Of a stretch of 64,000 bases of DNA, positions 1-64,000 are shown piece by piece. The notes below the pieces were generated by a model. That model was given only the letters and a program-made list of their open reading frames with translations, had not been told where the DNA came from and searched no databases. Where the stretch lies: positions 14,815 through 78,814 of the forward strand of contig CAZSVL010000005.1 of assembly GCA_964610305.1 (NCBI GenBank), read 5' to 3'. The translations under genes and the position numbers were made by a program. The first letter of the stretch is position 1. The number at the start of each line of letters is the position of its first letter. Origin of the DNA: an uncultured Gammaproteobacteria bacterium. Its GTDB lineage: Bacteria; Patescibacteriota; Patescibacteriia; Magasanikbacterales; JBBTXJ01.

Positions 1-719
1 ACTTCAGAGGTTTAGATACATCATTTGTAGAGCAGTTGGAAAAGCAGATTTCAGTACCGGAGTGTTTTGATGGCCTCGCCGTTGTACCCAAGTATTCCGT
101 GGTTAAGAGCACGGCTCCAGAGGATTGGCCTGGATTTAACCGGGCGCTGCATTTGCTTTTGGAAATTCTGAAAGGTTCAAGTTTTTTAAAGGTTGATTTG
201 GGAAAGGCAATTGGACCGCAGAATTTATGTGTTATTGGAGACACGCGACGCTTTATGGATGAGCTGAGTAGAGAGACGCCGGGCGACTGCCTTGTGTTTC
301 CTGTTCAGACAGGGCGTCGGTATGCGGGCAAAAGTCCTTTGGAGGCTAGAGCTGAAATGACTACGCAAGAGTTCGGCTTGGATCCGTTTATTGTTGGTTG
401 TTTGCTCTTGACTCATCCAAGGAGGCTTCAAAGAGAGCATTATCTTTATATTGATTGTCCTGGCGCAGAGTATATGCTCATTGGAGAGCGGAAGTTTATG
501 AGCGTTCCCGTGTGGCGACACGCTCCTGGAGGCATCCGGCTTGGCCTGCACCTAAAGCATGAGAGCAGTCAAAAGATCGGCTCTGCTACAGGCTTTAAAA
601 TAGATCTTGGTGGTATTACGGTTGCGGCTGCTGAGATTCCACCTGCTGACCCTCGTGGTCAGAGGGCTGCGCAGATTGATGGTGGACATCCTGACAAAAA
701 AAAGTTGCTAGAATTTTAG
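1..719 (+). CDS. hypothetical protein, 5'-truncated at window edge; paralog of 4225..5262
   Basis: Reading frame is open back to position 1 (ORF-track start at 36 is a TTG). Shares EGFDGLAV(V/I)PK, TPGDCLVxPVQTG, VGC(L/I)LLTH and the C-terminal KLLEF with the protein at 4225..5262. Confidence 0.45.
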   Translation, partial: FRGLDTSFVEQLEKQISVPECFDGLAVVPKYSVVKSTAPEDWPGFNRALHLLLEILKGSSFLKVDLGKAIGPQNLCVIGDTRRFMDELSRETPGDCLVFPVQTGRRYAGKSPLEARAEMTTQEFGLDPFIVGCLLLTHPRRLQREHYLYIDCPGAEYMLIGERKFMSVPVWRHAPGGIRLGLHLKHESSQKIGSATGFKIDLGGITVAAAEIPPADPRGQRAAQIDGGHPDKKKLLEF

Positions 720-762
720 ATTTATTCCGGACATGCTGATGCGCATGTCTTTTTTAATAAGC

Positions 763-791
763 TTGACCACGCTACCTTCTTGTGATACTCT
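763..791 (+). promoter_or_regulatory. candidate sigma70-type promoter TTGACC-17-TACTCT with TG-extended -10
   Basis: Hexamers read directly at 763-768 and 786-791, about 35 nt upstream of the sigma factor start. Confidence 0.3.
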
Positions 792-825
792 CTGTAAGAA
801 TTAGCTAAACTTAGCGTCTTCTATT

Positions 826-1341
826 ATGAGCATGAGCTCTAGAGAACAACAATTCTCCGCGCTTTATGAAGAGCTTGCCGCAAAGGTGTATCGGCACGTT
901 CGTCTTAGGGTAGGATCTGAGCATGATGCTGAGGACATTGTGGCGCAGACGTTTATGAAGAGCTGGGATTACGTGAATAAAGGAAAGATAATCCTGAATA
1001 AAAAAGCGTTTGTTTTCCGTGTGGCGAATAATTTAATTATTGATTGGTATCGCGCTAAAAACAGCAGGCCGATCCCTATGGAAGATGTGGAGGAGGCAAA
1101 ACTGGGTGTTGCAGAAGAAAATTGGGATGAGATTTTAGATGCGCGCCATACATTAGAGCAAGTAGAAAAAGCGCTTGATGAGCTAGATCCATCGTACCGG
1201 GATGCTATTGTGCTTCAGTATATGGAGGGCTATAGTGTAAAAGATGTTGCAAAGAAATTACGTGTTTCAGAGAATGTGGTCTACGTGCGTGTTCATCGGG
1301 GAAGAAAAAAACTTTTGGAACTTTTGGCAGGAGCGATGTAA
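826..1341 (+). CDS. RNA polymerase ECF-type sigma-70 family sigma factor
   Basis: Region 2 (IIDWYRAKNSRP) and region 4 HTH (DAIVLQYMEGYSVKDVAKKLRVSENVVYVRVHRGRKKL) are typical of sigma-24 family. Size 171 aa. Confidence 0.75.
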   Translation: MSMSSREQQFSALYEELAAKVYRHVRLRVGSEHDAEDIVAQTFMKSWDYVNKGKIILNKKAFVFRVANNLIIDWYRAKNSRPIPMEDVEEAKLGVAEENWDEILDARHTLEQVEKALDELDPSYRDAIVLQYMEGYSVKDVAKKLRVSENVVYVRVHRGRKKLLELLAGAM

Positions 1342-1363
1342 GTATTTCATCTTGTCATTCTGA

Positions 1364-1419
1364 ATGAAGTGAAGAATCTAATACGTTCGTAGGGGATCCT
1401 TCGCTTCGCTCAGGATGAC
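1364..1419. repeat. degenerate palindromic element of the GTCAT...ATGAC family, between the sigma and anti-sigma genes
   Basis: Starts GTCATTCTGAA and ends CTCAGGATGAC. Same end motifs as the inverted repeats flanking the GIY-YIG genes. Confidence 0.4.
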
Positions 1420-1435
1420 GGCAAGAAATTAAATC

Positions 1436-2578
1436 ATGAAAAATCATTTTAAAAATTTAGAGAGCAAATACGAGTGGACGCAGGCTCAGCATGAGCGTGT
1501 GAGGAGTAAGCTGCTTGCTCACATGAAATCAACGGTTGCGGACAAACCAAGCCGCGCATCTTTTTCATGGATGAAATTAGCGCCGGCTACATTGGGCGCT
1601 ATGGTTTTTGTTTTGCTTGGTGGTGCTGGCGTAACGGTGGTAGTGGCAAAAGACAGCAGCTCTCATCATCGTCTGTATCCGGTGCGAGTAATGACAGAGA
1701 AAGTGCGCACTCAGCTTACATGGAATGATAGAAAAAAAGCGGCCCGTGCATCAGCCTATGCGGCAGAACGTTTAGATGAGCTTAATGATCTGGCGCAAGC
1801 TCAGGCAGCCGCGGCGGGAAGAGCAAAAAGGACGGTTGATATTGCGGCAGACAGACGTCTTGCCGGCTTTAAAAAAAGCGTTCTGGCAATTAATGACTTT
1901 GCCAATATTGCAAAAAAACAAATGGAAGCTCTGGCAAAGGAGGGTGATGAAGAGGCAGAGGCTTTAGTTGCAGAGTTAGACGCTGTTTTGGATGCAACGC
2001 TGGGTATTATGTATACCGTTGAGACCAGCTCTGAGCCGCATGAGCCTATGCGCAAAGTAATTTCTGTAACACGTCAGCAGATTAGTCCTTTGGAGAGCAA
2101 TGTAGAGATTATGCTCAATAGAGTGGTGGTAGAGAGATGGGAAGGGAGCTCTGTTAAGCAAGCGTCTGGAGAAAGTACGGATTACATTTCACAAAAAAAT
2201 AATGAGTCTCAGAATAAATCAGCTATACAGAAAGTTGTGCAAGCCAAAACAATGCTTAAAAGGGCGGCTGAGCGACTAGAGAAGGCAAGAAGAATATACG
2301 GATATGATGCTGTGCATAGCATGAAAGAGGGTTACCAGCGCGCAGAGAGGATTATTTCTGAGGCTGAGTCTTTGCTAGAAAACGGAAAACCAAGAGATGC
2401 GTATCATCGTGCGGATGAGGCCCTTAGGACGGCCGCGCATATAAGAACATACGCTCCCGTTATCTCGCCCAGAACAAAAGTAATTGTAGATGAATCTAAT
2501 CAACTGAGGTTACACGTGTTGCCGCAATATGAAGCAGATTTGGCTGCAACCAGCACGCAAGCAACAAGTGGAGAATAA
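1436..2578 (+). CDS. putative anti-sigma factor / single-pass membrane protein with coiled-coil periplasmic domain
   Basis: Sits immediately downstream of the ECF sigma factor on the same strand. One TM segment (LAPATLGAMVFVLLGGAGVTVVVA). No catalytic motifs. Confidence 0.4.
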   Translation: MKNHFKNLESKYEWTQAQHERVRSKLLAHMKSTVADKPSRASFSWMKLAPATLGAMVFVLLGGAGVTVVVAKDSSSHHRLYPVRVMTEKVRTQLTWNDRKKAARASAYAAERLDELNDLAQAQAAAAGRAKRTVDIAADRRLAGFKKSVLAINDFANIAKKQMEALAKEGDEEAEALVAELDAVLDATLGIMYTVETSSEPHEPMRKVISVTRQQISPLESNVEIMLNRVVVERWEGSSVKQASGESTDYISQKNNESQNKSAIQKVVQAKTMLKRAAERLEKARRIYGYDAVHSMKEGYQRAERIISEAESLLENGKPRDAYHRADEALRTAAHIRTYAPVISPRTKVIVDESNQLRLHVLPQYEADLAATSTQATSGE

Positions 2579-2580
2579 AA

Positions 2581-2656
2581 AACCGCCACTTTTCTGTGAG
2601 ATCCCGGATAAATTGCTGCGCAATTTTCCGGGATGACATGGAAGGGCGGTTTTTTG
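2581..2656 (+). terminator. long hairpin plus T-run, putative intrinsic terminator; contains an internal ATCCCGGA...TCCGGGATGAC palindrome
   Basis: CCGCC at 2583-2587 pairs with GGGCGG at 2644-2649 and is followed by TTTTTT. The internal palindrome belongs to the same repeat family. Confidence 0.4.
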
Positions 2657-2667
2657 GTTTAAGATAT

Positions 2668-3019
2668 GTCATTCTGAACTTGATTCAGAATCTCACAGAA
2701 GTATGTCAGGATATAAATCTCTCCACTCCCTATTGTCTCTAGAAATCAAGTCTTCTTTCCAGGGACGTTTCCAGGCTTTCAGTTGCTTTTCTCGTGTGAT
2801 GGCTGACTCCGCATTTTCGTGAATGTCGTAATACACTAGTTTGTTTACGTTGTATTGCTTAGTAAAGCTTTCCTTGGCTCCCTCTCTGTGTTGCCACATT
2901 CTCTTTTTCAAATTACTCGTTACCCCAATGTACAAAACCGTATTGGTCTGATTGGATAAGATGTAGACGTAGTACTGTTTGTGCATTGCTGTTAGATCCT
3001 GAATCAAGTTCAGGATGAC
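2668..3019 (-). mobile_element. GIY-YIG gene cassette bounded by 25-bp terminal inverted repeats (putative small mobile element)
   Basis: Left end GTCATTCTGAACTTGATTCAGAATC (2668-2692). Right end GATCCTGAATCAAGTTCAGGATGAC (2995-3019), whose reverse complement is GTCATCCTGAACTTGATTCAGGATC. Each end is itself an internal palindrome. Confidence 0.5.
2693..2986 (-). CDS. GIY-YIG nuclease family protein (about 98 aa)
   Basis: YVYILSNQTNTVLYIGVTSNLKKRMWQHREG is a GIY-YIG/URI motif. ATG at 2986 is the likely start. The ORF-track extension to 3007 uses a TTG inside the inverted repeat. Confidence 0.75.
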   Translation of the reverse strand: MHKQYYVYILSNQTNTVLYIGVTSNLKKRMWQHREGAKESFTKQYNVNKLVYYDIHENAESAITREKQLKAWKRPWKEDLISRDNREWRDLYPDILL

Positions 3020-3080
3020 GAAGGGGTGTTCAGGATGACGAAGGGGTGTTCAGGATGACGAAGGGGTGTTCAGGATGACG
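3011..3080. repeat. tandem repeat, 20-bp unit CAGGATGACGAAGGGGTGTT x 3.5
   Basis: Perfect copies are read directly. The unit begins with the outer end of the right inverted repeat (TTCAGGATGACG) and sits between the GIY-YIG start and the trpS stop. Confidence 0.85.
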
Positions 3081-3081
3081 T

Positions 3082-4119
3082 CTACAAACCAATTTTTTTC
3101 CTGGCTTTTATCATGCTCTTCTCTGCAATAAAATGAGCCTTTCTGTTTGCCAGCTTTGAGAGTACGTCTCTTTTCAGCAGACCTGCACGTTTTTTTCTGA
3201 AGTTGCCAAAGTAATCTGAAATTGAGCGTGCTGTTGTTTGTTTGAGGTCTTTGTAAGAGATGGATTGGCCAGTAAAGCGCATGTTGTCTTTTTCTGAGCC
3301 AAAGTATTCTAGTAGTTTCAGCAGGTTGTACGCTCCAGCTACTCCTTCATTTTTTCCGGCTCCTGGTTTGAGAATCCATTCCCCTTTCCATGCTACAGGG
3401 ATTTTTCCGGTGCTCTCTGTTTTGGCTTTCTTAATTTTTTCTGCAATTGTTTTTGGAGAGTCGCTTAGATTGATGACGTTTTTTTCGCCATGAGATTTAC
3501 TCATTTTTTTATGAGGAGCGGTAAGGCTCATAACACGTGGGGTAGGGGTAAGGATGGGTCTGGCCTCTGGAAAGGTCTTTCCGTATCTATTGTTAAACCA
3601 GCGCGCAATTTTTCTAGTGAGCTCTACGTGTTGTACTTGGTCTTCTCCAACAGGCACGTGCGTCCCGCCGTAGAGTAGAATATCGGCCGCCTGCAAAACA
3701 GGGTAACTAAAGAGTCCATTATTAATATTATTTTTTTGATCTAATGACTTATCTTTAAATTGAGTCATCCGTGAGAGCTCTGCAATGGGCGTAACGCAAT
3801 TAAACATCCAGCCCAGCTCTGTGTGTTGAGGCACGGCCGATTGCAAAAAGAAAACAGACTTGCGATTGTTAATGCCAAGAGCAAAAAGCTCTGCTGCCAT
3901 CATTTTTACATTTTTTTTGAGCTCCTTGCTTTCAGGCGCTTGCGTCAGCACGTGCAAATCAGCAATAAAAAAGAAGCACTCGTTTTTTGGATCATCTTGC
4001 AATTGCTTCCAGTAGCGCAGCGCACCTAAATAATTTCCGATGTGAAGCGGTCCGCTTGGCTGAATGCCAGATACAATAGTGTGTTTCATAGTAGTCTTAT
4101 TGTAATCCCATATAGACAT
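3082..4119 (-). CDS. trpS: tryptophan--tRNA ligase
   Basis: Class I HIGH motif (PSGPLHIGNYLGA) and KMSKS (HKKMSKSHG). Overall TrpRS-like layout. True start may be the internal MKHTIVSG. Confidence 0.85.
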   Translation of the reverse strand: MSIWDYNKTTMKHTIVSGIQPSGPLHIGNYLGALRYWKQLQDDPKNECFFFIADLHVLTQAPESKELKKNVKMMAAELFALGINNRKSVFFLQSAVPQHTELGWMFNCVTPIAELSRMTQFKDKSLDQKNNINNGLFSYPVLQAADILLYGGTHVPVGEDQVQHVELTRKIARWFNNRYGKTFPEARPILTPTPRVMSLTAPHKKMSKSHGEKNVINLSDSPKTIAEKIKKAKTESTGKIPVAWKGEWILKPGAGKNEGVAGAYNLLKLLEYFGSEKDNMRFTGQSISYKDLKQTTARSISDYFGNFRKKRAGLLKRDVLSKLANRKAHFIAEKSMIKARKKIGL

Positions 4120-4224
4120 TTATGCAAAAAAATGCTATGGTGGTGCTACCGCGTCGGCCGGATGCCGGCATGTTCTGGATTCATGTGTGTTTGCTGTAGC
4201 GCAAAACGCTGCAGATTATCATGC

Positions 4225-5262
4225 ATGGAAAAGGAGGAGAAATTGGCAGAGCCAACAAGAAAGCAGCTGATAGCGCTTATGCAATTGCGTTTTGCGCCAG
4301 AGAATAGATTGTCCATTGATAGATGGCTGGCATACATAGCTGGTGTTTGTGGTGGGTTGATTGAAAAAGATGGACTGCAGCGCATCCTGCAGGGCGATCA
4401 CCCCAAAATTCAGATAGACATGGAATCAGTGGGTTTGGTGCCCGACATGCGAAGGTTTCAATTTTTTTGGAATCCCGTAGTTAGCGTTGAGCCTAGCGGT
4501 AAGTATGCCAACCAAGAGATTCTCTGCAGCGCTACGTATCCAGAAAACTGGCGTATGCTTCCAGTGGCAAGGCAAGCCGAGCTTTTAAAGCAGTTTTTTG
4601 ATGAGCTTGATGTCTCGCAGGTGCAGAAGGTTGCACAGGGGATTATGGTTCCTGAGGGTTTTGACGGCCTGGCAGTAATTCCAAAATTTGCAGCTATCGC
4701 AGATTTAGCTCATGACTACACGTTTCCTCCATTCAATGTTGCAATGAAGCGCTTGATGAGAGTTTTTAGCCAAGAATTTGAGGGATTTAAGCGCGACGCT
4801 TTTGCATGGTCTCCGGGCACCGCTGGACTATATGAGCCTACGAGAGCTTTTTTGGAGGAGTTGGCTGAGAGCACGCCAGGCGATTGTCTGGTGATGCCGG
4901 TTCAAACCGGCATACTTCATAGAGGTAGAAGTGTGCAGAGAGCGAGGGTGTGCTACACAGACGATGAGTATGGATTAGACATGTTTTCTGTGGGATGCAT
5001 ATTGCTTACCCATCAGGGGCGCTTGGCAGCTGACGCGCTGCATATCATCTGTCCGGGATCATCCGTTCAAAATTCTCTTCAGAGCCGAGTTGATTGGTCG
5101 TGCAATGGTGTTTGGCAAAAATCATCTTTGGTTGAACTTGTGCGACGCTCGAATTATAAACCCGTGAAAAACAGTGGGTGTGCAACTGCGCATTATCCAT
5201 TTAAAACCGGCGAAACGCAGTCGAGCACTGTGGATGAGAGCGCAAAGCTGCTAGAATTCTAA
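4225..5262 (+). CDS. hypothetical protein; paralog of the edge gene 1..719
   Basis: ORF-track start at 4042 overlaps trpS, so the in-frame ATG at 4225 (MEKEEKLAE) was chosen. Shares EGFDGLAVIPK, TPGDCLVMPVQTG and C-terminal KLLEF with the first gene. Confidence 0.45.
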   Translation: MEKEEKLAEPTRKQLIALMQLRFAPENRLSIDRWLAYIAGVCGGLIEKDGLQRILQGDHPKIQIDMESVGLVPDMRRFQFFWNPVVSVEPSGKYANQEILCSATYPENWRMLPVARQAELLKQFFDELDVSQVQKVAQGIMVPEGFDGLAVIPKFAAIADLAHDYTFPPFNVAMKRLMRVFSQEFEGFKRDAFAWSPGTAGLYEPTRAFLEELAESTPGDCLVMPVQTGILHRGRSVQRARVCYTDDEYGLDMFSVGCILLTHQGRLAADALHIICPGSSVQNSLQSRVDWSCNGVWQKSSLVELVRRSNYKPVKNSGCATAHYPFKTGETQSSTVDESAKLLEF

Positions 5263-5306
5263 ACCAAAAATCCTGCACTTGTTGAGTACAGGATTTTTTT
5301 GTTGTG

Positions 5307-5652
5307 GTCATCCCGGACTTGATCCGGGATCCAGGGAATACGGATATAAGTCTCTCCATTGAGGATTATGCTCTTCTATCAGATCAAGCTTCCATTTGCG
5401 TTTCCAATTTTTGAGCTGTTTTTCACGCGCAATAGCTTGGCTAGCAGATTTATATTCCTCAAAATGAACCAATTTTGATACATTGTATTCTTTTGTAAAT
5501 CCTTCTGCTTCTTTCTTTTTGTGTTGCCATGTTCGTTTGAGTACGTCGTTGCTTACACCGATGTAAATCGTACCATTTCTTTTACTAGCTAATATGTAGA
5601 CGTAGTACGATTTTGCCATATACACTGGATCCTGAATCAAGTTCAGGATGAC
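5307..5652 (-). mobile_element. second GIY-YIG cassette bounded by 25-bp terminal inverted repeats
   Basis: Left end GTCATCCCGGACTTGATCCGGGATC (5307-5331). Right end GATCCTGAATCAAGTTCAGGATGAC (5628-5652), identical to the right end of the first cassette. Confidence 0.5.
5308..5619 (-). CDS. GIY-YIG nuclease family protein (about 103 aa)
   Basis: YVYILASKRNGTIYIGVSNDVLKRTWQHKKK motif. ATG at 5619 is the likely start (track start at 5640 is again a TTG in the repeat). The C-terminal LDPGSSPG residues and the stop codon are encoded by the left inverted repeat. Confidence 0.75.
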   Translation of the reverse strand: MAKSYYVYILASKRNGTIYIGVSNDVLKRTWQHKKKEAEGFTKEYNVSKLVHFEEYKSASQAIAREKQLKNWKRKWKLDLIEEHNPQWRDLYPYSLDPGSSPG

Positions 5653-5658
5653 GATGTA

Positions 5659-7485
5659 TTACACTTCTATCACCACCGGAAGCACCATCGGCCTCTTGCG
5701 CGTTTTTTTAAACAACATGCTGCCTACTTCGTCCCGGATTTTATTTTTGAGAATGTGAGGGTCTGTGCCCGCCTTTTTATCATGCGCTGTTGCTAGTTTT
5801 TTCACTGATCTTCTTAGGTTTTCTATGAGCTCTCTGTTTTCTTTGAGGTACACAAAGCCGCGGCTTATAATGTCTGGATTATGAATCAGCTTTCCAGATT
5901 TTGTATCAAGCGTGCAGATCACCACCACCATGCCTTCTTCTGCTAGCACTTGTCTGTCGCGCAATACAATTTGGCTTTCGTTTGATACGCCCAGGCCATC
6001 AACAAATACATAGTCTGTTACCACCTTTTTCTTGGTGAGCTCTCCGTTTCCTTTTTTATCAAACTCCATTATCTGGCCGTTGTCTGCCACATAGATGTGA
6101 TCCTTTGGCCAACCAAGACTCTCTGCCACGGATGCGTTTTCGCGTAGCAAAAAGTGATTTCCTTCAATAGGAATATAATATTTTGGCTGGAAAAGCGTAA
6201 TCATGAGTTTTAGATCTTCTTTTTTTCCATGACCGCCCGCGTGCACGTCCATCATAGAGTAGTGTATTACGCGCGCCTCTTTTCTGTAGAGCGTGTCCAT
6301 GAGTCTTTGCACAGAGCGCTCGTTTCCGGGAACCACAGAAGAAGAAAAGATTACCGTATCGGTCTTTCTAATTTTCACGCTGCGGTGATCGCCGTTTGCA
6401 ATACGCATAAGTGCCGCGCGGCTCTCGCCTTGCGCGCCGGTGCATACAATTACAATTTTATCATCATCGTAGTTATCAATTTTGTTGATAGGGATGATGG
6501 TGTCTTTTTTTATGGGCCTAATAAAGCCAAGTTCTCTGGCAATCTCTACGTTTGTTTTCATGCTGTAGCCTTCAAACGCAACTTTTTTGCCGTGGACTTC
6601 CGCCAGATCTACAATTTGTTTTACGCGCGATAGCAAAGACGCAAACGTTCCAATAATAAGTCTGCCCGGCGCTTTTTCTATGATCCTGTCCAGCGTCTCG
6701 CCAATTTCTTTTTCTGAAATCTGATGGCCGGGGCGGTTGGCGTTTGTAGAGTCTCCCATAAGCGCCAAAACACCCTCTGATCCCACCTTAGCAATTCTCT
6801 GCAGATCTGCTGGTGGTTCACCAACCGGGTGAAAATCAAATTTCCAGTCTCCGGTGTGGATTACTGTGCCGTTTGGTGTTTTTACTACAATGCCGGCAGA
6901 GTCTGGAATGTTATGGTTGATGTGAAAGAAGCTCACTTCAAAATGTCCCAACTTAAGAACGTCTGTAATTTTTGACACCTTTATTTTAAGCGGAGGAGTA
7001 TTAAAATCTGTCTGGCGTTTTTTAATGATGCCGGCAGATGTTGGCAGGGCATAAATAGTTGGGTTTCCAATGTTAGGAACGGTGTGGGGGATTGCGCCAA
7101 TGTGGTCATAGTGACCGTGCGTAATGATAACGCCACGGATATTTTTTTCTTTTCCTTTTAGATAGCTCATGTTTGGCACAATGTAATCTATGCCAGGCAT
7201 GTCTTCTTCTGGAAATTGAAGACCCATGTCTATGAGGATGATGTCATTTTTGTACTCCAAAAGAGTGCAGTTGCGTCCAACCTCTTCTAATCCGCCAAGC
7301 ACAATAACGCGTAGCTTGTCGCCGCTTGGTGGTGGGACGGCAGCGGGCGTCCGTCTCTGTGGAGCTCGCCTTTTGTTTTGTCCCTGTCTGTTGTGAGGGC
7401 GCCGCTTTTGATGCGATTTTGCGCCCGTGGTTTTTCCGGCTGGTCGTCTTTGTTGCTGACGCCGCGGAGATGATTTAGTTGTCAT
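5659..7485 (-). CDS. rnj: ribonuclease J (metallo-beta-lactamase/beta-CASP RNase)
   Basis: HxHxDH motif (VIITHGHYDHIGA) and RNase J-like domain order. About 55-aa basic N-terminal extension (PRRQQQRRPAGKTT...). Confidence 0.85.
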   Translation of the reverse strand: MTTKSSPRRQQQRRPAGKTTGAKSHQKRRPHNRQGQNKRRAPQRRTPAAVPPPSGDKLRVIVLGGLEEVGRNCTLLEYKNDIILIDMGLQFPEEDMPGIDYIVPNMSYLKGKEKNIRGVIITHGHYDHIGAIPHTVPNIGNPTIYALPTSAGIIKKRQTDFNTPPLKIKVSKITDVLKLGHFEVSFFHINHNIPDSAGIVVKTPNGTVIHTGDWKFDFHPVGEPPADLQRIAKVGSEGVLALMGDSTNANRPGHQISEKEIGETLDRIIEKAPGRLIIGTFASLLSRVKQIVDLAEVHGKKVAFEGYSMKTNVEIARELGFIRPIKKDTIIPINKIDNYDDDKIVIVCTGAQGESRAALMRIANGDHRSVKIRKTDTVIFSSSVVPGNERSVQRLMDTLYRKEARVIHYSMMDVHAGGHGKKEDLKLMITLFQPKYYIPIEGNHFLLRENASVAESLGWPKDHIYVADNGQIMEFDKKGNGELTKKKVVTDYVFVDGLGVSNESQIVLRDRQVLAEEGMVVVICTLDTKSGKLIHNPDIISRGFVYLKENRELIENLRRSVKKLATAHDKKAGTDPHILKNKIRDEVGSMLFKKTRKRPMVLPVVIEV

Positions 7486-7627
7486 ATTTGTTGCGCGATA
7501 AAATCGCGAAAGATATAAAGAAAGTTAAAGTTATTGATTATTAATTTTTAGACACCCACTAGTTTAGTTGGTGTTTTGTGTCGGGATCCTACCGCCTGCT
7601 ACGCGGCTCCAGGATGACGCTTGCGCG

Positions 7628-9562
7628 TCATTTTTTCCAGACCTGTTTGGTCTTGATATACCACTTTTCAATGGTGTTAAAACGATCAGACGGTGTCAGA
7701 ATTCTAGACACCTCTGCCCCCTTAACATTAGAAGAGCCGGCGTAGGTGTACGTTGGAGCGTACAAAAAGACGGCTGGGTATTGTTTTTGCAAAATTTCTT
7801 GAAAGGCTACATATTTAAGGCCGCGCACCGTATCGTCCGTGCTTTCTCTGGCTTGCTCTAGCAGACCATCGGCCGCGCGATTCACAAAGTTAGCCAAGTT
7901 AAGCCCAGGGTAATCTGTTTGAGAAGAGTGCCAGAAAGGAAACGGATCTGGGTCTGCGCCAATAATTTCTCCATAAAGCAGAACATCATATTGTCTTGGA
8001 CGCAAAACTTCTGCATTTACATCTCTTGGGTTTGCGGTGTGTATGCTTACTTGCACGCCCAACTCTTGCCACATGGTAGCCACTTCTTTTGCCACGGCAG
8101 CAAGTTCCTGATCATTTACGGTAGTTATGGTGATTTGCAGTGGCTCGCTATTTTTAGCGCGATAAATGGCCTGCGTCTCTGACATTTCTGAATCTATAAG
8201 TTGCTGAATTTGCTCAGCAAATGGGTCTTCCGGTTCCTGCTCTGGATTCTCTTCTCTAGTTTCTTCTGACTGCTCTTCTGTCTCTTCTGCCGCAGCAATA
8301 TCTTCTAACTCAGCTCTTATTTGTTTATCACGAAGCTCAGCATACTCTTGCGGAGAAATTTCTTTCCAGCCAGCTGCAGAGATAAGCTCTAGAGCCTTGT
8401 CATAATCTGAGCCGTTCTCATGAAAACGCTCTTCATATCCCAGAAAACCTTCTAAAATAGGGGAGTTAATTATAGCCCCTTGTCCGTCCAAAACGTCTGT
8501 TAAAATTTTCTTTTTATCTACAATAAGATCCAGTGCTTGTCTAAGGCGAACATCTGCAAGTGCCTTATGCTGTTTTGAGTTGAAAAACAGAGCGGTGTAT
8601 TGCGGTAGCTGCAGTTCTCGCAGCGCAATGTGTTTTCTCTCCAAGTCTGATTTAAATTTTTTGGGAACAAAATGCAGCCCTTCTACACGTTTGCTTCGCA
8701 AGTCTTGTACCGCAAGATCATACGTGGGATAAAAACTAAATTGAATACCGTCTAAATACGGCGCGCCGCGGTGAAATTTATCAAATCGTTCTAGGGCTAA
8801 ATGCTGCACAAGGCCAGCGTCTGTTCTGACCAGCTCAGTAAACATAAAGGGGCCGTTTCCAATAGGCTTGCTATTATAAGGAGAAAGACGCGCGTTTCGC
8901 GGTTCAATATTTGCCCAAATATGTTGCGGCACTATGCCGGCGGTTAAGCTGCCTAAAAACGGCGCAAATGGTTTTTCTAAAACAAATTGCACGGTGTTAT
9001 CTGTTGGTGCGGAAACCGTGACGCCCTGAAAACTCACACGCAGCGGGCTGGCGTAGGTTGGGTCTTGAATGCTTTGAAAAGTAAAGACTACGTCTTGGGC
9101 AGAAAGCGGCTCGCCGTCATGCCAAAAAAGGTTCTCTGCAATGGTAAACGTATACGTAGTTTTATCCGCAGAGACTTCATAACTGCTGGCAATGTCAGTG
9201 GCTAGGTTTCCTGCCTCATCGTATCGCAAAAGTCCTGAGAAAAGCAGACGCGCAATATCGGTATCAACTTCATTTGCGGCCGCGTAGAGCGGGTTTATAA
9301 ACTGCGGCGCTCCCACCACTGCCTCTCTATAGAGGCCTCCTTGCTTGGGCATTTTTTCAAAAAATCTTGTGCTGGCGCTAAAACCAAGGCCAACTATGCC
9401 TATTATAAGAACGGCAATAGTGCCCTGCAGCGCCCTTTTTTCTTTTACCGAAAGAAAACGTCCCACATACCGCAACTGAGAGAGCGACGGCCATTTTTTG
9501 GGAGTTTTAAGATGTTTTATTGTTTTTTGTAATCTAGCAAGGAAGTGACTAGTCCACTTCAT
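7628..9562 (-). CDS. ABC transporter substrate-binding protein, family 5 (OppA/DppA-like peptide/nickel binding)
   Basis: N-terminal TM/signal anchor. SBP_bac_5-like segment FWHDGEPLSAQDVVFTF. Contains an acidic low-complexity insert (EETEEQSEETREENPEQEPEDP). Confidence 0.7.
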   Translation of the reverse strand: MKWTSHFLARLQKTIKHLKTPKKWPSLSQLRYVGRFLSVKEKRALQGTIAVLIIGIVGLGFSASTRFFEKMPKQGGLYREAVVGAPQFINPLYAAANEVDTDIARLLFSGLLRYDEAGNLATDIASSYEVSADKTTYTFTIAENLFWHDGEPLSAQDVVFTFQSIQDPTYASPLRVSFQGVTVSAPTDNTVQFVLEKPFAPFLGSLTAGIVPQHIWANIEPRNARLSPYNSKPIGNGPFMFTELVRTDAGLVQHLALERFDKFHRGAPYLDGIQFSFYPTYDLAVQDLRSKRVEGLHFVPKKFKSDLERKHIALRELQLPQYTALFFNSKQHKALADVRLRQALDLIVDKKKILTDVLDGQGAIINSPILEGFLGYEERFHENGSDYDKALELISAAGWKEISPQEYAELRDKQIRAELEDIAAAEETEEQSEETREENPEQEPEDPFAEQIQQLIDSEMSETQAIYRAKNSEPLQITITTVNDQELAAVAKEVATMWQELGVQVSIHTANPRDVNAEVLRPRQYDVLLYGEIIGADPDPFPFWHSSQTDYPGLNLANFVNRAADGLLEQARESTDDTVRGLKYVAFQEILQKQYPAVFLYAPTYTYAGSSNVKGAEVSRILTPSDRFNTIEKWYIKTKQVWKK

Positions 9563-9592
9563 ATAGTTGCGGATTTTATGAAATCCGCTGAT

Positions 9593-9811
9593 TTAAACAA
9601 AGAGATTTGCCAGTGCCGTGGCAAAGAAAAGCAAGGAAAGAAGAATAGTAGCACGGTAGAGCATTTTGTCAACACCGCGCTTAGTTGAGTATACATTTGA
9701 AGATCCTCCAAACACACCAGAGAGGCCGGTGCCCTTCTGCTGTAATAAAATGACCGCAATAAGCGCAATGCTTACAACCACCTGTAGTCCTGTTAGAAAA
9801 GTTTGTGTCAT
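9593..9811 (-). CDS. secG: preprotein translocase subunit SecG
   Basis: 72 aa with two TM segments and the LLQQKGTGLSGVFGGSS signature typical of SecG. Confidence 0.75.
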   Translation of the reverse strand: MTQTFLTGLQVVVSIALIAVILLQQKGTGLSGVFGGSSNVYSTKRGVDKMLYRATILLSLLFFATALANLFV

Positions 9812-9899
9812 GAAGTATTCTAGTTCTTAGGAGAGTATAGCATGGTAGCGTGTTTGGGTCAAGGGTGTGGGGGTAGCGTTTAGGGTGTAGCCTCTTAGC

Positions 9900-9986
9900 G
9901 TCATCCGCAGCTTGATTCAGGATCCAGGTAGGAATATAAGACGTACTCTATTTCTGCCCTAGATTCTGAATCAAGTTCAGAATGAC
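9900..9986. mobile_element. miniature gene-less derivative of the GIY-YIG inverted-repeat element (two repeats about 37 bp apart)
   Basis: GTCATCCGCAGCTTGATTCAGGATC (9900-9924) and GATTCTGAATCAAGTTCAGAATGAC (9962-9986). The internal GGAATATAAGACGTACTC resembles the GGATATAAGTCTCTCC that follows the repeats in the gene-carrying copies. Confidence 0.5.
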
Positions 9987-10050
9987 AAGCTGGACTACAC
10001 ACACCCTATACCCTAACCGCTACACGCTGAGGATATGCTATAATAGGTGC

Positions 10051-10812
10051 ATGTCATTTTCGGCAACCGATGGAGCCAAAAAACCGTTTTGGAAAAAGCC
10101 GTGGGGAATAGTACTCTTGGTGGTAGCAGGCATTTTTTTGATAATGCTTATTCTTTTTTCTTTGCTCACACTCTCCTTTTATAACCGGCTTTTGGCAGGA
10201 GAAGATTTATCTGAATATGCAGGAAGGAGCAGCTTTACGCAATCAGAAGCGTACGACAGAGCAGTGGAGTCAGAAGTTGCTCTTGCAGAGGTGGGCAGCA
10301 CGGATGATCCAAGTCTTGGCAATGAAAGCGCGCCCATAGAGATAGTAGAGTTTTTAGATTTTGAATGTCCTTTTTGCGCGGCGGAGTTTCCTATAATAAG
10401 AGAGATAGCCACCAAAAATCCAGAGCTCATAAGATATGTTGTAAGAGATTTTCCGCTAGAAGATCAGCATCCCGGAGCCACGCTTGCATCTGAGGCAAGC
10501 GAGTGCGCACATGAGCAAAATAGGTATTGGGCATATCATGATAAACTTTTTCAAAATCAACAGCCTTTCAGCAGAGAGGTGCTCATAGATTTAGCAGGGC
10601 AGGTGGGATTGATGGTAGATGATTTTACGCAGTGCTTGGATGAAGAGCGATATAAAACAGAGGTAATGGAAGATTTGCAGGCCGGAATAGATGCAGGCGT
10701 AGTGGGAACACCAACATTTTTTGTAAACGGATTTAAATTGCAGGGAGTAATTCCAACGGAGGCATGGGAAGAAATAGTACAACTAGCCGCTTCATTGCAG
10801 GTTTCATTGTAG
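10051..10812 (+). CDS. DsbA-like thiol:disulfide oxidoreductase, membrane-anchored
   Basis: CPFC active site (EFLDFECPFCAAEFP) and thioredoxin fold. N-terminal TM segment. Start set at ATG 10051 because the track start at 9982 lies inside the repeat element. Confidence 0.7.
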   Translation: MSFSATDGAKKPFWKKPWGIVLLVVAGIFLIMLILFSLLTLSFYNRLLAGEDLSEYAGRSSFTQSEAYDRAVESEVALAEVGSTDDPSLGNESAPIEIVEFLDFECPFCAAEFPIIREIATKNPELIRYVVRDFPLEDQHPGATLASEASECAHEQNRYWAYHDKLFQNQQPFSREVLIDLAGQVGLMVDDFTQCLDEERYKTEVMEDLQAGIDAGVVGTPTFFVNGFKLQGVIPTEAWEEIVQLAASLQVSL

Positions 10813-12896
10813 GCGCACTCTTTTTTGGGTGGGGGTTTTTTGTATTAGATGCAATGCCCACGCAAGCGGTGGGAGTAGGGGCGCATACGCTTAAAGACAT
10901 CTACAACGCCGGAAAAGGAAAAAAGCCAGAGAAAAAAGGTCCCATTTGTACTGGCGCAAATGCCGGCACACCTATGTGTACTCCTCAGTGTTGGAAAAAA
11001 GAGGACTGTAATGCAGTAAAGGGAGCAACAGGCGCAGACAGCATTTGGGAGGGTAATAAGACTACAGAGGTAATCTGCGGCCCAAAGGAGGATGGCTGGG
11101 GATTTTGTTATCCTGCGCCGGCAGATATCGCTCTTCAGGTTCCCATTGGCAGTTTGACTACGGCAAGCAATGCGGTTCAGTACGTAAAAGCTGCATACGT
11201 CTTTCTTTTGGGTATAGCAGGATTGGTTGCGGTAATAGTATTTATGCACGCCGGATTTTTGTGGCTGACTGCTGGCGGCAATGCGGCAAATATAAGCAGA
11301 GCAAAAGAATATATCCAAAACGCCAGCCTGGGAATGCTGCTGGTTTTTGGTAGCTACACCTTTTTATCAGTTATTAATCCAGATTTAGTAAATCTTAAAG
11401 TACCACGCGCGTATTTGTTTAGAAACCAAGCCTTGGATCTTCAAACGGCAAAAAATATGGAAGGGCAGTTTTGCGATACACAGAACGATGCGCTGGCATG
11501 CAAAGCAAGTTGTCAGGGTTGCGCGTGTGTGGGAATTAGAGAGAGCGGCATGAGTGTGCTTGGAAAATATGTTGCATGGGGAAGTACCGCCCTGGCAAGT
11601 GCTGGTTTGCTTGGTGGTAGCGGGATTTCTGCTTTGGCGCGCGGTGGTTGGTGGATAACTAAGAAGATAGGCAGCTTTTTTAAACACACGCACAGAGTAG
11701 TAGGTGCAACACTGGGCCCAAAGGCAAATGTTTTGTTATTTTTGGGAGAGCTGGCGGCATTAAATAGTGGAAAAGAAGCTTTTGAAGAATGGCTGGGAGG
11801 GAATCATGGCTTGCCTTTTGGAGGTGACAGGTTGGGGTTGTGCATAGCGGATAAAAATAAAAATATACCCATTGGTGGTAAATGTGTAGATGTAATTAAT
11901 TGTAAGGCAGGAGGTGGCAGCAAAGAGCTCAAATGTTTTCAAACAGATTGGATACCAAATGTAGGCGGTTTTGGATTTAAGATAGGTATTTGCTCTGATG
12001 GATCAGAAGGTTCTGCATGCGCAAATAATAATGATTGTGATACGCCCCTTATGTCTTGTGTGGATGGTCCAGATAACAGCAAATGGTGCTCAAAAGGAAC
12101 TAGTAGAAGTCAGGGAAGTCCATGCAATACAAACAATTGCCAAGACGATGCGTGTAGAAGATCGGCGCAGTGTGCGTCTGGATTGAGGTGTGCAATTGTA
12201 GAGGAGAACTGGTCTTCTTCTCTTCCTTTTGCTGATACTAACGGACACGGCTGGTGTGTTGATGGTTCCGGACCTACCGGTGCCGGAGGTTTGGCGGCGT
12301 GCACAGCAGATGGGGATTGCGACAAAACGGCAGGTGGACAACAGTTAAAATGTCTTGATGGGACTCTTGGTGGTGCACAGGGCAGTAAATCAAAAATCTG
12401 CACTTCTTTATGTGATAGTGATAAAAAATGTCAGGATATATGTCCGGAAGGAAAGACCTGTGTCTGTAGAGAAAATTCTGAGAAACGAAAAGTTTGTATG
12501 GCTCCATCAGCAAAGGTCGGGCAAGGAGAGCAGTGTGATACTAATGCATGTGAGGGCGATCTAAAGTGTACAAAATATAAAACTGATCTTGGGCGCGTAT
12601 GTACTAAAGGCGGATTAAATGATGTATGTACCATACAGAAAGAGTGTGGAGAAGGGTTATTGTGCGGCTTTAAGAGTGCTGAACAGACTGTCTGTATGGT
12701 AAAGGCGCCATTGCTGGTTCCATGTGAAAGTACCGATGAGTGCGTAGCTGTATACGGGGCAGAGTCACCTGCATTTTGTACGGAAGGAAGGATTGGACAG
12801 GTGAAAGTTTGCACACTCGGTTCCATAGGTGCGGTTTGCGCGTCTGACAATGATTGTAATGAAGGATCCTGTAAATACAATAAATGCAGCGAGTAG
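10764..12896 (+). CDS. large secreted/membrane cysteine-rich protein with a TrbC/VirB2-like pilin hairpin
   Basis: Signal or TM segment at the N-terminus. Two-TM hairpin [67 protein letters not shown] resembles T4SS pilin-like proteins. About 450 aa of Cys-rich repeats follow (C-x-DC-x-C periodicity). Exact start uncertain. Confidence 0.5.
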
Positions 12897-12941
12897 CCCA
12901 TACACTTGCAGCGTTTGAGAAACTGTGGTATGCTAACGCGC

Positions 12942-15785
12942 ATGCCAACGGTAAAATCTTCTTCAAAGCAGCCTTTTGATAAAATTTCTATAGTTGGAGC
13001 GCGTGAGCATAACCTCAAAAACGTCTCCATAGAGCTGCCAAAAAACAAGCTTGTAGTGATTACTGGCCTTTCTGGTTCCGGTAAATCTTCTCTTGCTTTT
13101 GATACCATTTATGCAGAGGGTCAGCGCAGATACGCTGAGTCTCTTTCTTCTTATGCGCGGCAATATATGGAGCTGCGAGACAAGCCAGATGTAGATGAGA
13201 TTACCGGCCTCTCCCCAACGGTGGCCATAGACCAGCGCGCCATGAGCAACAACCCGCGCTCTACGGTGGGAACCACCACAGAAGTATATGATTTGCTCCG
13301 TTTACTTTTTTCTAGAATTGGGCAACAGCATTGTCCGTATTGTGATGAGCCGGTAAAAGCGCACAGCGCAGGGCAAATAGTAGAAGAGATCAGAAAAATG
13401 GCCAGAACAGAGGCAGATATTTATCTTTTGGCGCCTCTTTTTGAAGATGTAAAAATGAAACCAAAAGAGTTGCTTCAGCGGCTAGAGAGAACTGGCTATG
13501 ATACCGTCCGTGCCAACGGCCTGCTTATGCCACTGAAAAATTTTGCAAAACACGCAAAGGCAGATACACCTTATACGGTGGAGTTGGTTATCCGCCACAT
13601 TACAGATATAAAAAGACAAAAACTCATGCAGCCGGTAGAGCAGGCGCTAGAATATGGAAACGGAAGGCTGCTAGTTTTAGATGAAGATACGGGAGATGAG
13701 CATGTGTTCTCAACCCTAGCGCGCTGCGGATCATGCGCCAGATCTTTTGATCCGGTTGAGCCCCGCAGTTTTTCATTTAACAGCCCTTATGGCGCTTGTC
13801 CGCGATGTACGGGACTAGGCATCACCCTAGAGGTTGATCCAGAATTGGCTATTCCCAACCCAAGGCTTACGCTGGCAGAAGGAGCCATTCAACCATGGAC
13901 AAGAATTACCGGCAGCAATGATAAATATCATAAACTACTAGAGGCCGTAGCGCGGGACGAGGGATTCTCTGTTCACACGCCAATACAAGACATGCGTCAG
14001 CGCGCTCTGGATTTGGTTATGTACGGAACAGACGGACGCATGCATGATGTAGAAGGAAAACAAACCGTATATGAAGGAGTAATACCAAACTTAACGCAGC
14101 GCCACGCCAGCACGGATTCTGATTATGTGAGAAAAGAAATAGAGCAGTACATGAGAGAAAAGCAGTGCCAGACGTGTAATGGGCAGCGATTAAAACAAGA
14201 AGCGCTCAGCGTTAAAGTGTGGGATTATTCTATTGCAGACATTGTGCAAATGAGCATAAATGAAGTAGTGGTATTTTTTGAGCAAAAACAAAAAAAGACT
14301 GGGCTAGAGAGCAAATTTGAAGAGATTGCTCAGCCTATTTTTAAAGAAGTGCTGACAAGAACGCGGGATCTGGCGCAAGTGGGACTAGGCTATATTCAAA
14401 TGGACAGATCCGTTGCTACGCTCTCTGGCGGAGAAGCGCAGCGCGTGCGGCTTTCTACGCAACTATCTACTGGATTAACCGGCGTTATCTATATTTTAGA
14501 TGAGCCAAGTATTGGTCTTCATCCAACGGATAATCTTAAATTAATAGATACGCTCAAGCAACTGCGGGATCTGGGTAACACGGTTATTGTGGTAGAGCAT
14601 GATCAGGAAATGATGGAGCATGCGGAGTATTTAGTAGATGTGGGGCCGGGCGCCGGAAAACATGGCGGAGAAATTATTGCGCAGGGAACCGTGGAGCAGG
14701 TTAAAAAGTTAGAAACGTCTACGGCTAGACATTTGGCTGGAAAAGATAAAATTGAGGTTCCAAAAAAATATAGGAAGACTAACAAGAAAAAAGTTATTAC
14801 GATTGAAGGCGCAACCGAAAATAATCTTCGCAACATTACGGTTGATATTCCGCTTGGTACGCTGTGCTGCATTACCGGAGTATCAGGTTCTGGAAAATCT
14901 ACCTTGGTTATAGATATTTTGGGCAAAGCGCTCTCAAAGCATTTTCACAGAGCAAAAGCAGAGCCCGGAGCTCATAAAAAATTAAAGGGTCTAAAAAATG
15001 TAGATAAAGTTATCGCCATAGACCAAAGCCCTATTGGAAGAACGCCACGATCCAACCCTGCAACATACACGGGCGTATTTACGGCTATCCGCGATGTGTT
15101 TACCAATGTGCCAGAGGCTAGAGCGCGCGGTTATGATGCCGGAAAGTTTTCTTTCAATGTAAAAGGTGGCGGACGTTGTGAGGCCTGCGCTGGAGAAGGA
15201 TATGTGCGAATCCCGATGCAATTTTTGTCTGATGTTTTTGTGGAATGTGAGGCGTGCGAGGGAAAACGCTATAACAAAGAAGCTTTGGATATTCACTACA
15301 GAAACAAGACTATTGCGGATGTTTTGAACATGACGGTAGAAGAGGCGCGTAATTTTTTTTCTGACACGCCAGCTATTGTAGACAAGTTGAAACTATTAGA
15401 GGATGTTGGTTTGGGGTATGTGCAACTTGGCCAGCCTGCAACCACGCTCTCTGGAGGAGAGGCGCAGCGTGTAAAATTAGCAACAGAGCTTTCCAGAAGA
15501 GCAACCGGAAAAACACTTTATATTTTGGACGAGCCAACAACCGGACTCCACTTTGATGATATAAAAAGATTACTCCACGTGCTTAACGCACTGGTAGATA
15601 AAGGAAACACGGTGCTCATAATTGAACACAACCTAGACGTAATAAAAGGAGCAGACTGGGTCATAGACATGGGTCCAGAGGGTGGAAGAAAAGGCGGAGA
15701 AGTAGTGGCGCAAGGAACACCAAAGGACGTAATAAAAATAAAAGAAAGCGTAACCGGATCATTTCTAAAACCACTACTAAAATAA
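12942..15785 (+). CDS. uvrA: excinuclease ABC subunit A
   Basis: GAREHNLKN, two ABC modules ([28 protein letters not shown] and [11 protein letters not shown]), two LSGGEAQR signatures, and zinc-finger CxxC pairs. Track start at 12906; ATG 12942 preferred. Confidence 0.9.
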
Positions 15786-15858
15786 AAGCGGCCACGGCCG
15801 CTTTTTGGGTTGACAAGCAGGCCATCTGTGATACCCTAATTTAAACCAAGGAGGCAGC

Positions 15859-16269
15859 GTGCTAGCAAGAGGAATGAGAGAGTGGGAGATGTTAGATTGG
15901 ATTGTGTTTAGTGTCATTGGTTGTATAGTCTCTGGGTTTATTGGGTTGGCAACGGCAGATGCAGCTGCGGCTAGAGATAAAAAAGTTGCCGCATCATCGT
16001 TTGCAACAAACATGGGCGAGTTTGTTACAGCGTTTGAAAATCCTCAGGAGCCGAATGTTAGATTCAAGTCTAAAGACGAGTGCGCCAAGACAACACACGC
16101 CTGGATTACCTATGATGCGGTTTCTTGGCAGACTCCTCCTGCAGTGGCCACGGTGAAGCTTAAAAGGAAGAGCGTGGCTTTGTATCAGCGGGTGACATGC
16201 GGCTGGGTTAAATCAAAGAATGAAAATCGGCTGACAGTAACGGTTTGTGACTGCAAGCTGGCACTTTAG
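15859..16269 (+). CDS. hypothetical small membrane-anchored protein
   Basis: GTG start at 15859 with a strong SD (AAGGAGG) 4 nt upstream. One TM segment (IVFSVIGCIVSGFIGLA). No known motifs. Confidence 0.4.
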   Translation: MLARGMREWEMLDWIVFSVIGCIVSGFIGLATADAAAARDKKVAASSFATNMGEFVTAFENPQEPNVRFKSKDECAKTTHAWITYDAVSWQTPPAVATVKLKRKSVALYQRVTCGWVKSKNENRLTVTVCDCKLAL

Positions 16270-16273
16270 TTTT

Positions 16274-16301
16274 TTAGCGCGAGGAAAAGTCGCGTTTTTT
16301 G
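16274..16301 (+). terminator. intrinsic terminator (GCGCGA...TCGCG hairpin plus T-run)
   Basis: Read directly after the stop at 16269. Confidence 0.5.
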
Positions 16302-16333
16302 TTCTGTTCATTTTATTGCCATAATGGTTCCAT

Positions 16334-17251
16334 ATGAATATCTACGCAAATAAAAATTACTGGATGATCGGTGGTACATTTTTTGCTGCTTTATTTATAG
16401 CAATGCTTTTTTTGGTGCAGCCAGTATTGGGTAGGTTGCTACCAACAGGTTATATAGGTGGAGAGCTGGTTATGAGCGCTGCTGGCACAGAGGTGTATTT
16501 TGTAAACGTGGATGGATTTAGGTACGTATTTCCCAACGAAAGAGTATATTTTAGTTGGTATGAAAATTTTGAAAGAGTGCGGCATGTTTCAGGATACGAG
16601 CTTGCAAGTATTCCTTTAGGTGGTGTGGTGCGCTATAGGCCAGCAACAAGATTAATTAAAGTGCCTGATGATCCTAAAGTGTACGCGGTCAAAGGCGGCG
16701 GAAAAGTGGCTTGGATTACCACAGAAGAATTGGCGGTAGAGCTTTATGGAACAGATTGGAATCAGAAAATTGATGATATGAACCCGTCATTTTTTGTGGC
16801 TTATGAGGTTGCAGACCCTATCATGGAAGCCGATGATTTTCATACAGACTTCATCAGAGAAAGCACTCCTACGGTTAGCTCAGATATTGGCTGCGGCGAT
16901 TATGCAGAGAATTTAGAGACATGCTCTTCTTATAGATGTCATAGGCCGGCGCTTTTGCCGCTTGTTGCAACACCTTCATACAGTAACATAATGGGTATGG
17001 TTGGTGATGAGTGCAGGGTGGCCACCGGTGTAACTGAAACAGCAAATGCAATTTCGGTAATTTGTATGTACTCTGCAGATGATTTGCCTGCGATAGCTGA
17101 GCATCAGAGATTGGTAGACAACGCTACTTCAATTACCAGTAGAACCTCTGTCAAATTTGGGGACGATGGTGTGCAAACGGAAAGCATTACAACCATTGAC
17201 GGAGTGGAATATGAGACGCCGTGGGTAACCGCGTGCGTGGCATCAGAATAA
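16334..17251 (+). CDS. hypothetical secreted/membrane-anchored protein
   Basis: N-terminal TM/signal (MIGGTFFAALFIAMLFLVQPVLG). No recognisable catalytic motif. Confidence 0.45.
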   Translation: MNIYANKNYWMIGGTFFAALFIAMLFLVQPVLGRLLPTGYIGGELVMSAAGTEVYFVNVDGFRYVFPNERVYFSWYENFERVRHVSGYELASIPLGGVVRYRPATRLIKVPDDPKVYAVKGGGKVAWITTEELAVELYGTDWNQKIDDMNPSFFVAYEVADPIMEADDFHTDFIRESTPTVSSDIGCGDYAENLETCSSYRCHRPALLPLVATPSYSNIMGMVGDECRVATGVTETANAISVICMYSADDLPAIAEHQRLVDNATSITSRTSVKFGDDGVQTESITTIDGVEYETPWVTACVASE

Positions 17252-17255
17252 TATT

Positions 17256-17284
17256 AAAAAATCGCCTTAGACGGCGATTTTTTA
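17256..17284. terminator. bidirectional intrinsic terminator shared by convergent genes (A-run, ATCGCC-TTAGAC-GGCGAT, T-run)
   Basis: Perfect 6-bp stem flanked by AAAAA and TTTTTT, between the converging 16334..17251 (+) and rplS (-) genes. Confidence 0.6.
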
Positions 17285-17632
17285 TTTCTTGGTTGCAACT
17301 TTTTTCTCCTTTAAGCGTTTCTTGAATTTTGGATCGCGGATAAAACCAAGTTTTGAGCGGCGGACCTTGAGGGTTTTTACCACCTCTATGCGGTCTACCA
17401 GTGGTGAGTAGATAGGAAATATTTTTTCTACTCCCACACCGTTGCTTACCTTGCGTACCGTAATGGTGGCGCCTGGTTGTTTGCCGTGTTTTGCGGCAAT
17501 AACGGTTCCTTCAAAAACCTGCACACGCTCTTTTACTTCACCTTTTTTTCCAACATCTTTAATTTTTTGGTGAACCCGCACAATCATGCCAGATTTTATC
17601 TGTGGTTTTTCTGCGGTTGTGGTTTCTGTCAT
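17282..17632 (-). CDS. rplS: 50S ribosomal protein L19
   Basis: GMIVRVHQKIKDVGKKGEVKERVQVFEGTVIAAKHG...TITVRKVSNGVGVEKIFPIYSP matches bL19 throughout. Confidence 0.85.
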   Translation of the reverse strand: MTETTTAEKPQIKSGMIVRVHQKIKDVGKKGEVKERVQVFEGTVIAAKHGKQPGATITVRKVSNGVGVEKIFPIYSPLVDRIEVVKTLKVRRSKLGFIRDPKFKKRLKEKKVATKK

Positions 17633-17729
17633 ATGCGCATCATTGTAGCAGGCATGTAAATATATGTCAATACGTAGTGCCTCATTTACAGATGTTTGAT
17701 ATTATAGAAGCGTAAGTACGTAATGTTAT

Positions 17730-19247
17730 ATGAAGAAAAATGAAGTAGTCCCGCCAACAGAGAGCGATTTTGATGGAAAAACAGAGAGACCCAAATCTTT
17801 TCTAGAAAAATTTAGACATGAGGGTGGTGGAAAGCTCAATAAGTTGGGCCGCATGGGTGCGCTTATTGTTTTAATGAATACGATGCCTACTCTAGAAGGG
17901 CAGTCTTTTGCCATGGATCAAGAGCCGGCAAAAAAATCTGGGACTATTGAGGACACCATGAGCGGCCCCGATATGGAAGAGCTTAAGGAGCTGCGGCCAA
18001 ATAATATTACCATAGATGATCATGAAATTACGCTGGATTATTCTGATGGATCAGGTGAGGGAACGGCAGAGACGGTGGTGGACGGAGACATGATTACCTC
18101 AGATGGCGTAGCAGAGTTTGAATACGGAGGAGCAGATTATGGTAATGCAGAGTTGCAGGAGAGTGAGAGAGACAATATAAAAGATCAGCTAAGAACCGTT
18201 ATAGATGGAGCACTCGCCGATTATAGTGAATGGGGAATAGATACTGATTCTGCGGTAGATAAAGTCTCTATTGGTGGGCCGGTTAGTTCTAGTCCAGAGG
18301 GAAATATTACACAGAAGGGGCAAGATGCAAATCAGAGATTATCAGAGCAGCGCGCGGAGATAATGAATGAGGTGGCGCAGGAGCTTTTGCAAGAATATGG
18401 TTTTAGTGAAGACATGGTGAGTGTTGATTTTTATGGAGAGGGCGTCTCTGGTGATATTACGGATTTAACCGATAGGCTAGAGAATGATTTGGGATTTGAT
18501 TTTGAGGGAAGTGATGATCAGGTGCGCTTAGAGACAAATGAATTTGTTGCAGATTATCATGATGGCAATTGGGATGCTATTTTTGATAGGCTTCCTGATG
18601 ATCTAGCGGAGAGTCCTGCACAAAAAGAAGCCCTCAAGCTAAAAATTGCAGAAATTTATGATCAGGAAATAGCGGCCGAGCGGTCTGCTGATGTGCAAGT
18701 ATCGCTTGAGAGCAAAGATGTAAAAGTTATAGCGCCAGAGAACCAAATGGCTACGACAGAAGATACGCCGCCAAAAAAAGTCGTGACGTTCTTAAAAGAG
18801 TATTATGATCCTGCCAAAAGAGGGTCTAACACACCTGGTGTGAATCCGCCATCTGGACCAACGGGATACCCACCGCCAGAACCTCGTGGGCCTAAGCCTC
18901 CTGTTGAGGGCGGTGTGCCTGTCCCGGTGCCTGTCCCAGAGCAGCCAAAGGATCCAAAGATGCCAGGAAGAGGAGAAACAGGTCCGCAAGGGATTCCATC
19001 TGATCCAGAGATTCCCATAGAGCCGCCGCAAGAAGTATCTGAACCCCAAACCGATCCAGAAGACCCGCCAGAGGATCCTCCAATAAAAACCACTGATCCA
19101 CCAGAGATAACAAAATATGAGAAATTCTTGAGAAGAAAAATGCTTAAGAAGAGCCCTAAGCATTACGTTGGACCTAAGCGAGCAAGAAAGGTAATGTCAA
19201 AACACATAGGAACAAAAGGCTCGGGGGGAAGAGGAGTATTTGGCTAA
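17730..19247 (+). CDS. hypothetical acidic protein with proline-rich C-terminal region
   Basis: Low-complexity PPSGPTGYPPPEPRGPKPPVEGGVPVPVPVPEQPKDP... tail. No catalytic motifs. Confidence 0.45.
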   Translation: MKKNEVVPPTESDFDGKTERPKSFLEKFRHEGGGKLNKLGRMGALIVLMNTMPTLEGQSFAMDQEPAKKSGTIEDTMSGPDMEELKELRPNNITIDDHEITLDYSDGSGEGTAETVVDGDMITSDGVAEFEYGGADYGNAELQESERDNIKDQLRTVIDGALADYSEWGIDTDSAVDKVSIGGPVSSSPEGNITQKGQDANQRLSEQRAEIMNEVAQELLQEYGFSEDMVSVDFYGEGVSGDITDLTDRLENDLGFDFEGSDDQVRLETNEFVADYHDGNWDAIFDRLPDDLAESPAQKEALKLKIAEIYDQEIAAERSADVQVSLESKDVKVIAPENQMATTEDTPPKKVVTFLKEYYDPAKRGSNTPGVNPPSGPTGYPPPEPRGPKPPVEGGVPVPVPVPEQPKDPKMPGRGETGPQGIPSDPEIPIEPPQEVSEPQTDPEDPPEDPPIKTTDPPEITKYEKFLRRKMLKKSPKHYVGPKRARKVMSKHIGTKGSGGRGVFG

Positions 19248-19261
19248 TTAAAAACGCCGCT

Positions 19262-19810
19262 TTATGCGGCGTTTTTAATTATGTCAGCAATTCTTGAAAT
19301 TGATTGTTTTAGTTTTCCATTTCTGTTATCTACCGTATGGTCATAGAGATTTTTGTGCTCTAGCCATTGTTTGGTATAGGACATTCTCTCCGCAATTTGA
19401 TCCTCAGTCATACCGCCTCTGCCTCGGATTCTTTGCTCTAGGTGCTCAAGAGGAGCTGTTATAAGAATAGAAGGTGTATCCGGAAGAAGCTCTTTTGCGC
19501 TCTTTACACCCTTGTAATCAATTTTCCAAATAAACACATCATTGCTTTCCTGCGCTTTTTTAATTGCTTTATAAGAAACACCATAGAGCTGGTCATTGTA
19601 TTGTCTGGCGTGCTCAAAAAATTTATCTTCTTTAAGATCTTCCAAGAATTTCTCTTTAGATACAAAGTGGTAAGGGTTTCCCTCTGATTCTCCCGGTCGC
19701 ATTTTTCTGGTAGTGGTAGTAATAATGCGTTTTATGGGCATGATTTTTTGTAGCCCAGAGATAATGCTGTCTTCTCCTGCTCCGGATGGTCCAGATAAAA
19801 TAATGATCAT
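19262..19810 (-). CDS. gmk: guanylate kinase
   Basis: P-loop ILSGPSGAGED and GMP-binding TTTTRKMRPGESEGNPYHFVSKEKF; layout matches guanylate kinase. 4-nt overlap with the upstream pseudouridine synthase gene. Confidence 0.75.
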   Translation of the reverse strand: MIIILSGPSGAGEDSIISGLQKIMPIKRIITTTTRKMRPGESEGNPYHFVSKEKFLEDLKEDKFFEHARQYNDQLYGVSYKAIKKAQESNDVFIWKIDYKGVKSAKELLPDTPSILITAPLEHLEQRIRGRGGMTEDQIAERMSYTKQWLEHKNLYDHTVDNRNGKLKQSISRIADIIKNAA

Positions 19811-20754
19811 ACTTTTGGCGTTAGCGTTTGCAGAAATTTTGCCAACTCATCCGGGAGCGGAATTTCAAAGTCAACTTTTTTTTCATCAAGATTAGTAAAC
19901 CCTAACTTGGTAGCATGCAAAAAGAGCCTTTTTGCAGAGTCATCAATTTTTTGATTCTGTCTTTTGTGTCTGTAGAGTGGATCTCCCACAACAGCATGAT
20001 CAATGGCAAAAAGATGCACGCGTATCTGATGGGTTCTTCCTGTTTTTGGTTTAACGCTTAGCAATGTTGCGTTTGCGTAGCGTTTTTTTATTTCATAGTC
20101 CGTGATAGCCTCCTTACCTTCTTGAGAATTTGGTCTGGCCGCCATTTTCCCGCCGTTTTTGCTTCTAGCAATAGGAAAATTTATGGTTCCTAGCTCATCT
20201 TCCAGGAGACCATGTACCAGAACAGAATATTCCTTATCTACGGTGCGAGATGCAAATTGGGATTTTAGATTATCGTAAGATTCCTGTGTTAAAGCTATTA
20301 CCATAAGGCCGCTTGCGTCTTTATCTAGTCGGTGCATTATACCGGGACGGAGCTCTGGATCATCGCCAACATCATGAGACTGTGGGTATTTTTGTTTAAT
20401 CCAACTTGCCAGTGTGTGTTTTTCCATTCGGTCTGTTGGGTGTGCCAAGAGACCGAAAGGCTTATTAATAATTACGTATTCATCAGTTTTTTCTATTACC
20501 TCTACTGGTAATGGTTTGCTTTTGTCCTCCGTAATGGCAATACTTGGTTTTGAGACAACGGTTTTAAATACAACAATGTCATTTTCTTTGAGAAAATGGT
20601 GTGGGGCTAAAATAGGATCATTGGCAACCGTGACGCCACCAATTTTAATAATTTTTTGAATTTTACTTCTGGAAATATCAGGAAGCATGCGTACCAAAAA
20701 ATGATCCAGGCGCGAGCCCGCATCGCTTAATTGAGCAATAAATGATGCTTTCAT
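19807..20754 (-). CDS. RluA-family pseudouridine synthase (RluD-like, N-terminal S4 domain)
   Basis: S4 domain at the N-terminus. Catalytic HRLDKDASGLMV motif. KPxG at INKPFGLLAHP. Confidence 0.8.
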   Translation of the reverse strand: MKASFIAQLSDAGSRLDHFLVRMLPDISRSKIQKIIKIGGVTVANDPILAPHHFLKENDIVVFKTVVSKPSIAITEDKSKPLPVEVIEKTDEYVIINKPFGLLAHPTDRMEKHTLASWIKQKYPQSHDVGDDPELRPGIMHRLDKDASGLMVIALTQESYDNLKSQFASRTVDKEYSVLVHGLLEDELGTINFPIARSKNGGKMAARPNSQEGKEAITDYEIKKRYANATLLSVKPKTGRTHQIRVHLFAIDHAVVGDPLYRHKRQNQKIDDSAKRLFLHATKLGFTNLDEKKVDFEIPLPDELAKFLQTLTPKV

Positions 20755-20775
20755 ATGAGCCGCAGTATAGCACGC

Positions 20776-20804
20776 TTGAAAAAAAGCGCAAAAGATGGTA
20801 TTAT
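20776..20804 (+). promoter_or_regulatory. candidate promoter TTGAAA-17-TATTAT for the third GIY-YIG gene
   Basis: Hexamers at 20776-20781 and 20799-20804 with exactly 17-nt spacing. Lies inside the 5' end of the opposite-strand pseudouridine synthase gene. Confidence 0.4.
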
Positions 20805-20813
20805 TTGTGCCGT

Positions 20814-21080
20814 ATGGCTTGCGTCTACATTTTAAGATCAGAAAGTGGAAGGTATTATGTGGGCAGTGCGATTGATGTTGATTCTCGTTTGAGACACCAT
20901 AAGGGCGGATTTACTCATTCAACTGCTCGCATGGGTAAGTTGGAGGTTGTGTTAGTGCAGCAGTATGAGACTCTGAAAGAAGCACGTTTCGTTGAAAGAA
21001 GGATAAAGAGAATGAAAAGGAAAGATTACATTGATAAGATGGTGGCCGACGGAAAAATCAAAATTAAGATGCGTGAGTAG
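20814..21080 (+). CDS. GIY-YIG nuclease family protein (about 88 aa), whose stop codon overlaps the tRNA 5' end
   Basis: VYILRSESGRYYVGSAIDVDSRLRHHKGG is a GIY-YIG motif. Track start at 20742 overlaps the pseudouridine synthase gene; ATG 20814 preferred. Final codons ATG CGT GAG TAG are the first 10 nt of the tRNA. Confidence 0.65.
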   Translation: MACVYILRSESGRYYVGSAIDVDSRLRHHKGGFTHSTARMGKLEVVLVQQYETLKEARFVERRIKRMKRKDYIDKMVADGKIKIKMRE

Positions 21081-21143
21081 CTCAACCGGCAGAGCGCGAA
21101 GCTTATACCTTCGTGGTTCCAGGTTCAAGTCCTGGCTCACGCA
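21071..21143 (+). tRNA. tRNA, anticodon UAU (Ile, AUA-decoding), 73 nt, no encoded CCA
   Basis: Manual cloverleaf: 7-bp acceptor stem GCGTGAG/CTCACGC, D-stem GCTC/GAGC, anticodon stem CGAAG/CTTCG with loop C-U-UAU-A-C, T-arm CCAGG-TTCAAGT-CCTGG, and 5-nt variable loop. All stems are Watson-Crick. Confidence 0.7.
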
Positions 21144-21195
21144 CGAGTAGCCCCGACGCCCGAAGGGGTCGGGGGGCCGACTGAAACGTCGGCCC

Positions 21196-21258
21196 TCAAC
21201 CGGCAGAGCGCGAAGCTTATACCTTCGTGGTTCCAGGTTCAAGTCCTGGCTCACGCAC
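21196..21258 (+). repeat. 63-bp perfect direct repeat of the tRNA 3' portion (D-loop to discriminator); partial pseudo-tRNA
   Basis: Identical to 21081-21143. It lacks the 5' acceptor strand and a D-stem partner. The 52-bp spacer holds two small GC hairpins. Confidence 0.8.
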
Positions 21259-21265
21259 AAAAGAG

Positions 21266-21292
21266 GCCCTTGACTAAGCAAGGGTTTTTTGT
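21266..21292 (+). terminator. intrinsic terminator CCCTTG-ACTAAG-CAAGGG plus TTTTTT
   Basis: Read directly after the partial tRNA copy. Confidence 0.6.
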
Positions 21293-21322
21293 TATGCTTT
21301 TTGCCAATGCCAAGGGGGCTAT

Positions 21323-21685
21323 GTGACAGAAGTGGACACCAGCAAAGTACACAAAGTTTTTGTTGAGTTAAACAATGACAGGAAGATGGGGTTTGTGTAT
21401 TTTTCGTGCAAGAAAGGGGTGAGGAGAGGCACACTTTTTGTGCATAAGCCCGCGCGCGTTAGAACAGCGCGGAGCATCGTGGTAGATGTGGATGGTGGAC
21501 AGGCCGGACACAAAGAAGACGTTACGCTTACACTAGATCCCGATGATTGGGTTTACGTTACCCTTGATAACGCCGGGTATTGCAAGGTGAGGGTGCGGCT
21601 CGCTCAAGTTCAGTGTGCCAATCTTGCAGGTCACGGCCGCTTTTATTTTGAAGTTCAGGGGGCGGATCAAGCCAGAGGAAGGTAA
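21323..21685 (+). CDS. hypothetical protein
   Basis: GTG start with an AAGGGGG SD. No recognisable motif. Could be non-coding. Confidence 0.3.
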   Translation: MTEVDTSKVHKVFVELNNDRKMGFVYFSCKKGVRRGTLFVHKPARVRTARSIVVDVDGGQAGHKEDVTLTLDPDDWVYVTLDNAGYCKVRVRLAQVQCANLAGHGRFYFEVQGADQARGR

Positions 21686-21689
21686 AGTG

Positions 21690-21718
21690 GGACGCTGTGG
21701 AAACGCAGCGTTTTTTTA
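21690..21718 (+). terminator. intrinsic terminator ACGCTG-TGGAAA-CGCAGCGT plus T7
   Basis: Read directly. Confidence 0.6.
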
Positions 21719-21721
21719 TTG

Positions 21722-21749
21722 TTGACACCTATTGACACCTTTTGATACC
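21722..21749 (+). promoter_or_regulatory. three direct repeats TTGA(C/T)ACC phased at 10 bp (candidate operator/promoter) immediately upstream of the HTH gene
   Basis: TTGACACC at 21722, TTGACACC at 21732 and TTGATACC at 21742. The gene start is 14 nt downstream. Confidence 0.4.
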
Positions 21750-21762
21750 ATAAAGCTTAACT

Positions 21763-22008
21763 ATGCCAGAGATTAAGCCACTTGAGGTGTACACCACCAA
21801 AGAAGCGCAGGAGCTTCTTAAGGTAAGCACCAGCACGATGAAACGTCTTTTAAAAAAGGGGCTCATACGTGCAAACAAAGTAGGGGGTCGCTACCGAATT
21901 TTAGGTAAAGAGCTTTTGCGTGTTGTCTCTCCGCAAGCGGAGCAGAAGGCTACAAAAGCGTACCTTGGCCTAAAGAAAAAGGTAGTTGAAGAGATAAAGG
22001 ATTGGTAG
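21763..22008 (+). CDS. helix-turn-helix DNA-binding protein (excisionase/MerR-like HTH_17 type), 81 aa
   Basis: YTTKEAQELLKVSTSTMKRLLKKGLIRANKVGGRYRI is an excisionase-family HTH signature. Confidence 0.55.
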   Translation: MPEIKPLEVYTTKEAQELLKVSTSTMKRLLKKGLIRANKVGGRYRILGKELLRVVSPQAEQKATKAYLGLKKKVVEEIKDW

Positions 22009-22020
22009 GGAGGCCCACTT

Positions 22021-22833
22021 ATGCAAACTATTATAAAGCCAGAACGCTGGCTTAAAATTGATTTTAAAGAATTGTGGCATTTTAGGGAGCTTTTTTATAT
22101 TTTTGCGTGGCGCGATGTGATGGTGCGGTACAAACAGACGGCCATAGGTATTGTGTGGGCCATTTTGCAACCATTTATTATGATGGTTGTTTTTAGTGTC
22201 TTTTTTGGAAAAGTCGCAGGCATTGATAGTGGCGATATTCCGTATCCCATTTTTTCATATATGGGTCTTTTGTACTGGAATTATTTTTCTAATGCGCTCA
22301 ATGGTGCATCTGCTAGTTTGGTGAGTAATCAGGCAATGGTGCAAAAAATTTATTTTCCTCGTTTGATTGTGCCGCTTTCTGGTATTTTTGTATTTTTGGT
22401 TGATTTTGTTTTTGCTGCCGTAGTTTTGGGTGGGCTTATGATTTATTACCACATACCTCCTACCTTTTTGGGTATTGCCATGGTTATCCCTTCATTGCTG
22501 ATCAGTACTATTGCCGCGGCCGGTCTCGGCCTCTTCTTTGCGGCGGTTAACGTAAAATTCAGAGACGTAAGATACGCGCTGCCATTTTTTATCCAACTGC
22601 TTATTTTTGTAACACCGGTTATCTATCCAACCGGTGTGCTTGGAAAATATGAGTGGCTCTGGTTTTTAAATCCTATGAGTGGCGTTATCTCTACCATGAG
22701 AACAGCTATGCTGGGAACGGGCGATATTAATTGGGTGTTGTATGGTGGAGCTGCTGCAGTATCTGTGTTTTTGCTTGTCTTGGGCGTGGTGTATTTTAAA
22801 AAAACAGAGCGTTATTTTGCCGATATTGTATGA
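22021..22833 (+). CDS. ABC-2 type polysaccharide/teichoic-acid exporter permease (Wzm/TagG-like)
   Basis: Six TM segments. N-terminal YKQTAIGIVWAILQPFIMMVVF typical of Wzm/KpsM. GGGAGG SD. Confidence 0.75.
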   Translation: MQTIIKPERWLKIDFKELWHFRELFYIFAWRDVMVRYKQTAIGIVWAILQPFIMMVVFSVFFGKVAGIDSGDIPYPIFSYMGLLYWNYFSNALNGASASLVSNQAMVQKIYFPRLIVPLSGIFVFLVDFVFAAVVLGGLMIYYHIPPTFLGIAMVIPSLLISTIAAAGLGLFFAAVNVKFRDVRYALPFFIQLLIFVTPVIYPTGVLGKYEWLWFLNPMSGVISTMRTAMLGTGDINWVLYGGAAAVSVFLLVLGVVYFKKTERYFADIV

Positions 22834-24095
22834 GGCCGGTAATTCAAGTAAAAAATTTGGGAAAAGAGTACCGCAAGGGGCGGCCAAGTGGTTATGTGGC
22901 TCTTAGAGATGTTTTTGCTGGAATCTTGATGAAGCCGTTTAAGTGGTTAAAGATAAAGGTAAGTGCTCCTGATGTTTTTTGGGCGCTCAAAGACATTAAT
23001 TTTGAAGTACATAAAGGTGAAGTGCTGGGCATAATTGGTTCAAACGGTGCAGGAAAATCTACGCTTTTGAAAGTGCTCTCTAGAATCACCTACCCCACAA
23101 CAGGAGAGGTTCGTATAAAAGGTATGGTGAGCAGTTTGCTTGAGGTGGGAACAGGATTTCATCCAGAATTATCAGGAAGAGAAAATGTTTATTTGAACGG
23201 TTCAGTTTTGGGTATGACGCGAAAAGAGATTAGGAAAAAATTTGATGATATTGTATCTTTTGCAGGAGTTGAAGAATTCATTGACATGCCCATAAAGCGC
23301 TACTCAAGTGGCATGCAGGTACGCCTTGCTTTTGCGGTGGCCGCTCATCTTGATCCTGATATTTTAATTGTTGATGAGGTTCTTGCGGTTGGCGATGCGG
23401 CGTTTCAGAAAAAATCCCTCGCTAAAATGGAGCGCGTAACACGCACGCACGGGCGGACGATTTTATTTGTTAGCCACAACATGAACGCCATTACCCGATT
23501 ATGCAAGCGCGTAATTTGGCTTGATGAAGGAAAAATAAGAATGGAGGGTTCTGCCAATAAAGTGGTAGACGCTTATTTAGAAGAATATGGAGGAGAAAGC
23601 GCACAGTTTGAATTCCCTCAGGTGGAGTCAGATGAAAAGAAAATTGTTTTAGAGCGCATTGGGATTTATGATCATAATGGCAAGCCGCAACGTAAGCTTG
23701 ATGTAAGCAAGCCTTTTGAGGTAAGAGTGGACTACACCGTAAAGAAAGATGTGCAGGGAGGATATGTGGGGGTGAACTTTTTTGACTTGACCACTAACAC
23801 GCAGCTGATGGAATCGTTGGATGTTGACACTAATCCTTCTTTGTATATGCAGCGCCGCGCAGGTTCTTATACAAGCACTTTCAGTTTCCCCGCTGGTCTT
23901 TTTAACGCTATTACGCTAAAATTATTTGTCCACGCCGGAGTTTTTCCAAACACCAAAAATAGCGTGCACAAAAGTATGGGGGATTTGACCATCTCCTTTT
24001 TTGATCACAACAGCTTTGCCACAAAAGTCATGAGTGGAAGGCGAAAAACCAGCTTGCTCATGAAGGTGCCTACACGTGTTATTTCTCGCCACTAG
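22830..24095 (+). CDS. ABC exporter ATP-binding protein (Wzt/TagH-like) with about 170-aa C-terminal extension domain
   Basis: Walker A GSNGAGKST, signature YSSGMQVRLAFA, Walker B ILIVDEVLAVGD, and an extra C-terminal domain as in Wzt. Overlaps Wzm by 4 nt. Confidence 0.8.
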   Translation: MRPVIQVKNLGKEYRKGRPSGYVALRDVFAGILMKPFKWLKIKVSAPDVFWALKDINFEVHKGEVLGIIGSNGAGKSTLLKVLSRITYPTTGEVRIKGMVSSLLEVGTGFHPELSGRENVYLNGSVLGMTRKEIRKKFDDIVSFAGVEEFIDMPIKRYSSGMQVRLAFAVAAHLDPDILIVDEVLAVGDAAFQKKSLAKMERVTRTHGRTILFVSHNMNAITRLCKRVIWLDEGKIRMEGSANKVVDAYLEEYGGESAQFEFPQVESDEKKIVLERIGIYDHNGKPQRKLDVSKPFEVRVDYTVKKDVQGGYVGVNFFDLTTNTQLMESLDVDTNPSLYMQRRAGSYTSTFSFPAGLFNAITLKLFVHAGVFPNTKNSVHKSMGDLTISFFDHNSFATKVMSGRRKTSLLMKVPTRVISRH

Positions 24096-25455
24096 TATGA
24101 ACAATCCACTGATTTCCATTATCATCAGGACAAAAAATGAAGAACGTTGGATTACGTTTTGTTTGGATATGATTGGCAGACAAACGTATAAAAATGTTGA
24201 GGTTATTTTGGTTGATAATCAGAGCACCGATAATACCGTGGCACTTGCTCAAAAGTATCCTTTAAATTTGGTAACCATAGATAAGTATATTCCTGGCAAG
24301 GCGCTTAATGATGGGATAAGGGCGTCTAAAGGCGAATTTATTGTTTGTGTTTCTGCTCATTGCATTCCAAGAGATGAGCATTGGCTTGCTACACTTCTGA
24401 AAAATTTTGAAGATCCGCAAGTGGCTGGCGTTTACGGAAGGCAGGAGCCGCTTGGTTTTAGCACGCCAGCAGACCAGCGGGATTTGGTAATTACCTTTGG
24501 TTTGGATAAGCGCATTCAAAAGAAAGATAGCTTTTTTCATAATGCTAATTCAATGGTGCGCCGCAGTATTTGGGAGCAGTTTCCTTTTGATGAGCAGGCA
24601 ACTAATATTGAGGACCGCATTTGGGGCAAGGCAGTGACGCAGGCCGGCTATAGCTTGGTGTATGAGCCAGAGGCATCAGTATTTCATCATCATGGCATCC
24701 ATCAAGCTAATAAAAAACCAGAACGCGTAGCTGGCGTGGCTCGCATTATTGCAGAAGTAGAAGACCATCTTGAGTTGGATAGATTGCCGGTGTCTCTTGA
24801 TCCCAGCAAGCTTGAGATAATTGCGTTTGTTCCGGTTCGTGGCCTGCCAGTTCAGGTTGGTAATCATAATTTGCTAGAGCGTTGCATAAAGAATCTGAAG
24901 AGTAGCTCATGGATTAAGAAAGTCTATGTGCTGGGCGATGAGCCAAGTTTAGAATCGCTTTGCCAGGCAGTGGGAGCTCATTTAATTGTGCGCCCGCCAG
25001 AGCTCTCAGAAAAAGAAACTTCTATTGATCAGGTTTTGGCTTTTGGGTATCGGCAGGTTTTGAGCATGGGAGTGGTGCCAGATATTGTGGTCTACGCTAA
25101 TTACCTCTTTCCGTTTAGGCCGCCAGCGCTTTTTGACACGCTTATTCACGATGTTCTCTATAAAGGACTAGATTCTGTGATTGCCGCTCGTCCCGAGTAT
25201 GGACCATATTGGGCCAAACAAGAAGGATCTTTTGAGAGAGTGGATTCTGGCTTTGCTTCAAGAGAAGTAAAGCAGCCCATGATGCAGGGGCTTATTGGTT
25301 TGGGGTGCGCATCGGTCCCCAAGTTTATTAAGGAAGGATCAATACTAGGAGAGCGTGTGGGAATGGTTGCATTTGATGATCCGCTGCACAGCATAAAAAT
25401 AAACAGCAGCACGGACCACTATCATAAAAAAATAGCAGAAGTATTTTTAACATAA
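24076..25455 (+). CDS. family 2 glycosyltransferase with C-terminal cytidylyltransferase-like domain
   Basis: N-terminal GT2 (ISIIIRTKNEERW...VEVILVDNQSTDNT). The C-terminal half (IAFVPVRG...VYVLGDE...LIVRPPELS) looks like a nucleotidyltransferase fold; that part is tentative. Confidence 0.55.
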   Translation: MLFLATSMNNPLISIIIRTKNEERWITFCLDMIGRQTYKNVEVILVDNQSTDNTVALAQKYPLNLVTIDKYIPGKALNDGIRASKGEFIVCVSAHCIPRDEHWLATLLKNFEDPQVAGVYGRQEPLGFSTPADQRDLVITFGLDKRIQKKDSFFHNANSMVRRSIWEQFPFDEQATNIEDRIWGKAVTQAGYSLVYEPEASVFHHHGIHQANKKPERVAGVARIIAEVEDHLELDRLPVSLDPSKLEIIAFVPVRGLPVQVGNHNLLERCIKNLKSSSWIKKVYVLGDEPSLESLCQAVGAHLIVRPPELSEKETSIDQVLAFGYRQVLSMGVVPDIVVYANYLFPFRPPALFDTLIHDVLYKGLDSVIAARPEYGPYWAKQEGSFERVDSGFASREVKQPMMQGLIGLGCASVPKFIKEGSILGERVGMVAFDDPLHSIKINSSTDHYHKKIAEVFLT

Positions 25456-25458
25456 AAT

Positions 25459-26511
25459 ATGAAAAATTTTTCCATTTTTGGCAGAGAGGTAGGAGAAGGA
25501 CGGCCCACTTTAATCATTGCAGAGGCGGGACTTAATCATAATGGGCAAATGTCTATTGCCAAGGAGCTCATTGATGTTGCCGCAGATGCGCTCTGCGATG
25601 TAGTGAAGTTTCAAAAAAGAGATGTTCCCAATTTGGTTACCAAGGAATTCATGGATAGCGCCGACACGCGCTTCCCTTCTTTTGGGAGAACATACAGGCA
25701 GATACGCGAGTACGTAGAATTTTCAGAAAGAGAACTTCTAGAGTTAAAAGAATATGCGCAGAGCAAAGACATTGCGTTTTTAGCAACGCCATTTGATATA
25801 CCATCCGCACAAATGCTTGAGCGTATTGGAGTGGAGGCTTACAAAAGCGCCAGTCATAATCTAACACACCTGCCGCTGCTAGAGCATTTGGCAAAACAAG
25901 GCAAGCCAATAATAGCGTCTACCGGCATGTCTACGCCGGAGGAGGTGGACGGGGCAGTGGCGGTTTTGCAAAAATACCAATGCCCATTTGCGCTGCTGCA
26001 TTGTGTGTCTTCTTACCCAACAAGAGCGCAGCTTATTAATTTGCGAGGAATGGATTATCTGCGCGAAAGATACGGAGTGCCCGTGGGATACTCAGGTCAT
26101 GAGGATTTGGCTATGGGATACTTGCCAACACTGGCTGCCGTTGCACGCGGTGCTGCTATTGTTGAGCGTCACATAACATTAGACACTCAAATGGAAGGAT
26201 TTGATCATAAGCTTTCAGTGGACCCATCTTCTCTAAAAAATATGGTGCGCGACATTAGGCTAGTGGATACTATGTTGGGATCAGGAGGAAAGCAACTACT
26301 CCCAGAAGAAATGGTAAAACGTGATCAGCAGCGTGTCTCCATTGTGGCCGCTCACAGTCTGCCGGCAAATACCGTGATTACCCAGGACATGCTTGCATTT
26401 AAAGGCCCGGGAACAGGAATAGCAGCTTATAAAGTAAATGAGGTTGTAGGAAGATCAACAAAAGAATTTATAACAGAAGATACCCTTATTACGTTTGACA
26501 TGCTTGTATGA
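25459..26511 (+). CDS. NeuB-family nonulosonic acid synthase (sialic/legionaminic/pseudaminic acid synthase)
   Basis: RPTLIIAEAGLNHNGQMSIAKELIDVAADALCDVVKFQKR is the NeuB TIM-barrel signature. C-terminal SAF domain present. Confidence 0.8.
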   Translation: MKNFSIFGREVGEGRPTLIIAEAGLNHNGQMSIAKELIDVAADALCDVVKFQKRDVPNLVTKEFMDSADTRFPSFGRTYRQIREYVEFSERELLELKEYAQSKDIAFLATPFDIPSAQMLERIGVEAYKSASHNLTHLPLLEHLAKQGKPIIASTGMSTPEEVDGAVAVLQKYQCPFALLHCVSSYPTRAQLINLRGMDYLRERYGVPVGYSGHEDLAMGYLPTLAAVARGAAIVERHITLDTQMEGFDHKLSVDPSSLKNMVRDIRLVDTMLGSGGKQLLPEEMVKRDQQRVSIVAAHSLPANTVITQDMLAFKGPGTGIAAYKVNEVVGRSTKEFITEDTLITFDMLV

Positions 26512-27401
26512 GCGATGAATTTAGAGGGGAAGATTTAGCTCCGTTAGTTTCTTATTTAACAGAGTACAGAGACTGTCTTGTGTGCGGCAGTGATAACAAT
26601 GAACTGTGGGCTAGTTTTGGTGTCTATAAAGCTGTTCAATGTAGCGACTGCAGTTTTGTTTGGATGAATCCATTTTGTAACAATCGAGGACTCAGCTTTT
26701 ATTATAGAGATTACATTGGCAAAAGGCGGTTGTCTGATGGGAAGAAAATGGAGCAGCGTGCCATCCAGTATCAGGAGGATGGTCGCTTTTTGGAAAATTT
26801 TGTGAAAGAAGGAAAGCTGCTGGATGTGGGATGTAATGGTGGCTTTTTTTTGGCATCACTTTCATCGGGTTTTGATAAGCATGGGGTAGAGATAGACATG
26901 CACGCCGTCATGTATGCGCGAGAACATCATAGATTTGGCAGCCAAGTGCTTTGCGTTGATTTAATGGAGTCTCCATATGAGAATGAGAGTTTTGATGTTA
27001 TCACCATGCGCGGCACAATAGAGCACATGCCTAATCCGGCGGGCGCCATTGAGAAAATTAGCAGCTTGCTAAAACCGGGGGGGTATTATTACGTCACCGC
27101 AACCCCAAATGTAGACAGTCCGGCGGCGCGCATATATCGGGAGCAATGGACGCTTTTTCATCCCGTGCAACATATTTATCATTTCAGTCCGCGAACCCTC
27201 TCTATTTTGTGCGAGCGATTTGATCTGGAATTGATTGCGGAGAGTTTTCCGTATGAGCAGACGCCTTATGCTGATGTTCCCAATGATGTGTCTGCAATTA
27301 TTGATGCAAAACGCCTGCGCGAAGCTGGAGAATCGTTGCCCGTGAGTGGGCCGTTTTGGGGTAGTATGATGAGTCTTGTTTTCAGAAAGAAGAATTTATG
27401 A
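26508..27401 (+). CDS. class I SAM-dependent methyltransferase with N-terminal CxxC...CxxC zinc ribbon
   Basis: Motif I LLDVGCNGGFF and LKPGGYYYV. N-terminal CLVCGS...CSDCSF. Confidence 0.65.
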   Translation: MSDEFRGEDLAPLVSYLTEYRDCLVCGSDNNELWASFGVYKAVQCSDCSFVWMNPFCNNRGLSFYYRDYIGKRRLSDGKKMEQRAIQYQEDGRFLENFVKEGKLLDVGCNGGFFLASLSSGFDKHGVEIDMHAVMYAREHHRFGSQVLCVDLMESPYENESFDVITMRGTIEHMPNPAGAIEKISSLLKPGGYYYVTATPNVDSPAARIYREQWTLFHPVQHIYHFSPRTLSILCERFDLELIAESFPYEQTPYADVPNDVSAIIDAKRLREAGESLPVSGPFWGSMMSLVFRKKNL

Positions 27402-29077
27402 CAATGCGGGAGTACAACCGGAGTTCATCACCGCGAATACTCGGTGTTATTTTAGCGCGCGGCGGATCTAAGGGTGTGCCACGAAAAAATATCAAGCCAC
27501 TTTTGGGCAAGCCTCTTATAGCATATACCATTGAGGAAGGTCTCAAATCCACTCACCTTACTGATTTGATCGTCTCTACTGAAGATAAGGAAATATCAGA
27601 CGTTGCAAAACAATGTGGCGCGCGCGTTCCTTTTGTTCGCCCTGATCATTTGGCAACAGACAACGCAACATCAAAAGCATGCTTGCAACACGCGGTTACA
27701 GAAATGGAAAAAATTACTGGCGAAAAATATGATTACATAATTGAGTTGATGTGCACCAATCCGCTTAAGAGTGTCCAGGACATTGATGCCATAATAGAGA
27801 AGCTGATTGAGACGCGGGCGGATTCCGTAATTGGTGTTGTCCAGCTTGACGACCATCATCCGGCAAGGATCAAAAAAATTGTGGATGATAGAATAGTGGA
27901 TTTTTGTATCCCGGAGCCAAACGGAGCGCGCAGGCAAGATCTAAAACCAGAGGCATACATTAGAAACGGCAGTATTTATGCCATGAAGCGTGATGTGCTC
28001 ATGATTCAAGACCGGCGGTATGGCACGCCAGATTCCAGGCCATACATTTTTCCTCCAGAGCGCTCCGTAAATATAGATAATAAAATAGATTGGGATATGG
28101 TGGAGCGCCGTATGTCAGAAGGAGCTGGTCAGAAGATACTATGCGCAACACCCATAAAGCATTTGAAAGGGGTATATGAATTGTTAGAGCAAGCTGGCCC
28201 AGTTTTGTACCACCCCTATATAAAAAAAGAGGAACTGACATCTTTGCTAAAGAGTGATCAAAGCATAACGGCACTTTTTGTAAATCCAAATAAAATGGGT
28301 TTTGTACTGGATCGGTCTGTGCTTAGCAATACGGGTGTAAAAGTCATCAATACCGCCTCAACCGGGCTCAATCATATTGCAGTAGAGCAAGTGCGGGAAC
28401 TGGGGATAGACATTCTATCTCTTACTGAAGATCGTCACATTATTGAACAGCTACCCTCTACCAGCGAGCTAGCTTTTGGTTTGATGTTGTCTCTGCTTCG
28501 TCCCATTGGGCCGTCTTTTGATTCTGTTAAATCAGGAAAGTGGGACTACGAGCCGTTTATGGGTCATCAGGTTCGTGGGTTAACCCTTGGGGTAATTGGA
28601 TACGGAAGATTGGGCAGTCTTATGGCTGAATACGGAAAAGCATTTGGTATGCGTGTGCTCGTTTATGATCCTCTTAAAAAAATTGATGGAGTTGAGCAAG
28701 TGGCGCTGAGTGTTTTGCTTGAAAACTCAGACGCGGTGTCTTTGCATGTTCATGTGAGCGATCAGACCAGAGGCATGATAAGCGCTTCTGCCATCAGGAC
28801 TATGAAAAAAGGTGCTGTTTTAATTAACACCTCCAGAGGTGAGATTGTGGACGAGCATGCTCTAACAGACGCTTTGCGGTCTGGACACCTAGGCGGTTAT
28901 GGTACTGATGTTTTGGCTGATGAGTTTGAAGACATAGAAAAAAGTCCACTTTTGACAGCTGCCAGAGACGGTTTGCCGGTGATTGTTACGCCACACATAG
29001 GAGGAATGACGTGGGAAGGTCAACAGCTTGCCTTTTCTCATGCTGCTAGAAAGTTTTTGAATAAGGAAAACGTATGA
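27398..29077 (+). CDS. bifunctional: N-terminal CMP-nonulosonate cytidylyltransferase (NeuA-like) fused to C-terminal D-isomer-specific 2-hydroxyacid dehydrogenase NAD-binding domain
   Basis: N-terminal GVILARGGSKGVPRKNIKPLLGKPLIAYTI is a CTP_transf_3 signature. C-terminal GVIGYGRLGSLMAEYGKAFGMRVLVYD Rossmann plus LINTSRGEIVDEHAL...HIGG is typical of 2-Hacid_dh. Confidence 0.7.
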   Translation: MTMREYNRSSSPRILGVILARGGSKGVPRKNIKPLLGKPLIAYTIEEGLKSTHLTDLIVSTEDKEISDVAKQCGARVPFVRPDHLATDNATSKACLQHAVTEMEKITGEKYDYIIELMCTNPLKSVQDIDAIIEKLIETRADSVIGVVQLDDHHPARIKKIVDDRIVDFCIPEPNGARRQDLKPEAYIRNGSIYAMKRDVLMIQDRRYGTPDSRPYIFPPERSVNIDNKIDWDMVERRMSEGAGQKILCATPIKHLKGVYELLEQAGPVLYHPYIKKEELTSLLKSDQSITALFVNPNKMGFVLDRSVLSNTGVKVINTASTGLNHIAVEQVRELGIDILSLTEDRHIIEQLPSTSELAFGLMLSLLRPIGPSFDSVKSGKWDYEPFMGHQVRGLTLGVIGYGRLGSLMAEYGKAFGMRVLVYDPLKKIDGVEQVALSVLLENSDAVSLHVHVSDQTRGMISASAIRTMKKGAVLINTSRGEIVDEHALTDALRSGHLGGYGTDVLADEFEDIEKSPLLTAARDGLPVIVTPHIGGMTWEGQQLAFSHAARKFLNKENV

Positions 29078-29991
29078 TTTCATCCGAGGTTATTCAAAAT
29101 GGACCGGGCAGATCTAGCAGGGTAGATGCCATCAGGCAAAGATTGGTGCGTTGGATTTCTCCAGCCAAGAGAGACAATCTTGCGGTGGTGTTAACCGCCA
29201 CTGTTCAGGTTCCCAGCGGGGTTCATATAAAAAGAACCAATACAGAGCTTCGCCACGATGATTATAAATGGGCTCTTAAAAAATGGCTTGGAAATCAATC
29301 CAGTGTTTCCAAGTTGGTGTTTGTTGAGAATTCTGGGTTTCCGCTGGATGAGCTGAAGGAAATTGCGCAGCACCACAATCCGTACGGCAAACGAGTAGAG
29401 TTTTTATCATTTGATTCAAGTGGAAGACAAAATAGAGACAAGAGTTTTGGGGAATTGATGATTATGCGCTACGCATTGGATAATTCTGTGCTTGTTGCAG
29501 AATCTGACTACATTGCTGAGGTTGGTGGGCGCGTATTTATCAGAAATTTCGACGCAATCATAAAAAGGATTCCAGAGCAGTTTGATGTTATCAGCTGCTG
29601 GCTTGGGAATTTTTCTAATGCCGATCTCAATTTGATTCTCATGAAAAAGAGCTTTTTTGATGAGCGCATTTTTCCGTATTTATCACGTTTTATTGATGTG
29701 GATAGAACGCTATCATATTTTGAGCGAGAATTTTCCAAGGCGGTGCATCTGTCTTTGGCTGATGATTATAGGTGGTATCCCTATCCCGTAGAGCCGTGGG
29801 TGCAAGGCATTGGCGGCGCCAAGAATAAATCTTATGGGCGCGGATTTTGGTACGTGATTAAGGGAACAATTATTACACGGCTGTTTTGCAGACAGTACAA
29901 AATGTCTCACGGTTACAACAGGAAACATATACTAGATATTTGGGACATAAAACCAGAGGCAAGACATAATTCTGTATTAAAGGTTCTATGA
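29074..29991 (+). CDS. hypothetical protein; stand-alone paralog of the C-terminal domain of the 933-aa protein at 39752..42553
   Basis: Shared blocks: KLVFVENSG vs KIVFVDNSA; VEFLSF; GRVFIRNFDAII vs GRVFVRNIDAIV; DYRWYPYPVEPWVQGIGGAKNKSY vs DYRWFPYSHEPVLQGMSGTKNISY. Confidence 0.45.
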   Translation: MISSEVIQNGPGRSSRVDAIRQRLVRWISPAKRDNLAVVLTATVQVPSGVHIKRTNTELRHDDYKWALKKWLGNQSSVSKLVFVENSGFPLDELKEIAQHHNPYGKRVEFLSFDSSGRQNRDKSFGELMIMRYALDNSVLVAESDYIAEVGGRVFIRNFDAIIKRIPEQFDVISCWLGNFSNADLNLILMKKSFFDERIFPYLSRFIDVDRTLSYFEREFSKAVHLSLADDYRWYPYPVEPWVQGIGGAKNKSYGRGFWYVIKGTIITRLFCRQYKMSHGYNRKHILDIWDIKPEARHNSVLKVL

Positions 29992-30443
29992 TATCCGGTG
30001 TTATAACAAAAGATATTGTTGAGCACCATGATGATCGTGGTTATTTTTCAGAATTAGTAAAAATGGGAGAGCCTACTTTTAAAGGTATAGCTCAGACCAG
30101 TTTTTCTCAGACTCATCCGGGTGTTATAAAGGCATTTCATTGGCATAAAAAAACCACGGAGATGTGGTGTCCTCTTTTTGGGAGCGCTCAAATTGTTCTC
30201 TATGATTTAAGAGAAGGGAGCCCAACACAGGGAGAGACTAATGTTTTTTACGGCGGTGGTAGAGCGCGCAAAATTATTGTAATACCGCCAGGCGTGGCTC
30301 ATGGCTACCGCGTTTTAGGTTCTGAGCCGCTGGGAATGCTTTATCACGCAAGTATCCCATATGATCCAAGTGCGCCCGACGAGTTCAGAATACCATTTGA
30401 TCACCCTCAAATAAATTTTGACTGGAAAACGCACCATCGTTGA
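29988..30443 (+). CDS. RmlC-like cupin sugar-nucleotide 3,5-epimerase / ketoisomerase family protein
   Basis: DDRGYFSEL, catalytic HxH region (FHWHKK), and IPPGVAHGYRVLG match the dTDP-4-dehydrorhamnose 3,5-epimerase fold. Confidence 0.6.
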   Translation: MISGVITKDIVEHHDDRGYFSELVKMGEPTFKGIAQTSFSQTHPGVIKAFHWHKKTTEMWCPLFGSAQIVLYDLREGSPTQGETNVFYGGGRARKIIVIPPGVAHGYRVLGSEPLGMLYHASIPYDPSAPDEFRIPFDHPQINFDWKTHHR

Positions 30444-30444
30444 T

Positions 30445-31401
30445 ATGTCTGCACAAAAAAACATTTTAGTTTTGGGTGCTGCAGGTTTTTTGGGATCCAA
30501 TATGATACGGCGCGTTTTGCTGGAAGATAATGTATCAGTTACCGCCGTGGATTCTTTGGATCCGGATTTGTACAGCTCTATGGATAATTTGAATGGAGTA
30601 CTGGACAAGATTACTTTTTTGCAAAAGGATGTTACCAATCCTAAAGTATTGCGAGAGATAATTCCTAATCACGATATTATTTTTTGCTGTGCTGCACAAA
30701 CGTCTCATTTAAGATCAGTGCAAGATCCTCTTTATGATGCAAAAGTGAATTGTATTGGCATTCTTATGCTGCTTGAAGCAGTGCGCACCCTTAATCCAGA
30801 AGCAACGGTTGTCTATCCGTCTACCAGCACCATAGTGGGGAAAGCATTTTCTGATGTCATTGATGAGAATCATAGAGAAAGGCCACTGGATATATATTCG
30901 GCAAACAAAGCAGCGGCCGATAAGTATTTTCAAATTTATCATTCGCTGCATGGGCTGAAAACCATCATACTTCGTTTCGCAAATTTGTATGGACCAGGAG
31001 GTAAGCCCTATCCCATTTTTGGTTTTATGAATTATTTTATTAGCCTAGCAGCTCAGGACAAGTCCATAACGGTTTATGGAGATGGGGCCCAAAAGAGAAA
31101 CACCATGTACATTGATGATGCAACGGACATAATGTGGTCGGCTGCTCACAATCCGCAACTAATTGGAGATCCTTATTATGCGGTTGCTGATGAGCATCAT
31201 AGTGTAGCAGATATTGCCAAACTCATGGTTCAGGTTTTCAAAAAGGGAAGTGTTGAGTTTATTCCGTGGCCAGACATAAGAAAAAAAATAGAGATAGAAC
31301 ATGTGCGCATTTCTCCAGCCGCTCTGCACAGAAGGACGGGGTGGAAGGCGCGTTATAGTCTGCAGGAGGGTCTAAAAAAAACAGCTGCGCATTATGATTG
31401 A
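30445..31401 (+). CDS. NAD-dependent epimerase/dehydratase (extended SDR)
   Basis: Rossmann ILVLGAAGFLGSN and YSANKAAADKY (YxxxK). ATG at 30445 sits directly after the upstream stop; track start 30418. Confidence 0.7.
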   Translation: MSAQKNILVLGAAGFLGSNMIRRVLLEDNVSVTAVDSLDPDLYSSMDNLNGVLDKITFLQKDVTNPKVLREIIPNHDIIFCCAAQTSHLRSVQDPLYDAKVNCIGILMLLEAVRTLNPEATVVYPSTSTIVGKAFSDVIDENHRERPLDIYSANKAAADKYFQIYHSLHGLKTIILRFANLYGPGGKPYPIFGFMNYFISLAAQDKSITVYGDGAQKRNTMYIDDATDIMWSAAHNPQLIGDPYYAVADEHHSVADIAKLMVQVFKKGSVEFIPWPDIRKKIEIEHVRISPAALHRRTGWKARYSLQEGLKKTAAHYD

Positions 31402-32335
31402 AGACAAGCCAATCGTTATAACGGGAGCCTTAGGTCATATTGGATCTGGCTTTATTCATAGAGGAATTACGCCGGGCGAGCATTTTATTTTGATAGACGA
31501 TTTAAGCTCTCAGCGATATGCCAGTATTTTTGGTCTACCAAAAGAGGCGCGGTATACCTTTATACAAGGCGATATAAATGAGATGGATTTTCAAGTAATT
31601 GAAGGTGCGCGTGTTGTTATTCATTTGGCGGCCATAACTGACGCTGCTAGCTCTCATGATAAAGCCCAGGAGGTGGAGCGCGTAAATTATGTGGGTCTAA
31701 AGCGCGTAGCTGACGCATGTTTGCAACATGGTGTACCGCTTATTTTTCCCTCAACCACATCGGTATATGGAAGCCAGGCACAACGCGTAGATGAGACGTG
31801 TAGAGAGTTGGCGCCGCAGAGTCCGTACGCGCAGGCAAAGCTTCAATCAGAAGAATATTTAAGGCACCTGCAAAGCCAAGGCTTAAAATTTGTGATCTGT
31901 AGATTTGGAACTATATTTGGTCCTTCTGCTGGATGGCGTTTTCATACGGCCGTTAACAAGTTTATCTGGCAAGCCGTAAATGGTCAGCCACTTACGGTTT
32001 GGAAAACGGCATGGCAACAACGAAGACCGTACTTAGATTTAGCGGATGCCATAGCTGCGCTCAGATTGATTATAGATAAGAATATCTATGATGGGCATAT
32101 CTATAACGTGCTCACTGCAAATTACACCGTGGAAGATATAGTAAAAAGCATTAAGAAATATGTGCCAAGCGTTAAAGTTAGTTACGTGGATAGCCCCATT
32201 ATGAATCAGCTGTCTTATGATGTTGATGGAAAGAAATTTGAGACGCAAGGATACTGCCCTCAAGGAAGTCTGGATTTAGGTATTTTTAATTCACTGCAAC
32301 AATTAAAAGGAATCAGCTCTACCTATGAATATTAA
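31394..32335 (+). CDS. NAD-dependent epimerase/dehydratase family protein (extended SDR)
   Basis: IVITGALGHIGSG Rossmann and YAQAKLQSE YxxxK. Confidence 0.65.
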   Translation: MIEDKPIVITGALGHIGSGFIHRGITPGEHFILIDDLSSQRYASIFGLPKEARYTFIQGDINEMDFQVIEGARVVIHLAAITDAASSHDKAQEVERVNYVGLKRVADACLQHGVPLIFPSTTSVYGSQAQRVDETCRELAPQSPYAQAKLQSEEYLRHLQSQGLKFVICRFGTIFGPSAGWRFHTAVNKFIWQAVNGQPLTVWKTAWQQRRPYLDLADAIAALRLIIDKNIYDGHIYNVLTANYTVEDIVKSIKKYVPSVKVSYVDSPIMNQLSYDVDGKKFETQGYCPQGSLDLGIFNSLQQLKGISSTYEY

Positions 32336-33494
32336 ACTTCAGCCTGTCATTGATTTTGGCATGATGCCTATTGCCAATGCTTTTGTTAAGCCGGGCCAAG
32401 TACGCGACGAGTATTTTTATAATATGGTGGTTGGCTATGATCCTCAGACGCATGCCATTGGATTATGTAATACCGTACCACCAGAGAAAATGTTTCATGA
32501 TGAGTATGCTTTTTTTTCTTCAACCTCAAAGGCAATGCAGCAGCATTTTTTTGACACTGCTGTTAGACTTTTGCCCTATGCAAAAGAAGGCATGGTTGTT
32601 GAGGTGGGGAGCAATGACGGGATTATGCTGGATGCGTGGAAGCATTTGGGTGTGCGCGCCATTGGGGTAGAGCCTTCAGGAAATGTAGCAGAAGAATCTA
32701 GAAAAAGAGGTCACAGCGTCTTGTCAGAGTTTATGAGTGAGCAAACCGTTGATACGATATTGCAGAAAGGAAAAGTGAGTTTGGTTTTTGGAGCCAACGT
32801 ATCGTGCCATATAGAAGATTTTATTTCTTACATAAAGTGCGTCACAAGACTCATAGGAAAAGAAGGTGTATTTGTTTTTGAGGATCCGTATTTTTTGGAC
32901 ATGGTTGCCAAGACCTCATATGACCAAGTTTATGATGAACATCTATGGTATTTTACGGTTAGTTTTATGAACAAGGTGCTAGCGCCAATGGGGTATCATG
33001 TTTTTGATGCAGAACATATTGGCGTGCATGGTGGACAACTGCGTATGTTTGTAGGCCACAAGGATTCTTTTGAAAAAACAGGAGCTGTTGATTACTGGTT
33101 GTCTTTAGAGCATGATCTTCCTACCAAGTTGGCTTTCTTTAAACACAATATAGAGAAGTCAAAAACAGCTTTGGTAGATTTATTGTATGGGCAGAAGAAG
33201 GCGGGAAAGCGGATGTGTGGTTTTGGCGCAAGCTCTAAGGGTGTTATTGTCGCAAATTACTGCGGTATTGGTCCAGACCTTTTGCCCTTCATCACAGACA
33301 ACACCCCAATCAAGCAAGGAACGTTATATCCGGGAGTCCACATACCGGTTGTTCCACAGGAGCAGTTTAAAAACGTAGATGTGGCCGTGCTGTTTGCGTG
33401 GAATCATTTTAAAGAGATAGATAGAAGTCAAAGAGATTTTCGTGATAGAGGTGGGCAATGGATTACCCACGTTCCTACTCCTAGAATTCTATGA
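32325..33494 (+). CDS. putative sugar C-methyltransferase / SAM-dependent methyltransferase (TylCIII-like architecture)
   Basis: N-terminal LQPVIDFGMMPIANAF resembles NDP-hexose C-methyltransferase N-terminal domains. MVVEVGSNDGIMLD is motif I. Family assignment is tentative. Confidence 0.5.
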   Translation: MNIKLQPVIDFGMMPIANAFVKPGQVRDEYFYNMVVGYDPQTHAIGLCNTVPPEKMFHDEYAFFSSTSKAMQQHFFDTAVRLLPYAKEGMVVEVGSNDGIMLDAWKHLGVRAIGVEPSGNVAEESRKRGHSVLSEFMSEQTVDTILQKGKVSLVFGANVSCHIEDFISYIKCVTRLIGKEGVFVFEDPYFLDMVAKTSYDQVYDEHLWYFTVSFMNKVLAPMGYHVFDAEHIGVHGGQLRMFVGHKDSFEKTGAVDYWLSLEHDLPTKLAFFKHNIEKSKTALVDLLYGQKKAGKRMCGFGASSKGVIVANYCGIGPDLLPFITDNTPIKQGTLYPGVHIPVVPQEQFKNVDVAVLFAWNHFKEIDRSQRDFRDRGGQWITHVPTPRIL

Positions 33495-34567
33495 CCGTGC
33501 CTTTTATTGATTTAAGGCAGGAGGCCGCTCAGATAAAATCTGATTATCTTTCTATTGTTTCAGAGATTCTTGACAGCGGATATTTCATGTTGGGGCAGCA
33601 CGTTGAGAAATTTGAAAAGGCTTTTGCTTTGAGACAAGGCGTGGCTCATTGTGTTGGTTTGAGCGCTGGGGCAGACGCTCTTTATTTGGCACTGCATACT
33701 TTGGGTATTGGCCAGGGGGATGAGGTAATTGTTCAAGGAAACGCATACAATGCCAGCGTTACCGCCATTTTAAGAGTAGGTGCCACGCCTGTTTTTGTTG
33801 ATGTGGATCTGCAGACAGCACGCATGATGACCGGCCAAATTGAGGCCGTCATTACTGAAAGAACTAAAGCGATAATGCCGGTACATTTGTACGGGCAGAG
33901 CAACAACATGGCCGCCATATCTCTTATTGCAAAGCAGCATGGTCTAAGGATCATAGAGGATTGCGCTCAGGCACATGACGCTCTTTGGGATGGAAAGCCC
34001 GTGGGTAGCTATTCAGACATTGCGGTGTTTAGTTTTTATCCGACAAAAAATTTGGGCGCCTTTGGAGATGCTGGTTGTATTGTTACCAACAATTGGGATC
34101 ATGCGGAGAAAATAAGAGCTTTGCGCAATCTTGGACAAGCTAAGAAAAATGATCACATATATGAAGGTTACAATATGCGTATGGACGTATTTGAGGCGGC
34201 GTGTCTTAATTTAAAAATGGAGCACTTATCATCATATACGCAAGCGCGGATTTCAGCCGCACAGTTTTACCACCAGAATCTAAAAAGTGTTACTCCTTTG
34301 GGGCAGGATCCTCGTGCGCAGCATGTCTATCATCTGTATGTAGTAGTGTGTGATGATCGTCAGAAAATAATAGATGCGCTAGAAAAAAAAGATATAGGCT
34401 ACGCCATTCATTATCCTCTCCCGGTTTATGATCAGCCTTTTTTTAAAGGAGAGCGACCAGACTGTCCAAATACTGATAGGCTTTGCAAAAGCATTTTGTC
34501 TCTCCCACTTTTTTCTAATATTAGTCAAGATCAGCAGCAAGAAGTTGTTGCTGCATTATCCATATGA
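33491..34567 (+). CDS. DegT/DnrJ/EryC1/StrS family PLP-dependent sugar aminotransferase
   Basis: FSFYPTKNLGAFGDAGCIVTNN, with the Lys in the PLP motif, and overall layout. Confidence 0.8.
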   Translation: MTVPFIDLRQEAAQIKSDYLSIVSEILDSGYFMLGQHVEKFEKAFALRQGVAHCVGLSAGADALYLALHTLGIGQGDEVIVQGNAYNASVTAILRVGATPVFVDVDLQTARMMTGQIEAVITERTKAIMPVHLYGQSNNMAAISLIAKQHGLRIIEDCAQAHDALWDGKPVGSYSDIAVFSFYPTKNLGAFGDAGCIVTNNWDHAEKIRALRNLGQAKKNDHIYEGYNMRMDVFEAACLNLKMEHLSSYTQARISAAQFYHQNLKSVTPLGQDPRAQHVYHLYVVVCDDRQKIIDALEKKDIGYAIHYPLPVYDQPFFKGERPDCPNTDRLCKSILSLPLFSNISQDQQQEVVAALSI

Positions 34568-35235
34568 ATGAAACAACAAGAATCGTCTCGTATGATCATC
34601 ACAACTTTCCCTTTGCTCCGATAACAGTCAATAATTTTAATACAGAACTTCCAGCACAAGTAACGGATCTTGGTGAGCTTCATGCTGTTGTCAAACGAAT
34701 GGGAATTGAATATGGTCCTATAACATCTGAGTCCTCTCAACAAAGCATTTTTCACGATCTGCACTACAAGTATCAGGAAGAAATGTTCTTGCCCTTGTAT
34801 CGCCGCTTTGTTAAAGAGGTAATTCATCCGCTATATGGTGAGCCAATAGTCTATCAAGCACGGCCAACTTTTAGAGTTCATCTTGTGGGCAACATGGCGG
34901 TGTCTGAGTTTCATAAGGATGGAGATTACAACCACCTTCCGGCGGAGCTTAATTTTTGGGTACCGCTGACACGCGTGTTTGATACTAATGCTGTGTGGAT
35001 TGAAAGTGAGGTGGGGGCGGCGGACTTTAAACCTCATGAGCTAAATTACGGACAGATGCTTATTTTTAAAGGAGTGGCATTAGATCATGGAAACAAGTCA
35101 AACACGACAGACAAAACACGGGTCAGCTTTGACTTTAGAGCTCTGCCCAAGAGGGATTTTGTAGAAACGGGAAAAACAACGCTTACTCAAAAAGTGCCGC
35201 TAGAGATTGGTGGCTACTATGATGTTATACAATAG
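34564..35235 (+). CDS. hypothetical protein (possible cupin/dioxygenase-like fold)
   Basis: No clear motif. HKDGDYNHLP...FRVHLVG hints at a metal-binding cupin. Sits inside the glycan cluster. Confidence 0.35.
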   Translation: MNETTRIVSYDHHNFPFAPITVNNFNTELPAQVTDLGELHAVVKRMGIEYGPITSESSQQSIFHDLHYKYQEEMFLPLYRRFVKEVIHPLYGEPIVYQARPTFRVHLVGNMAVSEFHKDGDYNHLPAELNFWVPLTRVFDTNAVWIESEVGAADFKPHELNYGQMLIFKGVALDHGNKSNTTDKTRVSFDFRALPKRDFVETGKTTLTQKVPLEIGGYYDVIQ

Positions 35236-35236
35236 T

Positions 35237-36352
35237 ATGAGCACGCATAATATAAGAATGGCTGATCCGTGGATTACAGAGCACGAGGTCTCAACTGTGA
35301 CAGACATGATGAGAAATGGCTGGAAGAATTATGATTACGTGGAAAAGTTTGAGCCAGCATTTGCCCGTTATCATGATAGAGTCTATGGGATCATGACTCC
35401 CAATTGTACTTCTGCACTTCATCTACTTTTGCTTGCTTTGGGCATAGAGCAAGGAGATGAGGTTATTGTGCCGGAGTGCACGTGGACAGGATCAGTTGCG
35501 CCTATTACTTATGTTGGTGCGGTTCCTGTTTTTTGTGACATTCAGGTAGATAATTGGTGTTTGGATCCGGATTCTGTTGTCGGGAGAATTACAGAAAAAA
35601 CCAAGGCTATTATTGCGGTAGATCTGTATGGAAATATGCCAGATATGGATCGTTTGCAAGCTATCTGTGATGAGCGCGGAATTTATTTGATAGAAGATGC
35701 GGCAGAGGCTTTAGGATCTAAGTATAAAGGAAAGAGGGCTGGAGCTTTTGGTGTGGGAAGTGTGTTTAGTTTTCACAGAACCAAAACGCTGACAACGGGA
35801 GAGGGCGGGATGTTGCTCCTTGATGATCAAAAGCTATATGAGCGGGCTATGTTCTTGCGGGATCACGGGAGATCAAAGACTGTGTCTTATTACACACTTG
35901 AGGCTACGCCAAAATATATGCCGTCAAATTTGCAGGCGGCTATAGGTTATGCTCAATTTGAGCGACTAGGAGAGTTGGTGGCCAGAAAACGCGAGATTTT
36001 CTTTGGATACAAACAGCGTTTGGCAGATGTGGCGGATATTACCATGAATGAAGAGTCTGAAAACGTCTATAACGGTGTATGGGCGCCATCTGTTGTTTTT
36101 GGATCAAAGCACGGTGTCAGCAAACAGATGGTAATGGCCGGGCTTAAAAAACAAGGGTTGCCATCAAGGCCGTTTTTCTATCCCATGTCTATGCTGCCGG
36201 CATATGCGTGCTACGGTAGTGGAGATTCGGTTAGAAATCCTGTTGCTTATGACGTAAGCGCGCGGGGCATAACGCTACCAGCGGCTTATGATATAACAGA
36301 AGATCAAATGGATATCTATTGTGCCGGCATAAAAAATATTTTACATGGCTGA
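35237..36352 (+). CDS. DegT/DnrJ/EryC1/StrS family PLP-dependent sugar aminotransferase (second copy)
   Basis: VFSFHRTKTLTTGEGGMLLLDD motif. ATG 35237 sits directly after the upstream stop; track start 35207. Confidence 0.8.
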   Translation: MSTHNIRMADPWITEHEVSTVTDMMRNGWKNYDYVEKFEPAFARYHDRVYGIMTPNCTSALHLLLLALGIEQGDEVIVPECTWTGSVAPITYVGAVPVFCDIQVDNWCLDPDSVVGRITEKTKAIIAVDLYGNMPDMDRLQAICDERGIYLIEDAAEALGSKYKGKRAGAFGVGSVFSFHRTKTLTTGEGGMLLLDDQKLYERAMFLRDHGRSKTVSYYTLEATPKYMPSNLQAAIGYAQFERLGELVARKREIFFGYKQRLADVADITMNEESENVYNGVWAPSVVFGSKHGVSKQMVMAGLKKQGLPSRPFFYPMSMLPAYACYGSGDSVRNPVAYDVSARGITLPAAYDITEDQMDIYCAGIKNILHG

Positions 36353-37115
36353 AAACGCTAAAATTGGGATCTGCGCCGCCTTTAAGATGGGCTATAAAGT
36401 GTTGGAGTTTGTGATAAGAGAGGCTCAGTTTAGGCCCGCCGTTGTCTTTACCTCTCACAGAGACGACTCAGAATATGAGGGTATGATTTTTGCGTTGTGC
36501 GAATATTACAACATCCCCTGCGAGAGAAAAGTAAACGTGAACAAGAAAGAGGCGCACAGCACATTGGATTCATACAATTTGGATCTGATGATTTTGGCTT
36601 GGTGGCCATCAATAGTAAAGGGGGAGGCTATCTCAAAAACAGCAAAAGGTTGGCTTAACATGCATCCTAGCCTTCTTCCCTTTAATCGTGGCAAGCATCC
36701 GTACTACTGGTCAATTGTAGAGGGAACGCCTTTTGGCGTAACCCTTCATTTGATAGATGAAGGTGTGGATACAGGCCCGCTTCTTTTTCAAAAAGAGATT
36801 GCCGTTGAGTTTGAGGACACAGGAGAGACGCTTTATCAAAAGGGTTTGGATACTATATATGATCTTTTTGTTGAGAGTTTTGAGAATATCCGCGCTTTAA
36901 AATTGCAACCACTGCCACAGACAGATGCGCACGCCACGTTTAGATTGAGCAAAGAGTTGGATCCTCATACGCAGATAGATTTAGAAAAAGAGTATCGCGC
37001 AGAAGATTTGATAAATCGGCTTCGTGGACGCACCTTTTTGCAAGGTGACAGTGCTTTTTGTGTTCGTAATGGAAAGAAGTATTTACTAAAAATTATTATA
37101 GAGCCTCAAGATTAA
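36345..37115 (+). CDS. sugar N-formyltransferase (Formyl_trans_N family)
   Basis: WLNMHPSLLPFNRGKHPYYWSIVEGTPFGVTLHLIDEGVDTGPLLFQ matches the formyltransferase catalytic core (N/H/D triad region). Confidence 0.7.
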   Translation: MAENAKIGICAAFKMGYKVLEFVIREAQFRPAVVFTSHRDDSEYEGMIFALCEYYNIPCERKVNVNKKEAHSTLDSYNLDLMILAWWPSIVKGEAISKTAKGWLNMHPSLLPFNRGKHPYYWSIVEGTPFGVTLHLIDEGVDTGPLLFQKEIAVEFEDTGETLYQKGLDTIYDLFVESFENIRALKLQPLPQTDAHATFRLSKELDPHTQIDLEKEYRAEDLINRLRGRTFLQGDSAFCVRNGKKYLLKIIIEPQD

Positions 37116-37116
37116 T

Positions 37117-38955
37117 ATGGCAGAGCATTGGTATGGTGTAGCGCAGGACATCGCAGATTGCAAACGCTTGCAAAGGTGGGGTAGAAAAAAGAAATTGACT
37201 ATTATTACCTGTTCGCTTGAAGCGCGCCTTTTTTTGGAGGACAGCGGGACGGAAACTATCTATGTATGGGATATATTTGATATGGAGCAGCTGATTGATC
37301 AGGCTTTTTTTAAGGCAAAAGAAATGACGTTGGAAGATGCCTTTGGTGATGTGCTCTATAAAAAAGCAGCAATTCACCGCATGCATGTGGAATTTTTAAG
37401 TCACGCTGTTGCTTCAAAGATGCTTGCTGATAAAATTGTTGCCTACGTTCAAGAGCGCGCTGGCAGCGTGGTGATCGCCAAAATCTCACACATATTTTTT
37501 GGTCCATATTTTCCGTTGGCTCAGAGAAAAATGCAGCGCAACCCACTATTGCTTGAGTTTATTGTAGAAGTCTCTAATAGAGAGGGTGTAAAAAATGTGC
37601 GCCAGGGAGTGGATATGTTTTTTGCCTCTTTGTGGGCTCCGGTTGTATACCGATATGCCATATCAAAGCAGATCATCTCTGATGCTATGTCTTTGCTGTG
37701 GGGGGCTGCCAGCAAAATAAAGACAATTGACGATTTGCTTGCTTCTCATTCGCAGGTTCATATTCTCAGTATTGGATGGGGAAGGGATTTACATAGGATG
37801 CTTTCTTTGTCAGAGTTGCATCAGGAGCTTGAGGCGTCAGGTAAAAGAGCTGTTCATGTTTTGTGGCGCCCAAAAAAATTATCGGATAAGGATCAGTCAG
37901 TCGGCCCAACATTACGTATTAGAGAACAGATTAAAAAGGGGGTTACGTATGGACCATCCATTTCAATGTTGGGTTTAAAGAGGTGGCGCACGTTGTTTGC
38001 GTTTTATAGATCAGCCGCGCATTATAAAGCGTTTAGCCCAACCTTAGAAAAGCTGAGTAGCTCATCGGTGTACCGATTAAATATTTTGTATAACGCCTTT
38101 TTTTCTTATCGTGAAACATTTTTGACATCATTGATAACTGCAAAAATAATAAAAAAAGTAAGACCAAAAGTCATGTTGGGTTCAGATAGTGGTGGGGAGA
38201 GTGCGCGATCTGAGATGATAGTAGCTCAATCGGCTGGCATAAGGACTGTTAGTACGCCTCATGGGTATCAGGCTTACGCCATGGAGAGTTATAATTATTT
38301 GGCTGATAAGGTTCTCACCTACGGAACAGCTACGGCCGGTATTTTAAAGCACTGTGGTGTTCAGGAAGAGAGAATTTCTGTAGTGGGGTCTAGTCACAAG
38401 CGTTCAGGAAAAAACTCTCTAGGGTCTCCCATTAAAGTGGTCATAGGAACACGAAGTTGGGGAGGGCTGTGGTCTAACTACAGCAGTGTTCATCCAAAGT
38501 TAGATAAGAATTTTAGGGAATTGCTTCATGCGCTTAAGAAAGATGATCGGTTTGAAGTCACCATAAAATCTCATCCCAACGGAGATTTGCACGGATATTA
38601 TGATCTATTAGTTGATCGTATGGGAAGCGACAGAATAAGACATATTGCGGCTGGTTGGAGAGCGGAGGTTTTTGAGCAGAAGTGCGATATTTTAATTTGT
38701 ATGGGAGATTGTCCAAGTCTCTATGTCTCAGCGCTCTACTTAAACAAACCTATAATATTTGTTGAGGGTTGTATGAGTATGACACAGAAAAAAATGGGAT
38801 ACGTGTACGATGGTTGTGCTTCAGTTGTTAGCGATGGCGGGCAGGCATATCTGGCTTGCCTTGCAGATTTAGCAAATGATGCAGAATTTAAAGACGCATT
38901 TGGGATCGTGCAAAATACTGGCAAGAGCGTGTCCAAAATATTAACGACATTTTAA
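37117..38955 (+). CDS. large hypothetical protein (612 aa), paralog of N-terminal 600 aa of the protein at 39752..42553; candidate glycosyltransferase by context
   Basis: Collinear similarity with the 933-aa protein: TPHGYQAYAMESYNYLADKVL vs IPHGYKAYAVRPYDYLARFVL; GTRSWGGLWSN vs ATRSWGGMWSN; KSHPNGDLHGYYDLLV vs KSHPNGDYHEYYDLIV; MGDCPSLYVSAL vs LGDCPSFFVTAL. No family assigned. Confidence 0.5.
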   Translation: MAEHWYGVAQDIADCKRLQRWGRKKKLTIITCSLEARLFLEDSGTETIYVWDIFDMEQLIDQAFFKAKEMTLEDAFGDVLYKKAAIHRMHVEFLSHAVASKMLADKIVAYVQERAGSVVIAKISHIFFGPYFPLAQRKMQRNPLLLEFIVEVSNREGVKNVRQGVDMFFASLWAPVVYRYAISKQIISDAMSLLWGAASKIKTIDDLLASHSQVHILSIGWGRDLHRMLSLSELHQELEASGKRAVHVLWRPKKLSDKDQSVGPTLRIREQIKKGVTYGPSISMLGLKRWRTLFAFYRSAAHYKAFSPTLEKLSSSSVYRLNILYNAFFSYRETFLTSLITAKIIKKVRPKVMLGSDSGGESARSEMIVAQSAGIRTVSTPHGYQAYAMESYNYLADKVLTYGTATAGILKHCGVQEERISVVGSSHKRSGKNSLGSPIKVVIGTRSWGGLWSNYSSVHPKLDKNFRELLHALKKDDRFEVTIKSHPNGDLHGYYDLLVDRMGSDRIRHIAAGWRAEVFEQKCDILICMGDCPSLYVSALYLNKPIIFVEGCMSMTQKKMGYVYDGCASVVSDGGQAYLACLADLANDAEFKDAFGIVQNTGKSVSKILTTF

Positions 38956-38984
38956 GCGCACTAAGCGCATGAAAAGTAACTTTT

Positions 38985-39761
38985 ATGAGAGCATATAATT
39001 CTGGCTTTGTTGACTATAACCCGCAAGGGCTAGTTTTAGAAATTGCTTCAGGGCTGAATCCCACCTTTGAGGCAGATGTATTACTGGAAGCAGACAGATC
39101 ATTTATAGAGCCCTTAACCAAACGAGGTTATGCCGCACTATACGGTGACGCACTGAATCTTCCTTTTAAAGACAAGAGTTTTGATTATATTAGCTGTTTG
39201 CATTTGGCGGAGCATTTTGAGAAGCATGAGTTGGTTCAGTTTTTTTCAGAGCTGCAGCGCGTGGCGTCAAGAGGGTATCTAGAGGTTCCCTCAATTTACT
39301 GGGAACTGATGGCCAACTGTGATGCGCCGCTGGTTGGAGAAGGGACTATAGATGGGCATCATAAACAATTGTGTTTTCTGCACGACGGCGTGCTGCACAT
39401 GATAAGGAAATCTGATGAGAAAAATCCAGAGCATCAGCTACTCAGAGCTCTTTTCTTTAATGCTATCAACGCTGACGCTACGGCGGAAAATATTGAGATA
39501 ATGATGATAGGATTTCAGTGGGAAGGGGAGATTAAGGTAGAGTTTCATGAATCTCTTGCGGCAGTTCCTGAATATTTGAGCAGAGCAATGGTCTATCGGT
39601 TAAAAAAATATGGCGAGAGTAAAAAAAGTAAGACACCGCTGGCGCGGATGATTCACGGATATCTAAAGGCGCTTAAGGATAAAAAAAGAAAGAGAGAAAA
39701 ATCGGACAAGCAACGGTTAAAAGGGCGTAAACAATTTAATATAGAAGATCTTTGCAGGTGA
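38985..39761 (+). CDS. class I SAM-dependent methyltransferase-like protein with Lys-rich C-terminus
   Basis: LVLEIASGLNP motif I-like; GDALNLPFKDKSFDYISCLHLAEHF is a Methyltransf_11 pattern. Confidence 0.5.
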   Translation: MRAYNSGFVDYNPQGLVLEIASGLNPTFEADVLLEADRSFIEPLTKRGYAALYGDALNLPFKDKSFDYISCLHLAEHFEKHELVQFFSELQRVASRGYLEVPSIYWELMANCDAPLVGEGTIDGHHKQLCFLHDGVLHMIRKSDEKNPEHQLLRALFFNAINADATAENIEIMMIGFQWEGEIKVEFHESLAAVPEYLSRAMVYRLKKYGESKKSKTPLARMIHGYLKALKDKKRKREKSDKQRLKGRKQFNIEDLCR

Positions 39762-42553
39762 TTTTTCAGGGCTGTATGAAATACGGTTTTATAACGGAAA
39801 CAATTGAGGATTGTAAGCAGGTTCTAAAATGGTCAGCGTCTGTTGGCAAGGCTGAGATTGTTGTGATTGCTTTGTCTTTGGAATCTTTTGAATATTTTAA
39901 GCGCAACAGTTCTTTAAAGATTTCATGTTTGCATATCTGGGACATAGCAGACATGGAAACTATTATTGATGAGGCGTTTGTTGATGCCGAGCAGTCATTT
40001 AAAGAATGGATGAATCTTTTTTCTGACCGTGAAGATTCTCTATTTGATGTTGCCGTTCAGCACCGTTTTCATATTGAGTTCTTAAACCACGCACATGTTT
40101 GCTTGAGTGTGGCAACTCTAATGGCTACCTATTTTAAAGAGAGCGGGTTAACGTATGTGGTGTCTGCCGTGCATCCGGTTTTTGCTGGCCCCTTTTTTCC
40201 TAATCATCACAAGAATATAAGACGCAGTTTTCTTTTTAAGTCCATTTCTTATGAGATTTTTGTAAGAAAGAATGTTTCCTGCCGTTTTATTGATAAGAGA
40301 TCTTGGTTTGTACTCAAGGCTATTCCCGCTCTGCTTTGGTTTCGTGTGATAAGTAGATTGCTAAGAGATGGGGCTATATTTGTCGTTGATAGGTTGCGCA
40401 AGCGCCCAACACTTGAGCGCATGTTTGCTGCGGGACCCAAGCATGCCGATGTTGTTTGGTCTGGGTGGGGTAATGATTTGTCTGTCTATTTCTTGCCTTC
40501 AGAAGTTCATAGGCTTTCTGTTGAAAGTGGGTACACATCGGTACATATGGTAAGCAGGCCACAAAAGCTGAAGGAGCACAATGCTAACTTTGTTAAGGAG
40601 CATGACAATCTTTTTTTTCATACGCCCGATGAGATTCACAAAGCAGTTTCACATGGTCCTCGGATATCGCTTTTTCCTCTGTCAACGTTGAAGCGGTATG
40701 TAGGATCATTTTTACGATCCACCATTCCTCACCGATTTCGCGCTTTAAAAAATCCTAGCGGCATGCCTTCTTTTAAAGCACTTCTTGCGCTAAAAGGATT
40801 TAGGTGCGCCATGGCATTTAATGTTTTTATTGCTTATAGAGAAGCCTTCTTTTCAAAAGAGCTAAGTCTGGCAATAGCTAAGCGTTTTAATCCTGCTTTT
40901 TTTGTGGGGACCGATAGCGCTAACGTTGCCTGCCGGGCAGAGCTTGCTGTTATGAATGCTCGGGGAGTAACCACTCTTAGCATACCTCACGGCTATAAGG
41001 CCTATGCGGTGCGACCTTATGATTATTTGGCTCGTTTTGTTTTGGCGCCTGGTAGTATGAGTAAATCTCTTGCGGTTTCTGTCGGCGTGCCTGAGGAAGA
41101 TGCAAAGATTGTTGGGTGTCGAGAAATAGGGAGAAAGAAAATTTATGACGCAACTAAACAAAAAGTAAAAGTTGTTATAGCAACGAGGAGTTGGGGAGGT
41201 ATGTGGTCTAATATGGGAGTTGTTCAGAAAGAGTACGATATTCAGCTGCGATCTCTAATTGAAGGTTTGTCAAAAAAGGCATCTTATGAGACCGTAGTAA
41301 AATCGCATCCAAACGGTGATTATCATGAGTACTATGATCTTATTGTCTCTGGGCTTGGTAGTCCATCGGTAAAACATGTTAGTAAGGGGTGGAAGAGGGA
41401 TTATTTTTTGGATCAGTGTGATGTTGCCGTATTTTTGGGGGATTGTCCCAGCTTCTTTGTGACCGCTCTTATGAGCGGGATACCGTGCGTTTTTATAAAG
41501 GGGACCATGAGCAAGTCTCAAAAGAGAATGAATTATTCTTTTGATAGATGCGCTTATGTGGTTGATGATGTTCAGCAAGCCTTAGAAGCTATAGATAGTC
41601 TTGCCTCTGGCACTGAGTTTGCACACGTGGCTTTGGATAAGCAGAACTCACGCGTTGATGAGCTCAGGGGTGCGCAAGCTCCAGAGGAGGTCGCAATGCA
41701 ATTAATTTCAAAATTTTCTATGCCTATCTCAAATGAGAGGAGCCAAAAAACAGATATAGCTCTTTTGCTTGTTGCAACCATTAACATAGGAAACAAGGCG
41801 CTACTAAAGCGCAATAATACCAAAGAGCGTTTGCTGGATTATGAGCAGTCATTGCGTTTGTGGTTGAAACAAAAAAGCATCAGTAAGATTGTTTTTGTAG
41901 ATAATTCAGCATACAGTCTTGATAGTTTAAAAAAGGTTGCGGCAGAGCATAATACGCTTGGCAAAGAGGTTGAATTTCTCTCTTTTAATTTTGTTTCTCC
42001 AACTGATTCAAATATTGCATTGGGCGAACTGGTGTCTATTGATCACGCGCTGGAGAATTCAAAGCTATTGAGTACTTGCGACTCTTTTGTTAAGATGACT
42101 GGCCGGGTATTCGTTCGTAATATTGATGCTATTGTGAAGGATTTAGATGCAGGCTTTCACATGGTCTCCCGGCTTTCTGAGAATTTAACGTATGTAGATA
42201 GCGCTTCTGTTATCTTCAATAAAAAGTTTTATCTTGAAATGGTTTCTGGTTTCTGCAAAGATGAACTTAAGAGAGTGATTGAGCGAGGAGAGAGGACTGA
42301 TATTGAAAGGTTGTTTGCAAAAGCCTTGCATAGAGGTGTTGCGCTAGACTACCGGTGGTTCCCCTATTCTCATGAGCCGGTTTTGCAAGGCATGTCTGGA
42401 ACAAAAAATATTTCATATGCAAAAAGACACAATGCCTACAGAGCACTAAAGATGCATGTTTTTGGGAGAATGTTTTATAGGCTTACCAGAACATCTTGGG
42501 GGGAGAGTTCTGGCCGCAGACATTTAATGGATAGGTGGGGGATAGAAAAATAG
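39752..42553 (+). CDS. very large hypothetical protein (933 aa): N-terminal region paralogous to 37117..38955 plus C-terminal domain paralogous to 29074..29991; candidate nonulosonate/glycan transferase by context
   Basis: Paralogy blocks as listed for the two partner genes. No recognisable catalytic signature. Confidence 0.5.
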   Translation: MQVIFQGCMKYGFITETIEDCKQVLKWSASVGKAEIVVIALSLESFEYFKRNSSLKISCLHIWDIADMETIIDEAFVDAEQSFKEWMNLFSDREDSLFDVAVQHRFHIEFLNHAHVCLSVATLMATYFKESGLTYVVSAVHPVFAGPFFPNHHKNIRRSFLFKSISYEIFVRKNVSCRFIDKRSWFVLKAIPALLWFRVISRLLRDGAIFVVDRLRKRPTLERMFAAGPKHADVVWSGWGNDLSVYFLPSEVHRLSVESGYTSVHMVSRPQKLKEHNANFVKEHDNLFFHTPDEIHKAVSHGPRISLFPLSTLKRYVGSFLRSTIPHRFRALKNPSGMPSFKALLALKGFRCAMAFNVFIAYREAFFSKELSLAIAKRFNPAFFVGTDSANVACRAELAVMNARGVTTLSIPHGYKAYAVRPYDYLARFVLAPGSMSKSLAVSVGVPEEDAKIVGCREIGRKKIYDATKQKVKVVIATRSWGGMWSNMGVVQKEYDIQLRSLIEGLSKKASYETVVKSHPNGDYHEYYDLIVSGLGSPSVKHVSKGWKRDYFLDQCDVAVFLGDCPSFFVTALMSGIPCVFIKGTMSKSQKRMNYSFDRCAYVVDDVQQALEAIDSLASGTEFAHVALDKQNSRVDELRGAQAPEEVAMQLISKFSMPISNERSQKTDIALLLVATINIGNKALLKRNNTKERLLDYEQSLRLWLKQKSISKIVFVDNSAYSLDSLKKVAAEHNTLGKEVEFLSFNFVSPTDSNIALGELVSIDHALENSKLLSTCDSFVKMTGRVFVRNIDAIVKDLDAGFHMVSRLSENLTYVDSASVIFNKKFYLEMVSGFCKDELKRVIERGERTDIERLFAKALHRGVALDYRWFPYSHEPVLQGMSGTKNISYAKRHNAYRALKMHVFGRMFYRLTRTSWGESSGRRHLMDRWGIEK

Positions 42554-42557
42554 AGAT

Positions 42558-43574
42558 ATGAAAAAAGAGAAGATATTTATTACCGGTATTGCAGGTTTTT
42601 TGGGGAGTCACCTTGCGGATGCCTTCATCAAGCAGGGATACCACGTAACCGGATGCGATAACATGATAGGGGGGTATCATGATAATGTGCCGCATGAAGC
42701 GGAATTTTTTCAATATGACTGTACGGATCTTCATGCCATGAAGAAAGTAATGGAAGATGTTGATATTGTGTATCATTGTGCAGCAACAGCGTATGAAGGG
42801 TTGAGCGTCTTTTCACCTCACTTGGTAACTAGAAATATAGTTGATGCCACCGTCTCAACGGTGACGGCAGCAATACACAATAAGGTAAAACGTTTTGTCT
42901 ACTGTTCCTCTATGGCTCGCTACGGAAAAAACAGAGTACCATTTACAGAGGATATGGAGCCGCGTCCGCAGGATCCTTATGGGATAGGAAAACATGCTGG
43001 AGAGCTCATGCTGCGTAATTTATCTGAGGTTCATGGCATGGAGTACGTTATTGCGGTGCCACACAATATAATTGGAGATAGGCAGAAGTACGATGATCCT
43101 TTCAGAAACGTTGCGTCTATTATGATTAACTTAATGCTCAGCGGCAGGCAGCCTATAATTTATGGTGATGGAAATCAAAAGCGTTGTTTTAGTTTTGTGC
43201 AGGATGATATCAAGGTTCTTGAAAAACTAGCATTTACACATGATGCTCACATTTTAAATAATGTTATCAATATCGGGCCGGACGAAGAGTTTGTAACCAT
43301 AAATGAGCTGGCGCAGGTTATAGCGCGTCTTATTGGTTTTGATTTGAATCCTGTCTACATGCCAGCGCGTCCGCAGGAAGTGGAATTGGCGAATTGTTCT
43401 GCTGATAAAGCAAGAAGGTGTCTTGGCTATAAAACCGAGCATTCACTAGAACAAGGACTTCAGGTCATGATTGATTCAATAAAACAGTTGGGAGTAAAAC
43501 CATTCAGATACCATCTTGATTTAGAAATTATAAATGAAAAAACACCTAGAACATGGAAGGACAGATTGTTTTAA
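42558..43574 (+). CDS. NAD-dependent epimerase/dehydratase (extended SDR; UDP-sugar 4-epimerase/4,6-dehydratase-like)
   Basis: IFITGIAGFLGSHL Rossmann; YGIGKHAGE YxxxK. Confidence 0.7.
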   Translation: MKKEKIFITGIAGFLGSHLADAFIKQGYHVTGCDNMIGGYHDNVPHEAEFFQYDCTDLHAMKKVMEDVDIVYHCAATAYEGLSVFSPHLVTRNIVDATVSTVTAAIHNKVKRFVYCSSMARYGKNRVPFTEDMEPRPQDPYGIGKHAGELMLRNLSEVHGMEYVIAVPHNIIGDRQKYDDPFRNVASIMINLMLSGRQPIIYGDGNQKRCFSFVQDDIKVLEKLAFTHDAHILNNVINIGPDEEFVTINELAQVIARLIGFDLNPVYMPARPQEVELANCSADKARRCLGYKTEHSLEQGLQVMIDSIKQLGVKPFRYHLDLEIINEKTPRTWKDRLF

Positions 43575-43623
43575 AGAAGACCAAAGCCTTGATTCTATAG
43601 CTGCGCTCTGATACAGTAGCTTC

Positions 43624-45738
43624 ATGAAAAAAGAAATTGAGAAGTCCTACGATGCCGGGGCTCATGAGGATATAATTTATAAAAAATGGGAAGATGCCGG
43701 ATACTTTGATCCGGATATTTTAGTTAAAGAGGGTGTAGCAGAAAAAGATGCGGAGCCATTTTGTATTATTATGCCACCACCCAATGCAAACGGCTCACTG
43801 CATATTGGCCATGCTGTTTTTGTGACACTAGAGGATATTATGACGCGCTATGCTCGTATGCAGGGTAAGCGTGCGCTGTGGCTTCCTGGTGCAGACCACG
43901 CTGGTTTCGAAACGCAAGTGGTGTATGATAAAAAGCTAGAGAAAGAAGGACGTTCTCGTTTTAAAATGGATAGAGATGAGTTGTGGCAAGAAATTTATGA
44001 TTTTACGCAGTCGCACAAGCACGTAATGGAGGGCCAGCTAAGAAAGCTGGGAGCTAGCTGCGATTGGTCACGAAACAAGTTTACTCTGGAAGACAACATC
44101 ATAAAGACCGTGCATGATACCTTTGAGAAAATGTATGAGGACGACCTTGTTTATCGGGCAGACAGGATGGTCAACTGGTGTACAAAACACCAAACATCAC
44201 TCTCAGAATTGGAAACTAAGCATCCACAACAAACTGATGCGCTTTATTATTTAAAATATGGACCCATCACCGTTGCAACAGTTCGTCCCGAGCCTATTTT
44301 TGCTGACACGGCCGTTGCAGTACATCCTGAAGATGCCCGTTATAAGGATTTGATTGGCACTAAGGTACCTATTCCACTTTCTGGAAAACAGATACCGGTT
44401 ATAGCAGATGAAATGGTGGATCCTGAGTTTGGAACCGGCGCGGTTAAGGTAACGCCTAGTGTAGACCCAAATGATTTTGAAGTTGCCAAGAGACACAGTC
44501 TAGAGATTATAGAAATTGTAGATCAATTTGGAAAAATGATGGAATCCGCTGGAGTCTATGCGGGCATGAGTGTTGCAAAGGCGCGAGAAGCCATAGTGGG
44601 TGATCTACAAAAAGCAGGGGCTATAGAAAAAATTGATGAGAACTATACTCACGCCGTATCTGTTTGCTACAAGTGCAATAGAATACTAGAGCCGCGCATT
44701 TTGCCGCAATGGTTTGTAGCCATGACAAAGGAGCCAAAAAGTGGAGGTAAATCGCTCCGTGATCGTGCCGTTAAAGCGGTTAAAGAGAAGCGAGTACAAT
44801 TTGTACCCAAGCGAATGGAGAAGATATTCATGCATTGGATGGAGAATTTAAAAGACTGGAACATATCAAGGCAGATTGTATGGGGAATTAGAATTCCTGT
44901 TTGGTATAAGGATGATCAGATTCATGTAGGCGATGATCCAGGAGAAGGATGGACACAAGAGACTGATGTTTTTGATACGTGGTTCTCTTCTGGTCAGTGG
45001 CCTTTTGCAACGCTTCAGAATGGAAAAAGCGGAGACTTTGACACCTTCTACCCAACATCAGTAATGGAGACGGGGCATGATATTATTTTCTTTTGGGTCG
45101 CTCGGATGATTATGTTTGGTACCTACGTGGCTGGCGATATTCCTTTTAAAACCGTATATCTGCATGGCATGGTGCGGGACAAGGATCGCCAAAAAATGAG
45201 CAAATCAAAAGGCAATGTTATAGACCCGCTTGGTGTAGTTGATCAATACGGAGCAGACGCATTGCGCATGGCGCTCATTGTGGGAAACACGCCCGGCACG
45301 GATGTCGTAATTTCTGAGCAAAAAATAAAAGGATATAGAAATTTTGCTAATAAGATTTGGAACATAAACAGATTTTTGATGATGAATTTGCCAGAGGATT
45401 TTGAATTTCAAGGAGAATATAAGCCTGGTACTGACAGAGAAAAAGAAATTATGGATCAGCTTGTGCAGGTGGTGGAAAAAACAACTAAAGATATTGATGA
45501 GTTTAAATTTTATCAAGCGGCAGAAGGGCTATACCACTACGTATGGGATGAATTTGCGGCAAAGATAGTAGAAGAATCTAAAGAGAATTTTGAGGATCGG
45601 CAGGATTTGTTGCTTGCTGTTTGGAGCTCAGCTCTTAAGATGCTGCATCCTTTTATGCCTTTTGTGTCGGAGGCTTGCTGGCAGCATTTGCCCATAAAAT
45701 ATAAACGTCAGTTGATAGTTGAAAAATGGCCATCATAA
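43624..45738 (+). CDS. valS: valine--tRNA ligase (compact, 704 aa)
   Basis: PPPNANGSLHIGHA (HIGH), KMSKSKGNVIDP (KMSKS), and ValRS-like editing region GTGAVKVTPSVDPNDFEVAKRH. Lacks the usual C-terminal coiled-coil extension. Confidence 0.75.
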   Translation: MKKEIEKSYDAGAHEDIIYKKWEDAGYFDPDILVKEGVAEKDAEPFCIIMPPPNANGSLHIGHAVFVTLEDIMTRYARMQGKRALWLPGADHAGFETQVVYDKKLEKEGRSRFKMDRDELWQEIYDFTQSHKHVMEGQLRKLGASCDWSRNKFTLEDNIIKTVHDTFEKMYEDDLVYRADRMVNWCTKHQTSLSELETKHPQQTDALYYLKYGPITVATVRPEPIFADTAVAVHPEDARYKDLIGTKVPIPLSGKQIPVIADEMVDPEFGTGAVKVTPSVDPNDFEVAKRHSLEIIEIVDQFGKMMESAGVYAGMSVAKAREAIVGDLQKAGAIEKIDENYTHAVSVCYKCNRILEPRILPQWFVAMTKEPKSGGKSLRDRAVKAVKEKRVQFVPKRMEKIFMHWMENLKDWNISRQIVWGIRIPVWYKDDQIHVGDDPGEGWTQETDVFDTWFSSGQWPFATLQNGKSGDFDTFYPTSVMETGHDIIFFWVARMIMFGTYVAGDIPFKTVYLHGMVRDKDRQKMSKSKGNVIDPLGVVDQYGADALRMALIVGNTPGTDVVISEQKIKGYRNFANKIWNINRFLMMNLPEDFEFQGEYKPGTDREKEIMDQLVQVVEKTTKDIDEFKFYQAAEGLYHYVWDEFAAKIVEESKENFEDRQDLLLAVWSSALKMLHPFMPFVSEACWQHLPIKYKRQLIVEKWPS

Positions 45739-45769
45739 AAAAGAGCCCGCAGCGATGCGGGTTTTTTGG

Positions 45770-46261
45770 TCATGGTGCCCAGTTCTTAAGTCGTCCAAAT
45801 GCGCGGACGTATTTCCTTAGGCGTAGAGAGTCCTCATCAGTGATGGTCCCAAGCCTGGAGGTGTCCATATTGTGTTTGATGTCTGCCATCTTCACGATTC
45901 GTGCAATGGGATTTTCAGCGGCACGCACAATGAAGTCTTCGTACTGTTCACCTTCTCTTTTGGTGAGGCAGTCTACCGCATCCACCACATCTGTCGGGAA
46001 GCCGTGCTCAATCAGTTGACCAAGCGTAACGGTGGTATCCTCAATTACATCATGCAATAAAGCCACCATAACAATTAATTCATGCCAGAGATGGTTGGCG
46101 GTGTCCAAAGTGTGAGTGACATTGAATTTAGCGGCAAGAGAGAGCGCAAGGGTGGAAACCGTAAGAGGGTGCATAATGTAGGGCACACCTATTCTGTCTG
46201 TTTGGCCACGATGAGCAGTGGCAGCTAAAATGAGCGCATCTTCTACTGTTTTTCTTTCCAT
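45770..46261 (-). CDS. HD-domain phosphohydrolase, (p)ppGpp hydrolase-like small alarmone hydrolase
   Basis: HRGQTDRIGVPYIMHPLTV and ALLHDVIEDT match the RelA/SpoT-type HD domain. Start set at ATG 46261 (AAGGAGGT SD, 7-nt spacer); track start 46288. Confidence 0.6.
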   Translation of the reverse strand: MERKTVEDALILAATAHRGQTDRIGVPYIMHPLTVSTLALSLAAKFNVTHTLDTANHLWHELIVMVALLHDVIEDTTVTLGQLIEHGFPTDVVDAVDCLTKREGEQYEDFIVRAAENPIARIVKMADIKHNMDTSRLGTITDEDSLRLRKYVRAFGRLKNWAP

Positions 46262-46325
46262 TGTTCCTACCTCCTTTATTAAAATCATAGCCTTTTAGGA
46301 GGCAATTTGTCAACGGCTCAAATCC

Positions 46326-48359
46326 ATGTCACAATGTAATCTCTTTTGCATGATAGATTACAAAAACGAATTAAACGAGGAGCAGTACAGGGTCGTCACT
46401 CAAGGTGATGGTCCTTGTTTAGTTTTGGCGGGCGCTGGTTCGGGAAAAACAAGAACTATAACCTACAGAGTGGCTTATCTTTTGGAAAAAGGGATCGCGC
46501 CACAGAACATTTTATTGCTCACTTTTACCAACAAGGCGGCTAATGAGATGGTAAGCAGGGTGGAACAGCTACTCGGGAAAAAACCAGAGGGGATCTGGGG
46601 TGGCACCTTCCACAAATTTGGGCACAAATTAATGCGTATGTACGCTGATACTCTGGGGTATAAAAAAGGTTTCACCATTGCGGATGCAAGCGATTCAAAG
46701 GAGCTTATAAAGATATGTATAAAAGAGGAGGGCATGAAAAATGTGCGTGGTTTTCCTGGAGCGGGTACCGTCGGTAACATTTTAAGTTTTGCGCGCAATG
46801 CTCAAATTTCAATAGATGAAGTTTTGGATTGGAAGTATCAACAGTATGAAGCCTATGCGCCTCATTTTCAAAATATAGATGAGCGATACAGAGATAAAAA
46901 AATGACCGCCCAGGTCATGGATTTTGATGATTTATTATTTAATGTGGTTAAACTTTTTGAGCATAACGATTCGCTCAGAGAAAAATACGCCAAGCAGTTT
47001 GAGTACATTTTAGTAGACGAGTATCAGGACACCAATGCGCTGCAGGCAAAGATGATAGATCTGTTAGCGCCACCACAGAATAATATTTTGGTAGTAGGAG
47101 ATGACGCACAGAGTATTTATAGTTTTAGAGCAGCAGATATTCAAAATATTTTGGGATTTGAGCAAAATTATAAAGAGGCAAAAATTTTTAAGCTAGAGGT
47201 AAACTACAGAAGCACACCAGAGATTCTCGCGCTTTCAAATGAGAGTATTGGAAACAATAAAAAACAGTTCGCAAAGGAGCTCAGCGCGGTAAATACTGAA
47301 GGAGAAAAGCCGGAGCTCACCACCTACGCTGACACGGCGCAGGAGGCAACGCAAATTGGCAGACATATTAGAGATTTAATTGACGGTGGCCTGCCTAGAT
47401 CTGAGATCGCTATTTTGTTTAGGGCAAGTGCCCATAGCCAAGAGGTAGAAATGGAGTTGGTAAAGCGTGATATTCCTTATGATTATAGAGGGGGTCAGCG
47501 TTTTTTTGAGAGATCTCATGTGAAAGATGTGTTGGCGTATCTGCGGCTAGCGCATAACCCAAAAGATAGTATTGCGTGGATGCGCGTGCTTTCAATGTAT
47601 GATGGCATTGGCACCATCACCGCACAAAAGATAATCACACGTGTTGTTGAGTTTCCAGGGCTTGCTTCATTAAATGTAGACGTGGTTGCAGAAGGGCTCA
47701 ATGCGCGCTCAAATGTGGGTTGGCAAAAATTTGCGGGAGATGCTCATAGGTTAAAACAAGCAAGAGGAGGCGGGCCCTCCCAGCTGATACGCGCCGTGCT
47801 CGCGGGCAATTATAACGATATTCTAGAAAAAGAATACGAGAACGCAAAAGAACGCATTGAAGATATTCAGCAGATGGCCACGTTTGCAGAGAAAATTAAT
47901 GATCTTGGTTTCTTTTTAGGAGAGGCAACTCTTGCAGAGCAGCATTCAAATAAACTCAACGAAAAAGAAAAAGTACCTAAGGTGGTGCTCTCAACTATTC
48001 ACCAATCAAAAGGTCTTGAGTGGGATACGGTTTTTGTACTCAGAGTAGCAGCCGGACAATTTCCCAGCGAGTACGCTATTGTAGATGAATCAGACTTGGA
48101 AGAAGAGAGAAGGCTTTTTTATGTGGCCTCAACAAGAGCGCGCAAACAACTCTTCTTTAGCTATCCGCTCATGATGGGAAATGATAATCCGTATTTGCTT
48201 GAGCCTTCTCCCTTTGTATCAGAATTGCCCGATTCAGTATTTAAGGAAGTTGACAATGACGACTATCAATTAGTTGATGCAGAATCTGCAGATTATGACG
48301 GCGATGAAAAGCCACATTGGGCGCGTGAATTTCTTAAGAGTATAGACGACTACAGTTAG
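46326..48359 (+). CDS. ATP-dependent DNA helicase, UvrD/PcrA family
   Basis: Motif I LVLAGAGSGKTRTITYRVAYLL, motif II VDEYQDTN, and conserved C-terminal helicase motifs. Real start may be the internal MIDYKNELNEEQ. Confidence 0.85.
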   Translation: MSQCNLFCMIDYKNELNEEQYRVVTQGDGPCLVLAGAGSGKTRTITYRVAYLLEKGIAPQNILLLTFTNKAANEMVSRVEQLLGKKPEGIWGGTFHKFGHKLMRMYADTLGYKKGFTIADASDSKELIKICIKEEGMKNVRGFPGAGTVGNILSFARNAQISIDEVLDWKYQQYEAYAPHFQNIDERYRDKKMTAQVMDFDDLLFNVVKLFEHNDSLREKYAKQFEYILVDEYQDTNALQAKMIDLLAPPQNNILVVGDDAQSIYSFRAADIQNILGFEQNYKEAKIFKLEVNYRSTPEILALSNESIGNNKKQFAKELSAVNTEGEKPELTTYADTAQEATQIGRHIRDLIDGGLPRSEIAILFRASAHSQEVEMELVKRDIPYDYRGGQRFFERSHVKDVLAYLRLAHNPKDSIAWMRVLSMYDGIGTITAQKIITRVVEFPGLASLNVDVVAEGLNARSNVGWQKFAGDAHRLKQARGGGPSQLIRAVLAGNYNDILEKEYENAKERIEDIQQMATFAEKINDLGFFLGEATLAEQHSNKLNEKEKVPKVVLSTIHQSKGLEWDTVFVLRVAAGQFPSEYAIVDESDLEEERRLFYVASTRARKQLFFSYPLMMGNDNPYLLEPSPFVSELPDSVFKEVDNDDYQLVDAESADYDGDEKPHWAREFLKSIDDYS

Positions 48360-48375
48360 AGCCAAGTTTTTTAAA

Positions 48376-48420
48376 TAAAAAACCCCCACGCTTTGCTTTC
48401 AAAACGTGGGGTGTTTGGTT
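48376..48420. terminator. bidirectional intrinsic terminator (CCCCACG...CGTGGGG) between convergent genes
   Basis: 7-bp GC-rich stem with T/A-rich runs on both sides. Confidence 0.55.
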
Positions 48421-48431
48421 TATGAATACGG

Positions 48432-49463
48432 CTACTGATTACGCCGCATCTCACTAAGCGCTACGGTCATCATTCGGGCAGCCGCTTGGTGGAGCGGGGT
48501 AAAGGGCTCTCCGCTTCTGATAGCGGCATCCAGAGTGGTAGCAGTGGTTTTAATCATCTGCTCTGAACCTTCTGCCGCTGATCCAATGGACTCAATGAGA
48601 CCTTCTGCCAGACTGGGATCCATGAGGTGTTGCACGTTTGAGCTCTCTAGCAGGGCAATGAGAGCGGAAACAGGCGTCAGATGTGATGGAAGATCCTCTT
48701 GATGAATCTCATCAGTTGAAGCTCCTACGCCAGCCATCCATTCAACAGCGTGAAGCAGGGTGCTGTCAGCCGTCATGCCGTCAACCTTACCCGTTACACT
48801 GGGAAGAGCTCTTCTCATGGAACGGATGATATCCTCGGAGAGGAATGGCCTAATACCGCATTTAGCGCATTTGGCAGAATCAAGATTGAAGGCATAAACA
48901 TTGACACTAACAGGCGTCTTGCAACCAGGACATCCTCGTCTTGCGTACATGCCGTCACAATCCAAGTAGCCTGCAACATCAGGAATCAGATCATGGGCGC
49001 TTAGCCTCTGTAGATCATCAGGCGTGATATCAGACAGCAGACTCCAAGGGTCAAACCGACCCACATCAATAGGCTCTTCCCCATCCCTGTCTTCACACAA
49101 GTGCCAGCTGATGGGGGAAAGACTTCTGTTGGCCATCTGGTTGCCAATTAAGACTTTGGCGGCAGCCAGGTCTTCGCCACGGATTACTCCCACAATTTCG
49201 TCATCACGGGTGGTGCCTTCAAGCTTCCAAACGTACCTGATGGTAATCTTGGTAGAGTCACGCCTTCTTTGCAGATAATAGCGGCGGAACCACTCTTGCC
49301 TCTCCGGCGAATGATCTCTACGATATTGCGCGATTACCTGCTCTGCCGATTCGGCACCGGGAGCGATCAATAGTGAGCTGTGGTCAAGGTTATCACCTTC
49401 AAGCGGCGGCAATGGCACGGCGATGCTCGGCAGCTGGGGTCTGTAGATACTTAGATCTTTCAT
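48432..49463 (-). CDS. hypothetical protein with CxxC...CxxC zinc ribbon; tandem paralog of 49460..50632
   Basis: GCPGCKTPVSVNVYAFNLDSAKCAKCGI. Shares D(V/T)GRFD...L(L/I)(S/G)D(I/M)(T/P)P(D/E)... and the ribbon position with its upstream neighbour. Visibly GC-richer than surrounding genes. Confidence 0.45.
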   Translation of the reverse strand: MKDLSIYRPQLPSIAVPLPPLEGDNLDHSSLLIAPGAESAEQVIAQYRRDHSPERQEWFRRYYLQRRRDSTKITIRYVWKLEGTTRDDEIVGVIRGEDLAAAKVLIGNQMANRSLSPISWHLCEDRDGEEPIDVGRFDPWSLLSDITPDDLQRLSAHDLIPDVAGYLDCDGMYARRGCPGCKTPVSVNVYAFNLDSAKCAKCGIRPFLSEDIIRSMRRALPSVTGKVDGMTADSTLLHAVEWMAGVGASTDEIHQEDLPSHLTPVSALIALLESSNVQHLMDPSLAEGLIESIGSAAEGSEQMIKTTATTLDAAIRSGEPFTPLHQAAARMMTVALSEMRRNQ

Positions 49464-50632
49464 GATGCCTCCTTTGAGGGGCTTTTGTTCTCCGTTAAAA
49501 CGTTCTTTCCTAGGTCACGAACAAGCTCTTCAATACTCCAAACGAAAATTTGAAGCGTTTTGACAAGAAGGCTTCGTTGCCATTCAAATAACTCGCCATG
49601 CTCTTTTTGTAGAGCCTTATCAGAACCACGAATCCAATCATTGAGTGAAGAGAGGATGCGTAGTTGTGTTCTGAGTTCTTCCAGTTTGACTTTTCTTTTT
49701 TTTGGCTCATATTGAGCATAGCATGTTTCAGCAACGCGCATAAAAGCTTCTCTGTGTACGCCTAGGTGCAAAATGCTTGCGGCAGAATTTTTGTACAACC
49801 AAGAGATGTTATCTGGATTCCATGATACATAATCTGGATTGTCTGATTCTGGACGATACGTCCTTCCGTAATACGAGAGCGGCATGCCCAAAAGCTTAAC
49901 TTTGTAGACCCAGCAGAATATGGGAAGCGCTGTTACATCCAAAAGTAGTGTTGCATTCTCAACATGCTGCGGAACGGAGGCGTGCAGGATTTGCGGACCG
50001 TCGCTTTTCCTGAGATGCTTTAAAAAGCGTTTAATGGTTTTATCAAGGATTTCTCCGTGATCTCCTATATTGTCACACACAGGACAATTGAACTCTGGTG
50101 GGTACAGGGTAAGCATGCGTCTTCCTACCGGCCCGCTGCAGTTAGCGCAGCGCCGTAGAAAAAGCAGTCCATCAAAATCCCAGTCTTCAGAACCAGTTTT
50201 TATTGAAACGGTTCCCCGCTGAGCAATTTCAGCGAACTTTTCATCTGGCATATCACCAATTAGATCAATGTGATCAAACCTGCCCGTGTCCAAAAGCAAG
50301 GTTAGTTGAAAATCATCATAGATTTCCCAACGAATGCCGGTTCGTAGATTCCCGCCGTTGCGCGATGCAATGGCTAGGCGAATGACATCCATGTCTGGCT
50401 CTCCAAAAAATGAAGCCAGCAGCCTGTCTTCGCTTTTTTTTGTGCGATCAGCATCCTGAACTTCGCGCAACAACGTGCGACCCATTTTTTGTTCAATCCA
50501 ATAGATTATTCTGGAGTGGCACCAGGGTCCCTGGAACACGGCTCTGAAACAATCAAATACGGTTGGTTCAGCGTTATCTTCTTGTGTTGTCAAAGGACTT
50601 TCAAAGCGAGTCAATGCAGTGGAAGGTTCCAT
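49460..50632 (-). CDS. hypothetical protein with CxxC...CxxC zinc ribbon; first gene of two-gene operon
   Basis: CANCSGPVGRRMLTLYPPEFNCPVCDN. 4-nt overlap with the downstream paralog. No known family recognised. Confidence 0.45.
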   Translation of the reverse strand: MEPSTALTRFESPLTTQEDNAEPTVFDCFRAVFQGPWCHSRIIYWIEQKMGRTLLREVQDADRTKKSEDRLLASFFGEPDMDVIRLAIASRNGGNLRTGIRWEIYDDFQLTLLLDTGRFDHIDLIGDMPDEKFAEIAQRGTVSIKTGSEDWDFDGLLFLRRCANCSGPVGRRMLTLYPPEFNCPVCDNIGDHGEILDKTIKRFLKHLRKSDGPQILHASVPQHVENATLLLDVTALPIFCWVYKVKLLGMPLSYYGRTYRPESDNPDYVSWNPDNISWLYKNSAASILHLGVHREAFMRVAETCYAQYEPKKRKVKLEELRTQLRILSSLNDWIRGSDKALQKEHGELFEWQRSLLVKTLQIFVWSIEELVRDLGKNVLTENKSPSKEAS

Positions 50633-50722
50633 GCTTTACTCCAATGTGTTTAATGATTTGTGTTTCTATAATGGTACCAGATTAGTAGGAAAAAAGTATC
50701 ATACAAAGGGCGGTTTGTCAAG

Positions 50723-50751
50723 CTTTACAGGATAATGAGGTTATGGTATAA
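50723..50751 (+). promoter_or_regulatory. candidate promoter TTTACA-17-TATAAC (TGG-extended) upstream of ndk
   Basis: Hexamers at 50723-50728 and 50746-50751. Confidence 0.45.
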
Positions 50752-50783
50752 CTGTGGCAACAAAAATTACTTATTATCACGCC

Positions 50784-50834
50784 GTCATCGCGAGGAAGCC
50801 TGCCCCGGACTTGATCCGGGGTGGCGATCCCGCC
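50784..50834. repeat. palindromic element GTCATCGCGAG...CCCCGGACTTGATCCGGGG...GCGATCCCGCC plus T-run (same family as the GIY-YIG inverted repeats)
   Basis: Contains the CCGGACTTGATCCGG palindrome seen at 5311-5327. Its ends match the in-gene copy at 53609-53647. Confidence 0.4.
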
Positions 50835-50881
50835 TTTTTTGACGAGATTGCTTCGCCTGCAGCTCGCAATGACCAAAAAAT

Positions 50882-51370
50882 ATGAATTTTGAAGGAATTC
50901 ACGAAAAAACACTTGTCTTAGTAAAACCAGACGCTATACAGCGCGGGCTTATTGGAGATATCATTTCTCGTTTTGAAAAAAAGGGAATGAAGCTGGTGGC
51001 ACTCAAGCTCTCTCAGCCCGGAAAAGAGGTTTGGGCAAAGCATTACGCTCACATTGCCGATAAGCCATTTTATGGCGCGTATGAAGAATTTATTACCAGC
51101 ACGCCAGTTGTTGCTATGGTGTGGGAAGGTCTAGAGGTGGTAAATGCGGTCCGTCTTATCACAGGCATCACCAAAGCAAGAGAAGCAGAGGCCGGATCAA
51201 TAAGAGGAGACTTTGCCATGAGTGTAGCATGCAACGTAATTCATGCATCAGACAGCGTAGACAATGCAAAAGTAGAGGTAGAGCGATTCTTTAATGGCGA
51301 TGAGCTCTATGAATATGACAGAACAGATTACCTGCATTTATACATGGCGGATGAGCGCGGAGAAGAATAA
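50882..51370 (+). CDS. ndk: nucleoside diphosphate kinase
   Basis: KTLVLVKPDAIQRGLIGDIISRFEKKG with the active-site NVIHASDS region. 162 aa. Confidence 0.85.
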   Translation: MNFEGIHEKTLVLVKPDAIQRGLIGDIISRFEKKGMKLVALKLSQPGKEVWAKHYAHIADKPFYGAYEEFITSTPVVAMVWEGLEVVNAVRLITGITKAREAEAGSIRGDFAMSVACNVIHASDSVDNAKVEVERFFNGDELYEYDRTDYLHLYMADERGEE

Positions 51371-51384
51371 ACCTATCCACAAAA

Positions 51385-51409
51385 AAGACGCCTTCACGGG
51401 CGTTTTTTG
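51385..51409 (+). terminator. intrinsic terminator GACGCC-TTCAC-GGGCGT plus T6
   Basis: Read directly after the ndk stop. Confidence 0.6.
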
Positions 51410-51412
51410 GTC

Positions 51413-51441
51413 TTGACAATCTTAAAAGAGGGTCATATACT
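51413..51441 (+). promoter_or_regulatory. near-consensus promoter TTGACA-17-TATACT
   Basis: 51413-51418 and 51436-51441. Drives the structured region that follows. Confidence 0.5.
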
Positions 51442-51447
51442 AAAAGT

Positions 51448-51632
51448 AGCCTTTATTGACTAGGCACAATACTTGTCCGACAATCTTACGTATAGGGAAG
51501 CCTATATCTCAGCGCCCCGTGGGGCTCTGGTGCGGCTACCCACCTGGCTCGTTAGCTCACGGGACAAGGTATAGCTTAGATTACATGAAGGTAAAGACAT
51601 TAGTCTGAGGCCCCGGTCAGCCGGGGTTTTGG
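51448..51632 (+). ncRNA. candidate structured small RNA or cis-regulatory leader of unknown class
   Basis: About 185 nt with no ORF. Bounded by the consensus promoter and a CCCCGG-TCAG-CCGGGG-UUUU terminator that ends 12 nt before the start of the next gene. Internal GC hairpins (CCCCGUGGGG, GGUG...CACC). Confidence 0.3.
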
Positions 51633-51643
51633 ATTTTAATGAG

Positions 51644-52342
51644 ATGCAAAGAATTATGACTTTCAGACAAGTAATGGTAGAGCTTAAAAAGTTGGGCACT
51701 GCTCAAAACAGAAAAATATATAAGAACCATGGCGGTGGGGATAATGTTTATGGTGTGAGCTACGCCAATTTGTATAAGATTCAAAAGAAGATCAAGACAG
51801 ATCACGATCTTGCAATGAAGCTTTATCAAAGCAATGTGGTGGATGCTATGGTTTTGGGGTTGCTTATTGCAGACCCTAAGAAATTAAGCAGAGCTGAGGC
51901 TGAAGGCCTGGTAAAAGTGGCAGATTTTTCTATGGTTTGTTTTTATATTGGCAGGTTGGTGGCTAAGAGTGGTCACTGGAAACCTCTTATAAAAAAATGG
52001 ACGAAGTCTAAAAAAGAGTATGTACGATCAGCTGGATACGTTACGCTTAGTTCAGTGCTCCGCGATAATGCAGATGAAATTTCTGATGCTTATGCGCTGC
52101 AAGTACTTAAGATCATAGAGAAAGAGATTCACGGATCGCCCAATATAGCTCGTTATTCCATGAATAATGCCGTGATAGCAATAGGCACTTACAAAGACGG
52201 CGTTTATAAAGAAGCAATCGCCGCTGCTAAAAGAATTGGAAAAGTACACGTAGACCACAAAAAAACAAACTGTAAAACGCCAGAGGCCGTCTCTTATATT
52301 AAGAAGGCGCGGGCGCACAGAAAGAAGAAGAAAAAAAAGTGA
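51644..52342 (+). CDS. DNA alkylation repair protein (AlkC/AlkD-like HEAT-repeat glycosylase family)
   Basis: LGTAQNRKIYKNHGGGDNVYGVSYANLYKI matches the DNA_alkylation family N-terminus. Lys-rich tail. Confidence 0.55.
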   Translation: MQRIMTFRQVMVELKKLGTAQNRKIYKNHGGGDNVYGVSYANLYKIQKKIKTDHDLAMKLYQSNVVDAMVLGLLIADPKKLSRAEAEGLVKVADFSMVCFYIGRLVAKSGHWKPLIKKWTKSKKEYVRSAGYVTLSSVLRDNADEISDAYALQVLKIIEKEIHGSPNIARYSMNNAVIAIGTYKDGVYKEAIAAAKRIGKVHVDHKKTNCKTPEAVSYIKKARAHRKKKKKK

Positions 52343-52349
52343 TAAGGTC

Positions 52350-52378
52350 TTGACAAAACAGCAAAATTGTGGTATGTT
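52350..52378 (+). promoter_or_regulatory. promoter TTGACA-17-TATGTT
   Basis: Followed by AAAGGAGG SD and the ATG at 52400. Confidence 0.5.
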
Positions 52379-52399
52379 TCTTCTCTGAAAGGAGGGGAA

Positions 52400-52759
52400 A
52401 TGACTGATACTATTGTCAAAAAGTTTGCCTACGCATTTGCTGGTCTGCATGCAGGCTGGCAGAGTGAGAGCAGCTTTAGGTTTCAGGTAGTCATTGGAGC
52501 GCTCGTCATCTTAGCCGGATTGTTTTTTGGCATTTCGCGGTTTGAGTGGCTTTTTGTTAGCCTTGCTATTGGTATGGTTCTCTCGCTAGAGATGATCAAC
52601 ACTGTGCTGGAGAAATTTCTGGATATCGTGAATCCAGAGCTAGATGAGCGGGTCAGAAAAGTAAAAGACATGGCCGCTGGTGTGGTTTTTATCGCATCTA
52701 TGACAGCAACAGTCATCGGCGTTTTGGTCTTCATTCCATACATAATGGCACTTTATTAG
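52400..52759 (+). CDS. dgkA: diacylglycerol kinase / undecaprenol kinase (DgkA family)
   Basis: Three TM segments; EMINTVLEKFLDIVNPE and KDMAAGVVFIAS motifs. Start at ATG 52400 after SD; track start 52367. Confidence 0.75.
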   Translation: MTDTIVKKFAYAFAGLHAGWQSESSFRFQVVIGALVILAGLFFGISRFEWLFVSLAIGMVLSLEMINTVLEKFLDIVNPELDERVRKVKDMAAGVVFIASMTATVIGVLVFIPYIMALY

Positions 52760-52856
52760 CCGCAAGGGAGCGTAGTACCTTTGTGGTTTTTTATTTGCTT
52801 AAAGTAATGAAAAACGCTACCCTTTAAATAGGTGCATTAATAATAATTCTAATAAT

Positions 52857-53270
52857 ATGCCAGAAATTACGCATAGTTATGCGGCGATCGCTGCCGCAAT
52901 GGCCGCCTCCATAGTTTTGGGAATGCTGTGGTACGGGCCGTTTTTTGGAAAAATGTGGATGAAGCTTGTCGGCATGTCTGAGGCAGACATGAAAAAAGCA
53001 AAAGAGAAGGGAATGGGAAAGACCTACGCCATAATGGTTCTGGCCACCCTTGTAATGACTACGGTTCTCTGCATAGTCTTGCAGGCTTTTGGGGCGGAGA
53101 CAGCAAAAGAAGCCGGAAAAGTTGGCTTTTGGGTGTGGCTTGGTTTTGTGGCTACCACTACGGTAGATGGTGTGCTCTGGAAAAACGAGCCGTGGAAGCT
53201 CTGGGTTTTAAACAACGCGTATCGTCTTATTTCACTTAAGCTAATGGCTATTATTTTAGTCACTCTGTAA
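52857..53270 (+). CDS. hypothetical integral membrane protein (DUF1761-like)
   Basis: Four predicted TM segments. No catalytic motif. Confidence 0.4.
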   Translation: MPEITHSYAAIAAAMAASIVLGMLWYGPFFGKMWMKLVGMSEADMKKAKEKGMGKTYAIMVLATLVMTTVLCIVLQAFGAETAKEAGKVGFWVWLGFVATTTVDGVLWKNEPWKLWVLNNAYRLISLKLMAIILVTL

Positions 53271-53271
53271 T

Positions 53272-53454
53272 ATGAAAAAACATACACTACATACGCTTGC
53301 CGGCTTTACGTTTTTAGTAGCTGCCGCACTTCATTTATCACGGTTTGTGACAAAAGCAGATTTAGCGTATGGCAGCTACGTTATTCCACTGTGGTTTTCT
53401 GTTGTGGTAGGACTCTGGGCGGCCTTTCTAAGTTACAAGAGCTTTAAAAGTTAA
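53272..53454 (+). CDS. hypothetical small membrane protein (60 aa)
   Basis: Two hydrophobic segments. May be spurious. Confidence 0.25.
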   Translation: MKKHTLHTLAGFTFLVAAALHLSRFVTKADLAYGSYVIPLWFSVVVGLWAAFLSYKSFKS

Positions 53455-54188
53455 TGAGAATAAATAAGTTCTTAACACAAGCAAATTATTGTTCACGCCG
53501 TGAGGCGGACCGTTTGATTGAAAAAGGTTTAATCAAAATCAATGACACGGTCGCTCAGCTTGGACAGCAAGTGCAAACGGGCGACCGTGTTTTTGTTGTT
53601 ACCCACCCGTCATCCCGAGCGAGCAAAGCGAGTCGAGGGATCCCGCCAAATTGGACAGAAGTAACTTTAGGCACTGAAGAGAAAATATATCTGGCTTATC
53701 ACAAGCCAGTGGGTGTTATTTGCGCCACTGACACAACCAAACCAGACAACATTATTGACGCCATAAATTATACAGAGCGTGTCTATCCTGTTGGTCGGCT
53801 TGACGTTGCCAGCTCTGGTTTAATACTGCTTACCAATGATGGAGATATTGTTAACAAAATTCTCAAAGGTAAGCAAAAGATAGAGAAAGAGTATGTGGTA
53901 GACGTTGATAAGATTGTAACTGAAAAAAAATTGGGAAAATTAAAAAAAGGTATTGTATTGGACTGGCATAAAACACTGCCTGCAAAAATAAAAAGGACAG
54001 GTACAAAACGTTTTTCAATAACTATAGTAGAGGGAAGAAACAGGCAAATCAGACGCATGTGTGAAGCGGTTGGATGGAAGGTGGTTCGGCTTCATAGGGT
54101 GCGTATTGGTTCGTTGTGTCTTGGAAGTTTAAGGGTGGGAGAATATAGAGAGTTAGAGAGTCCTCCTCTTGACAATAATGGCCAATAA
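53454..54188 (+). CDS. rRNA pseudouridine synthase, RsuA/RluB family (S4 domain plus PseudoU_synth_2), carrying an in-frame palindromic-element insertion
   Basis: S4 domain at N-terminus. YHKPVGVICA (KPxG) and the catalytic Asp in GRLDVASSGLILLTNDG. Confidence 0.75.
   Translation: MRINKFLTQANYCSRREADRLIEKGLIKINDTVAQLGQQVQTGDRVFVVTHPSSRASKASRGIPPNWTEVTLGTEEKIYLAYHKPVGVICATDTTKPDNIIDAINYTERVYPVGRLDVASSGLILLTNDGDIVNKILKGKQKIEKEYVVDVDKIVTEKKLGKLKKGIVLDWHKTLPAKIKRTGTKRFSITIVEGRNRQIRRMCEAVGWKVVRLHRVRIGSLCLGSLRVGEYRELESPPLDNNGQ
53609..53647 (+). repeat. palindromic GTCATCCCGAG...GGGATCCCGCC element inserted in-frame in the pseudouridine synthase linker (encodes HPSSRASKASRGIPP)
   Basis: Same end motifs as the intergenic copy at 50784-50834 and the GTCATCC/GGATC ends of the GIY-YIG inverted repeats. 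Lies between the S4 domain and the catalytic domain. Confidence 0.45.
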
Positions 54189-54216
54189 TGCTAGGTTTTT
54201 ATAAGGTGTCGCCAAA

Positions 54217-54918
54217 GTGGTAGCACAAAAACGCAACACGTCAAAGGACACGTTGCACATCAAAGGAGGACACGACATGGGAGCTGTCATGTCAAGTCGT
54301 CTTGCGGCAGAGTTAGATCATGCGCTTGAGAGGAATGGTTGGTGTATGAAGGATGTCAAAGCACTTGCAGCAGGAGATGTGCTCTCAAAATTACGTCTGG
54401 TGATTTTGGGTTTGGCAGAGGTGGTGACGGTTCAGTATCCGGTGTCGCAATCTGTTAAAGGTGCAGATCTTTCTGCTGAGAGGCTTACTCAAATACTCAA
54501 CGCAGGAACATTCGGTGTTACACGTGAATCAAGACTGGCACTTGAATGGTTAATCGCCAATCGGGCGCCGTTGAAAAATAAGGATTGTGATTTTGTCCTT
54601 TTGACGCACGCTGAACTAGGTCTTAAAAGTGAGGCAAAATCTCCCACACTTAAGCAGATTGCAGATCATGCACGAGCCCTTGGTCTGCGTCTGTGTGATC
54701 CTCGCCATGTCATTGCCCTTGCCTCTTCCGCACAGATTGATGATGTCATGGAGCCCCTTATTGTTATGAGCAGAGGCTTTGTCATCCGTAGCATGGGAGA
54801 AGCTAAGTGCAAATTTCAAATTGAACGCACGGAAACAGGTGATAACCTGGTTTCACGAGTGTTTGACCACTACAGTCAGATACCTGTGGGACGTGGCTTG
54901 TTCATTTTTAGGGTGTAA
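54217..54918 (+). CDS. hypothetical protein
   Basis: No recognisable motif. Visibly GC-richer than neighbours. Confidence 0.4.
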   Translation: MVAQKRNTSKDTLHIKGGHDMGAVMSSRLAAELDHALERNGWCMKDVKALAAGDVLSKLRLVILGLAEVVTVQYPVSQSVKGADLSAERLTQILNAGTFGVTRESRLALEWLIANRAPLKNKDCDFVLLTHAELGLKSEAKSPTLKQIADHARALGLRLCDPRHVIALASSAQIDDVMEPLIVMSRGFVIRSMGEAKCKFQIERTETGDNLVSRVFDHYSQIPVGRGLFIFRV

Positions 54919-54930
54919 AGCAGGTTTATT

Positions 54931-54958
54931 CGATCGTCTTTCGGGCGATCGTTTTTTT
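54931..54958 (+). terminator. hairpin CGATCG...CGATCG plus T7
   Basis: Read directly after the stop at 54918. Confidence 0.45.
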
Positions 54959-54969
54959 ATTGTGATACA

Positions 54970-55800
54970 ATGCGTGTAATGACGAAGCTATCTCCACAAG
55001 AAGTGCAAAAATTCAGAAAAATAGTTTGGGATTACTACAAAAAAAGCGGGCGGAGTTTTCCGTGGCGCAAAACGCGTAGTCCATACAGAATATTGGTTTC
55101 TGAAGTCATGCTTCAGCAAACGCAGACCGAGCGCGTCATGAAATTTTATGGGCCTTTTTTAAAGATGTTTCCTAGTTTTAAAGTGCTTGCTAAGTCGCCA
55201 CTGAAAAAAGTGCTCAACGCGTGGCAGGGGCTTGGGTACAACAGAAGAGCACTGTCTCTTCATAAGATGGCAGATCAAGTGGTAACGGAATCTGGCGGCA
55301 GACTCCCAAAAAGCGTGGAGAGTCTTATGCATCTGCCGGGTATTGGCGCCTACACGGCAAATGCCATCCGAGCTTTTGTACATGATTTGCCAGCAGTTTT
55401 CATTGAAACAAACATTCGCTCCGTCTACATTCACCATTTTTTTTCAAAAAAGAAGAAAGTAAGCGACAAAGAAATAGAAAAATTGGTGGAGAAAACACTA
55501 GATAAAAAAAGACCCAGAGAATGGTATTACGCCCTCATGGACTACGGTGTTCATCTAAAAAAAGTGCACGGCAACCCAAACAAGCGTAGCAAGCATTACA
55601 CCAAGCAATCAAAATTTGAGGGATCGGTACGGCAAGTTAGGGGGGCGATAATTAGAATATTGACTGGTAGCATGGGATTAACAAAGGCAGCTTTATTAAA
55701 AACACTTTCCTTTCCACCAGATGTCATAGAAATAGTTTTGGAACAGTTGCAAAAAGAGGGATTTCTTGATAAAAAGGGAAAGCGTTATGTAATAAGATAA
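54970..55800 (+). CDS. HhH-GPD superfamily base-excision DNA glycosylase (endonuclease III/MutY-like, no Fe-S cysteine cluster seen)
   Basis: EVMLQQTQTERV and LPGIGAYTANAIRAFV helix-hairpin-helix motifs. The C-terminal CxxxxxxCxxCxxxxxC motif is absent. Confidence 0.6.
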   Translation: MRVMTKLSPQEVQKFRKIVWDYYKKSGRSFPWRKTRSPYRILVSEVMLQQTQTERVMKFYGPFLKMFPSFKVLAKSPLKKVLNAWQGLGYNRRALSLHKMADQVVTESGGRLPKSVESLMHLPGIGAYTANAIRAFVHDLPAVFIETNIRSVYIHHFFSKKKKVSDKEIEKLVEKTLDKKRPREWYYALMDYGVHLKKVHGNPNKRSKHYTKQSKFEGSVRQVRGAIIRILTGSMGLTKAALLKTLSFPPDVIEIVLEQLQKEGFLDKKGKRYVIR

Positions 55801-55801
55801 A

Positions 55802-56521
55802 ATGGACTCAACACTCACAATAAAAAATCTTACGAAGAAATACGGTGAAAAAGTTGCTCTAGATAACATCTCGCTAGAAATAAAGAAGGGCGAGTTTTTT
55901 GGTTTTTTGGGGCCTAATGGAGCCGGGAAGACTACCACTATAAACTGTATTGTGGGGATTAATACTATTCAGAGCGGCTCAATAAATTTGTTTGGTTTGG
56001 ATGTAGTTAAAGATTATAGAGAGGCGCGCGCAAAAGTGGGCATCTCTCCTCAAGAGTTTAATGTTGATATTTTTGCGGCGCCAGAGAAAATTTTGTATTA
56101 CGTTGGTGGCTACTATGGCATGAGCAAAAAAGAGAGGAATAAGCGCATAGATGAGCTCTGCGAGCAGCTTGGTTTGCAGGAGCACAGAGATAAGCCCTTT
56201 AGAACACTCTCTGGTGGGCTCAAGCGTAGAGTTATGCTGGCACGCGCTCTTATTCATGATCCAGAGCTTTTGATTTTAGATGAGCCAACGGCCGGAGTAG
56301 ACGTTGAGCTGCGGCTTGAGCTGTGGGAGCATCTGCGGCGCATAAACAAGCAAGGAAAAACTATTTTGTTTACCTCTCATTATTTGGAAGAAGTGGAAAA
56401 ACTCTGCAGCAGAATCGCTATTATTAATAAGGGAAAATTGGTTGCGGTAGAGAACACATCAGAGATGACAAAAGACGGCACGCTTGAAAAGCGGTACTTG
56501 GAATTAACCAAAAAAGTATGA
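55802..56521 (+). CDS. ABC transporter ATP-binding protein (ABC-2 type exporter)
   Basis: Walker A GPNGAGKTT, signature LSGGLKRRVMLA, Walker B LLILDEPTAGVD. Confidence 0.85.
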   Translation: MDSTLTIKNLTKKYGEKVALDNISLEIKKGEFFGFLGPNGAGKTTTINCIVGINTIQSGSINLFGLDVVKDYREARAKVGISPQEFNVDIFAAPEKILYYVGGYYGMSKKERNKRIDELCEQLGLQEHRDKPFRTLSGGLKRRVMLARALIHDPELLILDEPTAGVDVELRLELWEHLRRINKQGKTILFTSHYLEEVEKLCSRIAIINKGKLVAVENTSEMTKDGTLEKRYLELTKKV

Positions 56522-57279
56522 ACTGGGCTGGAATGCTAACACTTTTGGATAAGGAATTTCAAAGGACGCGGCGCGTTTTTGTGCAGACACTTATTACGCC
56601 GTGGATATCCGCACTTTTGTACATATTCATCTTTGGCTACATTGTGGGTCAGCGGATAGATCTTATCTCTGGCATGCGCTACATAGATTTTGTTCTGCCC
56701 GGCATTGTGATGATGAATATTATTCAAAGCTCTTTTGGACAGGCTGGTTTCTCCCTTTATTTTCAGCGGTTTGCTCGGCATATAGAAGAGATGCTGGTGG
56801 CGCCGTTTTCATATTTGGAGATGGTTATTGGTTTTGTGCTAGGCGGCATAGCCCGTGGAATGCTGGTGGGAATAGGTGTGTATGTAATTTCAATATTTTT
56901 CTCTGCTGCAAACATGGCCCACGTTGGACTGTTTCTTCTCTATGGGGTGGCGGTCTCAATAATATTTAGCTTTTTGGGGCTTATTGTTGGTTTGTGGGCC
57001 GAGCAATTTGAGCATCTTTCTATTCTATCCACTTTTGTAATTACACCTCTCATATATGTTGGTGGCGTCTTTAACTCAATTGACATGCTGCCGCCGGCGC
57101 TTCAGACGCTTGTGCGCTTTAATCCTTTCTTTTACTTTGTAGATGGGCTGCGCTACTCAATGCTCGGAATCTCAGAGGCTAACACGGCACTTGGGTGGGT
57201 TGTCATTGTATCGCTAATAATTGTTTTAGGTTCTATCGTATGGTATCTTTTCTACAAAGGTTGGAAATTAAGAAATTAA
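56518..57279 (+). CDS. ABC-2 family transporter permease
   Basis: Six TM segments. 4-nt overlap with the ATPase gene. Confidence 0.7.
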   Translation: MNWAGMLTLLDKEFQRTRRVFVQTLITPWISALLYIFIFGYIVGQRIDLISGMRYIDFVLPGIVMMNIIQSSFGQAGFSLYFQRFARHIEEMLVAPFSYLEMVIGFVLGGIARGMLVGIGVYVISIFFSAANMAHVGLFLLYGVAVSIIFSFLGLIVGLWAEQFEHLSILSTFVITPLIYVGGVFNSIDMLPPALQTLVRFNPFFYFVDGLRYSMLGISEANTALGWVVIVSLIIVLGSIVWYLFYKGWKLRN

Positions 57280-57280
57280 T

Positions 57281-58237
57281 ATGATGCAAGACGCAATCAA
57301 GAATTTTTCAAAACAATTTGAGTGGGAACCAAAGATGGAAAACGGTTCCGTAGAGGATCATGACCGGTTTATTGTCTGTGGGATGGGTGGATCTGCACTA
57401 GCGGCGGATATTCTCTCTGCGGTGGATCCAATGCTGGATATAATTGTTCATAGAGATTACGCACTTCCTTCTCCTCATGATATAAACAAGAGGCTTATTA
57501 TTTTTAGCTCTTATTCTGGGAACACGGCAGAGGTTTTGGACGCGTTTGATTTAGCTCTTGAACATAAAGAAGATCTTGCAATGGCGGTACTTACCACGGG
57601 CGGAGAGTTGCTCAAAAAGGCGCAAGACAACAATGTGTCTTACATTCAAATGTCAGACACCGGTATTCAGCCGCGTTCTGCCCTTGGATTTAATTTGCGC
57701 GGGCTACTTGCCTTTGTAAACAGGCCATCACTCATAAAAATGGTAGAAGAGTTGTCAGAGGAGTTGGGAGATTATAAGAAAGAAGGAGTTGAATTGGCTG
57801 GGCAGCTGCAGGACAAGATTCCTGTTATTTATTCATCAAGCACCAACAGAGCCATTGCCTACAATTGGAAAATTAAACTTAATGAAACCGGAAAAGTCCC
57901 CGCATTTTACAATGTTGTTCCAGAGCTTAATCATAATGAAATGACCGGGTTTGATGTGAGTGAAAAAGCAGGTGGCTTGCTTAAGAACTTAGCGTTTGTT
58001 TTTCTTACTGATGAAGATGACGATAAGCGGAACCAAAAGAGGTTTGAAGTGCTGCAGAAACTCTACAGAGAGCGAGGCATGACCGTAATAAAAAAACCCC
58101 TAGGGGGAGAAGGGTTTGCAAAAGTATTTAACTCGCTTTTACTCGCCGATTGGACAGCGGTCACGCTAGCCGAATACTACGGGCACGAATCAGAGCAGGT
58201 GCCAATGGTGGAGGAGTTTAAAAAACTTATAGCCTAG
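57281..58237 (+). CDS. bifunctional phosphoglucose/phosphomannose isomerase (SIS domain, archaeal-type PGI/PMI)
   Basis: FIVCGMGGSALAADIL SIS motif; size and layout of the PGI/PMI family. Confidence 0.55.
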   Translation: MMQDAIKNFSKQFEWEPKMENGSVEDHDRFIVCGMGGSALAADILSAVDPMLDIIVHRDYALPSPHDINKRLIIFSSYSGNTAEVLDAFDLALEHKEDLAMAVLTTGGELLKKAQDNNVSYIQMSDTGIQPRSALGFNLRGLLAFVNRPSLIKMVEELSEELGDYKKEGVELAGQLQDKIPVIYSSSTNRAIAYNWKIKLNETGKVPAFYNVVPELNHNEMTGFDVSEKAGGLLKNLAFVFLTDEDDDKRNQKRFEVLQKLYRERGMTVIKKPLGGEGFAKVFNSLLLADWTAVTLAEYYGHESEQVPMVEEFKKLIA

Positions 58238-59384
58238 CAACTTCCGCGGCGTCAGCCGCGGTTTTTGTAAGCTGCTCCACGTCAAGAGCTTGCTCTGCTA
58301 TATGAATTTCACTGAGTTTTGCCTTGGTTTCTACCTGCCGTGGCGCAAAAAGAGTGCAGCAGTCATCATGCGGCTGCTGAGAAATCTCCAATGTCCCAAT
58401 GCTCTGGGCTTTTTTTATTATATCCTTTTTATCAAATCCAATGAGCGGGCGCAGTACTGGCATGCTCAGAACTTCAGAAGTGGCGGTCATATTTTCTATG
58501 GTCTGTGATGCCACTTGGCCCAGCGCCTCTCCGGTGATAATAGCTTTTGCTTTCTCTTTTTGTGCGATGCGCTGCGCAATACGCATCATAAAACGACGAT
58601 AGAAAATAATGCGGAATTTTTCTGGTACACTCATCATTATTTTTCTTTGAACATCAGCAAAAGCCACTTCATAAAGCTTCATGTTTGGTTGAAATTTTTT
58701 GAGCACCTCGGTGAGCTCGCGGACTTTTTCAATGCTGAATTCAGAGGTAAACGGGGCAGAGTGAAAATGCACGGGAATAATCTGAGCGCCGCGCTTCATA
58801 ATCTGCCACGCAGCCACAGGAGAGTCTATGCCGCCACTGAGCATCACCACCATTTTTCCTGATACCCCAACAGGCAGACCGCCCGGACCCTGAATTTTTT
58901 TTGTGTAGATAAATGCGGAGCCGTTTGCAATTTCAATAAAACAAGTGTTATCTGGCTTTTCTAGTTTTACGGCTAGGCTGTGTTTTTTATTTATTGCAGC
59001 ACCAACACGAACGTTAATTTCCTGAGAGGAAAGCGGAAAATTCTTATCAGATCTCTGCGTGGTCACTCTAAAGTTTCCAGCTTTGTCACTCATCTGCTCA
59101 AGCGCCTGCTTTTCAATAGCTTCTATATCAAAAGAGACTTTGCTAGCAAAGGCAAAATTGGCGATCCCAAACACATGGCGCAGAGCCTGCGTTACTTTTT
59201 CCACATTAGCTTCTGGTTTAAGCACTAAAAGAAGACGTCCATATAGACGCTTAACATCAACAAGAGATCCCGCAGCTTGATCCTTTAGAACACTCTTTAC
59301 ATTAGAAATCAGCTGCTTTTCAAAGACAATTCTATTCTTGCCCTTCAGACCAATTTCATCGTAGTGCACAATAGCATTTTGCAT
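58227..59384 (-). CDS. thiI: tRNA 4-thiouridine(8) synthase
   Basis: THUMP-like N-terminus and PP-loop VVMLSGGIDSPVAAW (SGGxDS). Confidence 0.8.
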   Translation of the reverse strand: MQNAIVHYDEIGLKGKNRIVFEKQLISNVKSVLKDQAAGSLVDVKRLYGRLLLVLKPEANVEKVTQALRHVFGIANFAFASKVSFDIEAIEKQALEQMSDKAGNFRVTTQRSDKNFPLSSQEINVRVGAAINKKHSLAVKLEKPDNTCFIEIANGSAFIYTKKIQGPGGLPVGVSGKMVVMLSGGIDSPVAAWQIMKRGAQIIPVHFHSAPFTSEFSIEKVRELTEVLKKFQPNMKLYEVAFADVQRKIMMSVPEKFRIIFYRRFMMRIAQRIAQKEKAKAIITGEALGQVASQTIENMTATSEVLSMPVLRPLIGFDKKDIIKKAQSIGTLEISQQPHDDCCTLFAPRQVETKAKLSEIHIAEQALDVEQLTKTAADAAEVARL

Positions 59385-59434
59385 AGCCGCAGTATTACAT
59401 ATTTTTCGCTAAATATCAAGCTATTTGACGTGTG

Positions 59435-59463
59435 TTGACAAATAGGAGATTATATGTTATAGT
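59435..59463 (+). promoter_or_regulatory. promoter TTGACA-17-TATAGT
   Basis: 59435-59440 and 59458-59463, 10 nt upstream of the ATG at 59473. Confidence 0.45.
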
Positions 59464-59472
59464 GGTTCGTTT

Positions 59473-61326
59473 ATGAAATACGTTAAATCTAACACAGAGG
59501 CTCTCCAGGAGAGGCACAAAAAAGTGTACGAGGATTTTTTTGCCCAGCAAGAGGTGGTGATATCTTCAGGCTTTTGTTATTCTATGGCTTCTGGTCTTTC
59601 TTGGCGTGTTGGTGCACCTGCGATTCACCACAAGCTTCCTTTTAAATGCTACGTTGGAATAAGTAGGGGCGAGGCGAAAGGTAAGATTACCGCAGGTAAG
59701 GTGCAGTATTTTTCTGCTCGGTTGAATCAATTTAGAGAGCCGGATTTTGATCCTGTAAGATGGGATGTTGGGATTCCAAGAGTGGAAAAACTTTTAAATA
59801 ATAAATTAGGAAAAGATTTTGACGGCTGTACGGTTTCTGTTTTGATGGAGAGATCAGAGGATAGAGGAATTGACACAGCACTTTCACAGACCATTATTGC
59901 TGCCATATATTTAAGGTATAAGTTGGCTACCGTAACTGAGATAAATAATTTTGCTCGGCTTTCTCACAAAGAGGTGGCGCAGAAGCAAACGCCAATTTCT
60001 AAGTTGTACAGGGAAATTCACACTGAAGGGCTGAAGATTTCTTCTGTTATCCAAATGGGTTCCGCAGCCGGTTCCTCTGGTTTTTCAAATCTTATGTATT
60101 CTGAATTTCCCACCGTACATGTAACTGAAGAGAGAGCCGGAAGTGTGAGGAAACCATATGGGGACCAATCCTACGAGCCTATTAATGTTCTTGACGATGT
60201 GCAGAGAGTAGAAAAAATGAAATGGTGGGGTTATAGGCTTAATGAGCTTTCAGATGTGCAGGGAGAGTTTCCCCTTGAGGTTGTGAGCATCTTTCCGGGA
60301 TCAGCGCGTATTTTATATTCTGCCTCTGCCTACACCTCTAGCGTGCTTTTACCTAGCTTTGATACGTTACGCGACGACATAAAAGAGATGTTTTCTGATA
60401 TAGATACCAATGATAACAAACGCATCCCTCCATTTTTAAAGTATGTAACTCAAGATGGTAAGTATTGGCAAGATTATGCAAGAGGACAAGTTTATTCTCG
60501 TCTGTATCTTTTGCGTGCTCTAGTAAATTTATACAAAAATAAGCTATCTTCAGCTACAACCGAGGATTTTTTGGAAGCCATAAAGTCAATGTTTGGGCTG
60601 AATGCGCCATTTGAAGAGACGCCGTCACGTAATATTCAAACCATTGTTCGAGCTCTTAGGCGTAAGGCAAATCAAAAAGGTATTCCTATTGCTGTTAGAT
60701 CTCACTTTTGGGGAAAGCAGGATGGAAACATTTTAGTATATTTTCCTCCGAAAAAATTTAGAGACGCAATAAATGAGGTGGTAGAAGACATGAAACAAGA
60801 AGTAGATTCTTCTATCCATATAGATTTTAGCTCTTGGCTTGATGGGTGGGGCACAGACGGTATCCGTGTAGAGCAATCCATATCAGACGGAGTATTTTCT
60901 GATTTTACCAACCAAAATGCAAAGCGCGTGATTCAATATGGGCCTAAGGGGATAAAGACAGATATTGTAGAGCGCGTCTCTCGCAGCAAATACGACATTC
61001 TTCTGAGTAAAATTGACGACAAGATATTTGTAGGTGGGCAGGAGTGTACCTCTAAGGATTTACCATCTCAAAAGGCAACCATAGAGATACTATCTGTTTT
61101 AATTGAAAAAGCGGGGATTGCTGTTTCAAATGCTGATTTGCCTAAAAATACTTACACATCATACAGAAATGAGCTTCAGGGCAAGATAATTACGCCCCTA
61201 TGTAAGCTGGTAGAGGATAGATTAGAAAAGAATTTGGCGCTTAAAATAGAGGGTAAATTAATGAATTTTGACGTAACTCTGGATTTGGGCAACCTTAAAA
61301 TTGGTGTTTTAGATAAGATTTCCTAA
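59473..61326 (+). CDS. large hypothetical protein (617 aa) with a possible GHMP-kinase-like glycine-rich motif
   Basis: MGSAAGSSGFS resembles the GHMP kinase PxGSGLGSSAA loop. Otherwise no recognised domains. Confidence 0.4.
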   Translation: MKYVKSNTEALQERHKKVYEDFFAQQEVVISSGFCYSMASGLSWRVGAPAIHHKLPFKCYVGISRGEAKGKITAGKVQYFSARLNQFREPDFDPVRWDVGIPRVEKLLNNKLGKDFDGCTVSVLMERSEDRGIDTALSQTIIAAIYLRYKLATVTEINNFARLSHKEVAQKQTPISKLYREIHTEGLKISSVIQMGSAAGSSGFSNLMYSEFPTVHVTEERAGSVRKPYGDQSYEPINVLDDVQRVEKMKWWGYRLNELSDVQGEFPLEVVSIFPGSARILYSASAYTSSVLLPSFDTLRDDIKEMFSDIDTNDNKRIPPFLKYVTQDGKYWQDYARGQVYSRLYLLRALVNLYKNKLSSATTEDFLEAIKSMFGLNAPFEETPSRNIQTIVRALRRKANQKGIPIAVRSHFWGKQDGNILVYFPPKKFRDAINEVVEDMKQEVDSSIHIDFSSWLDGWGTDGIRVEQSISDGVFSDFTNQNAKRVIQYGPKGIKTDIVERVSRSKYDILLSKIDDKIFVGGQECTSKDLPSQKATIEILSVLIEKAGIAVSNADLPKNTYTSYRNELQGKIITPLCKLVEDRLEKNLALKIEGKLMNFDVTLDLGNLKIGVLDKIS

Positions 61327-61346
61327 AAAGCAGACATAGACGAGGA

Positions 61347-61382
61347 TAAAATAATGGCTCAACAAAGCCATTATTTTGTTTC
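61347..61382 (+). terminator. intrinsic terminator AAAATAATGGCT-CAACAA-AGCCATTATTTT plus GTTTC
   Basis: 12-bp perfect stem, read directly. Confidence 0.5.
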
Positions 61383-61476
61383 TCAGATTTTTCAGTATTT
61401 TTCATTCTCAGATCCGTTAAGATAGTAACAAAGATCTGACGCGGTGTTGGATCAGGTTCCTTCAAGGAGTTCAGTT

Positions 61477-61584
61477 ATGTCGTGTGGTCTCGGTGGTCCC
61501 AACAGCAATCCGTTTGCCCCCAACCCCTACATCACGCCTCCCGCTATCCTGCCTGAGGATGCGCGGCGGATCCTGGGGCAGTAA
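61477..61584 (+). CDS. small ORF, 35 aa, MSCGLGGPNSNPFAPNPYITPPAILPEDARRILGQ
   Basis: AAGGAG SD 7 nt upstream of the ATG. Cys/Gly/Pro-rich. Below the 60-aa cutoff of the ORF track. Confidence 0.35.
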   Translation: MSCGLGGPNSNPFAPNPYITPPAILPEDARRILGQ

Positions 61585-61633
61585 GGGGCAGAGCGGAAAG
61601 GCTTATTGAGTGAGGGCGCAGAGTTCACTCTAG

Positions 61634-61698
61634 GGGATAGGCGTGCGTATCTATCCCCCTTTATACCAAAGCGGAAGTGGTCCGATTTGGTTAGAGGG
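61634..61698 (+). repeat. bipartite hairpin element copy 1 (hairpin A GGGGATAG/CTATCCCC, then CCCUUUAUACC...GGUUAGAGGG long hairpin)
   Basis: Shared with copies 2 and 3. The base of the second hairpin is conserved and the apical parts differ with compensating pairs. Confidence 0.6.
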
Positions 61699-61717
61699 TG
61701 CAAAACAGGAGAGAAAA

Positions 61718-61879
61718 ATGGCACTGGGAATTTTCTGCGCACTTGCTGCTGCCGCGGCCGGTGCGGCTGCAGCAGCTGCTGTAGATGAGGTAACCAGCGG
61801 GTGCGGATGTGGTCATGGGCGCTATGGCCCCACGTACTGTAGTGAACATGCGCCGCCTGATGATTATCCAACTGATTAA
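61718..61879 (+). CDS. small ORF, 53 aa, MALGIFCALAAAAAGAAAAAAVDEVTSGCGCGHGRYGPTYCSEHAPPDDYPTD
   Basis: AGGAGAG SD 6 nt upstream. Ala-rich hydrophobic N-terminus, then a Cys/Gly-rich acidic C-terminus. The track ORF 61643..61879 starts inside the hairpin element. Confidence 0.4.
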   Translation: MALGIFCALAAAAAGAAAAAAVDEVTSGCGCGHGRYGPTYCSEHAPPDDYPTD

Positions 61880-61916
61880 CATGAGGCAAGTATTTACCCC
61901 AAAAGAGGAGGGTGTT

Positions 61917-62027
61917 ATGGATTGTGGTGGATGCATTCCGGGGCCGTATACCGGCTCGTCTGATCATTTGTTGAATGATGATTTGTGCACAAATGAGCTT
62001 ATGGTGGGTACCAGTGTATTATCCTGA
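61917..62027 (+). CDS. small ORF, 36 aa, MDCGGCIPGPYTGSSDHLLNDDLCTNELMVGTSVLS
   Basis: AAGAGGAGGG SD 4 nt upstream. CGGC...P motif similar to the 61477 peptide. Confidence 0.4.
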   Translation: MDCGGCIPGPYTGSSDHLLNDDLCTNELMVGTSVLS

Positions 62028-62131
62028 GCCTACTAGTAATTGCCATTTCTGTGGGACATCTCATGACTCTAGGAGTACGTGTCCCACGATTCCGCGCTGC
62101 TTGGGAGTGATGAGTGGTTGGGAGAATCCTA

Positions 62132-62230
62132 ATGTGTGATCCGATTACCTTGTTGGTTCTCGCTGGCGCTGCAGCGATCGCGACGTCCGCCGCACTTTCG
62201 TCATCGGATGATGATGACTGTCACAATTGA
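62132..62230 (+). CDS. small ORF, 32 aa, MCDPITLLVLAGAAAIATSAALSSSDDDDCHN
   Basis: GGGAGAA SD upstream. Ala-rich hydrophobic stretch then SSDDDDCHN. Preceded by GTGGGACA...TGTCCCAC hairpin. Confidence 0.35.
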   Translation: MCDPITLLVLAGAAAIATSAALSSSDDDDCHN

Positions 62231-62236
62231 GTAGCT

Positions 62237-62296
62237 GGAGGACAATGTGTCCTCCCCTTTATACCTCATCAGAGCGGTTCTGATGAGGTTAGAGGG
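62237..62296 (+). repeat. bipartite hairpin element copy 2 (GGAGGACA-AUG-UGUCCUCC, then CCCUUUAUACCUCAUCAGA-gcggu-UCUGAUGAGGUUAGAGGG)
   Basis: Starts 6 nt after the stop of the 62132 ORF. Confidence 0.6.
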
Positions 62297-62314
62297 CAGC
62301 ACAAGGAGTTTGCC

Positions 62315-62422
62315 ATGCGTTCAGACATTGATGTGATCTTGGACAACACTTCCCCTACGCGGATTCACCGCGACAACATGGGTCAGATTGTGCGGATTGG
62401 TCCACCGATCCTGCGACCTTAG
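62315..62422 (+). CDS. small ORF, 35 aa, MRSDIDVILDNTSPTRIHRDNMGQIVRIGPPILRP
   Basis: AAGGAG SD 7 nt upstream. Confidence 0.35.
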   Translation: MRSDIDVILDNTSPTRIHRDNMGQIVRIGPPILRP

Positions 62423-62437
62423 CCGTAGTTCATACTT

Positions 62438-62499
62438 GGAGGATACGCTTGTATCCTCCCCTTTATACCGCACCAGAGATTTCTGGTTCGGTTAGAGGA
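62438..62499 (+). repeat. bipartite hairpin element copy 3 (GGAGGAUAC-gcuu-GUAUCCUCC, then CCCUUUAUACCGCACCAGA-gauu-UCUGGUUCGGUUAGAGGA)
   Basis: Starts 16 nt after the stop of the 62315 ORF. Followed by further hairpins and a T7 run at 62565-62571. Confidence 0.6.
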
Positions 62500-62632
62500 T
62501 AACGCAATTAAGATACGCGAAGCTACGCAATTGCATATGGCGCGCGTGCAAGGAATTGCATACGTTTTTTTCGCTAGCATGCAGGGTAACCGTATTGCCG
62601 GCTCCAGACAGGTTTTTGGTAAAATTTAGCAA

Positions 62633-62654
62633 CAGCCGCCTTTGGCGGTTTTTG
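62633..62654 (+). terminator. short hairpin GCCGCC-UUUG-GCGG plus U5
   Basis: Read directly. Weak. Confidence 0.3.
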
Positions 62655-62658
62655 CACT

Positions 62659-62832
62659 ATGTACACAAGACTCAAATGCATAAAATGCAATGCAGACGCG
62701 CGTGGCTATGAATGTGCCATGTGCGGCCTTATCATGTATGCGTTTGATGCATTCCATGAGTGTGGTAGTGGTCAAGTACTTCCGCGCTGCGGCGGATGTT
62801 TGACAAATGAGGTGGAATGCGATTGTATATAA
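62659..62832 (+). CDS. small Cys-rich ORF, 57 aa (CxxC x3 plus CxC), zinc-ribbon-like
   Basis: MYTRLKCIKCNADARGYECAMCGLIMYAFDAFHECGSGQVLPRCGGCLTNEVECDCI. No obvious SD. Confidence 0.3.
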   Translation: MYTRLKCIKCNADARGYECAMCGLIMYAFDAFHECGSGQVLPRCGGCLTNEVECDCI

Positions 62833-62855
62833 AAAAGAAAAGAGAGGAGGAAAGG

Positions 62856-63482
62856 ATGAAAAGTGTAATCTTGTTTGACGTGGGTGGAGTGATAGATGGT
62901 GGTGGTGCGGTTTCGGGTAATCAAACTACGCCAGCTCTTTTTTCTGAGAGGTTCGGTGTTGATCCGCAGGCTTTTATTCTAGCTCGTAGGAAAGCATGGC
63001 GTCCTTTAAAACTCGGGAAGATTTCTGTAGTAGATTTTTGGACCTCCATTTTCAACGAGTTGGAAATTCCGGTTGATATCGCCGCAGCAATGGAAGTGTA
63101 TGAGGGTACGATAAGCGCGGTTCCTGGAATGCTGGATCTTGTGTCAGAATTGAATGACGGGGGCTATACTCTGGCGCTAGCCAACAATGAGGGTCGCGAG
63201 TTTGATGATTTGCGTGAAAGTAAGTTCGATTATTTTCGGTTATTCAAACACCGTTTTCCTTCCTGGAAGTTAGGTCTGGGCAAGCCCGACCCTGCTTATT
63301 TCCAGGAAGTGTTGAAACGTGGTAATTGGAGTCCGCAGCAATGCATTTTTGTGGATGATAAAATGATTAACGTGCAAGCCTCAATAAAGGAAGGCATTAC
63401 AGGAATTCATTGTGAAGCAAACGCAAGGATTCTTCGCTCAGCTCTTATCAGCTTGGGTGTTAAACTATTCAATCAGGCTTAA
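62856..63482 (+). CDS. HAD-superfamily hydrolase (subfamily IA-like)
   Basis: Motif I LFDVGGVI, GKPDP, and FVDD. AGAGGAGGAAAGG SD. Track start 62817. Confidence 0.65.
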   Translation: MKSVILFDVGGVIDGGGAVSGNQTTPALFSERFGVDPQAFILARRKAWRPLKLGKISVVDFWTSIFNELEIPVDIAAAMEVYEGTISAVPGMLDLVSELNDGGYTLALANNEGREFDDLRESKFDYFRLFKHRFPSWKLGLGKPDPAYFQEVLKRGNWSPQQCIFVDDKMINVQASIKEGITGIHCEANARILRSALISLGVKLFNQA

Positions 63483-63518
63483 TGCACCCGTCTGAGGAAC
63501 ACTCGCAAGGAGGATGAT

Positions 63519-64000
63519 ATGAAAAAGCTTGACTTTCTGGCATTCGTATCTGCAATGCGCGGCCCCTTGTATCAGTGTGGGCAGATTGCACTGAAGTTAA
63601 AGGGTAAGACGGTCAAGAGGGATAAAGCTCCTGATTCGTCCGTCCAGCTAAGCACGGCTGTAGGTGATGTAGATGAGTTGTGTCAGGAAATAATTCTAAT
63701 GCGCGCAGCAGAGGTTACGCCGTGGATTGAGATTCGTTCTGAGGAACAGAATGTTTGTCCTAAGGCAATCCGAGAGTTGTTTGAAAAAAACAGCTCCCGG
63801 TTTACACTAGTAATTGACCCACTTGACGGGACTGATGAATTTTTTAGAGCTGGGAATGAGTTTGGTCATATGGTTGGAATCCATGACAAACAAAGCGGTC
63901 GTATGAGCTGTGGAATGATATTTATTCCTGAAGAACAAGTGTTGTATTTCGCAATCCGTGGTATGGGTGCGTTTACGGCTTCTGGGTTGTTTGGTGAAGT
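63519..64000 (+). CDS. inositol monophosphatase / CysQ-family phosphatase, 3'-truncated at window edge
   Basis: VIDPLDGTDEF is the IMPase-family metal-binding signature. AAGGAGG SD. No stop before position 64000. Confidence 0.55.
   Translation, partial: MKKLDFLAFVSAMRGPLYQCGQIALKLKGKTVKRDKAPDSSVQLSTAVGDVDELCQEIILMRAAEVTPWIEIRSEEQNVCPKAIRELFEKNSSRFTLVIDPLDGTDEFFRAGNEFGHMVGIHDKQSGRMSCGMIFIPEEQVLYFAIRGMGAFTASGLFGE

Follow-up and report, generated by a model that had tools for sequence, protein, structure and literature searches.

Two small GIY-YIG genes framed by inverted hairpin repeats: probable Ssn-family nucleases and their sites in a Patescibacteria lineage

What are the two small GIY-YIG genes that lie between inverted palindromic repeats in the 64,000-nt stretch of DNA analysed here (the window), and is the repeat-gene-repeat unit mobile? 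A sequence-only reading had proposed minimal mobile elements, either homing-endonuclease-like or IS-like. We conclude, with a probability of about 85%, that both genes (g1 and g2) encode nucleases of the Ssn family (∼95–105 aa) and that the flanking 25-nt palindromes are the hairpin sites (SRM) of this family. Ssn, a site-specific ssDNA nuclease with its hairpin sites, was described by Chenal et al. (Nat Commun 2025; PMC11893778). As such a nuclease-plus-hairpin system was already published in 2025, the locus is not a new kind of element. The two cassettes comprise the following features.

2668..2692, plus strand: hairpin repeat (SRM / CGTC-REP type) GTCATTCTGAACTTGATTCAGAATC, 3′ side of g1, GTCAT head outward
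2693..2986, minus strand: g1, probable Ssn-family single-domain GIY-YIG nuclease, 97 aa from the ATG at 2986
2995..3019, minus strand: hairpin repeat (minus-strand sequence GTCATCCTGAACTTGATTCAGGATC), 8 nt ahead of the start codon of g1
3020..3079, minus strand: three tandem 20-nt units, each a truncated head (GTCATCCTGAAC) plus an 8-nt flank ACCCCTTC on the GTCAT strand
5307..5331, plus strand: hairpin repeat GTCATCCCGGACTTGATCCGGGATC, 3′ side of g2; the final 8 residues and the stop codon of g2 are read from it
5308..5619, minus strand: g2, probable Ssn-family GIY-YIG nuclease, 103 aa from the ATG at 5619
5628..5652, minus strand: second copy of the 2995-3019 hairpin repeat, without mismatch; 8 nt ahead of the g2 start, 6 nt past the RNase J stop

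Profile searches matched both proteins to PF01541 (GIY-YIG; g1, E 4.7e-19, residues 4–78 of 97; g2, E 7.5e-17, residues 5–78 of 103), so the two small genes claimed earlier are real, with 97 and 103 aa counted from the ATG. Each protein has this single domain and fewer than 150 aa, the sole further match being the related T5orf172 family. As had been noticed from the sequence, the TTG extensions of both ORFs are repeat-encoded, and the end of g2, 8 codons plus the stop (LDPGSSPG*), lies in its repeat. In blastp, g1 was 57% identical over 93 aa (E 7e-37) and g2 57% identical over 86 aa (E 1e-36) to the 94-aa NTS-flanked SsnA homologue of N. gonorrhoeae (L133 616-900), which served as a stand-in for N. 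meningitidis SsnA CAX49033.1. Membership of the Ssn family (cd10448) was defined in PMC11893778 by blastp to Neisseria SsnA (E < 1e-10, coverage ≥75%); measured against the gonococcal homologue, both g1 and g2 fall within this cut-off. The alignments place the catalytic Y6, Y17 and E64 of SsnA, the residues mutated in PMC11893778, at Y8, Y19 and E66 of both proteins.

The two proteins are 56% identical to each other. The best database matches of g2 (64–74% identity) come from several phyla, and its identity to the GIY-YIG protein at the equivalent position in the related locus L124 is 44%. The UPF0213 / YhbQ proteins (PDB 1zg2, 1ywl) are likewise single-domain GIY-YIG proteins of ∼90–100 aa, but their genes are not hairpin-flanked and the resemblance is weak (for g1, E 0.004 to 1zg2 and E 0.17 to 1ywl). 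It is the third GIY-YIG gene of the window, g3 (20814-21080), that is of the UPF0213 / YhbQ type (E 1e-4); it indeed has no such repeat, and blastp gave no alignment between g3 and the gonococcal SsnA homologue. Both g1 and g2 are located directly 3′ of housekeeping genes (trpS and rnj, respectively) on the same strand. Inspection by eye revealed no promoter of their own.

The bracketing of both genes by inverted 25-nt hairpin repeats with outward GTCAT ends was confirmed, as was the identity of the two right-hand repeats. The exact 25-mer GATCCTGAATCAAGTTCAGGATGAC is present at 2995-3019 and 5628-5652, and a reverse complement of it with 2 mismatches occupies 2668-2692; in 100 shuffles neither is expected. 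Each cassette repeat folds as ssDNA into an 8-bp stem with a 5-nt loop (−5.6 to −9.6 kcal/mol), which bears out the claim that each is a hairpin. Its parts are, in order, a Y-GTC head, the 8-bp stem with AT as its first bases, the 5-nt loop, C and a CAG/CAC-like tail. For Ssn genes, SRM repeats are looked for up to 500 bp away on either side; in the window, hairpins with SRM anatomy lie ≤10 nt from all four gene ends. The literal published SRM pattern, HGTCWYN(0-2)YYVSBRHN(0-5)WNVSBRGN(0-2)RNCYNB (PMC11893778), gave 0 matches in the window: its V/S positions do not accommodate the A+T-richer CCTGAA stems, and in the 5307 copy the preceding base is G. The repeats also have the features of CGTC-tagged REPs, namely a CGTC/TGTC tag, an AT-starting stem of 8–9 bp, a 4–5-nt loop and a short unpaired tail. 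What Chenal et al. (2025) call SRMs corresponds to the CGTC-tagged REPs described by Di Nocera et al. (2013).

The region 3008-3080 contains a tandem array (TRF period 20, 3.7 copies, 100% match) that repeats half of the right-hand repeat; the sequence-only reading had overlooked this array and the family members away from the GIY-YIG genes. Truncated-head duplications of a similar kind were found in L129, L121 and L101, and in 10 of 135 cross-phylum copies. A search for target-site duplications at the GTCAT ends found no direct repeat at any of them (flanks of both cassettes, L129 and L107).

The hairpin-gene-hairpin layout and the genome-wide association of hairpins with ssn have been published, and the resemblance to IS elements was raised there as a hypothesis (PMC11893778). 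Enzymes from Neisseria and Wolbachia have been shown to bind the hairpin and cut ssDNA; the one cellular role demonstrated, in Neisseria, is the cutting of incoming ssDNA during natural transformation (PMC11893778). By extension from these two enzymes, the repeats of the window would fold into stem-loops once the DNA is single-stranded, and the nuclease would bind only the strand reading GTCAT-stem-loop-stem-ATC. Binding would depend on the C right after the palindrome and cutting on the GTC before it. The strand would be hydrolysed a few nt 5′ of GTCAT, and dsDNA and RNA would be left untouched. The inverted placement of the flanking repeats puts the predicted cuts just outside the cassette, on opposite strands.

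Compared with the published Ssn/SRM system, the cassettes share a single-domain GIY-YIG protein of ∼94–103 aa with conserved Y/Y/E residues, a repeat composed of YGTC, AT-stem, loop, stem-AT, C and YAG-like tail (cf. NTS CGTCATTCCCGCGMAVGCGGGAATCYRG), and inverted repeats on both gene sides with many more copies dispersed and clustered near the gene. They differ in having a CCTGAA/CCCGG stem and a CTTGA loop, whereas NTS has a TTCCCGC stem and a GMAV loop, in escaping the literal degenerate pattern, and in their host, a Patescibacteria (CPR) lineage. In-frame copies inside genes occur here, whereas in N. meningitidis NTS seldom lie inside genes (2%). Among the CGTC-tagged REPs (Di Nocera et al., BMC Genomics 2013; PMC3733652), which include Neisseria dRS3 and Rickettsia RPE-4/RPE-6, the CGTC-2 description fits in tag, 8-bp AT-starting stem, 5-nt loop and short unpaired tail, dimers are also frequent, and copies occur inside genes; no dedicated enzyme was found in that study, however, whereas the repeats here, like those of Chenal 2025, frame a nuclease gene. 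An analogy may also be drawn to REP/REPIN with RAYT (TnpA-REP, Y1 HUH) and to IS200/IS605: a small nuclease gene is bracketed by hairpins recognized in ssDNA, there are dispersed solos and inverted doublets that fold long, and one or two gene copies go with many repeats. The enzymes are unrelated in fold and chemistry, though: a hydrolytic GIY-YIG enzyme here against an HUH tyrosine with a covalent intermediate there, with a GTC rather than a GTAG tag, and with predicted cuts on opposite strands. Neither tblastn nor phmmer gave a significant E. coli RayT match in the window.

A structural pattern gave 14 matches in the window, of which ∼12 were judged real, against 0.43 expected from shuffles. 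Those away from g1 and g2 are listed below.

1354-1378 (plus) and 1395-1419 (minus): gene-less hairpin dimer between the sigma-factor gene and ORF 1436
2600..2637, minus strand: solo hairpin with a long loop, inserted in the terminator loop of ORF 1436-2578; absent from L121 and L129
7585..7618, minus strand: solo hairpin in the RNase J–SBP_bac_5 intergenic region; absent from L121
9900..9986, no strand assigned: gene-less dimer, 9900-9924 degenerate and 9962-9986 intact
50784-50829 (plus, GTCATCGCGAGG...) and 50846-50873 (minus, GTCATTGCGAGC...): second-type hairpin dimer upstream of ORF 50882
53609..53642, plus strand: in-frame hairpin inside the pseudouridine synthase gene 53454-54188

Several of the window hairpins come just after terminators. 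The first dimer (1354..1419) folds as a single long hairpin (z −3.4) and lies within a ∼91-bp window-specific insertion (1342-1432), the counterparts of the sigma-factor gene and ORF 1436 abutting or overlapping in L121, L124, L125, L127 and L129. The dimer at 9900..9986 also has a long-hairpin fold (z −5.1), lies inside a 174-bp window-specific insertion (9859-10032), and possibly includes a remnant of a GIY-YIG 3′ end. The solo hairpin 2600-2637 has a tail, TCACAGAA, that matches the final codons and stop of g1 exactly. In L124 and L127, it is the second hairpin type (that of 50784..50873) that brackets the GIY-YIG genes. The in-frame copy at 53609..53642 sits in the linker that joins the S4 domain of the pseudouridine synthase to its catalytic domain, and an in-frame hairpin is also present inside trpS of L124.

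Beyond the window, the exact 25-mer pattern is present in many phyla, nearly always without a neighbouring GIY-YIG gene (none within 150 bp at 117 of 120 cross-phylum hairpin loci). Of 135 cross-phylum copies, 129 carry T or C at −1, and CAT, CAG, TCA or CAC make up most of the tails. The palindromes are therefore abundant as solo REP-like elements, which told against the sequence-only reading, but they are not unrelated to GIY-YIG genes, as their anatomy is that of Ssn-family recognition sites (PMC11893778). In syntenic loci, hairpin density is 4.8 per 10 kb with an ssn gene vs 0.53 per 10 kb without, and the hairpin-gene-hairpin layout recurs with the same orientation rule in L129, L107, L124 and L127. 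As read from these genomes, the hairpins are a dispersed family of solos, inverted dimers that fold long and in-frame copies, clustered around ssn genes.

We compared the locus with three sister genomes and many outgroups. The g1 ortholog of L129 occupies the same site with 80% aa identity (pN 0.096 vs a saturated pS of 0.74), both hairpins of cassette 1 are 100% identical between the window and L129, and the cassette evolves as slowly as TrpRS. The saturated pS indicates that cassette 1 has remained in place for as long as synonymous sites need to become saturated; on this comparison it is ancient, under strong purifying selection and vertically kept. The close relative L121, on the other hand, has neither cassette and none of the four hairpin sites, which provides the presence/absence polymorphism that had been looked for. 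Its site 1 bears a fused hairpin, GTCAT-TCTGAA-CTTGA-TTCAGG-ATGAC, a chimera of the two differing flanking repeats. This looks like an excision scar, cassette 1 apparently having been lost once by recombination between its two palindromes. Cassette 2 is gone from L121 without trace, and the empty site 2 bears no hairpin. Four solo or dimer hairpin sites are window-specific (1342-1432, 2600-2637, 7585-7618 and 9859-10032); absent from relatives, these and cassette 2 are either insertions or lineage-specific survivors. Among 65 RNase J loci, trpS follows rnj directly in most and an ssn gene is found there in only 2; the rnj-trpS spacer, empty in most relatives, holds at least two different Ssn subfamilies. 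Judged by this comparison, cassettes and hairpins turn over among relatives. No near-identical cassette copy was found in the 64-kb window or in databases (best non-self identities 80%, at the same site in the sister genome, and 74%).

The mobile-element proposal is thus partly upheld: the unit is recurrent and its turnover is seen between relatives, whereas the IS and homing hallmarks are missing, and catalysis of the turnover by the nuclease is a candidate. The IS-like version is weakened by the lack of target-site duplications and of near-identical copies (g1 vs g2, 56%; best foreign matches, 80% and 74%), and the homing version is contradicted by the lack of a DNA-binding domain, an intron or intein, or a phage match. 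Free-standing homing genes, whose nuclease would cut the empty allele for repair from the filled one, would fit the classic GIY-YIG homing fold, the weak TIGR01453 matches and the coexistence of empty and filled alleles. They are very improbable, nevertheless: the protein is a single domain without a DNA-binding module (TIGR01453 18–19 bits vs a 56-bit cutoff), characterized family members leave dsDNA uncut (PMC11893778), no intron, intein or phage context is present, L121 is devoid of any hairpin at its empty site 2, and at its fused site 1 the C that follows the palindrome, on which binding depends most (PMC11893778), is replaced by G. Hardly credible at all is a coincidental adjacency of generic REP- or terminator-like hairpins to GIY-YIG genes, which the solo state of most copies (117 of 120 loci) and the terminator-proximal window copies might suggest. 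It was rejected on the association statistics: at ∼2 per 10 kb, a repeat would rarely fall by chance ≤10 nt from each of the four gene ends with a constant orientation, other phyla show the same layout, the density in syntenic loci is ∼9-fold higher with an ssn gene, the genome-wide association is published (PMC11893778), and the hairpins are without T-runs.

How the Ssn units came to be where they are may be explained in two ways. Possibly they serve a domesticated host function and are not selfish elements; in this reading Ssn cuts incoming or exposed ssDNA at hairpins and so controls recombination, the hairpins spreading by recombination and slippage. This is consistent with the transformation phenotype in N. 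meningitidis (PMC11893778), the purifying selection on g1 with perfectly conserved hairpins, and the position of the genes right downstream of trpS and rnj; it leaves unexplained the new hairpin dimers at gene junctions where all relatives have an overlap, the in-frame copies in essential genes and the exact 25-mer pattern in many phyla. Slightly less likely, and extending the Ssn explanation without excluding it, is an autonomous transposon with the GIY-YIG protein as its transposase, the solos and dimers being MITE/REPIN-like derivatives mobilized in trans via ssDNA. The TIR-like architecture, the outgroup-polarized insertions (1342-1432, against five relatives, 2600-2637, 7585-7618 and 9859-10032), the two or more Ssn subfamilies in the otherwise mostly empty rnj-trpS spacer, the REPIN-like folding of the dimers, the copies in frame in trpS (L124) and the pseudouridine synthase gene, the same 25-mer pattern across phyla and the recurrent truncated-head duplications on the cleavage side would all fit, as would the failure to find a transposase for CGTC REPs (PMC3733652) and a RAYT homologue in the window. 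Against it stand the missing target-site duplications and near-identical copies, the fixation of cassette 1 at one site through synonymous saturation at a pace as slow as that of TrpRS, the hydrolytic nature of GIY-YIG enzymes, for which a strand-transfer step is not known, and the predicted cuts on opposite strands, unlike IS200/IS605. Moreover, the single observed loss (L121) is explicable by slippage between 8-nt direct repeats in the palindromes without any nuclease, no phage matched, and matches in plasmid collections were to large replicons that include mislabelled chromosomes.

Ssn may tentatively be proposed as the long-missing mobilizing enzyme of the CGTC-tagged REP/RPE class. The hairpin-ssn-hairpin unit would then be autonomous, the dimers REPIN-like riders, and the truncated-head duplications ∼8 nt from GTCAT footprints of cut and repair; activity in this Patescibacteria lineage would be so recent that insertions between overlapping genes, and in-frame ones in essential genes, can still be seen.

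The locus bears on a question left by PMC11893778, the mobility of hairpin-ssn-hairpin units and solo hairpins, and offers for it outgroup-polarized insertions, a chimeric excision scar and a strongly selected cassette whose hairpins are perfectly conserved. Taken together, they suggest that the nuclease is long-lived and under selection while its sites continue to proliferate. The A+T-richer hairpins missed by the published pattern enlarge the catalogue of candidate enzymes and sites for ssDNA tools. The nuclease itself is a candidate driver of hairpin and cassette spread; if it is the driver, this would explain how CGTC REPs and the Rickettsia-type palindromic elements propagate, including into coding sequences, and a GIY-YIG enzyme would join the short list of mobility systems based on ssDNA hairpins.

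Two GIY-YIG genes, g1 and g2, were found to lie between inverted 25-nt palindromic repeats as the sequence-only reading had described, and both matched PF01541 (GIY-YIG; E 5e-19 and 8e-17, respectively). The parts of the two units are as follows.

2668-2692: reverse complement of GATCCTGAATCAAGTTCAGGATGAC with two mismatches, cassette 1
2693-2986, minus strand: g1, 97 aa counted from ATG
2995-3019: exact copy of GATCCTGAATCAAGTTCAGGATGAC, cassette 1
5307-5331: GTCATCCCGGACTTGATCCGGGATC, the fourth flanking repeat, cassette 2
5308-5619, minus strand: g2, 103 aa counted from ATG
5628-5652: exact copy of GATCCTGAATCAAGTTCAGGATGAC, cassette 2

No match to GATCCTGAATCAAGTTCAGGATGAC is expected in shuffled sequence. 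When folded as ssDNA, all four flanking repeats give an 8-bp stem and a 5-nt loop. In gene direction, both cassettes have the same order: GTCAT-hairpin-ATC, 8 nt, ATG...stop, GAT-hairpin-ATGAC. The TTG-extended ORFs of both genes start within the upstream repeat, and the downstream repeat encodes the final eight residues of g2 and its stop, which bears out the earlier proposal that the repeats encode these parts of the proteins. In cassette 1, the outer half of the right-hand repeat recurs as a 20-bp tandem array (3.7 copies, 3008-3080). An Rfam scan at the gathering threshold returned only tRNA, the repeats matching no RNA family.

SsnA of Neisseria meningitidis is a 94-aa single-domain GIY-YIG protein of the CDD family cd10448. 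It binds its hairpin repeat, NTS (CGTCATTCCCGCGMAVGCGGGAATCYRG), as ssDNA only and on one strand only, and cuts a few nucleotides upstream of it; binding needs a C after the palindrome, and cutting needs the three bases before it (Chenal et al. 2025, PMC11893778). In the same study, Ssn homologues from many phyla were associated with related hairpins (Ssn-related motifs, SRMs; at least one in 71%, both sides in 42%), own-site cutting was demonstrated for four Ssn enzymes, and NTS-ssnA-NTS was likened to an insertion sequence, with mobility as a hypothesis. The same repeats had earlier been catalogued as 'CGTC-tagged REPs', having an 8-9 bp stem beginning AT, a 4-5 nt loop and a short tail. These include Neisseria dRS3 and Rickettsia RPE-4 and RPE-6, are found as dimers and within genes, and are described as being without a dedicated transposase (Di Nocera et al. 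2013, PMC3733652).

We used a 94-aa gonococcal homologue, not CAX49033.1, as the SsnA comparison sequence; it has Y6, Y17 and E64, as well as NTS copies on both sides. The source of this homologue, NZ_CP119140.1, is a 2.17-Mb N. gonorrhoeae chromosome that the plasmid collection lists as a plasmid. Both genes were 57% identical to this homologue (g1 over 93 residues, E 7e-37; g2 over 86 residues, E 1e-36), and the three catalytic residues align in both. The match of g1 to UPF0213 structures was weak. In anatomy, the window hairpins agree with NTS and the CGTC-REPs. Taken literally, however, the degenerate SRM pattern (PMC11893778) had 0 matches in the window, because the A+T-richer CCTGAA stems break two of its positions and the copy at 5307 has a G before it. 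Surveys using that pattern therefore probably under-count A+T-richer variants. Judged from homology and repeat anatomy, the window adds a Patescibacteria member whose hairpin is A+T-richer to the Ssn/SRM (CGTC-REP) system, which had already been published. Many database homologues of g2 have N- or C-terminal tails which, on their protein sequence, look repeat-encoded as in g2 (LDSGSSPE, SGFPGQARE, MCHPRLDRGS). A tblastn search of 50,697 phage records gave no match.

The third GIY-YIG gene, g3 (20814-21080), gave no alignment with SsnA and is nearest to UPF0213 proteins. The end of this UPF0213-like gene falls in a tRNA-Ile(UAU) gene (21071-21144), within the 5' acceptor arm. Directly before a terminator, 64 nt of the same tRNA are repeated without the 5' arm (21194-21257), which could be a scar left by integration or duplication.

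In place of the published pattern, a structural one (GTCATY followed by a 5-nt closing complementarity and ATC) was used to search for further hairpins. It gave 14 matches in the window compared to 0.43 in shuffles; about 12 look real, and 10 of the 14 lie in the first 10 kb, around g1 and g2. The copies outside the cassettes are given below; all but the last line come from the structural pattern.

1354-1378/1395-1419: gene-less inverted dimer
2600-2637: long-loop hairpin copy in a terminator loop
7585-7618: hairpin copy
9900-9924/9962-9986: dimer
50784-50829/50846-50873: dimer of a different stem type (GTCATCGCGAGG.../GTCATTGCGAGC...)
53609-53642: in-frame hairpin copy in a pseudouridine synthase gene (S4 + PseudoU_synth_2), within the linker between the two domains
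Truncated-head duplications: window 3020-3079 (x3); sister genome L129, ~940-960, at the other cassette end; sister genome L121, ~11005-11025; also L101, L055, L073 and others

The solo copy at 2600-2637 includes the last codons and the stop of a g1-like gene. The dimer at 1342-1432 and a 174-bp insertion at 9859-10032 form long imperfect hairpins reaching past the GTCAT heads, and REPINs likewise fold as long hairpins. RAYT-driven REPs were considered and rejected, no RayT homologue being found in the window. The in-frame copy in the pseudouridine synthase gene resembles the Rickettsia palindromic elements, as does an in-frame hairpin (8725-8761) that adds ten residues, IGHSGVPRSG, to the trpS of the more distant relative L124. 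One arm of the dimer at 50784-50873 has a nested CCCCGGACTTGATCCGGGG hairpin. Its hairpin type is that flanking the GIY-YIG genes of L124 and L127, also a more distant relative, and no ssn gene of the matching subfamily was present in the window.

A truncated head consists of GTCAT and the first stem arm; its duplications lie on the cleavage side of a full repeat, with a spacer of ~8 nt, often exactly 8. They accompany 10 of the 135 cross-phylum copies listed (<1 expected), always on the GTCAT side. We cannot explain this recurrent feature.

The sister genomes allowed the history of site 1 to be followed. L121 is colinear with the window over 783-14021, its TrpRS being 87% identical, and L129 is an approximately equidistant third sister (TrpRS C-terminus 84.6%, 85.6% and 81.5% in pairwise comparisons of the window, L121 and L129). 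For the window TrpRS, an exact-protein lookup found the 335-aa form (second ATG) on record, not the 345-aa ORF. The names of TrpRS homologues place the window's genome in the Patescibacteria, near Uhrbacteria and Magasanikbacteria. L129 keeps cassette 1 at the same site, with a protein 80% identical and both hairpins 100% identical. The g1 orthologs gave pN 0.096 and pS 0.74 (saturated), the same as the neighbouring TrpRS (pN 0.091, pS 0.76). From these comparisons we conclude that cassette 1 is old, has been inherited vertically and is under strong purifying selection, and that its hairpins are conserved far above the neutral expectation. More distant relatives (TrpRS 60-62% identical) had nothing at site 1.

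In L121, site 1 has a single hairpin, GTCAT-TCTGAA-CTTGA-TTCAGG-ATGAC, followed by two copies of AAGGATGAC. This hairpin has one arm from each of the non-identical flanking repeats, resulting in a T.G mismatch, and its most likely origin is thus a deletion between 8-nt direct repeats (TTCAGRAT) common to both palindromes. It would then be an excision scar for which the nuclease is not required. That such a double-headed GTCAT...ATGAC hairpin is instead a common target was rejected, as only 6 were found against 398 single-headed ones in 1.8 Mb. Related loci (L127, L128, L134, L135) account for four of the six through a single conserved sequence, which seems to lie inside the RNase J gene or at its start.

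At site 2, in the spacer between the RNase J gene (rnj) and trpS, L121 has 10 nt where the window has 359, with no trace of cassette 2. Three more distant relatives (L124, L127, L128) have a 94-aa GIY-YIG gene directly after rnj. We rejected its orthology with g2, as the two are only 44% identical, compared to 64-74% between g2 and its nearest homologues, whose names come from several phyla, and its flanks have a different hairpin type (GTCATTGCGAGG...GAAGCAATCCCG). Of 65 metagenomic RNase J loci whose sequence reaches far enough downstream, only two, both of the L127 lineage, had an ssn gene after rnj, and in most of the rest trpS follows directly. The low identity, the other hairpin type and the mostly ssn-less spacer together argue that different Ssn subfamilies have occupied the spacer on at least two occasions.

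The gene at 4201-5262, between the two cassettes, is paralogous to that at 36-719 (44% identity over 142 aa, no Pfam match in either protein). L121 has a 349-aa gene at the corresponding aligned position, and most relatives, where trpS directly follows rnj, do not have it. An extra 133-aa ORF without a Pfam match lies at 9504-9905 of L121, where trpS and a hypothetical gene are ~570 bp apart (42 bp in the window).

The presence/absence comparison suggested by the sequence-only reading thus found cassette 2 missing from L121, and cassette 1 reduced to one fused hairpin there and kept in L129. Among the other copies, L121 is without the dimer 1354-1419, the copies 2600-2637 and 7585-7618, and the dimer 9900-9986; L129 is without a hairpin at the 1342-1432 site and in the terminator loop. 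In L121, L124, L125, L127 and L129, the gene after that for the sigma factor abuts or overlaps it, and the 91-bp hairpin dimer 1342-1432 is thus an insertion in the window lineage.

Species-representative genomes have at least 120 loci with the exact pattern GTCATYCYGRACTTGATYCRGRATC (Sphingomonadaceae, Dehalococcoidia, Bacteroidota, Patescibacteria, Spirochaetes, Elusimicrobia and further groups), and T or C precedes GTCAT in 129 of the 135 copies listed. Among these loci listed, a g1/g2-like gene was inside the 8-kb locus in only four and within 150 bp in only three. The palindromes are therefore abundant away from GIY-YIG genes, as expected of generic intergenic elements, but they are not unrelated to them: syntenic loci with an ssn gene have 4.8 hairpins per 10 kb, compared to 0.53 in those without, where 55 of 79 have no hairpin at all. 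Of the self-contained nuclease cassette proposed earlier, the gene-plus-inverted-hairpin unit stands, and its exact architecture recurs at one of these gene-bearing loci (L107), directly after a terminator; the hairpins, however, are not private to the genes.

By extension from the Neisseria and Wolbachia work, the repeats of g1 and g2 would fold into hairpins on ssDNA, and the enzyme would bind them on the strand that reads GTCAT and hydrolyse it a few nucleotides 5' of this motif. As the flanking copies are inverted, the two cuts would be on different strands, each immediately outside the cassette. Several points speak against a conventional transposon. Target-site duplications, which the sequence-only reading had proposed to look for beside the GTCAT ends, were absent at every end of both cassettes. 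Near-identical copies are likewise absent, GIY-YIG chemistry is hydrolytic, and one cassette has long been resident at its site. Some form of nuclease-linked propagation of hairpins or cassettes may operate, consistent with the insertions polarised by outgroups, the REPIN-like dimers, the solo copy carrying the end of a g1-like gene, and the recurrent truncated-head duplications at ~8 nt on the cleavage side.

What is shown here is that ssn genes and hairpins are associated, that both the gene and its hairpins are under selection, and that cassettes as well as hairpins have been gained and lost. The nuclease-hairpin system itself had already been published, and it is this comparative evidence for its turnover that is of value.

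Follow-up and report, generated by a model that had tools for sequence, protein, structure and literature searches.

A gene-less doublet of Ssn-related hairpin repeats in a palindromic insertion between secG and a dsbA-like gene of an uncultured bacterium

The segment at positions 9900–9986 of the DNA analyzed here (a 64-kb stretch, hereafter the window) is probably a gene-less doublet of SRM hairpins which forms the core of an inserted palindrome of ~170 bp and is related to the nearby ssnA units. Two hairpins of the general form GTCAT-stem-loop-stem-ATC(YAG) stand back to back with both GTCAT ends facing outward, and the doublet would correspond, without a gene, to the arrangement around the ssnA genes 4–7 kb away, in the way a REPIN relates to its RAYT gene. 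SsnA is a GIY-YIG site-specific single-stranded DNA nuclease associated with an NTS/SRM hairpin motif (Chenal et al., Nat Commun 2025, PMC11893778). By definition an SRM is an inverted repeat of 20–50 nt which can form a hairpin in single-stranded DNA, is given an orientation by (C)GTCAT just before it, is followed by C and then Y-R-G, and is bound and cut by its Ssn protein in single-stranded form only.

The doublet is made up of two 25-nt copies of GTCATYCTGAACTTGATTCAGRATC in inverted orientation with 37 nt between them. The left arm (arm B; 9900–9924, plus strand, GTCATCCGCAGCTTGATTCAGGATC) is a degenerate Ssn-related hairpin motif with three mismatches to this sequence, and the right arm (arm A; 9962–9986, minus strand, GTCATTCTGAACTTGATTCAGAATC) is a perfect one with none; the window holds five matches to GTCATYCTGAACTTGATTCAGRATC compared with 0.00 expected (100 shuffles). 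An inverted-repeat search scores the pair as 29-nt arms, 79% complementary, with a gap of 29 nt. All three mismatches of the left arm fall in the 5′ half of its stem and the canonical 8-bp hairpin is gone; because they break the arm's own stem, only the right arm is an intact hairpin (8-bp stem, 5-nt loop, −5.6 kcal/mol, z −3.1). Both arms, like every other family member in the window, start with GTCAT, and they are followed by ATCCAG (left) and ATCTAG (right), as in the ...ATCYRG ending of SRMs.

The spacer (9925–9961, 37 nt) contains no GIY-YIG ORF. The repeat's conserved extension accounts for its outer 3–4 nt on either side (CAGG / CCTA), leaving a core of 29 nt, and the sole ORF over the doublet is a purely mechanical minus-strand frame of 33 codons, opened by GTG, which runs through both arms. 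The neighboring genes are secG (9593–9811, minus strand) and a DsbA-like gene, the start of which lies at 10051 and not at the ATG at 9982 within the right arm. This organization bears out the original prediction of a gene-less pair of same-family inverted repeats about 37 bp apart between secG and the DsbA-like gene. Two other accounts of the pair were discarded. A terminator was dropped because the two genes are divergent and there is no terminator-like site, and duplication of a palindromic target site as the source of the two arms was rejected on the loops, which are reverse complements of each other (CTTGA / TCAAG) and not identical.

The same repeat family brackets both ssnA genes of the window (2668–3019 and 5307–5652), and three of the flanking copies match GTCATYCTGAACTTGATTCAGRATC. 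Copy 1 (2693–2986, minus strand, 97 aa; Pfam GIY-YIG PF01541, E 6e-19) has a downstream repeat at 2668–2692 (plus strand) and an upstream repeat at 2995–3019 (minus strand). Copy 2 (5308–5619, minus strand, 103 aa; PF01541, E 9e-17) has an upstream repeat at 5628–5652 (minus strand), and its ORF extends through the downstream repeat (5307–5331, plus strand, GTCATCCCGGACTTGATCCGGGATC, −9.6 kcal/mol) to end at the TGA of GGATGAC; the stem of this downstream repeat differs from the common variant by compensatory changes. Next to copy 1 stand three tandem 20-nt units (3020–3079, minus strand, GTCATCCTGAACACCCCTTC), each combining the repeat's 5′ half with 8 nt from the flank upstream of it, and half-repeat duplications of this kind also occur in loci from many phyla.

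The two encoded proteins are only 56% identical to each other. Compared with a 94-aa homolog from an uncultured Neisseria MAG (L065), copy 2 shows 63% identity (E 2e-41) and copy 1 59% (E 1e-39), values to be set against an SsnA criterion of blastp E < 1e-10 (plus CDD cd10448) and obtained with the Neisseria-MAG homolog, not the N. meningitidis protein, as the sequence compared; the tyrosine and glutamate motifs align with those of this homolog. The GIY-YIG domain spans nearly the entire profile (positions 1–77 and 2–77 of 78 in the 97- and 103-aa proteins), Pfam detects no other domain in either protein beyond a weak T5orf172 overlap, NCBIfam has no family-specific model for them, and a PDB search returned just weak matches, to the two UPF0213 GIY-YIG proteins BH0048 and EF2693.

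Judged by sequence, the arms of the doublet are Ssn-related motifs and the partner genes are homologs of SsnA, that is, members of a system already published. The likeness to the Ssn system includes the conserved GTCAT, the variable hairpin and the ATC-Y-R-G that follows it, as well as orientated, mostly intergenic repeats on both sides of a single-domain GIY-YIG gene of ~95–105 aa; the published NTS (CGTCATTCCCGCGMAVGCGGGAATCYRG) and the window repeat align at GTCAT, YC...GRATC and YAG. The differences are the A+T-rich stem of the window repeat (CTGAAC/ATTCAG) and the host, here apparently a Patescibacteria-like lineage. The published SRM pattern, HGTCWYN(0-2)YYVSBRHN(0-5)WNVSBRGN(0-2)RNCYNB, which is an operational search string and not a family definition, has no match in the whole window: it requires G/C at stem positions where the window variant has T/A, and the arm at 5307 misses it, by our reading, at the first (H) position only.

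Additional members of the family are scattered along the window. A second gene-less doublet (1354–1419; GTCATTCTGAATGAAGTGAAGAATC / GTCATCCTGAGCGAAGCGAAGGATC) with a 16-nt spacer lies between the ECF sigma and anti-sigma genes; it had been noticed as a degenerate mini-copy, and its existence holds, though its span is larger than the 1364–1419 first assigned to it. A third (50784–50873), also with a 16-nt spacer, is found upstream of ndk. Solo repeats occur at 2600–2637 (minus strand, GTCATCCCGGAAAATTGCGCAGCAATTTATCCGGGATC), with a long stem (−13.6 kcal/mol, z −5.4), at 7585–7618 (minus strand), between the RNase J and SBP genes, and at 53609–53642 (plus strand), in frame within a pseudouridine synthase ORF.

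Comparison with related genomes supports the expectation that the doublet is an insertion. The secG/dsbA site is empty in L082/L083, L086, and L088, and in these three relatives the same two promoters are just 65–77 bp apart, without an insert. The extent first proposed, 9900–9986, proved too small: the inserted block covers ~170 bp (about 9865–10034) and is palindromic throughout, with the doublet at its center. The left outer arm of this larger palindrome (9865–9899), absent at the empty sites, and the right outer arm (9987–10034) have approximate outer boundaries; the outer inverted repeat (9873–9890 / 10006–10023) is 89% complementary, and 9840–10035 folds as single-stranded DNA into a single long hairpin (−37.8 kcal/mol, z −4.7). 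The outer palindrome was tested as a general trait of doublets or units and is not one, being peculiar to the secG/dsbA locus. The junctions are backed by the independent assemblies L081 and L084, no target-site duplication occurs at either of them relative to the three empty sites, and the comparison dates the origin of the block to the time after the L082 lineage had branched off. L082 differs from the window at other sites as well: it lacks the doublet at 1354–1419 (the ECF sigma and anti-sigma genes are 3 bp apart there) and both ssnA units, has a collapsed hairpin and nothing more at the copy-1 site, and yielded no repeat corresponding to that at 7585–7618.

In L085 the site is filled and the doublet lies in inverted orientation; this is a low-coverage assembly, and palindromes assemble poorly, but its dsbA-side junction is supported by L084. 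The center of the block was later inverted in one of the two carrier lineages, the simplest presumed route being recombination between the outer inverted arms. Identity between the window and L085 reaches 79/87 (91%) over the doublet and 34/37 (92%) over the spacer, compared in opposite orientation, while third codon positions are 57% (dsbA) and 74% (secG) identical; the probability of at least 34/37 at p = 0.74 is 0.006. In L085 the ortholog of the left arm (GTCATGCTGAACTTGATTCAGCATC) is an intact motif with a compensatory pair; across 38 distinct 25-mers, changes in the stems come in pairs. Between the two lineages the outer arms differ in sequence, yet they are complementary within each, and the long hairpins far exceed shuffled controls in stability (z −4.7 and −12). 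The comparison of the window with L085 as to which outer flank accompanies which arm was of low power. The strong conservation of the spacer and the arm-matched divergence of the outer arms are left unexplained by a simple "relic" model.

These features, together with the position of the block, would also suit a palindrome co-opted as a regulatory or structural element of the host (a cruciform or a protein-binding site) between divergent promoters and kept by selection, an interpretation compatible with an SRM origin. The insertion sits exactly between the −35 hexamer of secG and the extended −10 of dsbA and leaves both promoters intact: the secG promoter-like site (9834–9862, minus strand, TTGACC-17-TATACT), kept in relatives, abuts its left edge, and the extended −10 of the dsbA-like gene (10036–10044, plus strand, TGCTATAAT), kept in L082, L085, L086, and L088, abuts its right edge. 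Host co-option is nevertheless considered unlikely. The secG and dsbA genes do not need the block, since three relatives have both promoters without it; its core belongs to a repeat family that occurs in many unrelated contexts; in the window the left arm is in decay; and no regulator or motif was identified.

The composition of the spacer bears on a second alternative, namely that the doublet goes back to a copy of an SRM-ssnA-SRM unit that recently lost its interior and is now non-autonomous and MITE-like, having retained the terminal repeats and a few codons of each gene end. The GTCAT-out architecture is that of both full units. Alignment of the spacer with free gaps was uninformative, because the reversed spacer scored equally, and was replaced by anchored and single-jump spliced alignments. 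Anchored at the left arm and read inward, the spacer scores 10.5 (p about 0.001) against the 3′ end of copy 2, with four bases of the match (CAGG) contributed by the repeat's own conserved extension (...ATCYRG); for copy 1 the anchored alignment falls short of significance (p about 0.3). For the 29-nt core, from which the 4-nt extensions were removed, spliced alignment gives p = 0.005–0.04 against copy 2 and p 0.01–0.09 against copy 1, where the reverse-complement control scores equally; the L009 unit, which carries this repeat too, gives no significant match. The internal remnant said to be shared with both gene-carrying copies is real in part: the resemblance to copy 2 stands in the anchored alignment and is marginal in the spliced one, and the resemblance to copy 1 was not borne out.

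In the frame of the downstream arm the spacer reads AGG GCA GAA ATA GAG TAC GTC | TTA TAT TCC TAC CTG GAT, and copy 2 reads ATG GCA AAA TCG TAC TAC GTC ... TTA TAT CCG TAT TCC CTG GAT. The first seven codons of copy 2 match at 14/21 positions ungapped, the junction is in frame and falls at a short stretch common to both, and the spacer also resembles about the last five codons (TTA TAT ... CTG GAT). It is possible, but not proven, that the spacer is the leftover of a copy-2-like ssnA whose middle was removed in frame between two short stretches of similar sequence (CGTCTACATAT / GACTTATAT). Two doublet spacers of L035 agree over their first 14 nt with the leader of the local ssnA unit (13/14), and the collapsed hairpin at the copy-1 site of L082 indicates that whole units can vanish.

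Several observations speak against such a deletion. Without the extension that belongs to the repeat itself, the match is of marginal significance, and no ssnA coding remnants (DLY, YVY, W..LY) above chance were detected in 71 distinct short doublet spacers from other genomes (0/71 with DLY or YVY). Spacer lengths are bimodal and form no continuum of deletions, and neither a target-site duplication nor additional copies accompany the doublet: further copies of the spacer were found neither in the 64-kb window, nor in 208 fetched loci (except the orthologous L085), nor in JGI metagenomes (conserved 20-mer scan). Conservation of 92% amid near-saturated silent sites does not fit a decaying remnant such as a pseudogene fragment. 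As a class, the doublets do not look like deletion remnants when their spacers are compared. The description "internally deleted copy" is supported in part: it retains the outward GTCAT architecture and the resemblance to codons at the gene ends, and loses ground on the 71 spacers, the spacings and the conservation; for this particular doublet it is a tentative option that deserves some weight.

The preferred interpretation, a gene-less doublet of SRM hairpins, draws on the distribution of repeat pairs across other genomes. Gaps between GTCAT-out pairs fall into two groups (73 at 0–59 nt and at least 41 at 300–400 nt, the latter with the gene inside), with 12 between, and the short-gap peak is absent for tail-to-tail and direct pairs. 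Because the spacings are bimodal in this way, the doublets look like a standard gene-less form. Their spacers likewise start with YAG and end with CTR, and the two arms of a doublet usually differ, matching both of the repeat types around the local ssnA (L003, L025, L035). At loci of ssnA homologs from many phyla, the canonical NTS and the window variant occupy the same positions around the gene, and L009 carries an identical 25-mer on each side of its ssnA. Taken as sequence patterns, these data point to the gene-less doublet as a form conserved across many phyla.

Among known systems, REPIN/RAYT (Bertels and Rainey, 2011, PMC3116915) shares with the window two inverted hairpin repeats with a short spacer that fold into a long hairpin, the lack of a target-site duplication, and the use of those repeats which also flank one small nuclease-type gene. 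It differs in the partner, which here is a GIY-YIG nuclease and not an HUH/Y1 transposase, for which reason no covalent DNA–protein intermediate is expected, and in copy number, multi-copy spread being a REPIN trait and no second copy of the spacer of this doublet occurring in the window, in the 208 loci (the orthologous L085 apart) or in the JGI metagenomes. The two are alike in architecture and do not form one family, there being no RAYT gene by which REPIN membership is defined.

Neisseria dRS3 arrays and Correia- or ERIC-type miniature elements are likewise short intergenic palindromes, composed of inverted repeats or delimited by them, which often adjoin promoters and show polymorphism from strain to strain. 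In Correia elements the ends are a defined 26 bp, and there is a TA duplication; the window block differs in having neither a duplication nor a family of identical copies. Descent as a classical MITE from an insertion sequence with a transposase gene, the hairpin repeats being incidental, would account for the size (about 170 bp, with inverted arms of 25–29 nt), the terminal inverted symmetry, the intergenic location and the presence/absence polymorphism. It would leave unaccounted for the missing duplication at both junctions, the single copy of the spacer, and the membership of the inverted arms in the ssnA-linked SRM family; no transposase tied to these repeats was found in the window, the annotation of which was not systematic, and to our knowledge no transposase activity has been attributed to the GIY-YIG Ssn family. 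This origin is highly improbable. The label "MITE-like" originally given to the segment is likewise not established: the insertion lacks a target-site duplication, its spacer did not recur in the sequences searched, and the partner is a nuclease, not a known transposase.

Another candidate relationship is with Rfam RF02625 (WsnRNA46, Wolbachia sRNA 46), the consensus of which, GuCauccg...GGgauCcaG - spacer - CugGauuCC...cggauGaC, is itself a GTCAT-out doublet ending ...GGATCCAG / CTGGAT.... The match covers exactly 9900–9986 (plus strand), as would be the case if the segment encoded a small structured RNA like WsnRNA-46. Its score of 20.1 bits (E 0.09–0.22) lies well below the gathering threshold, 65.3, and is equaled by matches to animal microRNA hairpin models, and the spacer is unrelated. 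The doublet is located upstream of both divergent promoters, with no inward-facing promoter and no terminator after it, and an RNA product is very unlikely. Wolbachia is listed among SRM-rich bacteria (PMC11893778), and it appears that one Wolbachia gene-less doublet has been cataloged as an sRNA family.

If the segment is a doublet of SRM hairpins, its behavior may be anticipated by analogy with the Neisseria and Wolbachia enzymes. During a single-stranded phase of the DNA (replication, repair or DNA uptake), an Ssn protein acting in trans would bind a hairpin-folded arm and then introduce a nick at the doublet's outer border, a few nucleotides 5′ of GTCAT. The right arm, which still folds by itself, would be expected to direct a cut on the minus strand around 9987–9995, and the left arm, the stem of which is lost, is predicted to be inactive. 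A more far-reaching proposal holds that SRM doublets and SRM-ssnA-SRM units constitute active nuclease-driven mobile or self-renewing DNA, the GIY-YIG counterpart of RAYT/REPIN. Nicking by Ssn at the outward GTCAT ends would then drive insertion and loss without target duplication as well as flip-flop inversion of the palindrome center, and would yield the tandem half-repeat duplications upstream of many SRMs; it would also prompt arm-to-arm copying, by which long palindromes stay symmetric as their sequence drifts. Mobility is deduced here from presence and absence between species only, and activity of this sort is regarded as rather doubtful.

The Ssn nucleases and their hairpin repeats were first described in 2025, and the spread of the repeats and the mobility of the gene together with its repeats are an open hypothesis in that work, as is an IS-like origin of the system; gene-less outward-facing doublets, filled versus empty sites and inversion are not described there (PMC11893778). 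The related uncultured bacteria compared in this study together display two full units, a doublet without a gene, the same doublet inverted, sites that are empty, and a collapsed hairpin in place of a missing unit, and the comparisons show gain, loss and rearrangement of such blocks as wholes, with no target duplications. For annotation, short ORFs, odd C-terminal tails (DPESSxG*) and the in-frame SRASKASRG insertion in these genomes are to be read as repeat-derived. Should the proposal of nuclease-driven mobility be correct, the secG/dsbA block would be among the first loci with comparable filled, empty and flipped states.

The gene-less element at 9900-9986 reads GTCATCCGCAGCTTGATTCAGGATC (left arm), CAGGTAGGAATATAAGACGTACTCTATTTCTGCCCTA (spacer) and GATTCTGAATCAAGTTCAGAATGAC (right arm), and lies between secG (9593-9811, minus strand) and a DsbA-like gene whose start is set at 10051 because its homologues show so. 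The original prediction of a gene-less pair at this position is borne out: no GIY-YIG ORF occurs in the 37-nt spacer, the only frame being a mechanical one of 33 codons that crosses both arms. The more degenerate second copy that it mentioned is also present, at 1354-1419, and a third doublet occurs at 50784-50873. With up to three mismatches allowed, the family pattern GTCATYCTGAACTTGATTCAGRATC is matched five times in the window (0.00 expected by chance), namely by both arms of the doublet and by three of the four repeats bracketing the two GIY-YIG ORFs (Pfam PF01541). The right arm fits the pattern perfectly and folds into an 8-bp stem closed by a 5-nt loop; in the left arm three substitutions, which all fall in the 5' stem half, have abolished folding.

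Thirteen members of the repeat family occur in the window (1354+, 1419-, 2637-, 2668+, 3019-, 5307+, 5652-, 7618-, 9900+, 9986-, 50784+, 50873- and 53609+), ten of them within the first 10 kb. They have in common the form GTCATYC - variable hairpin - GRATC(Y)(A)G, and their stems differ by paired changes such as TCCTGAA/TTCAGGA vs TCCCGGA/TCCGGGA. The left arm of the ndk-proximal doublet (50784-50829) is a nested hairpin, with a CCCCGGACTTGATCCGGGG hairpin inside a GTCATCGC...GCGATC stem. The repeat at 53609-53642 is in frame within a pseudouridine synthase ORF (53454-54188), where it adds the peptide ...HPSSRASKASRGIPP... between the S4 domain (residues 1-46) and the catalytic one (79-205), in the linker that joins them, an arrangement reminiscent of the Rickettsia palindromic elements, which are likewise in frame.

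Neisseria meningitidis SsnA, a 94-aa protein with a single GIY-YIG domain, binds its repeat, NTS (CGTCATTCCCGCGMAVGCGGGAATCYRG), solely as single-stranded DNA and cuts a few nt upstream of it; SsnA homologues across phyla are flanked by Ssn-related motifs (SRM), on both sides in 42%. These authors remark on the insertion-sequence look of NTS-ssnA-NTS and draw a comparison with REP/RAYT, offered as a hypothesis only (Chenal et al., 2025; PMC11893778). The repeat of the window agrees with NTS at GTCAT, at the stem base YC...GRATC and at the trailing YAG. The proteins of ssnA copy 2 (5308-5619) and copy 1 (2693-2986) show 63% and 59% identity (E 2e-41 and 1e-39, respectively) with a 94-aa homologue from an uncultured Neisseria MAG. 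Around the gene in 80 homologue loci of the genome collection, canonical NTS and the CTTGA-loop variant of the window take the same positions, and in the ssnA locus L009 a 25-mer identical to that of the window stands on both sides of the gene. The degenerate SRM search string of the paper has 0 matches within the window because the stems are A+T-rich, and this absence is treated as a limitation of the string. The element at 9900-9986 belongs to the known Ssn/SRM system as a gene-less doublet.

The two ssnA copies share 56% protein identity, about as distant from each other as either is from a Neisseria homologue, and are therefore not recent duplicates, though they share repeats: an identical 25-mer lies upstream of both, and the downstream repeat of copy 1 is the same variant. 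Copy 2 reads through its downstream repeat (5308-5331) to the TGA of GGATGAC (tail LDPGSSPG*), as does ssnA of L009 at 3263-3304 (tail DSESSSE*), so that some annotated proteins include repeat-encoded C-terminal tails. Directly upstream of the repeat at 2995-3019 are three tandem 20-nt units (3020-3079; minus strand GTCATCCTGAACACCCCTTC), each composed of the 5' half of the repeat and 8 nt of upstream flank. The same kind of duplication, a half-repeat plus 8-10 nt, precedes repeats in loci of many phyla (L001, L006, L025, L038, L055, L058, L065, and L076) and is seen as a 9-nt AAGGATGAC repeat in the relative L082; the duplicated segment covers the region where Ssn cutting is reported.

Syntenic loci were reached via the DsbA-like protein. 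In L082/L083 (DsbA 72% identical), L086 (57%), and L088 (54%) the site is empty: the start codons of secG and dsbA are only 65-77 bp apart, and the dsbA extended -10 comes within 4-7 nt after the secG -35 hexamer. The window therefore has an insertion of ~170 bp (about 9865-10034), placed exactly between these two promoter elements, which consists of the doublet plus outer arms and is larger than the coordinates first reported. The outer arms form an inverted repeat (9873-9890 / 10006-10023, 89% complementary), and the whole block folds as a single hairpin (-37.8 kcal/mol, z -4.7). Compared with the empty sites, the insertion shows no target-site duplication. The element had been described as MITE-like; of the defining properties examined, it shares with a MITE only the size and the inverted ends.

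In another relative, L085 (DsbA 80% identical), the insertion is present with the doublet in the opposite orientation, its plus strand equaling the minus strand of the window at 79 of 87 doublet positions and 34 of 37 in the spacer. Identity at third codon positions is only 57% (dsbA) and 74% (secG) between the two, and the doublet is thus conserved far beyond silent sites. The outer arms of L085 are also inverted repeats (-56.9 kcal/mol, z -12) and have diverged in sequence from those of the window, with the same changes on both arms. Independent Logan assemblies back one junction per lineage (L081 for the window, L084 for L085). Each of these short-read assemblies breaks off within the doublet or at its edge (L081 1-10, L084 1-25), as expected because the palindrome is long; elements of this kind are likely to fragment the assembly of such genomes. 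When tested, outer inverted repeats proved not to be a general property of doublets or units; they are locus-specific. In the window (9843-9899 and 9997-10028) they are built of a short motif, TAGCGTTTAGGGTGTAG, resembling the spacer and -35 region of the neighbouring secG promoter (TAGCGTGTTTGGGTCAA), which hints that they may have been produced when host DNA beside the site was duplicated, both directly and in inverted form.

The doublet had also been interpreted as an internally deleted GIY-YIG element whose spacer is the internal sequence of the gene-carrying copies. On the sense strand of the gene, taken in the reading frame that carries copy 2 across its downstream repeat, the spacer reads AGG GCA GAA ATA GAG TAC GTC TTA TAT TCC TAC CTG GAT... 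Its 5' end matches the start of copy 2 (ATG GCA AAA TCG TAC TAC GTC) at 14 of 21 positions, ungapped, and the remainder compares with the end of that gene (...TTA TAT CCG TAT TCC CTG GAT...); the junction is in frame, at a short similar stretch common to both gene ends. An anchored alignment to the 3' end of copy 2 gives p about 0.001, four of the matching bases being the YAGG extension of the repeat itself. When the extensions are left out, a single-jump spliced alignment of the 29-nt spacer core has p = 0.005-0.04 against copy 2 and p = 0.01-0.09 against copy 1, where the reverse-complement control scores equally well; the L009 unit gives no signal. The internal sequence said to be shared is partly so for copy 2 and not significantly for copy 1. 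Against a deletion, no DLY or YVY coding remnants occur in 71 distinct short doublet spacers from other genomes, and gap sizes are sharply bimodal: nearest GTCAT-out pairs number 73 at 0-59 nt, 12 at 60-299 nt, and at least 41 at 300-400 nt. The deletion-derivative idea is only partly supported, and such an origin for the window doublet, while plausible, is somewhat doubtful.

The short-gap peak is absent from pair orientations other than GTCAT-out. The arms of one doublet are usually unlike and match the two repeat types around the local ssnA gene, and in the ssnA locus L035 the spacer opens with 14 nt of which 13 match the leader of the gene. We read doublets as a regular gene-less form linked to the gene-carrying unit. 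In several genomes (L003, L025, L051, and L002, about 2750-3330 each) a complete doublet precedes ssnA and a single repeat follows, so the two nearest repeats are direct, not inverted.

Apart from its empty secG/dsbA site, L082 is unlike the window at every other element of the region. The doublet of 1354-1419 is missing, with 3 bp separating the sigma gene from the anti-sigma gene, and so are ssnA copy 2 and the solo repeats. The site that corresponds to copy 1 (L082 3059-3085, for window 2668-3019) contains only GTCATTCTGAACTTGATTCAGGATGAC, a symmetric hairpin with GTCAT on both strands. Recombination between the TTCAGRAT stem halves of the two inverted repeats would leave precisely this hairpin. 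Similar symmetric hairpins occur in L112 and, upstream of its ssnA, in L078. These differences indicate that units are gained or lost block-wise between related genomes. The first 10 kb of the window hold ten repeats and two ssnA genes vs one collapsed hairpin in the syntenic 20 kb of L082, and the repeats are therefore strongly clustered and lineage-specific.

An Rfam match to WsnRNA46 at exactly 9900-9986 is weak (20.1 bits, below the 65.3 threshold) and membership was rejected; the match is still instructive because the model consensus is itself a GTCAT-out doublet, like the feature of the window. An RNA gene or a terminator is unlikely, the doublet lying upstream of both promoters and having no terminator.

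The architecture, foldable arms, insertion, inversion and conservation are shown here. By analogy with the published enzymes, Ssn encoded close by would bind the right arm, the intact one, when the DNA is single-stranded, and may nick the minus strand near 9987-9995, a few nt 5' of the GTCAT in that arm; the left arm has decayed and is probably inactive. The simplest account of the inversion would be that the two outer arms recombined with each other. The new contribution, of modest interest, comes from comparing genomes: it gives evidence that blocks are gained and lost whole, that the doublet was inverted, and that a long palindrome has been conserved.

Follow-up and report, generated by a model that had tools for sequence, protein, structure and literature searches.

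An open reading frame in the window (the whole 64 kb stretch of DNA analysed here) encodes a 710 aa protein with 52 cysteines, probably of a Patescibacteria (CPR) bacterium. It belongs to a very large, unstudied protein family, evolves fast and is not an ordinary pilin. We consider it probable that this protein is anchored in the membrane by a helical hairpin, matured by the DsbA-like oxidoreductase encoded upstream, and displayed on the cell surface as a rapidly diversifying protein.

Domain organization and export of the target protein

The target gene extends from 10764 to 12896 on the forward strand, exactly where the preliminary description had placed it, and its product matches collection entry P0001 exactly. 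Cysteines account for 7.3% of the residues: six lie within aa 62-115, none within aa 131-215, five within aa 237-255, one at position 360 and 40 within aa 374-708. The N-terminal signal or anchor proposed previously was recovered by hydropathy at aa 8-33, and we assign aa 1-40 (10764..10883, forward strand, as for all features below) to a signal peptide with a hydrophobic core at aa 10-28. Cleavage is predicted to occur after V38-G39-A40; in 20 homologues, conservation of P32 and A40, at the 'P..VFAQ' position, is 90% or higher. Scanning for promoters and terminators gave results no better than shuffled sequence, and PHROGs and PADLOC scans retrieved no phage or defence family.

The segment following the signal peptide (aa 41-135; 10884..11168) is modelled by AlphaFold2 (AF2) as a small alpha/beta ectodomain with six cysteines (pLDDT 85-95). 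It contains the family core CW..C...C...GxCY and ends in an LQVPIG beta-hairpin. C76/W77, C82, C105 and C115 are conserved among homologues, and all six cysteines are kept in P0002, a homologue with 54% identity. The adjoining Cys-free region (aa 136-215; 11169..11408) forms a helix-loop-helix membrane hairpin with TM1 at about aa 141-169 and TM2 at about aa 187-205, followed by the motif INPDLV..L.VP. The two-helix hydrophobic hairpin noted previously is evident both as hydropathic stretches at aa 137-173 and 186-205 and in the confident AF2 model (helices 137-169 and 174-204, pLDDT ~90; pLDDT 84.5 over aa 60-265). Its short loop carries the basic residues R179 and K181, and G172, A180, I184, N205 and P206 belong to loop and end motifs that are near-invariant. 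Hydropathy and AF2 together give the target a signal peptide, two membrane helices and a short basic loop.

Read from hydropathy only, the topology of the protein would be as follows. The cleavable signal peptide would direct export through Sec and the hairpin would insert into the cytoplasmic membrane with its basic loop facing the cytoplasm; since the loop would be cytoplasmic, the N-terminal six-Cys domain and the 500-residue C-terminal part would both be located outside the cell. The predicted position of both Cys-rich parts beyond the membrane is consistent with the surface display suggested in the preliminary description.

A conserved cysteine framework in the C-terminal part

Next to the membrane, aa 216-262 (11409..11549) carry a cluster of five cysteines (C237, C246, C250, C253 and C255). 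All five are kept in P0002, and 20 homologues show no change at C237, C246 or C255. Between this cluster and the following one, aa 256-359 are free of cysteines. The variable core of this stretch (aa 263-355; 11550..11828) lies between the invariant C255 and C360 and consists of two moderately hydrophobic stretches on either side of a basic patch. G, A, S and T make up 42% of the Cys-free segment in P0001, and AF2 assigns it a pLDDT below 50. The same middle segment lacks cysteines in 11 of the 20 homologues and contains one to three in the others. A degenerate second pilin hairpin was considered for this segment and rejected at the sequence level, as hmmsearch and hhalign found the two unrelated. 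The segment could cross the membrane, and an odd number of crossings would place the tail in the cytoplasm; the 41 cysteines of the tail argue against this.

The tail itself (aa 356-710; 11829..12893), which holds these 41 cysteines, comprises small four-Cys modules of the type G-x2-C-x4-5-[DNE]C-x4-11-C-x9-20-C. About nine can be counted by eye and five are related by profile: the M2 profile has self-hits at aa 442-476, 512-534, 611-634 and 678-708, and M4 matches M2 at 2e-5. AF2 models short beta-strands at aa 360-480 (pLDDT 55-83), and the last third of the tail (aa 579-710) is hypervariable.

Across homologues of 25-37% identity, C237, C246, C255, C360, C374, C380, C391, C410, C419, C425, C432, C454, C498 and C628 of the target are invariant. 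The Cys pattern is thus not due to chance, and the conservation of Cys spacing that the preliminary description had named as a check was found. Its outline of the region needs revision in two respects. Cysteine repeats are present, yet they occupy about 350 aa (aa 360-710) rather than about 450 aa, because aa 256-359 constitute the Cys-free, G/A/S/T-rich stretch; likewise, the Cys units do repeat, but as four-Cys modules and not as C-x(n)-DC-x(n)-C units.

The suggested identity of the repeats as EGF-like or TNFR-like was rejected. The modules resemble such repeats in being tandem, small and, by prediction, disulfide-bonded and extracellular, but neither the whole protein nor the tail gave a corresponding Pfam match at E<=10, and the modules contain four cysteines instead of six, with different spacing. 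Other Cys-repeat families of Pfam were equally without a match in the target at E<=10. The nearest resemblances of the modules, none of them significant, are to the Ascaris carboxypeptidase inhibitor (E 0.15) and to Dickkopf cysteine-rich domains (E 0.2-0.8). With the Ascaris carboxypeptidase A inhibitor they share the arrangement C-x5-C-x5-C-x6-C, and the local pattern (E/D)GS.C....DC..G..C......(K).C of the target is similar to the DKK1 stretch EGSVCLRSSDCASGLCC; 3s2k, 5o57 and 3fju served as small disulfide-module comparators from the PDB. Foldseek placed the modules near the Dkk4 N-terminal region at a non-significant E of 0.37. Assignment to the Dickkopf/colipase-type domains is not supported, given a best sequence E of 0.21, the Foldseek result and the absence of the CC doublet that belongs to their 10-Cys pattern. 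Moreover, unlike the Dickkopf and Ascaris modules, those of the target form a tandem series of about nine within a membrane protein. Homology and convergence are equally likely explanations of the likeness.

Linkage to a DsbA-like oxidoreductase

The gene upstream of the target (9982..10812) encodes a thiol-disulfide oxidoreductase of the DsbA/MdbA type, anchored in the membrane by its N-terminus. It scores 93.8 bits against Thioredoxin_4 (cut-off 23.2) and 74.5 bits against DSBA, likewise above the cut-off; its translation displays the active site CPFC, the cis-Pro loop GTPT and an N-terminal TM segment, and its best PDB relatives are DsbA-like proteins such as BdbD, ScsC and actinobacterial DsbA, all of which supports the assignment. 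The true start may be an internal Met at aa 24. The DsbA-like gene previously noticed at this position even overlaps the target gene by 49 nt (10764..10812), with a GGAGG sequence at 10758-10762, and overlaps are also found at L001 (43 nt) and L003 (46 nt). The overlapping pair is probably translationally coupled.

This arrangement is conserved. A DsbA gene lies directly upstream of the target orthologue in L001, L003, L004, L006/7 and L009, and in L008 three small genes are located between the two. SecG, DsbA, target and UvrA follow one another in this order for P0002 (54%), P0003 (37%), P0004 (35%) and P0015 (28%); for P0010 (~24%) the order is the same as far as the contig goes, which ends at the target gene. 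In the 64 kb of the window the target is present as a single copy inside a conserved housekeeping block. The window also encodes L19, UvrA and RNase J.

MdbA-like oxidoreductases enriched in CPR bacteria have been described as family 3.6k.fam00998, for which type IV pilins were proposed as substrates and VKOR is the commonest neighbour (Meheust et al., 10.1101/335083). Unlike in that family, the neighbour found here is a PF18895 protein with 52 cysteines and the genes overlap. A tethered CxxC DsbA-like enzyme beside an exported Cys protein is reminiscent of MdbA/BdbD-type pairs of Gram-positive bacteria, such as MdbA and the FimA pilin of Actinomyces. We infer that the co-encoded, membrane-tethered oxidoreductase would act on the target and form up to 26 disulfides in it, giving the tail the form of small rigid four-Cys modules strung in a chain.

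The same linkage could be read the other way round, with the target as redox partner instead of substrate, so that C237, C246, the C250-x2-C253 pair, C255 and C360 would do the work of DsbB or VKOR in re-oxidising the adjacent DsbA. The constant adjacency of the two genes in syntenic loci, the lack of DsbB and VKOR among the 34 window ORFs scanned, and a CxxC near the membrane within a partly invariant cluster all fit this reading. The CxxC formed by C250 and C253, however, is missing in several homologues (e.g. P0023 and P0099), the target has no similarity to DsbB or VKOR, and most of its cysteines reside in modules whose repetition and fast evolution are typical of structural disulfides. 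In addition, VKOR is the usual neighbour of the CPR oxidoreductase family (10.1101/335083), implying that a separate re-oxidant exists in the group. We regard a role of the target in re-oxidising DsbA as highly improbable, and favour it as a substrate.

Rapid divergence of the target

Comparison with the closest contig revealed strongly different rates of change: neighbouring genes are 93-98% identical, DsbA 72% and the target 54%. Despite this low identity, 47 of the 52 target cysteines are kept. The dN values amount to 0.39 for the target, 0.21 for DsbA and 0.026-0.096 for four neighbours, so that amino-acid change in the target is more than 10 times that of the adjoining conserved cytoplasmic genes and about four times that of the extracytoplasmic SBP_bac_5. 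Within the target, dN is lowest in the hairpin (0.13) and ranges from 0.33 to 0.89 in the tail, with the last modules at 0.89. Overall dN/dS is 0.15, but dS is saturated (0.8-3.2); only the contrasts in dN are usable, and positive selection on the target is not demonstrable by dN/dS. A Cys scaffold that is held while the loops between the cysteines change very fast is what would be expected of a part contacting a host cell, a phage or another partner.

Fast evolution would also fit a released product. The hairpin might serve as a temporary export anchor, with the Cys-rich tail cut off after the NP.LV.L.LP motif and set free as a soluble disulfide-knotted effector, e.g. a protease inhibitor or toxin directed against the host bacterium. 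The motif after TM2 is nearly invariant, and the only outside resemblances of the modules, those to the Ascaris inhibitor and Dickkopf, are to secreted mini-proteins, although these similarities are not significant. No protease gene is linked to the locus, however, and conservation extends jointly over the N-terminal Cys domain, the hairpin and the Cys cluster behind it, suggesting a single membrane-proximal unit. Furthermore, TrbC-type C-terminal processing takes off short peptides and is not known to remove domains of 500 residues. We therefore judge release of the tail to be very unlikely, and retain an anchored surface protein as the preferred reading.

The hairpin is related to the PF18895 pilin-like family

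The target itself scores 20.0 bits (E 7e-4) against PF18895 (T4SS_pilin), below the gathering score of 26.6 bits, with aa 143-202 aligned to model positions 11-69 of 71; P0002 reaches 24.6 bits. A profile built from two sequences, P0001 and P0002 (A1), was used for an exhaustive HMMER search of cluster representatives. At E<=1e-3 it matched 16,499 representatives, of which 2,790 reached E<=1e-10, these mostly over the hairpin and the N-domain. The matches of 150 listed representatives, which for the most part covered profile positions 65-230, had E values between 1e-20 and 1e-97, and the hairpin is tied to relatives at E 1e-20 to 1e-42. PF18895 was detected at E<=1e-3 in 89 of the 90 best A1 relatives (best E 1e-27), and nine of the 90 matched TrbC PF04956 as well (best E 7e-8). 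Judged by this independent profile search, the hairpin is homologous to bona fide PF18895 members. The earlier assignment as a pilin-type domain therefore stands by way of the relatives' profile, but not by the target's own sub-threshold score, and the hairpin is indeed of the VirB2-like PF18895 kind widespread in CPR bacteria. The label 'VirB2-like' is to be read as a statement of profile homology only, a helical hairpin being a generic shape. Foldseek returned generic hairpins only, with the A. pernix conjugation pilus 8dfu at TMt 0.60 and E 3.9; a PDB profile search with the N-domain and hairpin gave no match at E<=10; and hhalign aligned both helices co-linearly with A. tumefaciens VirB2 (8cue), albeit weakly (prob 14%, E 0.002).

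A word-indexed homologue search with the full target was swamped by low-complexity words and recovered only the target itself and P0002; with the N-terminal half it recovered nothing, and with a 20-sequence alignment it added only P0152. GTDB genome-contig scans with the single protein and with a 4-sequence alignment detected no relative, and a metagenome scan yielded one locus, nearly identical to L004.

The architecture of the target recurs in its relatives. Among 151 listed representatives, 125 of the 139 single-hairpin proteins have tails of at least 200 aa; the median tail has 303 aa and 12 cysteines, and at least eight cysteines are present in 122 of the 125 long tails. Cysteines number 4 in 13,072 residues of the family hairpin region (0.03%), compared to 5.6-5.8% in the flanks (139 representatives), and 125 of the 151 proteins have an even number of them. 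In other relatives the hairpin is combined with different ectodomains, SLT and Peptidase_C39_2, which speaks for the hairpin as an anchor; a local motif search placed SLT after three to four tandem hairpins in P0007, P0009, P0018 and P0030. NCBI lists the syntenic relative P0015 as 'MAG: pilin [Patescibacteria group bacterium]'.

Described PF18895 pilins are small and encoded in arrays of 2-11 genes, mostly near virB4 (Quinonero-Coronel et al. 2025, 10.1101/2025.01.22.634366; Wang et al. 2023, PMC10633639). The target shares with them a signal peptide, the helix-loop-helix hairpin and the motifs GG..Y.T(A/S)GGN....I..AK..I..A..GL, but differs in its 710 aa, its Cys-bonded N-domain, its 500-aa tail and its sub-threshold Pfam score, and in being a single-copy gene placed after dsbA in a housekeeping block. 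With TrbC/VirB2/TraA (PF04956; T-pilus 8cue/8exh) it has in common a predicted signal peptide, two membrane helices and a short basic loop. In contrast to these pilins, it lacks a significant sequence or fold match to a solved pilin, shows no hint of cyclisation or of the removal of a short C-terminal piece, probably stems from a monoderm lineage and bears very large ectodomains. The Pam pilins, which form a novel CPR pilus (2026 preprint), were considered and found to be unrelated, being Ig-like donor-strand-exchange pilins.

These comparisons bear on whether the target is a genuine component of a T4SS-type pilus, extracted by a VirB4-type machine encoded elsewhere and polymerising like VirB2/TraA, either as a rare tip or minor subunit with an adhesive Cys-rich rod or as the subunit of a decorated pilus with its rods pointing outward. 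Besides the homology to PF18895 and, in nine of the 90 relatives, to TrbC, the conservation of the hairpin speaks for this: no other part of the protein is as well conserved, and its near-invariant motifs indicate constraint beyond the need of a plain anchor. VirB2-like genes are also widespread in Patescibacteria, a pilin array is essential in Southlakia, and the gene of the relative P0005, which shares the first modules of the target, adjoins radA and recG, reported to co-localise with CPR T4SS clusters. In solved VirB2/TraA pili, such as that of the F-pilus structure, both termini are exposed on the outer surface, so that N- and C-terminal additions are geometrically possible.

On the other hand, T4SS Pfam families, VirB4, VirB6, VirB3 and VirD4 included, were absent from the 34 window ORFs scanned (the window has 52 ORFs of at least 150 aa) and from the annotated contigs of the syntenic relatives L001, L003, L004, L006/7 and L008, and the target is not part of an array. 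Functional T4SS pilins have about 70-130 aa in their mature form, whereas the target has about 95 aa before the hairpin and 495 aa after it. It is five to seven times the size of known pilins, and an ectodomain of about 55 kDa per subunit is hard to fit into a VirB2-type helix unless the subunit is rare or the tail is rod-like. Moreover, according to the literature, a pilus of a PF18895 protein has not been demonstrated in any organism. The target may be a subunit of a pilus or, as the preliminary description suggested, sit at a filament tip, yet this is unsupported, and that it is a true T4SS-type pilus component appears unlikely to us; a membrane anchor is the more likely function of the hairpin than polymerisation as a pilus subunit.

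Implications for surface display in Patescibacteria

Taken as an anchored surface protein, the target would combine a conserved membrane-proximal unit with a fast-changing tail for which we infer a role in binding or adhesion. A broader reading, which we consider doubtful and put forward as speculation, is that the VirB2-type hairpin serves in Patescibacteria as a general surface-display carrier, a conserved membrane or pilus-base module for fast-evolving disulfide-knotted rods and for enzymes like lytic transglycosylases, and that in at least one lineage a dedicated, co-evolving DsbA is encoded with it by overlapping genes at a constant housekeeping position. The boldest form of this reading is that such carriers would be extruded by the essential CPR T4SS as decorated pili on a single-membrane cell; if true, the decorated pili would be the contact organ for the host bacterium.

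Patescibacteria, which may account for a sizeable part of bacterial diversity, live attached to other microbes. VirB2-like genes are essential in the one patescibacterial species tested. Our data show a very large set of VirB2-like proteins that are not small pilins, having 400-700 residues and a disulfide-rich ectodomain both before and after the hairpin. Fixed next to a DsbA-like gene in one lineage, and changing fast while keeping its cysteines, the target offers the CPR-enriched oxidoreductases a definite candidate substrate, and is a candidate host- or phage-contact protein that is testable in cultivable Saccharibacteria systems.

Architecture of the target protein

The target gene (10764..12896, + strand) encodes, as the preliminary description had it, a protein of 710 aa, of which 52 residues (7.3%) are Cys. 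Six of these fall in aa 62-115, another five in aa 237-255, a single one is at position 360 and the other 40 lie in aa 374-708, whereas aa 131-215 are devoid of Cys. Hydropathy analysis located a signal-type segment at aa 8-33 and hydrophobic helices at aa 137-173 and 186-205, within which the hairpin sequence quoted in that description was found exactly. An alignment of 20 homologues (25-56% identity) and two AlphaFold2 models, one of the full-length protein (pLDDT 59) and one of aa 60-265 (42 sequences, pLDDT 84.5, pTM 0.61), divide the protein into seven parts. The first is a signal peptide, probably cleaved after A40, judging from the conservation of both P32 and A40 (at least 90% in this alignment) at the motif 'P..VFAQ'. 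It is followed by a small alpha/beta N-domain (aa 41-135, pLDDT 85-95), which has the family core CW..C...C...GxCY and ends in a LQVPIG beta-hairpin, and by a helix-loop-helix hairpin (helices 137-169 and 174-204), in which Y145, G164, G172, A180, I184, G190, S197, L201, N205 and P206 are near-invariant among 90-100 relatives. The fourth part is a membrane-adjacent Cys cluster (C237, C246 and C255 invariant) and the fifth a variable Cys-free segment (aa 256-359) rich in G, A, S and T, which carries a basic patch between two moderately hydrophobic stretches and was modelled at pLDDT <50. C360 forms the sixth part and precedes the seventh, a run of about nine modules that follow the pattern G-x2-C-x4-5-[DNE]C-x4-11-C-x9-20-C. 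Because the invariant residues C255 and C360 bracket the Cys-free segment, it may represent a long insertion within module 1.

A profile of module 2 found further modules at aa 442-476, 512-534, 611-634 and 678-708, and a module 4 profile matched module 2 at 2e-5; these are thus real repeats, though weakly conserved. The repeat region had been put at about 450 aa; it spans about 350 aa (aa 360-710), aa 256-359 being free of Cys. The proposal that the modules are EGF-like was not borne out, as neither EGF, TNFR nor other Cys-repeat Pfam families matched the protein or its tail alone even at E<=10, and scans of NCBIfam, PHROGs and PADLOC returned nothing. Likeness to outside proteins was confined to the Ascaris carboxypeptidase A inhibitor (E 0.15), Dickkopf cysteine-rich domains (E 0.2-0.8) and, with Foldseek, the Dkk4 N-terminal region (E 0.37), none of these at a significant level. 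A local pattern, (E/D)GS.C....DC..G..C, is similar, a likeness for which convergence is as likely an explanation as homology.

Kinship of the hairpin and layout of its relatives

The target aligned with nearly the whole PF18895 (Pfam T4SS_pilin) model over aa 143-202 (E 7e-4) at 20 bits, under the cut-off of 26.6, and its 54% homologue P0002 reached 24.6 bits. The pilin-like nature attributed to the hairpin found support through its relatives and not through its own score. When 1.84 billion cluster representatives were searched exhaustively by HMMER with a two-sequence profile, 16,499 matched at E<=1e-3, and 2,790 reached E<=1e-10; most matches span profile positions ~65-230, which correspond to the N-domain and hairpin. 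Among the 90 best relatives, 89 carry PF18895 (best E 1e-27) and nine also matched PF04956 (TrbC/VirB2; best E 7e-8). This evidence, independent and non-circular, indicates at the sequence level that the hairpin belongs to the PF18895 superfamily. Alignment with A. tumefaciens VirB2 (sequence from PDB 8cue) by hhalign paired both helices in order, weakly (14% probability), and neither a PDB profile search nor Foldseek returned a significant match to a solved pilin, as might be expected for a shape as generic as a helical hairpin. One relative, P0015, is named 'MAG: pilin [Patescibacteria group bacterium]' at NCBI.

The 151 listed representatives of the family have a median length of 492 aa and a median of 18 Cys, with at least 10 Cys in 140 of them and an even number in 125; the target and P0002 stand at the high end with 52. 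Across the 139 single-hairpin representatives, Cys accounts for 5.8% of the residues that precede the hairpin and 5.6% of those that follow it, but for only 0.03% (4/13,072) of those inside. Their median tail is 303 aa long with 12 Cys, and 122 of the 125 tails of at least 200 aa contain at least 8 Cys. From this distribution, the layout of a Cys domain, a hairpin and a long Cys-rich tail is common in the family. Tails vary by subgroup, the motif C-x3-5-[DNE]C being typical of the target's subgroup only. Enzyme domains occur in a few relatives (the SLT lytic transglycosylase family in six, Peptidase_C39_2 in one) in place of Cys tails, so that the cargo borne by the hairpin module outside the cytoplasm is diverse. 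Some relatives (P0006, P0007, P0009, P0018 and P0030) combine 3-4 PF18895 hairpins in tandem with a low Cys content; a local motif search placed an SLT motif beyond the tandem hairpins, at the end of the protein, in four of them, all among the six SLT relatives, fusing VirB2-like and VirB1-like modules.

Linkage to a DsbA-like gene

The DsbA-like gene noticed directly upstream was confirmed: the protein encoded at 9982..10812 (+ strand) matches Thioredoxin_4 at 93.8 bits (cut-off 23.2) and is anchored in the membrane by its N-terminus; its active site reads CPFC and its cis-Pro loop GTPT, its closest solved relatives being BdbD, DsbA and ScsC-type oxidoreductases. The last 49 nt of dsbA overlap the start of the target gene, whose ATG is closely preceded by GGAGG. 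An MdbA-like oxidoreductase family enriched in Patescibacteria (CPR) is already known (10.1101/335083). That the target itself acts as a DsbB-like redox partner of this enzyme is highly improbable, given that its CxxC is not conserved in the 20-homologue alignment and that the partner usually met with in CPR genomes is VKOR (10.1101/335083). Neither DsbB, VKOR nor type IV secretion system (T4SS) families were found in the 34 window ORFs scanned, out of 52 of at least 150 aa, and a local HMM detected no second hairpin gene in the window.

Within the extent of each contig, the relatives P0002 (54% identity), P0003 (37%), P0004 (35%), P0015 (28%) and P0010 (~24%) share the gene order tRNA synthetase, RNase J, SBP_bac_5, SecG, DsbA, target, UvrA, L19. 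The P0010 contig, L008, ends at the target orthologue, which is separated from dsbA by three small genes (POR, PFOR_II and 23S_rRNA_IVP family; region 6321-7945), a break in an otherwise tight pairing. The exception is P0005, which lies without DsbA between hypothetical genes near clpB, radA and recG. On its contig, L005 (4074-8699), it sits among three unannotated genes between clpB and radA/recG, and it has its first Cys modules in common with the target. Both radA and recG are reported to co-localise with T4SS clusters (CPR T4SS paper).

Around the target, the window holds housekeeping genes and a nonulosonic-acid/polysaccharide cluster. The latter, a long same-strand stretch of surface-sugar synthesis genes at ~22000-43600 (+), encodes an ABC2/Wzt exporter, a glycosyltransferase, NeuB, two DegT aminotransferases, a C-methyltransferase, epimerases and a cytidylyltransferase fused to a 2-hydroxyacid dehydrogenase domain (27398-29077), and looks like a nonulosonic-acid pathway, notable in a reduced genome. 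Large ORFs (343-933 aa) without a Pfam match at E<=1e-3 lie at 37117-38955 and 39752-42553, inside this cluster, and at 59473-61326, 48432-50632 and 4042-5262. Two further predicted exported proteins are encoded just 3' of uvrA: one of 305 aa (16334-17251), signal-anchored with 7 Cys, and one of 505 aa (17730-19247), which is acidic in the middle and rich in proline over its C-terminal half and gave a faint OmpA-like match (E 0.11). No family could be assigned to either. A tRNA-Ile with the unusual anticodon TAT (21071-21144) is followed 40 nt downstream by a tRNA-like element (21186-21257) detected by Rfam only (30.5 bits, threshold 29) and missed by ARAGORN. Every 2-kb bin shows positive GC skew, the cumulative curve climbs steadily, and most genes throughout the window are encoded on the + strand, which places the window inside a single replichore of strong strand asymmetry.

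Rapid change on a fixed Cys scaffold

Between the window and its closest contig, L001, UvrA is 98% identical at the protein level, RNase J 95%, SecG 93% and SBP_bac_5 86-87%; identity falls to 70-72% in DsbA and 54-56% in the target. Nei-Gojobori dN, which lies at 0.026-0.096 in the neighbours, reaches 0.21 in DsbA and 0.39 in the target, within which it ranges from 0.13 in the hairpin to 0.89 in the last four modules. Conservation of Cys in homologues held: C237, C246, C255 and C360 are invariant in the 20-homologue alignment, and P0002 keeps all 36 Cys up to aa 578 and 11 of the 16 beyond. Overall dN/dS of the target is 0.15, a value that provides no test of positive selection because dS is saturated. 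Fast-changing loops on a fixed Cys scaffold are as would be expected of an exposed binding surface. The DsbA gene (9982-10812 in the window, 9255-10043 in L001) is also unusually fast for a contig pair in which UvrA and RNase J differ by a dN of only ~0.03, which may reflect co-adaptation with its hypervariable neighbour.

Proposed mode of action

We consider it fairly probable that the target is a Sec-exported, hairpin-anchored and DsbA-oxidised chain of modules facing outside. Following Sec export, the hairpin would insert in the membrane with its basic loop toward the cytoplasm, leaving both Cys-rich parts outside, where the co-encoded membrane-tethered DsbA-like enzyme, probably translationally coupled, would oxidise up to 26 disulfides. 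The product would be an anchored chain of rigid mini-modules that could meet a host cell, phage or other partner. What the data show directly is the layout of the parts, the kinship of the hairpin, the Cys framework, the tie to DsbA and the rapid evolution; the topology, the cleavage site, dependence on DsbA and a role in binding are inferences. Release of the tail as a Cys-knot effector appears quite improbable. A true T4SS pilus tip or decorated subunit is a more serious, though still unlikely, alternative. A strongly constrained hairpin loop and the reported essentiality of pilin arrays in Southlakia lend it weight; the genomic context and the size of the target speak against it. We prefer the hairpin as an anchor over a pilus subunit because it is encoded by a single gene at a housekeeping locus, without T4SS neighbours among the genes examined, and bears an ectodomain of ~55 kDa.

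The PF18895 hairpin family is already known from small VirB2-like pilin arrays near virB4 and is reported to be typical of freshwater Patescibacteria. In the searchable literature we found no description of its large Cys-rich members, of their constant association with dsbA in a housekeeping region or of their very fast evolution on a fixed Cys scaffold. A bolder reading, which we hold to be rather unlikely, is that Patescibacteria may use the VirB2 hairpin as an all-purpose carrier for display, from which decorated pili might even be built on a cell with a single membrane.
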